The notes below the pieces were generated by a model. It was not told the origin of the DNA, ran no database searches, and saw only the letters and a list, made by a program, of their open reading frames with translations. A DNA stretch of 63,577 nt, counting the filler, from Sphacelaria rigidula (Eukaryota), in assembly GCA_964200075.2 (NCBI GenBank). It is 5 parts of 5 records of this genome, joined end to end, with 100 filler letters (N's around TTAATTAATTAA, not from the genome) between each part and the next. Parts side by side here need not be neighbours in the genome. Positions count along the whole stretch, not along the records: positions 25,476 to 38,110 come from CAXNAA020003548.1; 4 more parts are not named here. One strand, written 5' to 3'. Shown in pieces: positions 1 through 63,577 of the stretch (the first letter of the stretch is position 1; every line of letters begins with the position of its first letter). A program made the position numbers and the translations under genes.

Positions 1-1376
1 GCGGATAATTCTTCTGTTATGATACTGCAATGACCCGAAAGATATCGTACAGTATCCCGAAGGATATCTGCTACTGTAGAAATGACCAAAACACGAACAA
101 TGTTCTGCCTGGCTCCAATTTTCACATTGAAATCAAGCATTCATGAAACTCATGCTAATACCAAGTAGATGTCTGACCTCACATTCAATTCAGGGAAATC
201 GCACCCCTGTACCCCTAGAGTCAATTGAAGTGCTTATCCGATGTTACACTGAAACCAAGTACTCTGCTCGTACCACACAAAACTCAAGTACTTGACCACA
301 CCCCCTTCTACCAACCCTACCCTTACCCCCCTGAATGGAACTAAATCACTCCGAGGATCCATTCTCCTTTATAACATTGGTAGACTACCTTTTGACGCCA
401 CCTCATCCAAGTGATGCGAGCGCACCGCAAACCATGCATGTTATGCTCCTTCACCTAGTGCAACGGCGGTTGTCCGAGACACAAGCGTGCAAGTCGCACC
501 GTACGTATGTTTTGAGTTGATCCACACTATCATCCCCACCTCAGACCCAACAGTATCTTCCCCTCGATGACAGCCGAAGTACTTTGGACAAAGAGGGGAG
601 ATCTGAGAAGAGTAGCCCGCCACTTGTCAAGGATGGGATAGTAGTCGAACCTGTCCATAACCCAAGCAGTTGTTTCTCTTGGACTTTCCAGCGGCCAATA
701 CTCTATTCTGCGTCTTTTGGTAACAGGTGTTGTCGGAAGGAAACATTTCACCGTGTAGCCACGAATTGATCGGTAGACACCAAGTATGACTGGAAACAAG
801 TTTTCGGAGGTTTACAAAAACAGTATGCTGTGTGCACTAATTTAGCACGCAAAGCACGTGTACAGCAAACGTGACATCACTCGTCGAGCGCCAACCAGCT
901 TTTTCTCTCGTGATCGACACAATGTACACGTGATGACCGGATCATGATACTATTCTGAAAGCTTGTTTGCTCTGGCAGTCGCCTTGCCCGTACGCCAATA
1001 TTTCGAGAAGTAAGTATCTGTCATAGCCCTATCAGGTGTGTTGTTAACGGGACCTTTTGTTCTGATTTTTCGGACCCCCCTCCCCGAGAAATTGTAGCTT
1101 CTTTCCGACTTCTCCAAAACGAGAAATTATTGAAAATAAATCCGACGCCAGAGATTCGCAGTCATCTAAAGTCAGTCTTGAGATAGATCCATTGCATGAC
1201 CTGGTCAAGAAATCTGCTCTCACATTTTCGGAGAGGAAGGTCTAGTTTCGAAAGTGTCAGAGGTCTCGTCTGAAAAATACGTACCGTTAACAGTACGCCT
1301 TCCACATATCATAGATACGGTCGCGTGGGTGTTCTTCTTGCCTGCACGTGCTTTTTGGAAGGTGCCTCTGCTGCCT

Positions 1377-1633
1377 GAGCACTGCTACGGTAGGGGTGCA
1401 CTTTTCTCGCGAAGTTTTGTGTGGTTGAGGCGCTCCTCACGATTCTAGAAGCACAAGAATGTGGGTCAGGGCATCCCCGTTTGCAGATTCATTCGGGATA
1501 TTCCCAGCACATTGGAATAGTAATCCTGGCGTACTTTCGCATATTTTCACAAGTCGTGTTTTGGGTGAGAAAAAGGGCTCCTAACAACTCTAACCTCAGA
1601 AAATATTTGTGTACCCCTACCGTAGCATCACTC
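1377..1633. mobile_element. 257-bp MITE, Sola2-like (GAG...CTC termini, 4-bp TSD)
   Basis: TIRs of ~25 bp (gagcactgctacggtaggggtgcac / gtgtacccctaccgtagcatcactc), with TSD GCCT on both sides. A second copy lies at 8349-8605. Confidence 0.85.
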
Positions 1634-3519
1634 GCCTGTAAAGAATCATGATGGTCAAGGGGAAGCATATCTTTCAGTCCAGGCAACATACCAAAACGTT
1701 TTCTTGAAGCCCAAATTTAGTGGTAGGAGGGAGTGGATCCGGCGACATTGTTCCATTTCGAGGCTTCTGTGCACTCATACGCTCTCACTATGGATTTACG
1801 ACTAATCATCTGCTCTTCATTGTTTCACCGTTTTGCAGGGCAAAAACATGACATTTTGTGCGTGGCATATGGCGAAAGGTTCTTCAGCCATACCGTAGAA
1901 GATTGTACTACCTAAAAAATGCACAACTTGCCATTGCTTAATCATCTGCTCGTTCTGGACCCTAATTGGGAAAATGAGGTGGAAGCTGCAGCTATGATTT
2001 CTACACTCTCTACAGTACGAGGTAAATGATTTGGTTCATCTTGGCAGTTCTTCTCTTGGAACAGCGATTCACTTTTTTACCAGATCATGTGACTTTTGAC
2101 GACGAGCAAAAGTGGAATCGGTGTTCGTTTTTCGATACAATATGCGACACATAGTGTATACGCATTAGTTAGGGTCGTTACAGAATGACTAAAAACTGCG
2201 ACCGGAGGTCATGAAAGAAGGTTGCTGTCGTAGCCCTCTTGCCGAGGGATCTTCAAAGGGAGGCGTAATTTCTCTATTGATACTTGAGACAAGGATTGGG
2301 AGTAAAAAGTCTGGGTAATAGGCAATGTGATCGATCTTGTACGGGGTACAGAGCAATTGTGATCCCCTGGAGAGGTTTTTACAGGAAACCTTGGTCAAAG
2401 CGCCGCCCCAACGTGTGAAAGTAAGGTTTCCGGCTGGGTGAGTTTGAGATGGCAGAAAAAACATCAGGTGGATATTGCGTCTTCCCTCTCAGGTTCACAT
2501 GTTTTCTCCTGTTCTGCAGTATGATGAGGTGACAGATTCGATCAGGAGGTGGCCTGTTTGAAGCTCATGCCAATCAAGGAACAGGGGGAGCAGGAGAAGG
2601 GGCAACGGCGGTAGCAGGGACAAACAACCATGGTTTCTGTGCCTGGAGATGCGGGCGAACAGGCACTCAGGCTCGACATTGTACTTGCCGTGCGACAGGC
2701 TGGGGATAACGGCGCTTGTCCGTTTGTCGAGGTCAACGACAAGCAGATAATCGCGTGATTGGGATGGGGACCGGGTGATAGCGCAGCATCGCCGATATCC
2801 TCTTGGATATTTTGACAGGGGTGCATTGTTTAGATTTGGCCTCGATGATCGGATCGATACGCTTGCCTCCACTCGTTACGGTAGGCGCACTGCTTCTTGT
2901 CGTGCTTGGCCGCACCGTCAGGCAGAGTTTGTTAACATTTTGACGCACTGCTTTTTGCCACAGGTGCAAAAGCAACACGCCATCCTCATTTCGCCTCGGC
3001 CCGGAGTCTCGACCTGCTTCTCGGGGTCGTGTCGTTCGAGTCAAAACCTTTACATCGCCGCCAGCCGCTGATAGCGTACAACGCAAAAAGGTACGTTGCC
3101 CTGGCACGCCCTTTTGCCGCATCAGCGGCATCGTCCGGCCAGAGTGCTTTTTACTCTTCACCTCTCTTTCACACAACCTTTTCTTAAGAGGTCCAGTACA
3201 GGATCACTCACGTTCGGGCCACGGGGGCGCAGTATCGCCATCCCGGTCGCTCAGGTCATGCCACGGATCGGCGGAGGCCGGGAGAATGTAGGAATGGGAT
3301 CGGACGAGACACGAAAGCCTGGACTGTGCAAGTCATGAAGTCCACATCGAGCTTGTGGTGCAGCAGAATTAACGTCTGAGCGATACCTTCTCGAGGATTC
3401 AGTTTAGAGACCACAGGGTGAGCTAGAGGGTGTCAAGGACGCTCTTGTGGCCTCTGCTAATGCCTTACAAGGGTTAGAGCGCTCTTCCAGCGCAGCCATG
3501 GTATCTGGCTGGGCCGGCA

Positions 3520-3845
3520 AATCAACTCCCACATTCCCTTTCCTTTTTGCGCACGATATTTTCATCCGTTCTTTTTCCTTCTTCCTTTCTTTTTGTTTAT
3601 TCGCTAGTTCTTCTTCATTCCCTTCATTTATTTGGCTTTGTTCTTGTTTTGTTTTTTTGTATTTTTGTGTTTCATTTTTGTGTTTTTGTTCCATTTTTTC
3701 GGGTTTGTTTTTCACTTTACTTTTTTCTTGAGCGCGGGTTTTTACGTTCTTAACCTGCAGTAGTATGTCTCTCTTGTGATCACGGCTGGGTCCCTCGGGG
3801 ATCGGTTAATGTGCGACAATCAATCCATCAACCCATTCATTTATC
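3520..3845 (+). mobile_element. Retroposon 3' end with pyrimidine-rich body and (CAAT)n-like tail
   Basis: Shared motif (g/c)acggctgg(g/a)t...gtgcgacaatcaatc; related minus-strand copies at ~17605-17860 and ~55855-56200. Confidence 0.5.
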
Positions 3846-4488
3846 CATCTGTCGACGTCCCGACGTTTTGCAGGTGTACCAACGAATATGTCGCGTGCGC
3901 GATTTGAGATAAGTCGACGTGAGGACAAAAAAACGTTATTGCGTTACCGGCCACACCCTTCAGCGCGAAGAGCTGCCAAAATAACATGTTTGTGGATTCT
4001 GTAGGCGACGCCGAGCCGCTCTGGACCGTGGCTCCTGCCACAGCGAAGGGGGTCAGGATGCCGCGGTCCAACTGTCGCTACCCGCCAAGGGTGAACATGC
4101 AAGGCGACGAGTACCTGCGCGTTTCTGTAGCGAAACTATTGAAAGAGTCAATCTTGTCCACAATTTTGCCTGTGCTATGTACTTTTGCGAGCAGGCACAG
4201 CATGTATGTGTGAAAGTATGTCATGAGCAACGTTGCTGCTGAACACGTCGACGACTCCACCCTGCTCGTTGGCAAGGACATCGCAAAATACCTTCGTCAA
4301 CGAGTATACTGTGCTCAAGGAGGAGAAGCATGTACAGTTATACTTCCGAGAAGTACTTCGCAGCAGCAGTCTGAAGGGGAAGGGGCACACCACGCATAGC
4401 GGGCCATGACAAATGGCCGAGAAAGGGATGGGCATCCCGCGGAACGGGCCACGACAGCCTGAGACGGGAATTGAGAAAGTAGAATGTT

Positions 4489-5501
4489 CGAAGGTTGTGT
4501 TCTGTAGGGTACGGGTGTTTTCGGTAGGGTACGAAATTTGTTACAAAACTTACAGAGCTGTCGAGTACGCGCATGTAAATCTTACAAAAAAAACAGGACT
4601 GTCGGGTACGATTACGGAAATCTCACAGAACTCACAAAACCTGTCGGGTACGGTATGGATGTTGTGCAGAAAACCTTTCCCACAACCGGGTTTTCTACAA
4701 GGGTATTCTCACACTCCGGGTCAAGGTAAATATTTGGTGTATATCGTCCAGAACTGTCGGGTACCGGTGAGGGAGGCTTACAGAACATACAGAATTGTCG
4801 GGTGTCGGCATGGGAAGCTTACAGAACTCACAGCACCTGTCGGGTACGGGTGACACCCGAGTAAATACCCACAAAAATCGTACCCTACAAAACAACCCCA
4901 TAATCTGAAAAATGCCGAAACCATGCTCCGCTACACTATAGTGCTCACTCATAGTTAGGGTCGGGTTTGGTTTTGATCCTTTTCCTCCCCTAGGATTCCC
5001 TTGCTCCGTCTCGAAAGGGATGCGTGGTCAATGGTCAAATGACTAAGGCAAGCAACAAATGAGTACGCCCCCCCCCCTAGGATTCCCTGAGGATGGTAAA
5101 GGAGGGAGGAATTTTCAAGGTTATATTCTGTCAGGTACGAGCATGTTCGGTAGGGTATAATATTTCTTACACAACTTAGAGAACTGTCTGGTATGGAAGT
5201 CTCATCGAACTTACAGAACCTGCCGGATACGGCATGGAGGTTGTACAGAGACCCTTAATAAAACCTCAACTGCAACCGGGTATTTCTACAACGATCTCCC
5301 CGTAGTCTGGATAAGGGTGAAAAAGTCGTACAATTCTCACGAAACAGTCGGGTACTGGTATGGGAAGCTTCCAGAAACCACAAAACTGTCGGGTACGGGT
5401 ATAGGAGCTTTTGCAGAAACCACACAAGTGTCGAGTACGTGTAATACCCGGGTAAATACTACGGGCACACCAAAAATCGTACCCCGCAGAACAAAACCTC
5501 G
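4489..5501. mobile_element. Two adjacent TIR elements with internal ~39-bp tandem array (cagaactcacagaactgtcgggtacgg...)
   Basis: Copies at ~4489-4900 and 5116-5501, each starting aaggtt(g/a)t(g/a)ttctgt and ending cgtaccc...aacc. Fragments also at ~7280-7445 and ~47326-47575. Confidence 0.65.
5001..5077 (+). mobile_element. ~70-nt retroposon matching the LINE 3' end, oligo(C) tail, with TSD
   Basis: ttgctccgtctcgaaagggatgcgtggtcaatggtcaaatgactaaggcaagcaacaaatgagtacg+C10, flanked by taggattccct at 4991-5001 and 5078-5088. Matches 51000-51065(-). Confidence 0.8.
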
Positions 5502-8340
5502 GAATGGTCCATCGAAGATGACGCTGAGGATACAGGTGAGGGCAGTTATAACTCAAAAAGTGAGCACAACCATGAGAACGAGGAAAGTTGAATGGAAGTC
5601 GAGGAACACGAAGACGAGGGCGGGGAACACGAGGACGAGGACAAGAAACACGAGGACGAGGACAAGAGGGGAATATAAGACGAAGTTGTGGCGCAGAGCC
5701 GTAGCGAGCATAGCGAGAGGGGAGAGGGCAGCAACGGACGAGCAAAACGCGTAGGAGGTCCTCTCCGGACGAAAGCGCCAGGGGGCAGGCAGAGAAAACG
5801 TCTGCGCCTCCTGTGAGCTAGCACGGGCGTACGAGGTAGCGGAAATCTTATTATGTTTGTGATCCGTGAAGGCCTGCACTGTAACCAGTTGCGCGGGTGA
5901 TGTGTTCGAGACAAAGGGCTTGATGTGCTGTACTACATATGAACGAGTCGGGTACAAATAGTGCGGAGCATTGCTCGCGATTGAGTCTCCATTGCTCGGT
6001 ATCTACACGCTAACGTAACAGTTTCGATCAAGGCTAGTATGGTCCGTACTGCTGTAGATATGGTTGACTGAGAGGAGTGCGGTACCCTTGGGCGATCACG
6101 GGTCAGATTAGACTCTTCCCACTCGCTGTTTCGGCAAGCTTTTCCGGCACCAGTCGGTGCCGAATAAATATATTTCCACGTGTTTGTCGCTTACGATATG
6201 TTTTCGCTGCTTTCGTATTCAAGGGCCGGAAAGCAGTGCAAACGGGGTAGCAATCAAGGGTCGCTACTTCCTACATGAGTGCTAGCATATCCTTTGAAAG
6301 CGGCCACGAGTCCGAAAAAAGTGTACTTCCCCAGCCTACTTCCGTCTCCATAACTACACGTTTTTTTCATCCTGCACGTGTTGGATTCAGACGCACAAGT
6401 TCAGGTCGAGCGTCTAGAGTGCGCCTCACGACAAACGTGGCGGATAAACAGGACGTACGACCTAAATGGGGGAAACTCTAGCAACTCATGTTTGTATCCC
6501 TCCAAAAAAGGCCGTCGAGCGGGGGGGGTGGAGTCGAAATATCCGATCCTGATCCAGCCTACACAGTTTTCTACAGAAATAAGTAAGACCATATCTTACG
6601 GGCACGAACAAATTGCTTGCTTGAAAAACGACTATTTCGGTCCTTCGGCGGCGTTTTTCGCGCGGAAAGACGGCCAGGCGGATAATGTCACCTCGGAATA
6701 ACTTGCTCTATTACGTGAGAGGACTCCGACACACTTTCTTCGGCGATATTGATGGCTGGAGTTTTCATTTTGGACAGGAAATCACGAATGGCGTAAACGT
6801 TGGACACCAGGCTGGCTGGGGTCACTTCAGTAAATGTCCAAGGTTTGGGCTATTATTTATGGTTCGTCGCCCAAAATTCAAACTACTACTGCATGTCTTC
6901 CCGGGGTGACATCATCGGCCTGACCGTCCTTTCGCGTGCAAAAAGGTATCGGAGGACCAAAAGAGACACATTTGAGCAAAAAGCTTCTACGATCTCGTCA
7001 GAAAATCCCTCCCGCCGGTCAGGAAGATCGAAACGATCTTGTGTGGTACTGCTACGGTAATTTCCGACTGAATCAGGAGATGTTTATAATTTTTTCGTTG
7101 TCGCCGATTTTCAATAGTTTATTCATGTGCCACCGCTCATTCTAGCGAACGTTTGATCTCAAAGTCTGGGCATCGAGAGATACGAGGCATCTGAACCACA
7201 GTCTGGAACCAATATTCTCTCTGCGCCCAACATTGAGCTCAATGACTTCCGGGCTGAGCGGTCCTCGGGGGTCCTTCGACTACCCAGTTCCAGGTTCGGT
7301 ACGGGAGGCTTACAGAAAACCGTACCGGCAATCGGGTATTTCTTCAAGGGCATAGCCGCGCTCCGAGTACGGGCATACATTCGGTACATAACTCACAGAA
7401 CTGTCGGGTAAGGATATATATCGGAGGCGTAAAAAACTCACTGACCTCTGACCCTTGGGTATTTTTGCTCGCTTAATTCAATTCCGATCGTTTTCGTGAA
7501 CGAATGTAAATGATATTTTTACATTATCTATTGCGCTAGAGCCGAGAAAACGTGTTTTTGTAGCAGCGACGGTCGACAACACCCCCCCGAAAAACAAGGT
7601 CCTTCCTCCGTATCTCCCCAACAACGCCAACTTGAGATCTGCACCATGAGGACCACCTTATCCTCTTCCTCCTATCTTTCGACGCCAGGAATTTCGAGTG
7701 CTAAGGAAGAATACTACACTAGAAAATCCAGAAAAAAAACAACTATGACAGCTGCCCAACCGAGCTCTGTATGGCATAGGATGTTTTCATGATCTTGCAT
7801 GCCGTAGTCATAAGACCAGTGATCTCGCATCCCCATGAAGCCGAGACGGAGCACGCCGGGTTTTCGTCGGACCAGGCTCGCGATCAATCACCAAGCGCGA
7901 AGCGCCGTGATGGGTTTGGTGGGTCACATGAAGGGTGGCCTGCATCCTGCCAAGATTGTTCGACTCGAAGCGTATTAAGCATCTTGCACGTGGATGCCAG
8001 CCTACAATGAGTTGCTTCATTTTCTGGTATTGCCACGTCCAGACGTAGGCACAGGTTCCACACTGCCTCATGGACGTGTCACCATTTATGCACTGCGTAG
8101 TATAACATCCCCGTTTGCGCGGAGTTGAAGTTCTCCATCCCACACAATATTAATCTAGCTCAACAACCATCATGGTTATCGAAAAAAAAACGCAAGTGCA
8201 AAAGAAAACGATACCCTGGTTGCCTCGTTACGCAGTGAGTGACGTGTTTCACAGCGCCGTTGCTAATCGACGTCAACCCTCAAATGGAAAGGTGATATGG
8301 CACAGGGAGGGGGAGGGGGGGGGGGGACGGGGGGGTGAAT

Positions 8341-9443
8341 CAATCCCGGAGTGATGCTACGGTAGGGGTACACAAATATCTTCTGAGGTTAGAATTGTTA
8401 GGAGCCCTTCACCTCATCCAAAACACGACTTGTGAAAATATGCGAGAGTACGCCAGGATTACTATTCCAATGTGCTGGGGATATCTTGAATGAATATGCG
8501 AACGGGGATGCCCTGACCCATACTCTTCTGCGTCTAAAATCCTTAGGAGCCCCAGAGGCAGACAAAATTTCGTGAAAAAAGTTCACCCCCACCGTAGCAT
8601 TGCTCCCCGATTGCCCTCGTGGATAGTTCTACGGACCTTTCTTAGCTGTATTTTTCCTATTCATTGCACCAGAGCAAGAAGAAACGTGTTTTGGACCAAA
8701 AACGGTCAATAACACCCCATGTCAATTCAACCCGGAAGTCGCTAAATATTGAGCGCAAAGACGACCTTTGTTTCAGAGTGTGTAGTGGGTGCCTAGTATC
8801 TCCCGATCCCCAAACTTGGGGACCAAACGTTCACTGGGATGAGCAATGGCACGCGAAAAAAGGACTGAAAGTGGCAGACCTTGGAAAAACTACACAAATC
8901 CCTGATTCAGCGGGAAACTACTACTGTCCCCTGAAACCAGAGTGAGGGATAACTGTCAAGTTGCGAGAAAAATCGTGGAGTTCTTTATCTCTGTGCAGAT
9001 ATGCATGGTATGTACGACTGCTGATTCACATCAGACTGCGACGGCAGTGCTTGGAGGTTCCCTAAAATGATTGTCTTCGAAAATGAGGTTGAACATTAAA
9101 TTAGGTTCAGCTCCAAAATATTCGTTTGCAGCTGAAATATAGGGGACTGGGTAACTTTTCCTAGTCGACAATTTGCAACGATTTCCGGCGTGCCATCGCT
9201 CATCCAAGTGAAGGTTTGATCCCGAAGTTTTGGGGATCGGGAGATACTAGGCATCCGCTCCACATTCCGAAACAAGAATCGTCTCTGCGCACAATTTGAA
9301 CGACTTGCGGGCTGAGTTGACAGGGAGGGGGTGTTATTGACCGTTTTTGGTCCAAAACACATGATTGTCGGCCCTAATGCGATGAATACGCACAGCTAAA
9401 CATTAAGCGCCTGTAAAATTATCCACGAGAGCGATCGGGATTG
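8341..9443. mobile_element. Long-TIR (foldback-type) non-autonomous DNA element hosting the 8349-8605 MITE
   Basis: 8606-~8890 is an imperfect inverted repeat of ~9160-9440 (shared gtgttttggaccaaaaacggtcaataacacccc and gcctagtatctcccgatccccaaa). The left terminus caatcccg|attg is split by the MITE. Confidence 0.7.
8349..8605. mobile_element. 257-bp MITE, same family as 1377-1633, inverted orientation
   Basis: Aligns end to end with the reverse complement of 1377-1633; TSD CCCG at 8345-8348 and 8606-8609. Confidence 0.85.
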
Positions 9444-11004
9444 GTTTTTCACTCGTGTGCAATGCAGAGCTTGATTGGCCAATTCTCGTAGTTGGGTATT
9501 TTTCTGATTTTTTCTCGTGTAGTATCCTTCCTCAGGATTGATTTTCCCTCGATTTTGGGGTGGAAAAAAGGGACGCTTTCATCAGTCAGCCCGAGTATAA
9601 CAACCTGGATTCGTTTTTGAGGTTCAATATTTATTTGAGGTTCAACGGACCATCGAAATTTCATTTATTCTGTTCAAAAGGCTCGGGATTCGCAACCGCT
9701 TTCGACCATGTGCCCCTAACGCAGAAGTTTCTGCGCGGCAGCGAAAGCATGATGGTGAGGAGTCCAACAGAAAAGCCACCGTCATTCATTGTGTGGCATC
9801 TTTTGAGCAACCTCTCTCTGCGTCTAAGCGCTGCGGAACACGTAACAAATCATGCTAGAAACATACCCATCTGAACTAGTCGTCGAGTTTTCGAGCGCCT
9901 CTTGTTGAGTATCTGAGAGAGACTTCATACTGTAGCGCCGGCGACGACCGCCGTCAGCGAAACGATCCAATGCGGCGGCAGATGCCAACGATCTTTGGAA
10001 CGCATCATCATTCAGCAGTCTGCTGAGATATACCGGTGCCCCACAATAAAGCTGCAGACACACACAACGGGGGTAAGGGTTAGCCCCACGCCTGGGGTTG
10101 TTTCGCCAGTAGTGCCCATGCGAGGCGCTTCATCCAATCTGAACCAGCTATCACGCCTTGTATGGCTACCTCCGCCGTGGCTGTGTTGAGAACCGGTTTC
10201 GCGGTGGGCTGTCGAACAATGCTGAGTCTACTGTAGTGCAACGCGCTTCGAAATTTCTTTTTAATTTAGAAGCCGCGGCAGCTGCAGTTTGAACATCCCT
10301 TCTGACGGTCCCAAACGGATCTGATGCAACGACGAAAAGCGCTGGCACCTTCCCCTTCAGATGGGACTTGAGATACCCTCAAGGCCCAACTCTAAATGTA
10401 TAAAAGAGCATGGGCCTGCAAACTTCAAATCCGCCTCTAGGCTGGCCCAGCTCATATGGTGCCTTTGTACGTACAATTTGGGGTTACGGAAGACGAGAGA
10501 CCCCCAGGAATAGTTTCAGGGAGGTCGGGGGGCAGGATATCGTCCATATATGAAGGCCGTTTGTCATGACTTTGAGGTCGGTAACCTCATTTAAATGTTC
10601 AAGCTCATTCCCGAAGATAATTTCTTCCTAGCTAGGTAGGCTAATCTACACGAATTGCGATTCGCATTGAGCACTTCCATCGTTGCCGTGGAAGAGGTGG
10701 GGTCGCCATATCATCATGATGCTGCCTAGCGGCGTGTCGATGTTGCGTGTCACACGTGCACATTTTGCGCTCGACGCAGGGTACATGGGGCGGTACCTTG
10801 CCAAGCGTGCATATCGTAGAGGCGGGTGCCTCAAAAGAGCACACGCTGCACAGGATCGGACCTTGCACAAGGTTGGATCTTGTGCACAATGAGAAGATGT
10901 ATAGCGACCCTGTGCAAGGATGGACCGTGAGAGGGTGCATGGGACGGTATCCTGTCAATAAGGTTGTCCTTTTTTACGGCCCTTGCAAGCGTGCACACCG
11001 TAAG

Positions 11005-11072
11005 GCGTACTCATTTGTTGCTTGCCTTAGTCGTTTGACCATTGACCACGCATCCCTTTCGAGACGGAGCAA
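11005..11072 (-). mobile_element. ~70-nt LINE-3'-end retroposon copy
   Basis: Reverse complement nearly identical to 5001-5068, with the same 5' boundary. No clear tail or TSD. Confidence 0.75.
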
Positions 11073-12381
11073 TACGGTGTGTCCCAAAAGAGCGCACCCA
11101 CTACACATACGATATATATGGCGACCCTGTGCAAGGATGAACCGTAAGCACCGGGGTATACCCCCATACCGGATCGCTAGTGAGAGTGAGTCCTCTGCAC
11201 GGCAACTCCAGAGGCCACCTACAGTAGTATAAGGTTAGACCTTAACAGGCGCCCCTATATGACGGCCTGAGAGGTTGGACCTGGTGTACGACAAACTACT
11301 CAGGCCCCGTGCAAGGTTGGGTCCTGTGTATAACGTCACACCAACATGTAAAACGAAATCCTGCAGTAGGCGTTGACAGAGCTGGTGTTGAACGGAATCC
11401 TGAATCCTGTACAAGAAAAGGCTACAGTACTTGGCCCTGCATAGCGCGAAGCTCATCGAACGGGCGCATTCGTACGGACAGCATCATTCCCTACAGAGTG
11501 CGGTGATTACTCACTTCTTTGGCATGGAGCAGAAAACTCATGTCTCTGTGATCTTCATTCACTTCTTCGGCGATACTGTACGGTGCAGAGTCTACTTCTA
11601 CTGCAGAACCGCTGTGGCGTTCAGTTCAGTCTCCAAACCCCGAACCCCGATATTCTTCTACATCCAAAATATATGGAAGCGTTCGTGCGTACAATAAAAT
11701 GTGGAAAATGACGACGATAGGGGATGCGTACCGCGATTGCAGGCTGCAGACAGGATGCTGGGAGCCCCGCCGTTTCCAAAGCAATTGGTGATGGATCTCG
11801 CTTCAGGTACCCGTGGCGAAATTGCGTGGGCGAAGGAGACACTGGAGTCAACTTTCTCTCTAACTCCGACCAGGTCAGCAAATGACCTCTATAGCCATGA
11901 CGTGACAACGCTTGCCCGCTTCTGGAAGAACTGTTCCTGCAAAACTATCTTTACAAATCGTACGATGCCCTCGCGAGACCAACACCTGTCCTGGTGGTGC
12001 ATCGCTCAACATCGAGGCGTTCGCGGTCGATCCTGCCTGCAGGATCAAGGTGAACCGGTCGTGCGGTAGTCTTGCCCCATGGTATTCAGTATGTTGCTGC
12101 CCATGCTACATGTCTCCTGAACGTTTTCGTGCGACTCGTGTGTCATGTGTCCTCGATTATTTGCACCAAGACAAGAAAAGTGCTGATGAAATGAGAAAAA
12201 AAGTGAAGTGACGGATCACAACTTCATTATCATGAGAAATGAGTGAGTGAAGGTGGGGTTCTAAAACAAAATAAAAGAGAAATATCCTGTGTTGGTCTTC
12301 CTCCTGTGTGACCCCCGCTGAGGCGCCCACGTAATATACCAAAAGGTGTAGACTGGCCCTCAGGCAAAATAAGTGGAATGA

Positions 12382-12382
12382 C

Positions 12383-12418
<36 letters not shown>
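12382..12418. repeat. (AC)n microsatellite
   Basis: Direct reading. Confidence 0.95.
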
Positions 12419-12421
<3 letters not shown>

Positions 12422-12639
12422 GGTAGTCACAAGTCTACACATGTCCACACACACGAAGGGACCATATCTCCCTCGGCATGGTCCCGGGAATATTCGTGGA
12501 TCCCTCCGCCTCGTTCCAAGAATGTTCGCAGGGCAAAGGCCTAGGAATGGTACACCTTCTCGTTTTTTGCCCAAAAAAGATACGAAAAATGGCCAGACAC
12601 GCGAAAACAGCCAATCAAGCCATTTTGACCATTTTCGCT

Positions 12640-12739
12640 NNNNNNNNNNNNNNNNNNNNNNNNNNNNNNNNNNNNNNNNNNNNTTAATTAATTAANNNNN
12701 NNNNNNNNNNNNNNNNNNNNNNNNNNNNNNNNNNNNNNN
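12640..12739. other. Artificial scaffold linker (N-TTAATTAATTAA-N); also at ~25375-25475, 38111-38210 and 50845-50944
   Basis: The identical 12-mer, with stops in all six frames, is centred in ~100-nt N runs four times. Confidence 0.97.
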
Positions 12740-12804
12740 AGCGTCACTCTACTGCACGGTCTCACTCAGAGTTTCTTTGTTGACTTCTTGTTCTCGACGT
12801 CAAG

Positions 12805-15800
12805 GACGCCGACGGCGCAGTTGTAGGGCTACGAGAAGCAATACCACATCGTTTTGTGGCTACACACAACAACAGCGTTTCGACAACAGGAAACACGCTA
12901 GTCTACCTGGAGGGCATCGCAGCTATGAAGGTATGCAATAGTACTTGGCATCATCGATTATTCATGAATACTGGGAACTAATCTGGACTCTGTCTTACAC
13001 GTCAACGGCAAACAAAAACCTCGAACATCTCCACGTCGAAGCGAATCTGCCGTAATGTACAATACTAACATGCGTGAGCACTCTGAAGATGCTTAGGACA
13101 GAGGATAGTACGAGCACGAGCAGTTTGAGGTACTAATACTCCAGGTACTCTGGAATGCCCGGTTTATTCGGTGCACGATGTCCAGGTACTCTGGAGTACT
13201 CAGTATATTTCGGCAGGCGATACCCCGGGTACTTCAAAGTACCCTGTATTTCCGGCAATTGATAGTCCACAAACTCCGGAATAGCCAGTATTTCCGGTGG
13301 GCGATACCCCAGGTACTCTGAATTACCCAGGATTTTGGTATTTCCGGCAGGCGATACTTGAGGTGTCCCGGAATACTCTATACTTTCTCCCGGCGATACT
13401 CCAGGTACTGAGGAGTACTGAGTATTGAGAATACTCTGAGAATCCAGAGTACCTGGAGTATCGTACTCTATCTTAAGCACTACTGGCTGGGTTCTGGGTA
13501 CTTTGAAATACCTTGTGTTGTCCACTATACTGGTTACCTACTACGGTTTGCACGAGTTTGCTTTCCACGCCGCTGCGCGCTACTCTACTGTTGCACGATG
13601 GTACTGTGGGTTTGTTGATGATGAGATGCGGGGGGGAAGTCTGAAGTTCGGCGTGGGTTCTACGGGTATGTCAATTGAAGGTATGATTCACGCTTCACTG
13701 TAAGGTCGAACGCTCACTGCCCTGTACACAGCACAGCATTTTGTCCAGTAGTGGCGAGTGAGTATACCTCACAGAACCCCACGATGCTCACCACTTTCGA
13801 TGTTCGATACTCTCTGAAACAATTAGTATTTTCGACAGTCAATATTCCCGGTACTCCGAACTACTCAGTATTTTGCACAGTCGATACTACGGGTGCTCTG
13901 AAACCCTCAGTATTTTTTACAATCGATACTTCAGGTACCCAGGTACTCTGGAGTACTCGACATTTTCGGCGCGCGATAGTCTCTGAAATACTCAGCACTT
14001 TCGGCAATCGATACTCTGCGTACCCTGGAACACCCAGTGTCTTCGGCAGGCGATACTCCGGGTACACTGGAACACCTAATATTTTCGACAGGCAATACTG
14101 CAAGTGGTCCTGAATACTCCTCAAGCACAAGATACGAAAAATACCCTGGGAGCCGAGGGCATCTGGCGTATCGTACTCTACCCTAAGCACCTTTGGAGTC
14201 ATCCACACTCAACCTGCCGTAAACACCGTCCAATCCTCTCTACTCCGCGTCTTGCAGATGTCCGCAAATACCGTTATCCTCGGAGGGTCGACGTCCGCTA
14301 CCTTAACCGCGTATAGATATTTGGCAGCGGGAAACACCACGTCGTTTGAACCATCAACAACGATCGAGGTGACTGTGAATAGTCTATAATACCTTGTACA
14401 TTTTCACGTAACAACGTCACTGCCACAAAGTATAGGGCAGGAGCGCAGCAGAATATGTAACGTACTTGGCAACAACAACGAAGTGCGGAACATAGACACG
14501 GTTGACTTGTCGGCACTTGAGCGAGTTTCTAACGCTCAACGCCAAAGGCACATTCGCGCACAATCGGCACATGATGATAGCATATATATTTCATGTCCGG
14601 TACAATAGTTTGAACACCGCGAAGGCATCTGGTTGAGCTTGATCGTGCTGGCAGAAGCAACGAGAACTCCACGTGCGGCTTTTCACCGATCTTTTTGTAC
14701 TTCGGAGAATACATAGCCCCCAGAATGTGGTACTAGGATTGCGATACTGCACGAAGCACACCTTGAAAATTCACGTTATACACTTCCTTCGCCTTTGAAC
14801 GCCCGTAGCGCCGAATGCGTTCACAGCGCAAAGCTATGCTTGTAGACTTACATGCGGGATGTGTTGTCGTCCGTCGCTTCTCGGTTAAACCTGCTCCTTA
14901 TGGAACCAAGATTTTGAATGGGACCGTCAGGCTGGATTTACAGGTCAACAACTGGCCTTTCTGCACCCCGTTCGGATGGTTTGGGGGTGTACCATGCACA
15001 ACAGATGCCCAAGATATCCTCCTCGAGCTTCCGGGAGCCTTGCCCAAACCTCCAACCCCTCCCCCTCCCCACACACTCTTCCTACCGAAATGCAACGGGG
15101 ATCATGTAGCCACGCTACGCTTCGTATGCGATCCCAGACTTCGGGAATGCCTTAATCCGGGTTCAATAAAGTTCTACTTGGGGGAGGCTGACCAGGCTGT
15201 AAACCGTGCGCCAAATTTGGCAACAATAATGTCAAACAGCACAGACGGCGAGGAGGCTCTCAAGATCGGCAAGGAGACGGGATGGTACGAGTACAATGTC
15301 ACTCGTGCGGAGCTCGGCGGTTTCCTGAACATTTCTGAATTGACACCAGGGCTCGACTACGTGTTTTGGTCCGTGTGGGGTCAGGAGTACGGATCAAATG
15401 TGGAATTCAACACCCGAGAGTTCGACTTGAACCGCACTCAGTACTGGTGAGAAGAAGCGCAGCGTCTGTGACTTTTCTTGCCTACTGTTAACAGGCGAGC
15501 GACTACGATTCCCCTTTACGTTTCCATATTTGAGCACAAATATGCTAACGCAGGAAAGACCACCCGATCACACAGGCTGAATGCAGAATTCTGACGTCTG
15601 GGCAATGAACAACCGACAAAACAGGGGCATTCATGCCTCCGGTGGTGTGAAAGTCGATCGACATAAAAACACGATATTTCTTTATGCACACATCTAGTCC
15701 ATCGAGTGCGTTTCACTGCTCCCACACTTCCACCCGCACACACCCCACGTTTCGCCTCGAAATCAGGCAATGCCCCGGTACAACAATCTCACGAAACTTC

Positions 15801-18800
15801 GAGAGCGGAAATTCGCTGAGTGCGTCTTTCGCGGTGAAGGGATCATCTCCAACTATGGTCGCTGCTTGCGGTGACCATTCTCCCATACCATCCCCAGCAG
15901 CAACGGCCGCGGAAAGCTACGGCAAGAATGACGGGAGCGTCGATAGCGACCTCGTCGTACCTTTCACTTCTACGAATCATTCTAGAGCTCGACACAGACG
16001 GCTGTATAGTCCGGAAAACTGGAATCAAGCTGCTGAAGCGACTCGACGCACCCTTTACGGAGATACCGAGGCATTTTGTGTCAATGATGACGACGGCCGC
16101 GGCAACGAGAGCACAGAGTGGACATGGGGTGGGGCGAGGGGAGGGGCAAGCTTTGCGCCGGGAGACCGCTCGAGGATTCGGTTCTCAAGCGGAGTGCGGC
16201 TGGATGGAGATTGGTTTCCTCTGCCCGAGGGTACTTCGACCGCCAATGATGAGGGGGAGGTCGTGACTGTCGTCGACAAGTTTCGGTCGAGGGCAGTGTA
16301 TTCGATGCTTCTATATCTCGCCGACGAAGTGGATGTGGTGGATGAATCATCGTTAAAACAAGAGCGTGATGACAAAAGTGAGTCTCGAAGGATATTCTAA
16401 ACTCGTCGCGTCTATTAGTTTACTACTCCGTTTCGTAAGCGTGAGCAGGGTTTGATGCGAGCCAATCGAACTGTGTTTGATGTGTACACCACAACGTTCA
16501 GAGCTCCCGCCTTTTGAGTTTGCTCTCAGACGCATCGGCCGTCTGTCGTGCCGCAGGTTGTGGATATACCCTTGAGAGTATCCTGCATTGTCGTGCACTG
16601 TGTCCGTGATTCGGGGACATATAAAAAATGCCAGCGGCACCTGCGATACCATGGCATGTCCTACTGGCACCTGCTCAGGCTCCACTAACCCGAACCCGAA
16701 CCTTAACCCTGATCCTAATTCCAACCCTTGAACTGTCACACCAGTTCTGAACGTTGCGTTCGCTACTTGTCGCCACTTTTTCCGACTTACGAGGTACCAG
16801 TGGCATATCCCACCGCCACTTCCCAGGTGCCACTAGCACCATGCACTAGAAGGAATCAGCGTGAATCTTGAAGCCAAGCGAATACACGACAGATAGGTCA
16901 CATGTTATACGGACGCGGCGAATCGGTGCTCATCCAGAAGACTTAGGCATTCACCTGTGGAAGGAGTATTCCAGATGAGACACTAGCAACAAATCCTTCA
17001 GGTTTCTGTCGCGAAATCACCGTAGAGCTGATGGTGTCCTTCGCATGATCTTGACTACCGTGTTCTTATCTCGCATTCGCAAAACGTCGGCGATCCCGTT
17101 ACACGTGTTCAACATCTGCAGCGGCCATGTGGGTGGCAATAGCCTTTAGTGGTCTCATGCTGTGGCTTCTGGGTTGCTGCGCCCTTCATCAGATCGAGGG
17201 TAGCCACGCCGCTAGAACGTGGCCGGCAGCCATCGCAAGAGCACAAGGTATGAGCCATCCACTAATGACTGTTTTCTTTCAAACACAATTAGTTGTATAT
17301 GTTATCCATGGCCTTTGTCCCACCTGTGTCTCCAGTATATCCGGGTGCGAGCGTGTGCGTAGCCCACAGAAGAAGACACCGTAGCACCCGTAACTGAGAG
17401 CGGGTCGAAACGTTTCCCCGTCTGTGTCTTTTTGTCCTCAAGTAATCCAATTCTTGTCGTTCTGTAGCGTGCCTGATCAATCTCCAAGTTTTGAGATTTT
17501 TCGTTCGAAGTTGCAAGCGGAACAGCAACGACACGCGACCGAGGTTCAATAATTATGTACTGGACAGAAGGTGTGGTCGAAAGTGGAGCTTGAATACATT
17601 ATTCGATCGACTGATTGATTGACCGTGGCACTTGTAGCGATCCCCCAGGGATCCAGCCGTGGTCACAGGATAGACGTCCTACAAATAAAACAAAACGGAA
17701 ACACCCGCTGAAGGAAAACGAACAAAACAGGAAGGTCGAACGGACACAAAGAGCAAATTGTTCAAAACCGAAACAAAAGCAAAAGCAAGAACAAAAGCAG
17801 CAAGGGAACCAAATACGAAGACAAAGACAACAGAGGAAAACTAGAAATGGTCGGCCTCTGCACTATGAATTCAGGTGAGAGCGGTCTTGCGCTACACCAT
17901 ACGCATTAATACCCAATCGAGGAGATGGGGGGGGCGGGGAAGCCACAGGGATAGATTGTTGTTAATCTATTTCGGCCACACTATTGTGGGCATGAGCTCT
18001 CACTCATGAAGCTACGGAAGCGAGGCACCAAACGACGACTTGAATACACCGCGAGGGAAAATACACACACATGTATAGAGAGAGATGGGGGAGAAAAAGA
18101 GAACGGAGAAGAGGGAGACTACAAAAGTTATCAATCCCAAGGACACCGCACAGTAAAACAGGAACAAACACACAAACCAGGGAACACCACAAGACCACCG
18201 ACCATGGACAAAATCGACAACCGACAGGAAAAGACAGGGATACATATATACATATTTATACGTCTACATTTAACCGACTCGTGGACGAAACAGGGCACTA
18301 TACTGCTCACAAAACAGCGGCTGTATAATTTCCCCGTCAATTCCCTCTGGTAATCTGCATAACATTCAAAAACTCTTCTTTTCCACGGAACCTTTATCAA
18401 TCAACGGAACACACACCACTGATAAATAAGTCATTTCGCACCGCCTCTTCCCTTCCCCGGTGTTCCTTTCTCCGCCACTTCAACCCTCAACGCCCTCAGC
18501 CCGTGCGCGTGGAATCCTCAAAGATGACGACGACGATACCGCCAACAGCAACTTTGGCACTCCAGATGAAGCCCATCCCCATACTTCCGTGCGCGCCAAC
18601 AAGAATAAGAAGAAGCACCCGCGACCCCCAATGGCCGTCACTCCCACGCCCGGCTTATCTCGAGCAAAGATATTGTTCGACTCTGGTCGCCCCGCCCCGT
18701 TCCATTGTTCCGACGGTACGCGTCTCACGGTGTGGGCGACCCCCCTGGGAGTCGTGGCCCAAGAGGAGTCCTTCACTTCAGCCTCGACACCTGCAAGAGA

Positions 18801-19014
18801 CGCAGAGTTAGGATTGCGGGGAATGGCTTCTTCAGAAGGCACATTTTCCCGTGTGGGGATAGAGGCAGAGTGGGGGATGGCTCAAGATGTCTTGAGAGGG
18901 GGGGGGGCAGGATCCCAAGTAAGCTTGCCAGCATTAGCTGCTCTAGAGAATCAAGGAGCCGACGCTGAAGGGGGTGAGCTTGGTGTGAGGGATGTGCAGG
19001 TCGTCGAGATTTGA
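12805..19014 (+). CDS. Multi-exon gene, 5'-incomplete: predicted single-pass membrane/surface protein of unknown function
   Basis: Phase-compatible exons with AG/GT borders: 12805-12930 (DADGAVVGLREAIPH...AAMK), 14258-14368 (MSANTVILGG...TTIE), 14911-15446 (ILNGTVRLDLQVNNWPFC...TQYW; alternative acceptor at 14944), 15767-16377, 17122-17247 (hydrophobic AMWVAIAFSGLMLWLLGCCAL, a TM helix), 18500-19014 (stop TGA). Codons split across junctions rejoin in frame (tg|g=W, a|cg=T, g|cc=A). The start probably lies in or before the gap at 12640-12739. Confidence 0.75.
13133..14200. repeat. Two direct copies of a degenerate ~37-bp minisatellite element in an intron
   Basis: Blocks ~13133-13530 and ~13790-14200 built from cgatactccaggtactctggagtactcagtat units; both end in gtatcgtactcta(t/c)c(t/c)taagcac. 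Confidence 0.7.
16629..16838. mobile_element. Intronic MITE-like element containing degenerate telomere-like hexamers
   Basis: Imperfect TIRs tgccagcggcacctgcga...actggcacct / aggtaccagt...caggtgccactagca; internal ctaacccgaacccgaaccttaaccctgatcctaa. Confidence 0.55.
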
Positions 19015-20168
19015 CGAGAGTTCTGTTTTCACCTTCAGGGATGTTGTTTGCGGTGGAAGTTGACAGGTATGAGGTGTCAACAGCAGTATCCTGTTGTTGT
19101 GCGATGGAACTATCTTGTGTACGTTTCAACGCTCCCGAACAAGTGTTGTGCTGTAGTCAGAAGAAGGCGCAAGTTATGTGTTTGTGGTGCTTCGAGTATT
19201 TGTCCTTTGCCCTTTTATATTTGAAACTTTTACACGAGAGTGCCCCTGGGTGTCGTTTATGTGTACGGATTTAGATCATCTTTAGTTTTTTTTGTTGGCC
19301 GAGTTTGATTTGCACTGCGGAAGTGTCCTCAGGCACGCAATGTCGGCAAGGTGCGAGGTATAGTACGTGTACGAGTCAGTACAAATTTGATTCATGATCA
19401 GTTCTTTATTCTAGGCTGAGCTTGATTTGCACTGAGGGAACGTCGGGTTGCGCGCAGTGTGGGCAAGGTGCGAAGTAATTTTGAGGTTTAGTGTGGGCAA
19501 GGTGCGAAGCAGTTTTGAGGTTTAACTTCAAGCGTCCGAAGGTAGCTGCGGATCGACACGAAGCTACAGATCAATCGACGAAGTATGACATTCGTTATTA
19601 TCAGACCTCTCGCGAAGGCAGGGGTGTTTTGGTTAGGAGAAATAAGATTGGGGCTCGATAAAGTTTTCCCGTCAAGAACTGTTGGCCCTGCGAGTGCACA
19701 AGATTATTTTTTGCCTTGGGTTTAGAGTGATCGCATAAGTGTAAAGAGGCTAATACACCTCTCGCGAGCGCGATGACAGTTTCGACGGGGGAGAGGTATG
19801 GTTTGTGTATAGGTGCGTGGTCGTGAAAGCAAATTGCAGTTGGGTAAGCTACCCTTTCACGCTGCACCGGTGCAGCGTGCGTATCCGCAACGAAAGCAGC
19901 GCGTGTGAAGCCAAGCCTAGCGTGTTGGAGTGGATACATTTGCAACATGTACCCACCGTGGGGATGGGTACAGAGGTACCTCATGCATAGCGAAGAGTTC
20001 GAGCACGACAGTAAGTAGTCTCCAGTTTATTACGGAGGCATTCGGTATATTTCCATCCCTCCTCTACGCCCGCCAAATACATGATGAAATGAAGAAACAG
20101 CAGCACGGCTTCCCACTTCGTTCCCTGTGCAGGGGAGTACTGGCCTAGCCCTGTATCACTTGATTTCA

Positions 20169-20427
20169 GAGTCATCCTACGATAGGGGTGGGGGGGTGGG
20201 GGAGATCTGATTGCACGAAAAAAGAGGCTCATAGGTGTGTCAGACGACCTGCCACTCCCGGGGTGCGCTTGTCTAGAGTTGAGAACGATGTCAAGCAGTA
20301 TTAATGTGCGTTATATATTTAGGCCAAGCTCGTTCGAACAACCGTTGCAGCTTTCAACGACGATTGGACTTGGAATTTCGTGAAAGAGGTGGCCCGAAAT
20401 TCCCCCCTCCTAATCGTAGGATGACTC
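20169..20427. mobile_element. 259-bp MITE, second Sola2-like family
   Basis: TIRs gagtcatcctacgat / atcgtaggatgactc with a perfect 4-bp TSD TTCA. Confidence 0.85.
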
Positions 20428-21084
20428 TTCACTGAGCAGATCGGATGTAATGCGATCAATCCGATATGGCTAATCTGACAACGGTATAGTGCTACAAAGC
20501 TTTATACCTCAAGGTGTGCATTTTCCACACATGGGGCAACGTTGAGAAGATGCGCCGAAGAACACGGCGCAGAGATGTACACAACAAGTTGTCTTCAGAG
20601 CTGTAGAGGGGCACGTGTACTCACTGTTCAAAGGACGGTGCGGGGTGGGGAAAAACAACCAGGATCGTCAACACGATCGGTCACATTTGAGGCTGATGCT
20701 TTCCACGTGATGAATGAACAACCTGATTATCAGAGGGGCTGGTGCGGCGAGCGATGGCCCGAAGTAAGGCTTTCATCATCATGGGGAGTCATGTGGGTCG
20801 TGCGTCCAACTCTTCAAGTGAACATAGTGCCGGATAAACGTGTGACCACGTGAAAGGTCTTTTAGCTGACTGCATACACAACAAGAAAGCGCCCGTCCAT
20901 CACAGCATAACCGTCACCGTTGCCTCCCTCTGAGGCAGCCCCGCTGTTGTGTAGCGTTGTAATTCTAAAGGGTGTGACATCATTGACCAACGCGCGCAAC
21001 CATATCGGTATTTTGAAAATGCAAAAATCGCTCCTCATCGACCACCGAGAGGTGCAGGAGCTCTCGAGTGTCATCCTGGAAACG

Positions 21085-21380
21085 TTGTTTTTTTTGTCAC
21101 ACTTTGAACCCCCCCCTTTCCTCGCGGTCCGTGGTCTCAAGGGATCAACTCGTCTCTCCCCGGTACACGCCTTGCTTTTTGGTATCGCGGATTGGGTCAG
21201 CACTCCCGCACAGCGTCAACTCCCACAAAAAAAAAACAGTCGGATACTTGTTTACTCACGTACTCACGGTTTCGACGGTGGAAATCGGGTACTACGAAGG
21301 AAAAACCCAAAGCATTGGGAATCGAACCCACGTTCTCTCCACCCCAATGGTGACAGTCGGCCCACAAGACCGCTAGGGGG
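21085..21380 (-). mobile_element. tRNA-derived SINE, second copy
   Basis: Minus-strand head with B-box ggttcgattccc and the same ~90-bp core as 36041-36138. Confidence 0.65.
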
Positions 21381-21664
21381 TGCGGCAGCCTTAATGTTGG
21401 GAACTTTTCTGGCTACATGATGATTTCTCAGAACTCGACTTGGACGACATTGTGATCCATTCCTACAATACCGGAGCAACACGTTTAGTCGCGCGCACAT
21501 GATTACTGTCCAAAAAGAAAATCGAAATTCTGGCCCACGTGCTCATCGACAGCGGACGTCTAACAAACATACGAACGCCAACATCCTGCACACATAAAAT
21601 ACCTCCATGGTAAATACGTCGTAAAAACACGTCACCAATCAAAAACAAAATCTCAGACACGCCC

Positions 21665-24658
21665 CTATAACAACCCACTCCCAACACCGCCATCATCTGG
21701 AGTCCTCTCTACAAGCCTATTCAAACTATCCGACTTTTGTAGCACATTTTCTGAGTCGCCCCCCGAGTCCCCGTCATCCGACTTTTGTAGCACATTTTCT
21801 GTGTCGCCCCCCGAGTCCCCATCATCCGACTTTTGTAGCAAGTTTTCTGTGTCGCCCCCCAAGTCCCCACCCTCTGTTGCTTGCTGTCCTTGACTCCAAA
21901 GTGCAGCCCCTGTAATTGTCGCTGCACCGGCCAACCCTGTCGGCCCGAGGGTCTCCCCTAAAACCAAGTAGGCGAATCCTGCGGCATACACTGGGTCCAT
22001 GGCGTATATGATCGCCGCACGCTCAGCGGGGACGCTTCGCTGCCCCAAGGCCTGCAACCAGTTGGTTAACGCCGTAGTTACGACGGCGAGGTAGGCGATC
22101 AGCGGCGCTTCCGTTCGGATACCCTCTATTGCTAAGCTGGGATCGAGGCCTTGGAATAGCAACTCCCAGGCTGCACGTTGAGAGAGGGGGAGAAAGGGAG
22201 CACAATGCGGGGGAAAAACGAACCGGCAGGTTAAAGTTGGCGACTCATCGATTCAGCGGCAGAGATGGAAGAGTTCTGACAAGAGTATGCGATAGAGCGA
22301 GTGGAGATATTGTAGCATCGGCACATGAAAAAATGAGCACGTATACCTCAAAGAATTCAGAACCGTAGGGTGCATTATGCTTGGCTTGTAGCGTCGACCA
22401 GTCATGACATGGGCAAACACGACTACCCGTGCCGAGTTTTAAAACGATTGTGTCATAGGGTATAGGCATGTACATTACATCGTACTTCCGACAGATAATG
22501 ACGGGGTAGACTCGCGAAAACACCGCACACGAAAAGCGTACCCAGCCGATTCACCTGCCCACAACGTGCACAAGCCAGTCGTCACCCACAAGTTGGCGCT
22601 ATTGAGCTGCGACGCCTCGCATCTCCCTGAGTATTTCTCGAGGCGCAGGATAAACATCGCCGAAGTCGCGGCAGCCAAAACGCTCCAAAGATCTCCAATG
22701 TTCGGCGGGGTTCCGTCTGAAGACAAGAGCACTGTCCCCACAAACGCTAAAATGGCACTAATCCATGTTGGAATCGAGATTCGCCGGCCCTCTAGCAAAT
22801 AGGCGAAGAACGGCACTAACTTCACGTTCAGGTATAATAAAAACGCCGAGCGACTGTGCGTTGGGAAATTCAGAATAAGGTGCAGCAACCAAGATGAGGA
22901 CGGGGGACGGGTGTTGGTGCGTGTGGTTTTGCAGGCAATGGGTGTGTGAGGGGAGTGCTCGTCAGTCTACTGAGAAAACAACATGGCGGTAGGAGAACTC
23001 GCCGACGACATCAACATACAACGAACGCACTTTGCGCAGTATGAACACAACGACTCCCCGGCGTGCCCGAACTTCAACCGCGGTATATAACCCCGAGGTT
23101 GTAGCTGAGCTCATATTTTGCGAGCTTCACCCCCCATGGCATCATGCCGTACACCCCTTGGTTCTCAACGTCTGACTCATGAGTAGTGTTCAACCAAAAG
23201 CACTTGCCGTGATTTTCCAACTGTTTACCCGGAGGTCTGTCGAAAAAAGATTCCTGGACACGTGGACCCCAAGGTCGAAAAATTGAGTTCTTGAGGGGGA
23301 GGGACACCCCGTCTGCTGTCCCCTAGTTTAGTATCGAGGCGTTTGCGGATGCGGTCCGCTACCTTGTACGGAGATCCTTGGCATGGAGAGCGCTGAGATG
23401 TCGGAAACGCCGCCCCCCCCAAGCTCATCACTTACCATGGTTGCATTTATGGGATCACGTTCCGTGTCGTGTGCCTCGAGTACCTACCAGTTGCCCGGGC
23501 AAGTTTGGCGAGCTGTGAGATGATGTAGCTACTTTGGTTGCAGGCTGTCGCTACCGTGCGATCGTGTGAATACAAGTGTGTGAGCGTGACCGGCATCTCA
23601 GGTCATCGGGACAGAGGGAACAAGGAGCAGAAGCAAATACCTCGCAAAGCCCACTAGACTTTCGGTTTTTGTGAGTGTTTCTTGGTAATTTTTTCAACAA
23701 TTGAAAAAAAAAAATGACACGCGGCGGGGGGGCGTGTCTCCGTGCCAGAAAATCTTCTCCCAGCAGACCCTTGCTTCACCCATACTGAATCCATAGTGGC
23801 ACCTGGCGCCCAATGAGTCGACGTACCAGTTCCGAACGAAATGCAACAAGCTCACCTTGCAGTCGTGAAACCTAGACCTACAGCCTGAAAGGCAAAACCC
23901 AAAAACATCCATCCACCCAGCTCCGCCCCCGCCATCCAAGTTTCCCCGACGCCAGCAAAACCGTCTTCGTCTCTAGCAACCGCGGCATCTGCAGTCGGCT
24001 GCTGCTCGCTCGTGGTGACAACCCCTTCCTTCTGTACATCAACAGCGCCAACTGTACTCTGTTGGGAAAATGGCAACGGTGGCGGATTCCGGAAAAGTCC
24101 AGGTGTCCAAGGCGAGAAGAGCAGGGCTGCCAGACCGAACCGAGACAGATTTGTTATGCCCGGGCTGAGATCGCCTTGCAATATAAGCTTTATTACTGCA
24201 TGCTGTGTTCCCCATAACACGGTGACGACGTTGAGCAGCAGCAGGGGTAGCAACGCATCATGAACAGCACTTTCGTCTGGTGGAGGCAATTGCGATGTGC
24301 TTGTTGTTGATGCTGTTGAACTTCTGGTATTCTGCTCAGCAGCAGCAGCCGCACCAGCAACAAAATTATCCCTTGAAGCAGATGAATCTGCTTTGAGCAC
24401 CGAGACGGCATCATCACCGCGAGCAATACAAAGTCTGTTCGTGCTCCTTCGCCTGGTCACCGCTGACGACGTCGCAAAAACGGAGTCACCGCTGGTGTGG
24501 CAGATAAATATCGACAGCTGGCGAGGGGCATTGGGAGTGTGCGCTGATCGAGATGAACGGTTCAGCCCACCCGCTTTGCAATACGTGCTACATGGTTGAC
24601 TCACAAAGCCCGCAGCCGATCCCGCTGTGCTCAGAAGAAAAGTACGAAGCAGTCGCAT
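21665..24658 (-). CDS. EamA/DMT (drug/metabolite transporter) family protein, probably plastid-targeted; 3 exons
   Basis: Exons 24658-23856, 22853-22555 and 22170-21665 with GT-AG borders and matching phases (ag|t=S, g|cc=A). Typical EamA motifs: LWGTQHAVIK, RFGLAALLF, GAELGGWMFLGFAFQAVGLGFTTASRSAFLLYLNVKLVP, GDLWSVLAA, LQALGQRSVPAERAAIIYAMDPVYAAGFAYLVLGETLG. N-terminus MRLLRTFLLSTAGSAAG-FVSQ followed by a Ser/Arg-rich stretch. Confidence 0.9.
21728..21870 (-). repeat. Coding tandem repeat, 3 x 48 bp (GDSGGDTENVLQKSDD), in the EamA C-terminal tail
   Basis: Three near-identical copies of atccgacttttgtagcacattttctgtgtcgccccccgagtccccatc, in frame. Confidence 0.9.
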
Positions 24659-25704
24659 CCGCTGTTCGCTCCGGCTTCGTTGTTGGCGCAAGGAAGTGTT
24701 GCATCTGGTTAGTGTCACGCTGTTTATCAGCCCTTGAAAAAAGCGGAACACAGTGGAGTCGAAGGACTTGATTACGAGGCTATCCCATGTTCTGGTTTCC
24801 AGCTAGATATAATTTAAGTACAAAGTGAAAGATCTTCCAAGAATTTTAACTCAATTCTACGCACCACAACGCACACAACGGTGATGGATACACTTATTGT
24901 ATCACACCTGACACAGCACATGCGCTTCTTGTACAAAGATCGTAGTCATTTTCCATCGCAACCCTGTCGTACAGATGTCCCTGCCTCGTGTTGCAGTATT
25001 ACCAACGCCGTCAAAACGGAACACGATGGGTCCAACAAACTCGATCAAGCACTTGGTATAACTATACAACAGTAAAACTATATCAACATGCATGGCCACC
25101 TTCTTTAAGAACTGTATTTCAACTATACCCACCACAGAGCACAACCAGACGATGCCGGATGGGTATAGGATATTTGATATTTGCGAACGGCACCTGGTAT
25201 AACAAATATAACAAATAGATCTGGATAGATACACTTTTTATGCGCTGACAGGATTGTCATGTTCCATATTAGGATATGAAACACGGTCAGCCAAGGGGCC
25301 CTACAGACTGGAAAACGGTTTATACCCTCCCCCCCCCCCCCGGGGGGGGTGGTCGAGAATGAGGAAAATCGAAAANNNNNNNNNNNNNNNNNNNNNNNNN
25401 NNNNNNNNNNNNNNNNNNNTTAATTAATTAANNNNNNNNNNNNNNNNNNNNNNNNNNNNNNNNNNNNNNNNNNNNGTTGGGAGCTCTCTACCACGACTCA
25501 TACTGCTTGCTACATCAGATACACACCACCTAATAATGCGCACCCTGCACCTGAAAACAGGTTGGGTGAAATTTTCGGTCTTCGTCATAATCCTGCGGTT
25601 ACATACGCGGATTTTCAGCAACACGCCACTGTTTCGTGCAGACGCCAGACACGTCATTCCTGACCAGCCTCATCGGTCGTTCTGCAGGCCCGGTCCCAAA
25701 AGGG

Positions 25705-26763
25705 TTAAGGGCAATGTACTGATCCCTGAAAACTGATTTTTGCCCTTAACTCATGAAAAAAAACCTTTGTGTGCACTGGTTTTTGTTTTTATTATGCCCT
25801 AATTCATTGTCCAAACCAAATATCAGGGTCCGACCCTAAGAATTGGCCGGTTAATGGGCCGTCTAGTGACGGGGTCAGAAGAAATTCGGAACAGTATTTT
25901 GCAGGCCACTTACCGGCCCACGTTTGGTTGTTGTGTATTGAAACGTTATGTGGACCGTGGCTTGGGCATAATTCACGAAACAAAGTGGGTCATGTTGGTT
26001 TTTATCCTTTTTTTTCACTGGTTTAGGGCGTTTTAGTATGGTAACGATCATTTTTTTATGAGAACGCTCGAACCTTCCCCCCCCAGAAAAAAAAAACATG
26101 AAGTGAAGGCCCATTTTTTTGTTCTTGAGCATACCTCTGTGGTTCTCCATGCTGAGTTTCAAATCACAATTCTAAGAATTGAGCGGAATAATTGAGATTA
26201 TGCCCAAGAGCAGTGTTCATTTCTCCTCAAAACTGCCCCAAAAACCCGAAAAGAAGTAAAACGAAAAAAATGAAGAAGCTGTTTTTTCAGCTTGATTATG
26301 CACTAGCAGTTCTCCGTACGAAATTTCATAGCATAACTCTCAAAACCTGAGACACGATATCCAGATTTAGTTCATGTAGTGCCTCTGCTCGTAATGTACT
26401 GATTTTAGTATGGAAACTTATGGGCGCCATATCTCGAGATGGATAACGAATTAGGTGAAGGTGAGGGTATCTATCGTTTCGCCGTGCTCCAGGGAATGTC
26501 CGCACCAAAAATCGTTGTCATCCGCGTAATGCATCGATCGGGGTTTCACAGAGATTTTAGTATTGACGCTATCTCCGTTAGGTATAGGAATTACTACACA
26601 TGGGCTTGAATCAACGACAAAATATTGGCCCAGACTTTTGAGCAGATAGGCATCTACTCTTTGTTTGAACGACTAATACAAAATGCGGATCATGACCCGA
26701 CTCGTCTGTGTCGATGAGGTTTTGCTTTGAGAGCTTTAATCCGTTTCTAGGCTGGCCCAGCTC
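25705..26763. mobile_element. Partial inverted copy of the 49834-50697 family, cut at a TTAA
   Basis: Ends in ctaggctggcccagctc and shares gcccttaactcatgaaaa and gaaattcggaacagtattttgcaggccac with the reverse complement of 49834-50550. Confidence 0.65.
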
Positions 26764-28942
26764 GTGGCCGAGGCACGCCGTGGTTCGTAGTCTGGGACGA
26801 GAAAAATAAGAAACCGTGAAGTGAAAACCCCACTCAAATCACAAGTACTCGAGGCGATTTACGGCGTGCATCATCAGGGGATGAGCAAGATCTACGATCT
26901 CTTCGTGTTTTTGGTCGGTGACACTTGGTTTGCCCATTTTTGGGGGTCAGACGCACCCATAACTGTATGATGCATCCGGATTTAAAGCACCCAACGCAAC
27001 AATCAGCGCTCGAATCGCACACGTTGCCGACGAGATCCGGGCGGGAAAAATCGGCCCCTCAATGGATGACCCCGAGCAACGCGCCGTTCCCAATAAATGC
27101 AAGTGGAGAATAAGCACAGACAGAAGGGGCTCGGGGGGAATCCTCGGAGATGCCTGAGTCGTAGTAACTTTGTTTCGGTGCGTGCTTGTGTTCAAGTGTA
27201 ATGCACTCCCACATACTATATCAAGAAAAGCGCCGCCGCTCGTGTACACAGCCGCACGAAGAACCCCACGTGAAAAACATGGCGTGTACAGGAACAGACA
27301 ACATCATGGTGATTGAATGATTCTCTCTTCCTGTGTTGATCATGTCGGTACCGCTGTCTTCGCCGATCCGTCTCTACAGCCTCCGTCCGCTGCAACTTAA
27401 GCTTGTACTTTGAGAATACATAGACAAGTGTCACTCACCCTGGGGTCGGTCATTTATGCCCTATCGGCACACGTTTCACTTAAAAAATGAATGCGAAACC
27501 CAGATGACCCACCCTGGGGTCGAAGGGCTTAACTTTAGAGCCGGTTCCAGGAAGAGGTGGCCCTCTCCGGAGTTTTTGACTTGAAAAATATATGTAAGAC
27601 GCAGATTACCCACCGTGGCGGTCAATAATTATTTTTTAAGCTGGCGGGAGGAAGGAGTGATGCCTTCCAAACGAGTGATACGATACTTGCAGTGTTGTTC
27701 CTTTTCAATAATATGGAGGCGGTAGTTTTGGACATAGGGCGCCCCAACACAGCACACGTGGTGTGTGATGATGCTGAAGCTTGACGCATGTGTGGCTAGA
27801 AGCCGCAGGTGGGTGTTGATGCAGCAGTTTCGGCGATCGAAGGCGTTTGAAGCGCAGCCTGGCTTCAACCGATGATTTCGCACGATGCTGAAGCGATTCC
27901 GAAAACTACAACACTTCGTATTGACACCTTTACCGGGTAACGATATGAAATCCGTGCGGAGCTAAGGGTGGATTTTGCCAGCCTTGTTGTTTACGCCGCT
28001 CCCCTGGCGCTCGAGGCTAGCACCAAGATAGGAAATAGCCAACAGTTTTTGTTGTCCATGTGTTGGAGGCAGATGGCGCTGGGTTTTATGCGCCATTTCG
28101 AGCAACACGCGGCCACGCAGCGTAGCCAAAGAGGAGAGCGTGTTCAAGCAAAGGGCACTGCGAACCTGCTCGGGCAGCGGGTAACATGTCCTTCCTTGCA
28201 GTGCCAGACTTGGCGTGGGCGTCATCACGGCGGAGTGAGAAGGACAAGAATGGCTGCTGTAGTGTCGGCCGGAATCAACCGGATATTCTGCGGTGACATG
28301 CTCCCCCACGAAAATCTTGACATTTCCCTGACAGGCGCGTCAACGGCGTTTTGCGGACATCATCTCATTTTCATTCGCTCGTAGTATGCAACTTCCGCAA
28401 CGTGGACAACAAACTGTCGCGACAGGTATACTGAACAAAATATTGCATCTCGTGTTGCGACCACACTTTCCATACTGTATACAGTATACTTGTTCAGTGC
28501 AAGTCCAGGGGGAGCCATATTGCGAAATACCGCTTTGACAGAAAGGCAGCGTGGGTACAGTGTAATGCAGATCTGGCGACAGTAATGGGCATCCCTACTC
28601 CCGGTGTAGTCACTGCAACACTGTGGGCGTGTCTTCCATAGTCAGGGTAGTCCTGACGGACATCTACCGCTTTGAGTTAGCGTTAATTATTGAAGCCTGT
28701 CGCGGCACTACCGTGACACAGCACTACAGTGCAGTAGACTGGGACAGGAAATTTGAAGTGAGGCCGGCGCACGAGTTTTGTGGCCGCTTATCCCCGCGGC
28801 GCTGGTATACGGAGAACAGTAGTATCCTTGATACCATCTGATGAAAAACATTCCAGGCCAGGTACAGACGGTATTTCCGTGTGCACTTCGATATCGCCTT
28901 GCATCGCAGCATGAACACCCCGAAGCGAGTGACCGGCGACAA

Positions 28943-29022
28943 GGGGGGGGGGGAGCGTACTCATCCATTACTTGCCTTAGTCGTTTGACCATTGACCACG
29001 CATCTCTTCCGAGACGGAGCAA
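28943..29022 (-). mobile_element. ~70-nt LINE-3'-end retroposon copy, oligo(C) tail, with TSD
   Basis: Same body and 5' boundary; G11 run on the plus strand; TSD accggcgacaa at 28932-28942 and 29023-29033. Confidence 0.8.
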
Positions 29023-32000
29023 ACCGGCGACAAAGGGGGGAGGGTTACCGGGGCCTCTCGAATTATCATGACCGTCAATGCTAGGGACCCAGTACTTGTG
29101 GCGATCGGCGTTTTGATGGGTGTTTGTCGACTGGTTGGGGTGTGGATGGCTCGTAAAGAACGGCCCATGTGCCCAAATTAGTGTCCAGACTCGATCGGGC
29201 AGTGTCAACCGTCGCCGATGGGCATGGAACTGCATGAAACTCCCTCCGACCAGAAGATTTGGTAGCCTGCGCTGCCCTCCGGAGTCGCATTACGGCTCCT
29301 CACCACAGCCCAACCACCCAGTACTGCCGCACCGACCGTATCTTCCGATAAGTAATTGTGGGTAAAGAACTCAATCTTCGTCGTTGTGCACGTGATCAGT
29401 TGGCGGTATCAGGCCCTGCACGTCACCGCAGCCTACACATCGTGAAGCGCGACAGAGGGTTTTGATACCCCGCTGTCCCTGGCGCCCATCTCCCGATCGC
29501 TCCGCACCATGGAAATGTACCGAAACAATTTAGTGCATCGCACCGCTCGGTTACTCATACTACCCGGAATACGTGTTTCAGTACAGCACCGCGCCAACAA
29601 TATTAACCACGTCACGGCATGCCGGCGCCATTGCACAACATCAAAAGCCTCGCCTCTATCCGCGCCCGCCTCCGCACACACGCCGTCGCACCGTACTGCC
29701 CGTAGCTCTGCACGCTCCAACACGAATTGGCCTTGTCTCTCGTCGCAATTTCCACCACCATACGACCCGACAAGTGATCTCTCATCACGTTTGACACTCG
29801 GATAGCGATACATCCAGCACTGCCATCGAGCACACTCCCCGCTGGATCCCGAAGCTGGGGTTTACGCGGCAGTATCGCCGGGCGACCGATCACAATATAT
29901 CGTAAGTTTCTCGGTCCCCTCCGTACGGTCGCATTTCCTCGCTTGAACCGTCGCCTCCTGCCATCCTACGGCGCCCCCTCGTCCCATGGCCAAGGGGTAG
30001 AACGTAATAGGTGCCCGAGGTGAAAGCCGGTACCAGTCCCGGTAACGCGCGCATGAGAGGGGTATGGTGTCTTCAATCCCGGCGATGAGTTCAGCATGAA
30101 GTTGCGTTGTTAGGTTCAACGTTATGTACTGTGCGGAATTGTTGTAACTATTTCCGTCTGCCGCGATTTTCACTCATTTGTGCGCGTGCCTCCCATCGTC
30201 GCAGAGCAGGTTTCATCAGAGCTTCGGGTTGGGAGAGATATCATGCATACGCTGCACGTTCCGATATAAGAATCATCACTTGAGTTAATATCAAACGACT
30301 CATGGGCTGAATTGACGGGGGGTGTCATCGATCTTTTGACGCCCGAAACACATCTCGTTTCGCCGGTAGCGAAATGAAAGGAGGGGAAACGGTAAAGAAG
30401 GATTGTGAAAGCATTCCCGACATCAATCTGAATGGGTTCACGCCCCCCTCATGAGACATCCAGGAGGCAGTGTGGTACCCGTCTGTGTATGTGAAAGTGG
30501 CGAGACCAGGAAATGAAGCACCACCTTGCTCTTTGTCATTTGCAAAATGCTTCATACGCTTCCGCGCCATCACAGCTTCGGGAATGCGGCTCGCTCTTCA
30601 CGCGAGTCTTTAAACGCCTTTTCACGGCCCGCGCTTGGCGCTTCATCGCGACTGTGGTCCAGGGAAAATCCGGCATGTACCGTCGCCGCTTAGCGGCCAT
30701 CCTAGGTCAATGATGCCATCCCTACGGCATCAAAGGTCGTGGGTACACCTTCTATGCAGAGCTCGCTTGGGCAAATTACGTACTCATGCCCTTTCCTCGT
30801 TTCCGTCGCGAACGATTCTAACCCCTTTTTCTTTCCTGCAATTGATTTTCTTTCCATATTTTCTTCTGTATACTTTATCGGGATATTTCAGATGTTTGTT
30901 TTTACCTCACAGCGATGAGCGCGAGGGAAGCTCGTGCTCTTCTGTATCTTAACATTTCTCTCCCTTCTTTCATTTGATGACCGTGTGTTTTTTTCTTTGT
31001 TCTTGGGGAGTCTGTGAATAAACATTGGAATTCCATCTCTCGTGAGGAATGACCGGGACATGATTGGAGATACCAGCATATGTCTGTGACCGCTGGTTCG
31101 AGATACGTCGCTAATTCGCGGAAATAATAATTGTAGTGATAACGATACAAAAAATATGACTAGTATCAATCATATTAACAATAGACAACAATAATAGCAT
31201 GATGATAACGGATGCTTCCTCAGCATCCGGATGTCCTATGGTCGACAGGCATTCCAAGAAGCGGGTGCTGCACAGAACACAACCCTCAAATACTTCAAAC
31301 CGAGTGATACGGACTCGGCGCCTCGTTTATCAGGCGATGTTCTGTGCCGCCTCTCGTCCAACACATGTTTATTCCACTCTAGCGCAGTGCATATGTTGTT
31401 AAAATTAGACACCGCCGGATGCTCACCACGTCGGGTCATGTCACTGCAAGTGGGTGCTCTCATCCGCTTAGAAGTCCCCGGGCTCCGGCGAGCTCATCAT
31501 CCGACTCCTCGCTGTCCGCCGCGCTACTCTCTGGTAACACCGACGACGTGGTGAACAAAATGGGAGCAAACGTCAGCTGGCGTTGAAGCCCATGTCAGTG
31601 GCCACCGACGGTGTCCTCGTTGTCCCCTCGAAAACTGGAGAAGCCCAACTCTCTCTCAACGAAACAGTTGTAACGCCTGGCACATCTACCAGGCATACGG
31701 GGGGCATGCGCCACGCCTCCGTGGATCTCGGGCGATGTGACTCGCGAGCAACAGCGCCGACCCGCCTTTCTCATCAAGACATGCCCAAGAAACACCACGA
31801 GTTTCCCAGTAGCGATCACAACCTCGTCCTCATCGCGCACATCACGCATAATTTCCACGTCATCGCACTAGTTTCAACGCCGTCTTTGGCGCCCGCCCGC
31901 ATATAATGCACCTCGCCGCCGTCCACTGATCCTTCCGCTTCTCCGTCCTCTGGAGGAATAGAAACAATCGAGGTCGGAACATGAGCATCCGTGGCTTGGC

Positions 32001-34359
32001 ACCCAACATGCACAAGTGCCGTCTGTGCCGCTGCGCCCGTGGCTGATTCCTGTCCCAATTTTCCGCCGCAGTGGCGACCGCCTCGTCATTGTCGAAATGC
32101 CGAAATGGGGGTTCGGGGCCTGGTGTGATCGGCGGCCGCCAGAGGCGCGCCCAGCACAAGAAATCGCCGGAGTGCACGGGACTACCGGGCCGCACCGGAC
32201 AGGGCGTCGTCCACGCCTCTGTCGAACCACACGCTGCCTTTCCTCATGGTGACAGCGACACACGTTTCCGTTTTCCCGGGGTATTCACGTTGGCCTGTCC
32301 AGCACGCGCTTCGTCCCTTGAGGTGGGTCGTGTCGGCCGTTTCGCCCCCAAGATGAACCCCGCAAGTATTCCGGAGACGGCTACTGTCGGCGACTGCGTT
32401 GGTGTGTGCCGCACGCCAACGATGGTAGACGCCGGTGGTTAGCGATGGCACACCCGTCGCTGGTGCTATCCGGCGACGGTTCATCGCCGGATGCGGCATC
32501 ATGATGAGACCGTGCCAACTCGGGCGAACGCCTGATCGTGGCGTCTCCGCTCTCATCCGCCGTCGTACAGCCGGGTTCGGCTCCCGGTTTGCACGCGGAC
32601 TGAACTGCTCTTGCCAGTGGAGCTGGCGGCTACTCTTCGCCGACGCGCACTCGTCCTCCGGCCCGATCGTTCCCATCTGCGCCCGATGGTATGCACGGCG
32701 ATAACATAAGCAGTATGAGTGATATCCGGGTCAAGAGGCGAATCGTGATTGTCGCAGCGACCATATGTCAAGCTTCTATGCCTAAGTTACGACCTCTCAA
32801 CCCTGGGTCACAGCAAAAACTGTGGCATATCCGGTACAAAATAGTCCGTACATCATACACCAGGAAAGGTGCCCGGCTGCAATTGTTTGTACTGCACGGG
32901 GCTCGTTGTGCGATCTACGCTTTTAGTCCGGCCCACCTTGTCTCTGCGCCACACCCGCGCAATGCTGGCAGTTGAACCGAAAGCGATCGACGACATCGTA
33001 CATCGAATCCCGACTCAAACGTTTCTTTTGGTGATTTCATCAAATACTACTGTTCGCACCCGCTCTTGAGTGCTGAAATGCGTGCATGTTGAGAAGGAAG
33101 GAGCTCGGTCGCAGGACAGAAACGTTGACCTTCATCAGTTGGGATGATCCCGTTCATATACCTTCTTCATGGGGGGGGGGGGGGGGGGGATGGGTCTCGA
33201 GTTTAAAAAAAGAACAGATTTCAGCGGGGGGGGGTCAGCGTGGAGTGAGAAAGGNNNNNNNNNNGCAAAAATCACGGTGTTTTTGTTTTTTTGGGGGTTG
33301 TGCCTCTCTTCTTTTCTTGTGGGGGGGGGGGGGGGGGGGGGGATAGTCATCCGGATTTGAAAAAATCACAGATTTTCAGCTGCAGAGGTGACCCTGAGTG
33401 ACACAAGGGCCCGGTCATCGCTCACGGAAACCTCATTACCCTGCACGATGATATGGTCGTGCATGTTCACCTAATTATACCTATTCGAGTGCAAGTCGCT
33501 GATGCCACAATCATCGCCCGTGCGACGGCGGAACGGCGTCCTAATCTCGTTGGAGAGCATTCGACAACATCTGGCGTGCATCGCTACATGTGGGATGCCG
33601 TACGGCACATGCCATTAGTACGTAATAATACAGTACGAAATAAGGGCCGTCACTACAGCACAGGCCATGCTACAACTTGGGCCGCAGGGTTTGCTTTACC
33701 TTATGATCAGTCATAAAAGTACTCCCGCACATGCTCCGGGGGGTGTTATCTTCATCCCATATGCACACACCAACACTTTACCACTACAGGCAGTAGTATA
33801 CTTACTGTAGTAATGTCAGAGTGCAGTCATGCGCCACATCAGAGAGTGGCGTGGACTTCGCGCCGTCTTCACTGCCCCACAATTACGCACGGGATATCAC
33901 TACTGTATTGTGGGCATACATGACTTTAGCATGGTGTCATGTGCCATGGCATGGTACAGCTCGCCGCACCTTGGCGAACACACTGCTCTCTCTGTGTACG
34001 CGCCTACTCGTCTCTACATCACGACACACCTTGTACAGACATTACACAGCACATACAGGCAGACCACTGCCGATGAAATCAAGGACTTGTCGTGGCTATC
34101 TGTGGGCCTATATATATCGTACAAGAAATGCTATCCGTCTCCGCAGCGACATATCTGCTTTCCCACCCTGCCGAGATATGTGCGGCGACTGGTCTGTTGC
34201 ATCAATTATCCGTGCTGATGTGGAGAACTCTCGTCCAAGGACATCTGCCCCTCTAGTTTCAGCATATTTTGGGCCTTGGAGCATGACCTTCTCCAACTGA
34301 CGCCGCGGATGATGAACTATAATTTAGTAAAACGCTCCACATTATTGAAAAGAAACAAG

Positions 34360-34830
34360 TCTGCTTGGTAATATCCATAGAGAAAGGAAAGGAATGCAGC
34401 AGGGGGCACAGAGAAGGCAACACTATACTGTACTGCGTTGCACTGTACTGCATTGTACTGTGCTGTGCGGTGTACTGAGACTTTGTTCATCTGTAAAGAA
34501 GATAGCCACCGTCCGGATGGATCATTTGTGTTTCATGGGCGTAGTATTTACTTCGAAAGTGAATGCAAGATCCAGATGGCCCGCCGTGGGAGTCCAAGCA
34601 TTTATTGTTGCAATTGGCGGCATGAAATTGTGACTCTCTTGAAGAGTTTGGTGTAATGTGATCCTTGGTGATATCCATAGACAAAGGGAACAGACGCAGC
34701 GGGGTGAGAGATAAGATAACACCGCTAAACAGCACTGTACTACTGTATTGTGCGTTTTCACTCGGCTTTGTGTCGACTTGATTTGTCACCCCGTGGGTGG
34801 GTCATTTGTGTTTCGTTGGCATAGTTTTGA
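34360..34830. repeat. Diverged direct duplication, period ~300 bp
   Basis: cttggt(a/g)atatccataga(g/c)aaagg at ~34364 and ~34664; tcatttgtgtttc at ~34522 and ~34802. Confidence 0.6.
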
Positions 34831-35849
34831 CGTGAAGAAGAATGATGAATAACAGTGCTGGCTATGCAGTGCAGCGGGGGGGTGGGCGTGTCATGGGTGC
34901 AGAAGGCCTTCTGCGCTTCTTTCCCGACTGACCGATGGACTTGCGCGATATATCCATCAGGAATGTTCGTTACACGCTTTGAAAAAAAAGAGTCTATGTT
35001 TTGAGCCCGATCATTATCTCAAACAATCACGGGGGCGCTCGCACGAAAAACGCACAGCAGTCAGGATATTTTCCCCAATGAATGTGCTGCGTGCTTAAGC
35101 TTGCGTCATCCGTGGGCGTGGGGGAAACCTGAAAGGAATCACTACCGCGTTGTCAGCTCGCCGCAGCAAGCTACACTTGGACATATTCTGCGCTCGTCTT
35201 CAGCTCATACTCCTTTGAATATCTGACAGCAGATACCCTACAGCAGTACAGTACAGCGCAGCTACCGTACACTGCAGTCGTATGATCCCGACATGTCCGC
35301 TTCGCACATTACATGTGCCCCACCTGAGGTTCTCTGTTCCTCAAGCCACTTAGCATAAGCAGCTCACGCCACCTTCCGGCACCCTGCGTTCCGAAACGAT
35401 GCTGGAGTTCGATGCTGGCTATTTAGCGGTCAGACCTTCCGTCATTTTATTTTCACGTATCACAACTGCGACCCCAGAGCATTCCCTACGCCACTTTCAC
35501 GAAATCCTGTGCTTTGTAGCCATACCCCGTGGAAAACGGACGCGTGGACCACAGCGGTCCAAGTTTCTGTAGACTCCACAGTACTGCATGGTCCCTGTCC
35601 GGACGGCCCGCCAACAACCCCTGTCTGCGATGTCGATGTCTTGCGGCGTCGACAGTGTTTGAAGCACTGGGGCGTTTCTTCGGCAGATCACGGCAGGGGC
35701 GACTGATGTGAGCACAGCTGCATGCTATCATGCCGCCTGGCTGGTACCGTACGGCGGATACAGAAGCAGTCACAATCCCCCTGTCAGGGCACACCGTCAT
35801 CACACCCAGTATCGAGCACCCTTATTACCCCCACAGAAGTTGCCGCTAC

Positions 35850-36175
35850 GCCCCGATAGTCTAATGGTATAATTGACATCATTAGTGGGGGGGAACGCGG
35901 GTTCGAGTAGATGCGTCTAGCTCGGCGTTCTTGCTCACAAGTGTCTGACTTCCGTCACTAAAAGCGTGAGGACGAGCTTGGAAAAAACTCTGTCTACCTG
36001 CACTTGTCGGACCATTCCACGCATTATAGGGATGGTGATCGAATCCGCGATACCAAAGTGTAAGGCGTGTACTGGTGGAGAGATCGGTTGATCCCTTGAG
36101 ACCACGGACTAGTCCCGAGGAAGAGAGGGGGGTTAGAAGCGGGAGCAAAAGAAGAAAATGGGGTGTTTTGTAGCC
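35850..36175 (+). mobile_element. tRNA-derived SINE
   Basis: A-box-like tagtctaatgg (~35857) and B-box-like ggttcgagt (~35900). The 3' body (aatccgcgataccaaa...aaggcgtgtac...gttgatcccttgagaccacggac) is shared with 21085-21380. Confidence 0.65.
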
Positions 36176-36843
36176 AAAGCGCATGGTGATACGCTAGCCA
36201 CGTGATGAAGCTGCGTATGTACTCACCTCTGGCTCATCTCTCACCCAATGTGCGCCTTTGGCGCCAAAACGTATTGCTCATGTATACTACCACTCATGTG
36301 AACTGACGGTCCCGCCTGTGTGATCCCCCACGCGAGACGCAGAAAGGAGAACGACCGTTGGCGCGTTTTGTGGTGAACTCATACTGGGAGAGAAACTATA
36401 CGAACGACGTCGGCACTACAGTTGTCTTTGCACCTCCAGAGTTCCACAGCCTGTCATTTGTTTAGTCGTCCCCCCGTACTGCAATTACAGCTGCGGCACT
36501 GCGCTAGTCTTGCAGAGAAGACGTCGTTTCCCCTTTTAGCAGCCACGCTGCAGTAGCTACTCTTGTCACCTGCTGAAACGACGGTCGGGTTGACAGTGCA
36601 ATCAACTACGAGTGTTTTTTTCGACCATTATGCTATGATGACGCTTCCTCTTTTGCTTGGACACGACCCACCGTAATCGTTCCTGGTTGATTTGTGCAGG
36701 CTTCCGCTGAATACGATGAGGTGATTCCCGTGCACGGGTCTGCAGCGGTGCGATGTAGCAGCACCAGCAGCAACTGCGGCGGAGGCGGCGCTGGGACACC
36801 CGGGTCCTGATTCACGTTTCTAGTGTATTACAGTCGAGAAGGC

Positions 36844-38110
36844 ATGCCTATTGGATGCACTCGCTCGAGTTGCACCACGAAGGCGTCATATGCTGTAGTG
36901 GGCAGCCGCAAGGCGAAGTTTTGCGCTACTCATGCCCTGACTGGCATGGTTAATGTACTGAGAAAACTTTGCGGCGAACAACCATCGTTTGGTGAAGCCG
37001 GTGGCAGGAAGGCAGAGTTTTGCGCTACACACGCCCAGGCGGGCATGGCTCATGTAAAACGTTCGCGGTGCGGCAAGGAGGGCTGCTCCAAACACCCATC
37101 TTTCGGTGAAGCCGGTGGGAGGCAGGCGGAATTCTGCGCTACTCATGCCCTGACTGGCATGGTCAATGTAGAAAGCAAGCGGTGCGGCAAGGAGGGCTGC
37201 TCCAAATACCCATCGTTCGGCTCAGTCGATGGCAGGAAGGCGGAGTTCTGCGCTACACACGCCCAGGCGGGCATGATTGGTGTAAGAAGGAGGCGGTGCG
37301 GCAAGGAGGGCTGCTCTAAACACCCATCTTTTGGTGTAGCTGGTGGCAGGAAGGTGGAATTCTGCGCTACACACGCCCAGGCGGGCATGGCTCATGTAAA
37401 ACGTTCGCGGTGCGGCAAGGAGGGCTGCTCCACATACGCATCATATGGTGCAGCCGGTGGCAGGCAGGCGTTATTCTGCGCTACTCATGCCCCGACTGGC
37501 ATGGTCAATGTAGTAAGCAAGCGGTGCGGCAAGGAGGGCTGCTCCAAATACCCATCGTTTGGCTCAGCCGGTGGCAGGAAGGCGGAGTTCTGCGCTACAC
37601 ACGCCCAGGCGGGCATGGTTGGTGTAAGAAGGAGGCGGTGCGGCAAGGAGGGCTGCTCCACACACGCATCGTACGGTGAAGTCGGTGGCAGAAAGGCGGA
37701 GTTCTGCTCTACACACGCCCAGGCGGGCATGATTGGTGTAAGAAGGAGGCGGTGCGGCAAGGAGGGCTGCTCTAAACACCCATCTTTCGGTGCAGCCGGT
37801 GGCAGGAAGGTGGAATTCTGCGCTACACACGCCCAGGCGGGCATGGTTGGTGTAAGAAGCAGGCGGTGCGGCAAGGAGGGCTGCTCCACACACGCATCGT
37901 ATGGTAAAGTCGGTGGCAGGAAGGCGGAATTCTGCGCTACTCATGCCCCGACTGGCATGGTCAATGTAGTAAGCAAGCGGTGCAGCAAGGAGGGCTGCTC
38001 CAAATACCCATCGTTTGGCTCAGCCGGTGGCAGGAAGGCGGAGTTCTGCGCTACACACGCCCAGGCGGGCATGGTTGGTGTAAGAAGGAGGCGGTGCGGC
38101 AAGGAGGGCT
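36844..38110 (+). CDS. EsV-1-7 cysteine/histidine repeat protein (at least 11 tandem 38-aa repeats), 3'-truncated by an assembly gap
   Basis: Uninterrupted ORF made of 114-bp units encoding C-x4-C...(P/A)S(F/Y)G...FCxTHA..GM..V, the signature of the EsV-1-7 repeat family of brown algae and phaeoviruses. ATG at 36844; the ORF runs into Ns at 38111. Confidence 0.9.
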
Positions 38111-41100
38111 NNNNNNNNNNNNNNNNNNNNNNNNNNNNNNNNNNNNNNNNNNNNTTAATTAATTAANNNNNNNNNNNNNNNNNNNNNNNNNNNNNNNNNN
38201 NNNNNNNNNNATTCACTCGAGGGTGGATACCATATAACATATTGTGCAGTGCAGGCATCTTGCGCGCATTACAGGTTTGAGAAACCTGTGTGTGGTTCAG
38301 GCCCCATGACTGCAGATTAATTAACCTCGTTGACTTAGGTAGGTCCCGCATTCAACCGAAGGTGGGAAACATATACCAGCGCTCACGTCGAACTTGTCGC
38401 ACATGGCGTGCATGTACAAGCCATTCACGCCTTGAGTCACGAAGAAGGGTAGACTGCGTGAATTATATCACGCCTTGAGTCATGAAGAAGGGTTGACTGC
38501 GTGAAATACAACTGATGTACGAACCGCATGATTTATTCATTAAGATGATGACTTGGAGTTGACTCACGAGTTGATTTGTCTTAACCGTGAAACCTTGAAC
38601 CTTGTACGGAGTGGTATGAGAATCTATATATCTACCGCATGTACTGCTCAGTGTACTGTAGTACGGCTGTGTATTATATCGTGAATCTACGTTTAAAATC
38701 GGACAACACACCCCATCGCTTGTGGCCTTGTGCGAAGGATAGCGTTTCTGCGATCCCTGGTGGCTTGTTGGCGCTGTTGCTGTCGTTGACCAGTACTGGG
38801 CAAAGAATCTTGATGCCGACCCATGAGAGACATACGCTCCGCACGTACACTCTCTCGGGCAAGAGGTGTACACGTAGACGATCGATCGCCCATGGAGTGC
38901 CGGGAGTCACGACGACGAGGACCACCGAGGGCGATGAGTTCTGATCCACCAGTGGAGGCAACCGGAGCGGTGGCGAAGAACGATCTCTGCCCCCGGCGAG
39001 GACGGCCAGACGGAGTACCACGTGATCGGGGTATTTCGCGGTTATTTCCATTTGAATTTTGCGCCATCGTCGAGACAGCAATAAGGACGAGAAGTACTCG
39101 TGCGATATGTGACATACTCAGCACGACTGTGGGTGTGCGTTGAGCCCAGTGCAAGGGGTAGACCGATGGGTATACCCACCGTTTATCTTGTCGGATAAAT
39201 ACAGATTCGAAAGCTTTCTCGAATTTTGAAAAAGAGGTTCGAGGGAGTATACGAAATGCATGTAGCGTAACCCCTGGGACGATAGGTCACAATTTCTGGA
39301 CGCACAGGAAACGGTAACAAAAACACACGTGTGGATGTATTCGTGATATGCCAGACGTTCATTTTGCTTCCGTTTTGACAGATATGTACTATTCCAAAGT
39401 TTTTTTGTGTGTGTCACGTCTCTCCGACCCACCGTCCGTGCAGCGCCGGGTACAGCCGCATTAGCAGCCATGGGTCGAACTCAACCCAGGGAGGACGAAA
39501 TGACCTGAAACTTCGTGCGGATCCTTATGCTACCTATAGACGCGCGATGATATGGTTTCTAGCGTGAGAGACACTTGATTTGAAAAAGTGGAAGGGTTTG
39601 GCCCGTGGAATGACGAGGGATCACCACAACCACCACCACCACCACCATTCTTTATTTTCCACACGGATACCTCTCAGGTGCCCCCGAGAGAATACGTGAG
39701 TGCGCTTGCTCAACAGCACGCGGCATGATCTTGGGATCGGAAACGTCTTGGGAGCGCAACTCCCGATACCGGACCAATACCAGGCCACTCAAGCAGCAAC
39801 AAAACATATCAAGTTTATTCTCCTTACTTCGACGATCACGGTAGTAAGGGATGATGAACAGCCTTCTCTCTCACAGTTCCCTTACAGAATCCCCTCACAA
39901 GGAAAAAGGACGTGACATAAGTCTGAGGCCCCAGGGTGTGTGGAGAGGGAAGATCGATAGACGCTCAAGTGTCAATTCCTACTGCAAGCTTGTGACCTGG
40001 TATTCTTCCATCAGCGACGTTCCAAAACACCCACACTTCTACCAGAAAGGTGTGCACATTTTGCTGAATGCATGAAACGTAATATCAACTTCGCAGCAAT
40101 GATCATGACTACGTGAGTACAGGGAAAACTTGGAGCTAACCAAAAGTACGAAAGGGTGTGGTGTAGTGGCCCAACCAGACCGAGCGCCATGTGCAAAGCC
40201 CGAAACCCCGTGCAATGCATCAGCATCCATTTCGTCACATCCACAACTCGATCATCAGTAACGAGTTACTCCAATAAAAAAAGGTCGCGATGATAAACTC
40301 GTGTGAAGGGCCCCGAGCTGATGCGGGTAATTTTGCTTCTGCAACGACCACAGTCGACAGAGGGCATGCTCTTGAACAAAAAAGAGGCATGGCGGAGCGA
40401 TGGAGTTGGGGGAGCAGCAGAATTGCGGGAAAATACATGGCAATATACGTATGCGTGCAAACACGCCAACAAATCACAATAAAAAATACGTCATTCAAAA
40501 TTACGACGGAAGATAGAACGAATTGACGACAAATCAGGTCTGTGTTACGCAGTGCAACTAATCCCGCCCCATCCTCCGGTACTTCCTTCCCCCAACTAGA
40601 GGAGTCGCGATCGTGCGCAATCAAACGAAGGAGAGATTCTCCGCCGTTTTTTTCTCGATTAATTGATACAACTGTTTCCCACCCCCGTTATCTTGCCATC
40701 TACTTCCATTGCGTTCAAAAAATACCACGGACAGGTCGCAGCCGCGCGCCCCCTCTACGCCCCTTTTACACAGAGACAAAACAAGTTTCTGCTCTTGCTT
40801 TCAGATATAATGGGGACAGGGAGGGGGAGGGGGGGAAGAAAAAAAGAGAACAAACAGACAAGGAACCGCCGTAAGTAGACATACAAATAAAACAAACAAA
40901 AATATGCGTCATCACCAAATATTCAACTCCCACCGAATACCCTCCCGACCCAAAGCCCCAACCTCCACCACTCAGTGCTCCTGTGTCCCAAAAAGCAAAC
41001 TCATCATCAAACGTCGGTTACTGTATGCCCATCACATTTGGGCTCCCGACCAAGCATCCTCCCCGCCCCCTCCCCGAAACGACGGGGAAACGACCGGGCC

Positions 41101-41179
41101 CNNNNNNNNNNCCCCCCCCCCCCCCCCCCCCCCCCCCGCGTCCCCCAAAAACACACCCCAACCCCCCCACCCCTCCCCT

Positions 41180-41221
<42 letters not shown>

Positions 41222-42519
41222 ACCCCGGCCCATCCCGCCCTGTCGACACCCGACGTAGCCCTGGGTGGGCTGTCTGCCGCGCATGATGATGTACACCTCG
41301 CCCACCCAAGAAGGTTTCTCACATGACAGACGACTTGAAACCACCGGCTGCGTAGCATTCATCAACCATCCTGTCGGGGGTAAACTCAAATATATTGTCG
41401 GCGTCAACACTCGTCTTAACCTGTTGTCCCGCCTCGACCACGGCCATGACTGCCGCATATGGTCGACGACCAGCGCTCCCGGCTCTCGAAAGTGATTCTT
41501 TCACAAAACACGTAGAAAGACGTGCCCGAGAAACGAATTTTCGTTCAACGCGCGAGTCTCACACAGCAGCGACTCCGCGGACGAAATGTGTTCTTTCATT
41601 TCTCGAACCCCCCCCAAAAAAGGGAAAATGTGCCATTCCCTGACCCCTCCCCCTCCCCAACCCTCCTTTGGCCCTCGCACAATACTACTGTACTCTACCC
41701 CCGCAATTAAGCGGCGCAAAAATTCCCCGTTTTACTTACTTGAAACCATACGGCGGGTCACAAACTTCCCGAATCATCCCCTGTGCCTCTGTACTCAATC
41801 TCCTGCAAGTGAAGAATCATCATAGGCTGTGTGTTGTTGCGACCTTCTTACCGGCGGTATCGGGGCGATTGATCGATCAACACACGCATAAAAACACGCA
41901 CAAACACGCACAAACACATCGACACACAAAAAAAACACACAAACACACACAAGACGATGGCTCACACACGTCTCCTCGACCTCCCGCTCACCCATCCATC
42001 GATGGGAGAAACAAAAAAAAAAAACATCGGTCAATCAAGATCATTAGACAAGAGCTGCGCACTCTCCACACTCCCCTCAAACAAGTCTCTCACGCTAGCA
42101 CCACGCCGACCACAGGTGTTTTGATTCGAATTCATGTCTCTTTGGTCAGAAATCCGTCGGGGCTCCAAGAAACGGACAGCGACACCACAGCCCGTAAACA
42201 CGGTATTACGCGACGTCTACCCTACATTTCCAAGGGCAACCTAGACGACTCATACTACCCCCCATCACAACATTCTAGAGACCTACCGGCTTTACAGGGG
42301 TTGAGTGAATGTTTGTGGGCTTCGGAGGAAATTGTACGGAAGCCGGCACATTGGTTACAGGACAGGGAACAGGGGATAGCAGGGGCTACACGGGGAGTGA
42401 GGAAACCAACAAGGGCGGGGGCGCGGGGAAAGGGGGGGATACAGGGAGAGGCCAAAAACGTGGTATGAAATGTACGTACGTCCCTCTCAAAAAACTTTTT
42501 CATAACGACGGCTTCCTCG

Positions 42520-45500
42520 TCAGGAGATGACGCACGCCTTTTTCCCCTTCTTCTTTTTCATCTTCCTCTGGTTCTGCTCCAGAACGCACCGGATAGCCCC
42601 ATCAAACACCTGCTCATCGTGGGCACAAAACAGACGACAAACAACAGGAACAATACAAGGGAAAAAAAAAAAATGGCAAAAACTATGGGGTGGCGCGGCT
42701 GGACAACGACTTGATAGACTTGAAACCTTGACCTCACACGAAGTACCAGGCTTGAAATGTGTTTCAAACTCGGGGTGAAGTGAAGGTTGGCAAACACGAT
42801 GACTGTTGTGTTTTGCAAACCCTGTGCGATAGTCAGTGTTGCGCCAAAAATAAAGAAAAAAGTAATATGCATGCGGATTTTCGCGTAACAAATGGCAAAA
42901 ACTATGGGGTGGCGCGGGTGAACAACGACTTGATAAACGTGAAACCTCGACCTCACACGAAGTACCAGGCTTGAAATGTGTGTGCAGACTCGGGGTGAAG
43001 TGAAGGATACCATACACGATGACGGTTGACGGTTGCGTGTTGCACAACCCTGGGCGATGACCAGTGTCGCGCCAAAAAAAAAGTCAAATGTTCGCGGATT
43101 TTCGCGTACAGTACTCGAGTCATCATGCAAAATATCAGCTTAGAGCATGCCCAAAGTGGGTATGATCCACACGAGCGAGGAAACCCTAGGGAAGGACCTG
43201 CGGCCCAACACGCAGCATATCTGAAAATATGTGTTTAAGGCTGGATCGTCGGCGTAAGTCGCAGGCTGAAAACGTGATAACGTCCCGCGTTCGGTGGTGT
43301 GCATGGTGTTGCTCGGCAAGGGTGCCTTGCGGGCCTCATGGTACGCCCATAGTTGGCGGCCGCGCTACGCGTTCCCGCTCGTCACCACGCCTAGGGTGTA
43401 ATATTTCGAGTCTGCAAACCGCCAGGAAAAAAAGCATTTGAATTGCTTTCAGACAAATGAGAACGGCATGATCGTTTGCATGCCTGCCTGGCGGCGCAGC
43501 TGGTGGCTTTCGAATTTGAAAACTCCGTCTCGACCAAAATATACAGTGCAGTGTGATTGCTGATGCAATGTACTGCCTGTGCTGTGCTGCAATTGACAGT
43601 ACAGTACTGCAATACTGTGTTACAGTATCCGTGTCGTAACACTGCGTGACCGCATCTGATCTGAAACCAGCACGTAACCGCATCTCGTGTTTCCTTGGAT
43701 ACTTCCCTACGGTAAAGTCTCAATCATGAGAGCAATTTTCGTTCTGGATTTCTTGCCGGCGACTTCCAGTTCCCCCATAAAACTCTGCGCACGAGTCGGG
43801 CACAACACAGATACAATAGGCGCCGAGCGCTCGAACGATCGGGCCCTGCAATAATTACTAACATGGCCGCATGCAATTTCAGAGAATGCCGTCGATGCGC
43901 CCTCGAAGCGGCTTCCCCGCAATCCAGACTTTGTGCACTGGAGGTGAACGCATGTATGCACAAGCAGGTCCACCAACTTCGACATCTTGAGCGGCTGAGC
44001 GGCCGATGTGGTGGCAAGCTGACACCGGTGACCCTTTCTGGATCATGACCATCGGTAGTGTACAGATCGGCATGTAGCCTGTAGAGGTGCGCAGTTCATG
44101 ACGTACGGCTCCCAAGCGCGCTGTAGCCGCTGCAAGGCGCTGAAGCTTCAGTCATATGTTACGCAAACCACAGCCAACAGTTTACCGTCGCTATATCTGG
44201 TGCTGTCCACTGCAGCTTGGCGGGCTATAATAGAGGGAAAAGTGTTCAGATTCTGTTCCGAAAAATATCTGTACACAGATGCAGGGTACAAAAAACTGTG
44301 CCATCTAGTTGCCTGTGGATATTCAATGGATGACAAAACCCGTGCGCCCAGTCACCCGTAAATAACTTTCAGTCGAATACACGAGGAAAAATTCCCACAC
44401 ACTGGACACTGAATTACCCTGTCAAAAATTGCACTGCGTACAGTATAGGGCACCGCGTGTACTGCAACAGACGAAAGATTGAACGCTCCTATACTGTACG
44501 CTGTACAATTCTTGACAATGTCATCATCTAATACCCAGGGTGTGCAATTACAGCCGACAAATTCGCGTGACCCACCATGTAGGGGCAACAAACACCACAA
44601 AACTACTCAACTAGACATATGAACAGCCGACTAAATAGTCACTATTCGTGAAGAGTGGGGCTGTCCTCTTACGAAAAAAAATCCACATCCCGAATTTCAG
44701 AAAGAGCCGCCCGAACAACACAAATATCGCGTGCTAAGTTCCTCGATATCGCAAAATCCCAAAATCTCACCTCCCGAAAAAATCTCGAGAACAAAAACCA
44801 TCAACTTACCTGTTTCAACCCGTGCTGCGTCAGCGCGCTGCACTCGAGGTAACGGTAAGCATCGAGGTCGGACGCGAGCCCCTGAGCCTCACTGAAGCTA
44901 ATGGGCATCTGCCTTCTCTCCGCTAGACGCCGCACCGCGTCCTGGTCATCCCTCAGATCTAGCTTCGTGCCCACAAGGATGAATGGAATACCCTGCCGTC
45001 ACAAAAAACAATATCGAGAGAGAAAAAAAATGGAGTATGATGACCAGGATACTGTACATGAACATTCCGACGAAAATGTCAACACGCATACCACAGGGAT
45101 GCACATTGCCCTCAAGGCATAGGAAAGGTCACCTCGGGTCCTCTGTTTCACCACCGGAAAAGCGTCACACTCCAAGGAGGGGAGGCGTCTCACTCGATAC
45201 GAATTTGTCCGCCTCAACTTTTACAAGCAAGCACGCACCCTCAGCCGGGCCCTCTTGACTTACGTCTGTAACGGGTGAAGATATCACCGCCTGCTCTGAG
45301 GATACGTGGTACCTCCATCAGTTCAAATAACCCGCATCCGTCAACACACATCAAACATGAAAAAATGACGCCCCACAAGATATCGATATCCAGTATCCGC
45401 CCCCCCTCCCCCCTCCCCCCGCCGATTCGAACCTGAACAACTAGACAAGACTAACGGCTCATAATAATGACACCCTGAAATATATATACGCCATTACTGA

Positions 45501-47012
45501 AAACAAAAGGCGTAATATTGTATCGGGCAAAAGCACTCCACGATCGCCGCGGATAGGTGGGCTCACCGCTTGAGACCACGGATTCGTGCCGAGGAAGCGG
45601 AACGGGAGTTTCACCAAATATGACAGAAGGAAACACAAATCGTCGCGATACTGCTCTCGCAGGGGTGTGCAATCTTGTTCTGAAAGGCGGCATGGGTATG
45701 GGGGTACCGTAGTGAGCGGTCTAACTTTTCATTTCGGGGCGATTTGTGATTTTTTTTTCGTTCTTGTCGATTTTCTTGGGCTCTTTTTGCTTGCCACCGC
45801 TCATCACGAAGGTATCTGAAGACATTTGTATCCGCTCCACATCTCAAAAAAAAAGGTACTCAATACTGAGTGACTTACGGGCTGACCGGTCAGTGGGGGT
45901 CCTACCGATTTTTTAGCCCAGATTCTTCCTCTTCGGTATTTTCGATCGATCGAGTCTATCCCGATCATTGTTGTGAAGGAATGTACAGTTTTATTTTTTT
46001 GAAATTATATCTACTCATTGCACTTGAGCCGGAAAACTGCGTTTCACGGTCGATCACACCCTCCTGTTAAACGGGGTACTTACTCGTATCGCCCGATAAC
46101 ACCAACTGACACTGAATCGGGCAATATGTTTCGAGAATGATATGTTCGCTGTACGAAAATCTACCGACGCTAGCAATTTCTACAACACCCCTGATTAGTT
46201 AGACCGCTCACTACTATACATGCCATGCCAGAGTAGAATCTTGAAAAATTCAACCATGCGAAACCATTAACCCTTTTGGAACACATTGACGGTTCTAGTT
46301 TTCGTGAATCGTCATCAATTTCACTCATTTTGACTTCAAAATGGTGCCGAATCACAAACACAGAATTCGTCAACCGGTTCCCAAAGGGTTGAGCCCGCTC
46401 AAAGGAATCCTTCCACGTGCTAACCTGACCGCGACCGCGACAGCGGGACGGCTGTATATTTGTGGCATGTGAAGGAGAAAAAGCCCTCCCTGGACACATG
46501 AAGGTATCGGTCTCGCACATCTGGCAACCCCGAGGAAAATTCCAGCAGGGCGAAAACACCATGCTCCCACGGAAGACTTGCTACCGCGTGTCCGGGTTCG
46601 TGGAATCTTTCGTGGGACACGCACAAGTTGAAGAGGCACCGAGAGGATGAATCTCCGTCACCTTGGGGACCACCATACAGCGCAGCTCTTGGTTGTGGGG
46701 AATGATAAATCTTGGACGTTATCAAGGGGACCATTTGGGGAACTCAAGTAACGTTCAAAACGTGTTATCTACTTCTCTGCACTAGCACACGAGAAGTGGG
46801 CGGCCTCCGTGTTCTGTGAACAGGATCGAACACTCATCCAGCACCCTGTACATCAAAGGGGAAAAGAGGGGCACCGAGGGGGAGGGGAGGCGAGGGGAGG
46901 CGAGGGGGGGCGTACTCACCGGAGCGTGGTGTTGCAGCTCGGGTATCCACTTTAGCTTCACGTTATGGAAGCTTGTCGGGTCTACCACGCTAAAACAGAC
47001 CAGAAAAACGTC
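42520..47012 (-). CDS. RAC: Rac/Rho-family small GTPase, last three exons (N-terminal exons not found in this window)
   Basis: Three phase-0 exons with GT-AG borders: 47012-46920 ([31 protein letters not shown]), 44992-44810 ([16 protein letters not shown]...[16 protein letters not shown], with G4 TKLD, the Rho insert and G5 SAL), 42609-42520 ([29 protein letters not shown], polybasic tail plus CAAX). Confidence 0.93.
42671..43110. repeat. Tandem duplication, 2 x ~220 bp, in the last Rac intron
   Basis: aaatggcaaaaactatggggtggcgcgg...gacctcacacgaagtaccaggcttgaaatgtg at ~42671 and ~42890. Confidence 0.85.
46271..46388. mobile_element. 118-bp piggyBac-like MITE in a Rac intron
   Basis: TTAA|cccttttggaac ... 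gttcccaaaggg|TTGA. A similar terminus (ggtcccaaaaggg|TTAA) ends at 25704. Confidence 0.6.
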
Positions 47013-49833
47013 CTGCGGGGGAAAAAAAAGGGGGGGGGGGGGGAAGAAAAAAGAAAACGGGAGGGGGGGGAGGGCGGTTTAGTGATGTTTGTCCCGGTTG
47101 CCANNNNNNNNNNCGCAAGGCGCCAAAAAGCAAAGAGAGCGGAGGGAGAGGGAGAGGGGAGGGGGAATGGGGGGGGGGGGGGGGAATAGAACAGAAAACG
47201 GGACGGGGTGGAGCGCGTTTTAGTGAAGTTTGTACCGTTTCACATGTGCTGTAATCATATGGCTCTCCACCGTGCTCAACTCTCCGTGTGCCCGTAGTTC
47301 GTTTTCTGCATCGATGGCTAGATTGCAAGGTTGTGTTCGGTAGGGTATTTGCACCCGGGAGCGGGGTATTCCTGGCTGGTATACTAAATCATTCCGGTGT
47401 GGTCTGGCAGAGTATCGGGTCTTGCTCCGAACCAGTATGTTTCGGGAGAATCTTCACCGATAATCACCTCTTTCGTGTCAAGACAGGTTCGTCATCAATT
47501 GGTCCACGCATCGCGAGACGGGGATTTTTCACAACCAACCACATTCCTCTTCCTGCGTTGTGTCAGCAAAACCTCAAAAACGTGGCGCCGAAACGGAGCA
47601 AAAGCCATCCCCTGCACTACTGTAGCTTTGCTATTTGTCGAGCACAGTTTGTGTGAAGGATGCGGGCGCCCGTCCCGGAACAAAATGGAGAAAAAAAAAA
47701 AATGGAATTTTGTCATCTAGCTTCTACTCGGTGCCCTCATCATCACTCCGGTGCTGGCACATCAAGACCACACAACTGCTCTGCTCCGAAAAAATTGCGT
47801 CCGTCTCTCAAGATAAGAAGTATGTTCCATCCTTTCGTCGTAACGAGGGAACAGAACATCCTTCTCATCTCGGGAGGCGCAGCTGCTGTTCATAAAACAG
47901 AGCAGATTGTCGGCCTCGAGCGGTAGCGCCAGCTCTGAGTGACGAGCACTACTGAACTGTGCAAAATGATTCCGGGGGCAAGACTTCGAACCTGAAAAAA
48001 AAAGTGTGTTTATGCTGCTGGTGCCATTTCCACTATTTCGTCTGGTAGTTTAGTCACCGGTATCGGAACCGTTTTTGATGTGTAGACAATACTGTTGCAT
48101 GCACCAAGTCCCCTCGTCCAAGGGTTCTCGGTCTGCCGAGGCAAACGGGGGTTGGCGGAACTGTTTGTACTGCTTGCAAGTAGGGTGTCTTGAGTGCGGA
48201 TGTGCGCGCTTCGTGCTGGAGAAGATNNNNNNNNNNGTGCAGACAGCCCAAGACAATCAATTCTCTCTGCTCACAAAGCGAATGAAAATAACTTCAGCAA
48301 CGTGCAGCTTTGTGCTGCCTGCATCGTCCATGAGCGTGCACGCAACTCGGTTGCCCATCGTACCGCACGCAGTTCCATACCTGGTGACTACCGTGAGACA
48401 AGATGCGCAAGTTTTCGCCAACAAAAGATAAACAAAGCACTACCCAACTACTTTCGTGTATCAATCCCTGTGCTCAACTCGTGCTCTATGCTGCAGGGTT
48501 GCGGTGGTAGCTGAATATGAGTTGGATGGAGTTTGCAGTTTGCATGGTCCTGTGAACGGGTGTTCTTTGGCGTGGTGGTCTGTAAGACAATAGTCAAGTG
48601 CCGCTTCGTGTCTTTCGACTGCATGTTTTCGATCGACAAAAAAAACTTTCTTCACTCGTTGCATTCTTCTCCGCGCGCCGCTATTTTAAATTTTGAGTTG
48701 AAGCCTTCGAGGAACATGAATGCGGTGGACCTATCAGATAGGGAGAAAAACTTCGATCGCACTTTATCGGTAAAAAAAAAGTGATAGGACACGCCCCGAC
48801 CCACATTGGCGGCGGGCAGAGGATGTCAACCTTGAACCGTTTGACCGCGAGGGTAGGTCACCTGCAAAACCGGCACTTCGCTTGAAAAAAATATGTGCGA
48901 TCCAGACGGACTACACGTACCCGCATCGGGGTCCAAGGGTTGACCCTCATATCGGGAAGGTCGTCCATCTGAATCATGCACACTTTTTTCGAGAGAATTT
49001 GGTGCCGATTCGGTAGATGACCTACTCTCGCCGTGTAAGGATGAAACAAAGAGGGTGGGCAATCTAGATCGCAGATTCATTTTTCAAGTAAAAATGATGC
49101 CGATTCGACACATTACTTACCTTGGTACACCCTCAGACCGTGAGGGTAAGTCACCTGCCGAATCGCCATCGATTTCCACTTGAAAAAGTATGCATGGTCC
49201 AGATGGACTACCCGCATCGCAGTCTCGGGGTTAAAGAGTTGATGCCCCTTGTACCGCGAAGGTGCGCCTACCGAGGTCCCGAGACATTTTCCAAGTGATG
49301 ACGCTAATTCAACCAGTATAGTTCACCACTTCGTAGGTGACGAAAATTTCCGACTGGGCTTTGGTGTGAAAACGGGAGCCCGGATCTTCAATCAGGCTGT
49401 GCTCCTGTCGTACGCAGAACGCGTTTCGTCTCAATCGACGCCGATTTGCGGTTTACACCCCCCTCGCCCGAACGTTTTCGATATACCTTGGTTGGGGTGA
49501 GGGTTAGGGATACAGTGGGGATTCGAGTAAATCTAAATCATGAAATTCCGAAAAAGTTCCATTACCGACCAATTCAAAATATAACCCATCTCGGCGGCAA
49601 AAAAATTCGTCCGTTCAACCGCCAGCATAAGTCATCCATTCACTCGGCATCACTTTCACCTGGAAATATTGTACATGGCGCAGATCACTTACCCTGGCGG
49701 CCACAGGATCCCTGTAGACCACGAAGGTAGTTCATCTGGATTATTAATAATCTTTCCCGCTACGAAGTAATGCTGATGAAACAGATGCCCTACTCTCGCT
49801 CTTTTCTCTCCCCGTTGAACTCGGGGGAGCTAC

Positions 49834-50697
49834 GAGCTGGGCCAGCCTAAAAACGGACTCAAGCTCTAAAAGCAATATCTCATCGACACGGACGAGTTGG
49901 GCCGTTATCCGCATATCGTATTAATCGTCTCATCAAGGGCAAGGTGCCCATCTGCTCGAAAGTTTGGGCCCATTTTTTCTCGTTGATTAAACCTCACGTC
50001 TAGTAATTCCAACACCTGAGGGACACAGCGCCGATAATAAAATCTTTTATGAAACTCTCGTTCGACGCATTTGGCGGATGGCGACGAATTTTGGTGTGGA
50101 GAACCACAAAAGAGGGCCGAATTCAAAAAAAATTGGACCTTCCATTATTTCTTCTAGTAGAGGTTGAGGCGTTTTCGTGAAGAAATGGTCGTTACCATAG
50201 TAGAACGCCCTAGACCACTGAAAAAAAAATAAAAAAGCAACCTGACCCACTTTGTTTTGTTAGGTATGCTCTAGAGAGCGCCCACACAAAATTTCAATAG
50301 ACGAAAACCATGCATGGGCCGGTGAGTGGCCTACAAAATACTGTTCCGAATTTCTACCGATCAGGCTTTTTAAAGGCCCATGCTCCCGCCAAGATTTAGA
50401 GTTGGACCCTGAAATTTGGTATGGACAATGAATGCATAAGGGATGAAAAAAAAAATTACAGCGGCACCAAAAGTTTTTCTTCAGTTTCTTTCATGAGTTA
50501 AGGGCAATGATTAGTCTTCACGTACCAGTAGAATGCCCTTAACTCATGAAAAAATACAAGTAGAAAACTTTTGGTGCCGCTGTAATTTTTTTTCATGCCC
50601 TATGCATTGTACATACAAAATTTCAGGGTCTAACTCTAAATCTTGGCGGGAGCGTGGGCCTGCGAACTTCAAATCCGCCTCTAGGCTAGCCCAGCTC
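49834..50697. mobile_element. ~860-bp non-autonomous element, third Sola2-like family, with an internal hairpin
   Basis: TIRs gagctgggccagccta / taggctagcccagctc, flanks CTAC/GTAC. Internal inverted repeat ~50376-50508 versus ~50534-50660. Related pieces at 25705-26763 (inverted) and ~10385-10453. Confidence 0.75.
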
Positions 50698-50789
50698 GTA
50701 CATCCAACCGGTTTTCGTGGCGTCTCTCTTCTTATTTTCATTTTTGGTATTGGAAAGGCAAGCCTTCGTATGTGGCCACGGCTTCGCGA

Positions 50790-50844
50790 AATAATAAGAA
50801 TAATAATAAATAATAATAATAATAATAAATAATAATAAATAATA
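50790..50844. repeat. (AAT)n microsatellite at a contig end, probably a retroposon tail
   Basis: Direct reading; similar ttcgcg(g)aaataataa junction at ~31115. Confidence 0.85.
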
Positions 50845-50944
50845 NNNNNNNNNNNNNNNNNNNNNNNNNNNNNNNNNNNNNNNNNNNNTTAATTAATTAA
50901 NNNNNNNNNNNNNNNNNNNNNNNNNNNNNNNNNNNNNNNNNNNN

Positions 50945-53530
50945 GTAGTGGTTGTGGTGGTGTGTTTGGTTTTTCGGTTTTTCGTTTTTTTTGTTTTCGC
51001 GTACTCATTTGCTGCTTGCCTCAGTCGTTTGATCATTGACCACGCATCCCTTTAAAGACAGAGCACGGTTTCTGCTCCTAACAGATATAACTCCAACATT
51101 TGGGCGCTCATTACGTGTCTTCCATATATTACATACGAGCGTTGTACATATCTTATCCCCTCCTTGTTTCACCATCTGTGGCCACCATCTATCTCCTAGT
51201 ATGGCCATCGTTGTCTCCCTACTGTTTAATGTATCAAACGATTTCATACCACCTTCGTTTATTTCTCACATCCTCCCCTCCTACACGTCCCGTTCCTCCT
51301 TGTACAGCTCACCTTCTGCCGCTATATGAGTTCTACTCACTATTGCTTTGCCGCAGGGACACCTCTGTGCATATAAATCCTCCTCCATTCGACCACTGGT
51401 ATACCTCTTTCTTCTTTCTGGCAGGTCTACGTCCCCCACCCAAAATCGCACTTTCAACGTTTTCGCGGAGTCCATCGGGCGGTACAGATATGCTTTCACT
51501 ACTATCCCTTCTGTCAACCCCCAGTATATCTTGAGGTGATTTTCCTCACCCACTCTCCGTCTTAGCGCTTGTTTCCCCCGCCTTCATTCCATAATGTCTC
51601 TTACTTCTGTCTTGTGCCCCACACATTTACCTATTGACATTATCTCGTCTTGGTTTCCTTCTATGCCCTGCCATACTTTGCCAACTACTGTATCCGACCT
51701 TATTCCAGCCTGCCCTTTTCCTTCCATACAGCTCTCTCAACTATGACTGGCGATATGTTCCTTGGCATGCTCCCTACGTCACATTGCCATCTCAACTTTC
51801 CATGTCTATATTTGTCGGAAATAGGTGCATTCCCTATTCTGCTCTCAATACTGTATAACGCGTGGTTTTTGAGAATCCAAGTATTTTCTTAGCTGCTGCC
51901 ATTTGTGCTGTCTCCAGCTACTTCACCAACTTCGCGTTCCCCTCCCCTACTTCTGCATATTCCAGCTTTGGTACAATCGTATTCATCGGCATACATATCT
52001 TAATCCTAGTATCGAAGTCCGAGTCTCCGAGGATCACGTCTACCTTGCCTATCCGTGCCTTATCTTTTATATTACTTTTTTGTTTGTGTTCATCCCAAAC
52101 ACAGCCGTTTTAGATATCTACGCCAAGGTATGCATACTGAGGTATGAGCGGCAATTTCTCTGCTCCCCACTTCCATTTTAACTCGACCGGATTCTCCTTA
52201 TCTTCATTTCATACAAGTACCGCGCATTCGTTTACATTCGCTGTCACTCTCCATTCCCTAATGTATTCCAGTGTCTTCTCTATTTGTTTCTGCAATCCTT
52301 CTGCCGTTTCTGATAACCCCACTTTGACACCTTGATTTGCTGCCTCTATTGCTATTATCAGGTCATTCATAAATACTCTGAATAAGGGGAGAGTAGGATT
52401 CTTGGTTAAGGAATACCTGTGTGACATCATAGACTGGACCTAAGACACAAAATTCGACGAGAGCATATGGACTAGGGTACCAGGAGAGCGGGCAACGGAA
52501 GATTTTTCAGTAGAGAACATCTATATCCCCCCATATTCGAAGAGTACGGTAAAGATACTCAGAGGAAGTTTGGAGAGATAGCAGCAGATGTACAGAAGTA
52601 CAAGAGGCAAGGAGAAGTAATGCTAGTAGGAGATTTTAATGCAAGGGAAGGAAGAGCAGGTCGATCGGATGATATTATCGGGCGATACGGGAAAGATCAG
52701 AATAATGCGAATGGGGCAGAGATACTGAAGTTCCTTGAGAGTCACGAGATCAAGACGCTGAACGATAGAGGAGGAAAGCCAGGTTCGCAATGATCATGGA
52801 CTAGACACTGCTAATAAAAAAGACAGGAAGATCCATTCTTGAGTATGTAGGGGAAATGGTGAGGAAACTAAAGTGCACGTATGCGCAGCGGACGTGGGAA
52901 CTACAGATCATTGCCTAATATGGACAGACAGCCAACAGACGAGAGCCGTAAGAAACAGGCAGGGTAGGAAGATGCACAAATTGAGGTTCTGTCACTTCCA
53001 CTTTTCCCCCATCCATGCGTACTCTCCAGCTTCACATCCTTTTCCCGCCCTCTCTTTCTCCCATGGTTCTTGGATTCGTTCAGCTATCTCCATTATTTTA
53101 AGGTTTCCGTGACGAATCGACCCACATTCCATGATCCTCTTCTCAACTTCCCTTTCGGATCATTATCCACTCTCCTTTTATCTATTGGTTCCTCTCTGTC
53201 GTTTCTACTTCTATGCATTTCTCCCTTTACTTGATTTTTCGTTTCGTTCCCAGTTTGGCCCTTGTCTATTCGCTTTGGGCCGCTACATCCCCATCCCCCT
53301 TCCCCTTCCGGGCAATTTCTGATCCCTCCTTCCCCTTTCCTCCGCTCACCCGAGGGCTATGTCTCAGATTCATTGTTCCGTTGGCTACGCACACTCTCCA
53401 TCCTACCTTCTACAACCCATGCCGGTACTTCACTTGTCTCTATCCTCACCCACACCATGCTCGCTCTGCATGGCTCGGATGTGTTCTCCCTCCCTTTCTA
53501 CTGTTCTTATTGCTGACCAGTAAATTCCTA
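50945..53530 (-). mobile_element. Decayed non-LTR retrotransposon (LINE; APE endonuclease plus RT remnants) with an inverted internal segment
   Basis: Minus strand: RT and C-terminal remnants (LFRVFMNDLIIAIEAANQGV, SETAEGLQKQIEKTLEYIREWRVTANVNECAV, YLYRPMDSAKTLKVRFWVGDVDLPERRKRY, AILGDRWWPQ) at ~51005-52385, and endonuclease N-terminus (GSWNV...QEPWE...EYAWMGK) at ~52985-53150. Plus strand: endonuclease core (VMLVGDFNAR, DIIGRYG, TLNDR, TTDHCLIW) at ~52430-52980. Many stops and frameshifts. Confidence 0.85.
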
Positions 53531-53647
53531 CTTCATGCCATTTCCTCTTGAACTGTATTTTCATCAAAGGGCTACGGATTCGAAATACCAGTACCACCAG
53601 TACTTTACCCGCCCACTCTTTATTCCTCCATCCATTCTTCCTTACGA

Positions 53648-53649
<2 letters not shown>

Positions 53650-53701
<52 letters not shown>
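53650..53701. repeat. (CT)n microsatellite
   Basis: Direct reading. Confidence 0.95.
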
Positions 53702-53704
<3 letters not shown>

Positions 53705-56700
53705 CTATATCTCTCTCTCCCTCGATCTCTTTCGAAAGTATCTTCAGGCTTGCTTGCTTTGAATATTGCAGTGGAACGTAGTCAAGCTACTGGGATATCC
53801 CAATCCTAGTACTCGTCGGGGATCTGGTGTCTTGCAGGCTTTTCGCTGGCTCACCAACACGAAATAATGCCTCCACCACGCGCCCGTAGCCTGAAGCCAT
53901 GTTCAAACCCTTGACGCAAGCACCCCACGCTTGAGCCACGCGATCTGCATGGTAACCACCAAGGCGCCCACGATCGTATATTGTATCTTCTTCCGCTACT
54001 GCTGTACTGGATACTTTCCTCCAGGGAGGTTATTTTCACCGTGTGAGGTTCAAGGACGGCTTGTACAACACAAAGTTATACTCACACATCGGGATGTCCC
54101 ATACGTCATCACTTTTTTCCACTCCATTAGCGGTTCACCGTGGGTCGCTACTCCACTATTGCTCCCGAGTAGACCTTCGTTGCCGAAAGCTTGGCCAACG
54201 ATTCCCCCACATCTTGTGCTAGCTCTTCTATGAATGAAACTCTCAACATATATCTACGTGTCGCTTGGTGCTCCTTCTTGTTGGCCATGTGGTCAGTCAT
54301 CGGTAAGGTGTTTGTTTCATGAGTGCAGCAGGTCTTGAAGTTTATGCCATGCACCATCCACCCCTTCCTTTCATTTGACGCCTATGCACCCGATGTCAGG
54401 TGTTTTAGGAAATTGTCTGGTCAGATTTCCACCGCCCGATGGAAATCAGTGACGTTTACCGGGTATTTCACCACGAGACCCAACCACCATTTGAATTTAA
54501 CATGTCGGGGTGATGGGCATATCCTGTCTACACTTGTTTTATATTTTGCGTTTTCACTTTGCATGGAAGGTGGTCAACCTTCATGCTATAACTTACATGT
54601 CTTCGCTGTGGTTTTGTTACATGCCTTACCCTTGTTGCGACATGCGGGAATAACTTCCATTGTTTCACGCTTTGATACGGGGAAATAGAAATATCCTCTC
54701 CCGCTATTTCATGTCTATATCCGGTCTGTGTTCTGATTGTTATAATGCGAAGAAAAAGTGGCTAGCTTCGTTTTTCCATGTCTATGTCTGGACTGTGTTC
54801 TAAAAATGGGGAGGGAGGGGAAGGGGTGTCAACGAAAGCGGCTTGGCGCAGTGAGCCAAAATAACTTGGATGTATATTGGACTGGAATCTCTGGGGAGGA
54901 GCACGCAAGCTCCACACTGTACGACCACAACAAGCATGGTGAATAACCAAGCGGATTACACTCGAAAATCACTACATCGAAGCCCCCCCCCCGAGTGATT
55001 ATGTCGCGAAAAACAATAGCTCGACGAAGTACCCTCCATTCACCTGATCATCTCGATCTATCAGGTTCGCGTTCAGGTCGCCGTAGTAGTCAGCGCTTAC
55101 TCCCATTGGGTCAGCGCACTCATCCGGACTCGAAAAACTGCCGTTTGGACCGGTGTCGCATCCCTTGTTTTCATCCAAGCACACCGCAACTTTGGGGTAA
55201 TCGTAGTGGTTGTCCTACGCGCAGGATATCAGCATCGTCAAACATACGCACGTTGGACGTGAGCAGGTGCCACAATGAATACTCCGAGTATTGTGATTGA
55301 GATTATCAATCATCCGCCGACAATATGTTTTTGGGATGTGTGTGGCATATCATAAATGCAGGGCTTATTTGGAGAGCGAAATCACCTCCAAATGAATGCA
55401 GCGCAGTCGTCATGGTGTTTGCAGTATGGGGGCTCTGCGTGACCCACGCTGCCTGGCAGATGTGGAAAGCAGCACTGCAGACTCTACGGCGCGCTCACTT
55501 TCCAAATCTGAAGATGGGGACGATTGTAATGGGAGGAAAATATTTCAACTCTTCAAAAACATAGAGTAGGAAAATATGCCCGAAAAAAAATGATCAAGAT
55601 TGGGGAAACATCGACGCTGACTTCCATCGTCCATACAATGAGCCTTACCGAGACACTGAAGCTTGTTGTTGGGTTGGCCCGATCTCGCACCGCTTTGACC
55701 ACAAGCCAGGTCGTCACTGTATGGTAGTCCCCGAGGGCACATGCAGAGATTGGGATGTGGAATCTTATTATTATGAAGAGTACATCGGTGAAAACAGCAT
55801 ACTTACTACATACTCAAAAATAAGTATACAGTAGAGTAGTAGATGTTAACGTGGTTGAGTGATTGCTTGGTTGATTGATTGATTGTCGCACACAAATATA
55901 TCCGCTACGCATCCAGCCGTGGTCTGCGCCCGTCACCAAATGGACGTGCCCGTAATAAGCGGAAACATCCGGGAAGGAAAGCCGAGAAAAACTGGGGAAG
56001 ATGAGAAGGAAAGCAGAAGAGAGCAAACAGGGTAGCTTGAGAAGCAATGAAGAAAGAGGAGGAACGAGGAAGAGAAATAACAACGGGGACGAAGAGAGGA
56101 AGAGGAAGACAAGCTCAACTCCGGGCAAGGTTTGGTACCGGCCCCGAGAGAAATTCCAGACAACAGGCATCTTTCGCATTTTCTTCATGTAAGGAGGCCG
56201 TGCACACAAAATATATTATATATATAGAAAGAGCGAGAAAACGAAGCCAACATAGCCATGAAAAGAAATTAAGTACGTGCGCAAAACGTATAGTAGCGGT
56301 TGGCTATTCGTGAGCAGGAAAGTGCTCGCTTTGGGCTCGGTCAGACGTACGAAGCTACGGTCGAACAGTTTTACCAAACTATTCTGGAATTCGCATGAAG
56401 CGATTAGTAGTTAGTATGGAACCGAACTGAAATGGACCTGCTCTGTGTTCATGTTCGAAATCGGAATTTGTTCGTAGAAACGCTGTACAGGTGGGAAAAC
56501 GCGAAACTTCATTCGAGGACAAGTCTCCATGTCCGTCAATGTTCTGTAGAGCTTGCAAAAACTGTGTCTTTTTGCGAAGATGTTTTCCTTTGGCACTACT
56601 GTTTCGCACAAAATCTGGATTTTCGAAAGGCCACTTGAACACTGTTCTACTGTTCAACCAGGGGTCTGCAGGGAGAAAACTCTGAGTACGTAACCCCCCT

Positions 56701-56744
56701 CCCCTCTCCCAGAGAGCAATGTTTAGAAAATTGTCATGACTTTT

Positions 56745-57230
56745 GTGGATTTCTTTGTTGAATAACAACAACAGGTGATCATCGAAATTGAGGATGGAGC
56801 TTCTCATTGAGGATGATAACCCGTAGAATTAAAGTCTTCGTGTCCACACCCAATATTCGAAATATGATTCCATTCCATCGTCTACTGGTAACTATCGATA
56901 ACTACTAGACGTCATACAAATTTCGATAACCGAAATGATGGGGTCCTAGGTGAAAAAACAATTTCGGAGAATTCCGGCGATCCGATTGGATCACCTACAT
57001 TCCCCAGTATTGTTTCTTCACCTAGGAACCCAACATGTCGCTTATCAGAGTTCAAACTTGTATGGCGTATAGTAGTTGTCAACAGCTACCAGTAGATGAA
57101 GGAATGGAACCATATTGCAAAGATTTGGTGTGGATACGAAGATTTTAATTCCCCGAGTTATCATCCTCAATGAAAAGCTCCATCCTTAATTTCGATGATC
57201 GGCTGGTCAACACTGTTGAAGAAATCGACC
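56745..57230. repeat. ~480-bp foldback, possibly the core of a larger inverted-repeat element
   Basis: Mirror symmetry centred on gatccgattggatc (~56985). ORFs 56379-56807(-) and 57170-57370(+) begin with the same peptide MxSSILNFDD because of this symmetry. An outer arm pair lies at ~56655-56700 and ~57670-57715. Confidence 0.8.
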
Positions 57231-60200
57231 AAGAAGCATCAACAAACACATACAAGTTTGGCGGGCTTTGCGACGTTCGTATATTTTCTTCTGCTCCTCG
57301 CCCGCTCTGCCCCGATGACCTCGGATGCCGGCCAAGCTCACACACGTGTGTGCAGACAAGCGTACGATAGCGACAGCCTGTAGCCAAAGTAGCAACATTA
57401 CATCACGCCTTGCCAAACTCGCCTGGACTGCTGGTAGGGTGGGTACTCGACATGAACCATGATCCCATTAATGCAATCATGGTAGGTGAACTATGTGGCG
57501 AACATTGGCCCGAATCGGTCTGCCTCACTTACCCGTGCGCACGGGTGTACACAGCAGCTGTCCGCATCCGCCAACGCCTCGGCTATAAACTAGGGGATAA
57601 CAGGCTGGGTGCCCCCCCCACCCCCCCGGACTCCCTCTCGCCCCTCAAAAGCTCAAAATTTCAATCTTGGGGCCTATGTGTCCAGAAATACTTTCCCGGC
57701 AGACCCTTGGTTCAACGCCGTTTTTCACAATCCAATCCTCCTCTGCCATACTACCATGGTTTCGGTTTTTGAGCATTTATTTCGTCGCCTACATCCACGC
57801 TGTTTACTGCGTAGAGAAACCAACGGGCAATATGCAGCCCGACCAAAATCGCCACATCATGTGCATACACCAGACGGAGTTCAAATAGATGGTACTTCAC
57901 GCGGGATAGCTTTCGCGATGTTTCATTGCAAGATAGATTCGATACGTCTTCTTACTGAAAGGAGCGCGTGAGCAGGCTGCTAGTTGGTGCTCATGAAGGT
58001 GGGTAGATGACTCACATGACGACATTATCAGTGACAGCAGCGCCCAAATGACGGCTGCCCCTTTCTTGTGCTCGTCGACCACCTCATCTGGGCTCCTGTT
58101 AACAACGACATTACACATGGAATTGACGTTAGGCAATAGAAAAAACATAACTTCGATGTACTTACGCACGCCAACGAGTTCGAGGTCGCGCACACAGCTG
58201 GTACGTTTCTGTGTATGCTGTAGCCACTACTGAAGTGTTACAATGCAGTACACTGTCTGTATTGTTCCGAAACAAGTCTTATTGCTACGGTTCATATGTA
58301 GGAATTCGCCCGCGTTCTCTAGCGGAATAACTTGGCGAGAGAGGAGGGCTGGGTTACATCTACCTGGCACTTGTTACAATTTTTATCGCTAAGCCTAGCG
58401 CCAGCCCCAGAGCGGTTCCATGGTAGGGGTGCAAAATTAGTCTTCTGAGGTTCGACACCTTGGGAACCTCACGATGACAAACATCTGAGTCTTACAGCGT
58501 GCAGCCTGAGAAAACTTCAGGACTGAAAAATGCACCCTTACCATATAATCACCTAACTTGAGGCATACCGAGAACCCTCGGACAACGGGTATGAATACGG
58601 TTGCTCAAGCAAAAGTGTGCGGTGATGGTAGATCTCGAACCAGCGTGGATTTGAACGAAAACGTGTTCTGCGCACGCTCGGAGCACACGGGTCTGTCAAC
58701 CCCTCTGAAGATTCGATCCTCGTTGTTCACATTTGAATTGATCAAACATGAACCAACACAATCCCCCGCACTCCGCACGCTTTACTCTGCTTGAATACCG
58801 CACAACATCCCAATGGAGATTTGAACCTGTGGTATACGCCGTGGACTGCTGGCTGGTTATCTTCACAACAACGTAACATTCAGCATGCTTACTTGATCCA
58901 TCTCATGCTTGTAAGAATATACTATTAGGCAGCCACGGCTACGCCAGTGCATGGACTGTTGTGGTGTCGATAGAGTATAGGCTGTGGGACGTGCAGTATG
59001 CGTTACGTGCTGTGAACATGGGCTGGAAAGGCGCGGACCCTGCCGTCACAACAGTGCGACGGTCGCATATGCATACACATGATGTTTCTTCGGAGTTTTC
59101 CTGGCCTATGAAGTTCCTAACTAATGCTTACTCGAGAAGGCAAATGTCAAACTCACCACCTGTTCATGGTGTCCCTACCCTGTCGTCACAGGACGAGAGC
59201 TGTGGGGCGATCTTGCTCCGTCCTTTCCACAAGTAATCAAGAGCGCAGCGCAGCCTCCGACACACAGCACTGTTTCTTCAGTGTTGTCAGCTGCGATTCG
59301 CGGGCAGGCAGCACGGGTATTTTTTTTGTCGCAAATGAGGCGAGTATCCGTGCGCCTGTCTTCGTGGGTTGTGCGCAGGAACCAACGCGCGCGTCTTTCT
59401 TGAACTCTTGTTCTTACCATGATCATCTGCTTTGGCCCGAGGCGGGGAGATACCACTGGCCTGAAACGCAGCGAATCTTCTTGAAATATTCTCTGAAAGG
59501 GAAATGAATCACCATGCGACAGTACAGTACATACGATCGTAGCCTTCCGTTCGATCATCGTCGGACCAGGGAGTCCTGAGTCACGCATGGTTGGTGGGGG
59601 GAGAGGTGAGGGGTGAGCGGAAAAATTATAACCCCGCCCAATACCTTTCACCGCTGCCAAATGCGAGCTTGCCTCCTGTTATCGCGAACTAATGATTGAC
59701 TACTTCGTACTGTACGAGTACCGTATTTGCAAAGTACAGCAACCTCGTACTACTGCTGCTACTGCTGTGTTCGCAAGTTACAGTCTGTACTTGAAACTTT
59801 GCACTACTACTGTGCTTGCGAGTCCAGCCTGTACTTTTACCCTTGCACTATTGACTGTGCAAAACGCACTTCGGTCTCTCATCCGGTAGTGCCGTGGATG
59901 AGAGTATTTTTCCCTCCCGAGATGGTGGGCACAATATATCTGCAGCAGTACTACAAAAATCCGCGGTACTTGCAGACAACCCACGGGTGGCACAGCAGGG
60001 TACAGAAGTCATGACAAAGTAAACGAGTAAACACTATACAAGGGTACAAGTACAGACCGTATATTACTAACACCACGAGGTCACTGTCTGTACTTTGCAT
60101 ATTTTGCATTGAAATGCTATAAGTACACCCTGTACCAAAGGTTATGACAAAGAGTAGTGTCATAACCTCGGCCCTGTACTTTGCAGACACAACTGTGGGG

Positions 60201-60616
60201 CGAACGGGAACTGAACGGCTACCTGAAGCGAAATTCAGTGCACTCGGTGAGATCGATCATCGGACCGGAAGCTATGCATGTGGGCCGTTCCATGCCGGCT
60301 CGACTGTTTGTCAACGCGTCTCAGCAGGGAAGTCGGAGGCTGCACTGTTTGTATCGTGGTATCGGGGTGGTGAATAATGTCGCCTGTGTACGACCAGCTT
60401 GCCGTGGCGTTGTTTCAGCCCGGAATGTGAGTGCGCGGCCATGCAGCCTTGATTGCTACAGTACAGGACAGCCGTAACCTTGCAGTTGTGTACTGTCTGT
60501 GGGGATTACAATGGTACTCTACAACCGTCAGGAGGCATAATAGCCTGATTGCTGCAGTCTACAGATATTCCGTTTGTATTCCTGTCCATTGTTGAGAGGA
60601 CTGGTGTGGTTGAATT

Positions 60617-62099
60617 CAAGGGTAGGTCAAGTAGAGTAGGTACTTTTGAGTACTCGAGTAAAATACTGAAGTATTTACTGTACTCGACGTTTGAATAGAT
60701 CTCAAATACTCTACTCAAATTTTGAGTAGGTCGAGTACGGCCTCCAATACTCTGCTCAAATTTGAGTAGATCGAGTACGACCTCAAATACTCTACTCAAA
60801 TATCGAGTAGGCACTCTCAGTAATACTTGAGCGTAGAGTATCCCTTGAGTATGACCTCAATACTCTACTCATTTTTTTTGTAGGTCGAGTACGACCTCGA
60901 AATCTCTACTCAAATATTGACTAAGCACTGTCAGTAATACTTGAGTATAGAGTATCACTTGAGTATGATCTTAATACTCTACTCAAAATTTGAGTAGATC
61001 GAGTACGACCTCAAATACTCTACTCCAGTATAGAGTACGCACTCTCAGTAATACTGGAGTATAGAGTACCCGTTAGGTATGGTGAGTATCCCTGACAGTC
61101 GGCGACTTCGTGACGTCACAGACTACGTTGAAAACATGGTCGAACAGTGGCAATGAATTAGATGGGCGGGGTTGCATCACAGCCAGCAAGGAGTGTGAGC
61201 GAATGATGGCCATAATTTTTTTTTTTTAAGCGTGCAGAGCCCTCCGACGATAACACAACATCCATTCTACCCTAGTTTTGTACCATTCGGTTTTGATGCG
61301 AATGTTCGCTGAAGTTTGACCTTGAATCAACACCTATCATGGATGGGCAACTCTAGGGATACCTCGGTATTTCCTCTACCCGAGTTGAAGTATCTTGCGT
61401 ACAAACTTGACTATTGAAGTTGAAGTTATAGGTTTTCGGTACATCAGATCCGGCCTGTGACGGTTTAAGAGACTACCAACTAGACTACTGACCAGTCAGC
61501 GCTGACTAGTTGGTAGTCTCTTGAACCGTCACAGGCCTCAGATACTCTACTCAATTTTTGAGTACGTCGAGTACGGCCTCAAATACTCTACTCAATTTTT
61601 TAGTACGTTGAGTACGGCCTCACAAACTCCACTCAAAATCTGAGTACGTTTAGTACGGCCTCCAATACTTTGGTCAAAATTTGAGTAGGTCGAGTACGAC
61701 CTCCAATACTCTACTCAAATATTGAGTAAGCACTCTTAGTAATACTTGAGTGTAGAGTATCACTCGAGTATGACCTCAATACTTTACTCAAATCTTGAGT
61801 ACGTTGAGTATGACCTCAATTACTCTTCTCACATTTTGAGTACGTTGAGTACGGCCTCCAATAGTCTACTCAAATTTTGAGTAGATCGAGTACGACCTCA
61901 AATACTCTACTCAAATATCGAGTAAGCACTCTCAATAATACTTGAGTATAGAGTATCACTTGAGTGTGACCTCAATACTCTACTCAAAGTTTGAGTACGT
62001 TGAGTATGGTCTCAAATACTCTACTCAAACTTCGAGTACTAAAGGTATGAGTCTTCAAAAATACTGAGTATTGAGTATACTCTACTCGACCTACCCTTG
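60617..62099. mobile_element. ~1.5-kb TIR element (P- or hAT-like, 8-bp TSD) filled with a ~40-bp tandem array
   Basis: TIRs caagggtaggtcaagtagagta / tactctactcgacctacccttg; TSD gttgaatt/gttgaatc. Internal unit approximately gagtacgacctcaaatactctactcaaattttgagtaggtc, in two blocks (~60650-61070 and ~61540-62080). Confidence 0.8.
61452..61537. mobile_element. 86-bp hairpin MITE with 8-bp TSD, nested in the 60617-62099 element
   Basis: 32-bp arms ggcctgtgacggtttaagagactaccaactag / ctagttggtagtctcttgaaccgtcacaggcc (1 mismatch); TSD tcagatcc/tcagatac. Confidence 0.8.
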
Positions 62100-62149
62100 G
62101 TTGAATCATCCGGTTCTTGCGATTTTCAGTATTGTGTAGGAAGACTATT

Positions 62150-62555
62150 TTTCATGGCAACCAATCTCGATTTGTACAAATATGAAGATTTGAGCCCGTC
62201 TACAGGCGAATTTATCCCGGTTAATTTTTCGGACCCCATTCCGTTGGACAATGTTATTGCTATGAGCAAACCAGATAGATCAATTCTCCGATTCTCTGAA
62301 CGATTTTTGAACGATTTTTGGGATTCGGAAAAATTGAATAAGTCGGTGGAGATGTGGGAGTGTCCCGATTTAAGCAGAAAGGTGGTGAGCCAAAAGTCAA
62401 CGTCCAGAGAATCGGAGAATTGATCTAATTTGCTCACAGTTAGCTAAAAACATTGCCCAACGGACTGGGGAACGAAAAGAAAATCCACCGGAGGAATTCG
62501 CCTGTAGACGGGGTGAAAATTCTTATGTATGTGCAAATCGAGATTGGTTGCCCTA
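62150..62555. repeat. Inverted-repeat (MITE-like) element
   Basis: ggcaaccaatctcgatttg...ccgtctacaggcgaatt at ~62156-62220 is mirrored at ~62487-62552. Confidence 0.7.
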
Positions 62556-62566
62556 AAAGAGGGTCT

Positions 62567-63043
62567 AAGACCGACTCTAATGGGAGCCGTTCAAAATTCC
62601 TGTCGAAAACTGCCTTTCGGGCTCTTCTCCGTCGATTCACGCCTGAAAACAGGGCTAGACGACTGTTGACGCCTTGGAATGACTTGCGCTACTCGTTGAG
62701 ACGCTTCCAGGGAAACTTTGCATTTCCCACTGGCGGCACTTTTATTTTTGGCCGAACACGGATTTTCAACAGTAAACGGTCAAGCGATAAAAAAACAGGG
62801 GGAAATTTTTATCACCTGGCCGTTTTTTACTGAAAATCCGTGCTTGGCCTCGTTTGGCCAAAAATAAAAGTGCCGCCAGCGGGAAATGCAAAGTTGCCCT
62901 GGAAGCGTCTCAACTAGTTGAGCAAGTCATTCCAAGGCGTCAACATCCGCCCAACCCTCTTTTCGGGCTTGAATCGATGGAGAAGGGCCCAAAAGGCAGT
63001 TTTCGACAGGAATTTTGAACGGCTCCTATTAGAGTTGGCCTAA
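62567..63043. repeat. ~470-bp foldback (long imperfect palindrome)
   Basis: Arms of ~220 bp (gagccgttcaaaattcctgtcgaaaactgcc...ggcggcacttttatttttggcc) mirrored around ~62800. Confidence 0.85.
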
Positions 63044-63577
63044 GCTTTTATGGTAACGATAGAACTCGGAAATGGTTCGTCCAACCATCAACCAGTTAAA
63101 TGGTATATAATGGTTTGGTCATCGAGCGGCGCAACCGCTAGCCAAAAAGCCCACCCTGGCAGAGGAGGCCCCACCGGAGGCGCTCCCGAAGGGGCCCAGT
63201 GGAGGCGCCGTGCCGGAGCCATGTGTATGCGCGATTTGGCTTCACTAGAGCTAAAAAAACGTCAAATTTGCCCAATTTTCAAGGGCTGTATATAGCACAC
63301 GTAGCCGGTAACAGCGTGTAAAACCGGTAACGGTAAATAATGGTTTGAAACCATCATCCAAAAATTTCATATGATCATTACCATTGTAGCCATTATACTC
63401 GTAATGATAATGGCCAGTTATAACTGGTACCATATCCGAGCTCAAGGTACCGAATCTCGATTTTTTGACACTCCGATTTCTTCAAATCGGGGGGACTCAA
63501 ATGCGCGAACTGAAAATCGGGGCGCGCTGGGGGGGGGGGGGGGAAACGATTTGTTGCTTGCCTTGGTCGTTAGATGG

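Follow-up and report, generated by a model that had tools for sequence, protein, structure and literature searches.

An EsV-1-7 array of Sphacelaria rigidula: unit differences probably due to descent and reshuffling of a few older types

EsV-1-7 takes its name from a gene of a phaeovirus, and IMM (Ectocarpus IMMEDIATE UPRIGHT) is, to our knowledge, the sole member of the EsV-1-7 family for which there is a genetic phenotype. Two further systems are useful as points of reference, these being the repeats of TALE proteins and the C2H2 arrays of PRDM9. Both consist of tandem units which are near-identical outside of two to three codons. With tandem arrays, in addition, a homogeneous interior in combination with a diverged edge unit is the classic signature of unequal crossing-over.

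As described in the excerpted text of three sources (10.1101/2024.02.19.579948, 10.64898/2026.04.27.720984, PMC12993054), EsV-1-7 is massively expanded in brown algae, i.e., to 95-335 genes per genome. These genes are found there in tandem clusters, have giant-virus affinities, and display stage-specific expression. The family, which includes the developmental regulator IMM, is described by the same excerpts as a possible new class of zinc finger. An excerpt of a further source reports an Ectocarpus Tc1/mariner transposase with an acquired N-terminal EsV-1-7 domain (PMC12477816). A ligand for the family is not given in the excerpted EsV-1-7 literature, just as an earlier, sequence-only reading of the present locus had stated. 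Nor do the excerpts on EsV-1-7 and on IMMEDIATE UPRIGHT either propose or test a per-unit recognition code, which is what that reading suggested might exist here.

The window, i.e., the whole of the Sphacelaria rigidula DNA that was analysed, is 63,577 nucleotides long, filler included. It is made up of five pieces of about 12.6 kb along with four identical artificial joints (N44-TTAATTAATTAA-N44), these recurring at a spacing of about 12.7 kb. The EsV-1-7 array is located at the extreme end of the third piece (25476-38110), and as the pieces meet at these artificial linkers the array must be viewed as truncated. An open reading frame starts with an ATG at 36844 and stays open on the plus strand until the piece itself ends (38110), with 36844 being the earliest possible start since an in-frame TGA is present at 36808. 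The 422 codons of this frame are free of stops and frameshifts, while the other two plus-strand frames as well as the minus strand hold short open reading frames only. Encoded are 11 EsV-1-7 units plus five residues of a twelfth. The features of this coding portion, with units numbered from u0, are as follows:

36844..38110, plus strand: EsV-1-7 family protein, coding sequence incomplete (422 aa visible, 3' end absent)
36856..36969, plus strand: unit u0, a divergent edge unit (CTRSSC...FCATH), 58-69% nucleotide identity to the inner units
36970..37068, plus strand: unit u1, 33 aa, with a 15-nt deletion and its second Cys gone, three of four putative zinc ligands remaining
37069..38094, plus strand: units u2-u10, nine full 114-nt units, 77-99% nucleotide identity, with a higher-order pattern at lags 3, 4 and 7
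38095..38110, plus strand: the first 16 nt (5 complete codons) of unit u11, ended by the piece boundary
38111..38210, no strand: artificial joint N44-TTAATTAATTAA-N44, non-biological, separating two unrelated pieces

Identification of the array as EsV-1-7 is secure. The Pfam family PF19114 (EsV_1_7_cys) matches over 11 stretches with an E-value of 2.8e-157, i.e., 510.6 bits versus a cut-off of 25, and the ligand pattern C-x4-C-x16-C-x2-H is complete in 10 of the 11 full units, with u1 the exception. Those same positions are near-invariant across 468 units of the family. As described by Tandem Repeats Finder, the array has a period of 114 (9.9 copies, 82% matches) and, better, a period of 342 (87% matches). 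The encoded 422 aa are strongly basic, with a pI of 9.86 and a net charge of +48, or +1 to +6 per unit. The sequence-only reading thus was correct in describing a basic C-C-C-H array of EsV-1-7 repeats. EsV-1-7 units were not found elsewhere in the window, as searched by HMM and by regular expression in six frames, and the window gave no Rfam matches. As an observation in its own right, the sequence-only reading overlooked the artificial truncation, the loss of a Cys from u1, and the block linkage of variable sites that is considered below.

With this locus, a known and already much-discussed family gains a further member. Motif, spacing, and the 38-aa tandem period all are as seen with PF19114 generally, and neither the family nor the protein considered here has another Pfam domain. 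Absent from the protein is the IMM-specific N-terminal non-repeat domain, which is described, in the excerpted source, as unique to IMM. Among named relatives, the best matches are to proteins of Sphacelaria rigidula, whose identity is 59-66% in alignments covering 35-71% of the query. The closest of these sequences, each an 'unnamed protein product' (P0003, P0006, P0021, P0034, P0056, P0065), possess N-terminal arrays, as is the case here, and have in common with the query the unit type CGKEGCSK.PSFGAAGGRKAEFCATHA..GMV.V..KR. They differ, however, in possessing 4-8 units, often with some damaged, versus the at least 11 units of the query. They also share a C-terminal tail of about 200 aa, a region before which the query piece ends. 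Next in closeness are proteins of Ectocarpus, Scytosiphon, Pylaiella, and Ascophyllum, with green-algal and viral-metagenome proteins farther away, and an identical protein was not present among the near-length or longer proteins compared.

With at least 11 units, the query possesses the highest count among 121 proteins (P0001 plus 120 relatives; range 2-11). The amino-acid identity between its units is 0.757, close to the highest value among 67 family proteins (0.768) and well above their median (0.575). What is unusual about this array, i.e., its unit count and its homogeneity, is a matter of degree only.

Structure as predicted by AlphaFold2, using 101 homologues and modelled without metal, has a mean pLDDT of 84.1. 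With a pTM of 0.44, the arrangement of units relative to one another is not fixed by the model. Per unit the predicted pattern is of a strand spanning roughly positions 12-14, a bridge at 22, a one-turn helix at 24-26 within C23-x2-H26, and a strand at 31-33, with positions 35-38 serving as a short basic linker. Confidence is less for u1 (pLDDT of 62-76 across 10-residue blocks), and an 80-aa model of two units has a pLDDT of 75.3. When the 422-aa model was compared with the PDB by Foldseek, nothing reached E <= 1e-3, and the top-ranking entries, lectins along with various zinc modules, had E-values of 0.75-10. VIA-align, run wide with the two-unit model, returned nothing at Z >= 2, and PDB sequence and profile searches had 0 matches. 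These failed searches do not represent evidence of a new fold, as tiny, metal-held modules score poorly.

A candidate relationship considered in this context is with the CCCH zinc finger of Mcm10/primase (PF09329). The unit's latter half, G..K.EFC..H....M, is weakly like positions 23-42 of the 46 making up that profile, whose own first half is unmatched in the query. The score is 40.2 bits as summed over the repeats, though two units alone have a single-domain score of 18.2 bits, below the cut-off of 28.8, and the Mcm10 internal domain is seen by Foldseek only at E 9.8. The likeness consequently is a lead rather than membership.

Whether the gene is expressed can be considered in terms of sequencing reads. 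Nine runs cover part of the stretch, none of which is recorded as RNA, and four of these, X1, X4, X5, and X7, were compared over 34500-37300. X1 and X4 are DNA-like, with even depths of about 70-80 and 22-26, respectively, and one contig is unbroken over 36094-37050. X5 and X7, from one study, consist of about 80 million letters each and display very uneven cover, with their designation as RNA being a guess. The contigs of X5 and X7 begin their fit at 36698, directly 3' of the tract ...ttgatttgtgcag, with depths of 44.3 and 29.5. They carry 82 and 79 extra letters, respectively, which match nowhere on 34500-37300. Their cover is zero over 36192-36661, where X1 and X4 by contrast continue. The upstream features are these:

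36004..36191, no strand: dispersed repeat of high copy number, lying within the putative leader intron, summed depth of about 145,000-200,000 versus about 70-80 in its flanks (X1)
36687..36699, plus strand: putative 3' splice acceptor of an intron of the 5' leader, a pyrimidine-rich tract ending in CAG, as based on the sequence and on X5 and X7 contigs
36700..36843, plus strand: portion of the coding exon 5' of the start codon, untranslated, as based on the sequence and on X5 and X7 (depths 44.3 and 29.5)

The last of these contains two tiny upstream ATG-stop frames in addition to the in-frame TGA at 36808. Taken together, these features hint at transcription of the gene, with its 5' leader being spliced. 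The sequence-only reading had depended on a transcribed locus, and RNA-like contigs, run type guessed, do cover the gene start. Diverged copies of the dispersed repeat are found at 21089-21207 (80%) and 45551-45597, and inverted repeats around this high-copy element are not present in 35900-36300.

We view the locus as probably being the 5' part of a transcribed, host EsV-1-7 gene, with differences among its units arising by descent from, and reshuffling of, a small number of older unit types. The gene product by this explanation would consist of 11 or more modules of 38 residues in tandem, with C1, C6, C23, and H26 of each module as putative zinc ligands. Each module is predicted to comprise a knuckle along with a small sheet of three strands and, at C-x2-H, a helix of one turn, with basic linkers of four residues found between modules. 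Older N-half types would be KHPSF, KYPSF, and T-x-ASY, and older C-half types 'L/P-T..VNVxSKR', 'QA..xGVRRRR', and 'QA..AHVKRSR'. Such types would have been multiplied by duplication of multi-unit blocks and then subsequently recombined, whether by unequal crossing-over or instead by gene conversion. Purifying selection would act on the zinc scaffold, with loop and linker positions approximately neutral. The multivalent, highly basic array of zinc modules that results would act in a regulatory role, binding either nucleic acid or a protein partner. Bearing on function are the strongly basic composition, the reported EsV-1-7 domain of a transposase, the weak likeness to the Mcm10/primase zinc finger, and the role of IMM in development, and binding of nucleic acid by the array may be given an even chance or perhaps slightly better.

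One line of evidence for this explanation is linkage. The variable sites of the units are linked in blocks and are not independent choices. Six sites (unit nucleotides 75, 78, 85, 87, 96, and 103) share one pattern, marking u2, u5, and u9, i.e., those units with 'L/P-T ... VNVxSKR' C-halves, and three of these six are synonymous third positions. Similarly, a synonymous site in codon 7 co-occurs with A20V in u4 and u8, and a synonymous site in codon 13 co-occurs with Ser14 in u3, u6, and u10. K8T, P10A, and F12Y, in turn, are fully linked in u5, u7, and u9. Across the 468 units of other family members these same residues are nearly independent, with odds ratios of 2.0 for T8-A10, 1.0 for T8-Y12, and 0.63 for A10-Y12, so their linkage here is better viewed as a consequence of descent than of structural need. 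Counting against descent, however, is that this block consists of three non-synonymous changes which are not accompanied by a linked synonymous marker.

Reshuffling and duplication leave their own traces. The four-gamete test is failed by 76 of 171 informative site pairs, and six of the nine possible combinations of N-half with C-half types occur, implying that unit halves have recombined. Neighbouring units (lag 1) have a mean nucleotide identity of 0.825, whereas peaks are seen at lag 4 (0.911) and lag 7 (0.93), implying duplication of multi-unit blocks. The divergence of u0 (58-69%) also is as expected, since crossing-over homogenises an array's interior.

An alternative is that we are looking at a decaying or mis-assembled copy, with the order of units being an artefact of assembling a high-copy repeat, or with the gene being a pseudogene. 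The summed depth over 37132-37300 exceeds that of the flanks by more than 200-fold in X1 and by about 300-fold in X4, as spread over many short contigs which are at least 95% alike (1113 contigs in X1). As that depth so hugely exceeds the flanks, many near-identical units must exist elsewhere in the genome, and short-read contigs of X1, X4, X5, and X7 all break inside the array, at about 37050-37200. The u1 unit is without one Cys, and several of the Sphacelaria relatives contain damaged units. Nonetheless, 422 open codons lacking stop or frameshift, retention of all four ligands by 10 of the 11 units, a pN in the scaffold of 0.021, indicative of constraint, and the covering of the gene start by RNA-like contigs together make decay or mis-assembly an unlikely explanation. 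X4 differs from the window at 13 positions in the flanks along with one inserted letter, and at none within 36844-37050. Three apparent joints within the array (37025>37232, 37090>37230, and 37093>37232) with sides of 20-22 letters, as well as the portions that X5 and X7 leave uncovered, were set aside as repeat artefacts or as uninformative.

A further alternative to descent and reshuffling is the modular recognition code of the sequence-only reading. That is, positions 8-15 and 28-37 would enable every unit to recognise a portion of some target, whether DNA, RNA, or protein, with those positions under diversifying selection. The raw observations on which this idea was built are sound. Scaffold strings are present within the array as described: tgcggcaaggagggctgctc eight times, ttctgcgctac eight times (with ttttgcgctac twice more), and ggcatg 11 times, and within the window both tgcggcaaggagggctgctc and ttctgcgctac are confined to the array. 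The choices among KHPSF, KYPSF, THASY, and TYASY, which are the N-half forms found in the array, all appear in the aligned units. The series of residues following Gly, i.e., E,E,S,V,A,S,E,A,K,S, agrees with the alignment as well, as do the linkers in their four forms, VNVxSKR, IGVRRRR, VGVRxRR, and AHVKRSR. It is instead with what these observations mean that difficulties arise.

Codon counts all are based on the nine full inner units (u2-u10), aligned gap-free, in which 38 of the 114 nucleotide sites per unit are variable. By pooled, pairwise Nei-Gojobori comparison, pS is 0.205 and pN is 0.130, for a ratio of 0.63, with 29 of 36 pairs having a ratio of less than 1. Counting minimal changes per codon, there are at least 14 synonymous on 27 sites and at least 33 non-synonymous on 87 sites, giving an omega of 0.73 over the whole unit (binomial p of 0.31 versus neutrality). 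Overall omega, that is, lies in the range of 0.63-0.73, rather than above 1 as diversifying selection would have it. The sequence-only claim that most differences change the amino acid is right as a count, i.e., for 33 of 47 minimal changes, but as this 70% compares with the 76% that is expected from the codon table, it carries no signal.

What then can be said of constraint? The Cys/His scaffold is constrained while approximately half of positions vary, just as a code would have it, and with 23 scaffold codons having a pN of 0.021 versus a pS of 0.213, scaffold codons are under strong constraint. This, though, is constraint on protein, as synonymous divergence is about 0.2 in scaffold and variable codons alike. 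At the level of DNA, then, the units differ well beyond a handful of codons. The 15 codons flagged as amino-acid variable have a pN of 0.294 versus a pS of 0.193, for a ratio of about 1.5, and the 19 codons with a non-synonymous change have a post hoc ratio of 1.47, with nine short, recombining units affording little power. Both could be read as favouring a code, but these ratios of 1.47-1.5 are inflated because the codons were picked for being variable. In the four closest pairs of units (u3-u6, u6-u10, u5-u9, and u4-u8), differences total 19 that are non-synonymous and 5 that are synonymous, for an omega of about 1.2 as based on tiny counts. These results leave room for some diversifying selection at a subset of sites.

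Nor does the placement of changes single out particular positions to the degree that had been claimed. Non-synonymous changes are found in 19 of 38 codons, leaving 19 empty versus the 15.8 expected, so that in this array alone the clustering of variation at set positions is only marginally beyond chance (P 0.069). The largest load on a single codon is four changes, at codon 14, where a maximum of at least four has a probability of 0.35 at random, even though that position displays five residues among nine units. Furthermore, much the same positions vary between units throughout the family. Variability per position correlates with between-unit variability in 67 family proteins (Spearman 0.55, p 3.5e-4) as well as with family-wide entropy (rho 0.37, p 0.023), and variable positions accordingly are a property of the family.

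Comparison with the described coding arrays can now be made directly. As with TALE repeats and the C2H2 arrays of PRDM9, the query consists of similar-sized tandem units, with a conserved scaffold, some variable positions, and unequal crossing-over. In contrast to those arrays, non-synonymous changes are spread over half of the unit's codons, silent divergence is about 0.2, omega is not greater than 1, and a hypervariable di- or tri-residue is absent, with the maximum, at codon 14, being four changes. DNA outside of would-be specificity codons therefore is not near-identical in the query (pS 0.205). A TALE- or PRDM9-like code, with dN/dS not exceeding 1 and variation spread roughly evenly, is unsupported to the extent that one array can tell. 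Still to be credited to a code are the occurrence of six of nine half-unit combinations and a very basic protein. Against it, in addition, are the synonymous markers that are linked to the amino-acid 'choices' and a target that is not known. On balance we judge a per-unit recognition code to be improbable.

More doubtful still is the broader proposition that EsV-1-7 arrays represent a programmable, unit-by-unit system of nucleic-acid recognition, one belonging to brown algae and their giant viruses. Were this true, then the loop after the knuckle (8-15) along with post-helix and linker positions (28-37) would set specificity, and block duplication in combination with recombination within units would create new specificities, e.g., versus transposons or viral DNA. 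The EsV-1-7 domain of the Tc1/mariner transposase would be, in that case, a DNA-targeting module.

That the gene instead is that of an integrated phaeovirus or giant virus, i.e., an endogenous viral element rather than a host gene, is least probable, for while the motif's viral name as well as arrays on five viral contigs (single-protein scan) and in the viral-metagenome protein P0051 point in that direction, the viral matches are of 34-39% identity versus 59-66% for brown-algal proteins, a spliced leader is hinted at, a dispersed, host-type repeat is found just upstream, and Pfam matches, viral hallmark families included, are seen for 0 of 7 neighbouring ORFs of at least 130 aa in the piece, so that an integrated virus is not indicated.

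Descent and reshuffling of older unit types within a host gene thus is the explanation that we prefer. The statistics of one array are insufficient to establish a recognition code, in favour of which the locus provides no positive evidence. In brown algae few gene families are as large as EsV-1-7, for which the excerpted literature gives no biochemical function. A long, homogeneous array such as this one is a convenient construct for a first structure, for metal analysis, and for a binding screen of the domain. The locus serves as well to illustrate how such arrays evolve, that is, through block duplication and half-unit recombination about a constrained Cys/His scaffold.

Within the partial EsV-1-7 coding sequence at the end of the third piece (36844-38110, + strand), the nine inner, full-length units (37069-38094) share a stretch of essentially fixed DNA. 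That is, the knuckle CGKEGCS (codons 1-7), along with the last linker codon, is encoded by the same DNA in eight of the nine. Across the EsV-1-7 family, positions 2-4 and 7 rank with those that vary most, though here they are DNA-identical in those same eight units. Knuckle and last linker codon together may represent a preferred crossover or conversion tract. The absence of third-position changes from six codons is not significant (~0.08, a rough estimate).

From unit u1 (36970-37068) five residues are missing, the second Cys among them. Lacking that putative ligand, one module of the array probably cannot hold zinc in the usual way. Damaged units are found as well in several Sphacelaria relatives, where R, F or Y stands in place of a Cys.

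The window consists of five pieces of ~12.6 kb each, separated by N44-TTAATTAATTAA-N44 linkers, with genomic adjacency not implied for adjoining pieces. Because the pieces are joined in this manner, features which reach a joint, including the EsV-1-7 array, are cut artificially. Four runs of exactly 10 N, found instead within pieces, resemble scaffold gaps in the source assembly.

Artificial joints (linkers): 12640-12739; 25376-25475; 38111-38210; 50845-50944
Runs of exactly 10 N, inside pieces: 33255-33264; 41102-41111; 47104-47113; 48227-48236
Dispersed repeat, ~190 bp, a short way upstream of the EsV-1-7 gene: 36004-36191
Open frames with EamA-like transporter family matches, - strand: 21665-22252; 23852-24802

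In X1, a sequencing run behaving like genomic DNA, summed contig depth over the dispersed repeat is ~145,000-200,000 versus ~70 in its flanks, and the repeat is abundant in RNA-like runs as well. Diverged copies (~80%) occur in two other pieces (21089-21207 and 45551-45597). No terminal inverted repeats were found over 35900-36300, nor did an Rfam search of the window yield a match to this repeat. A short stretch at 34876-34969 reaches ~20-30 times flank depth in DNA-type runs (1482 versus ~85 in X1), and a second repeated element therefore lies there.

The two open frames, found in the second piece, probably belong as exons to a single gene of drug/metabolite-transporter type, with one family match above cut-off (E 7e-12) and the other below (E 0.003).

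EsV-1-7 arrays also occur fused to other domains. P0123, a predicted protein of 2055 aa (eukprot), combines such an array with UCH ubiquitin hydrolase, DUSP and MYND domains, and a Tc1/mariner transposase with fused EsV-1-7 is reported in PMC12477816. Such fusions could steer hypotheses on the partners of EsV-1-7 arrays.
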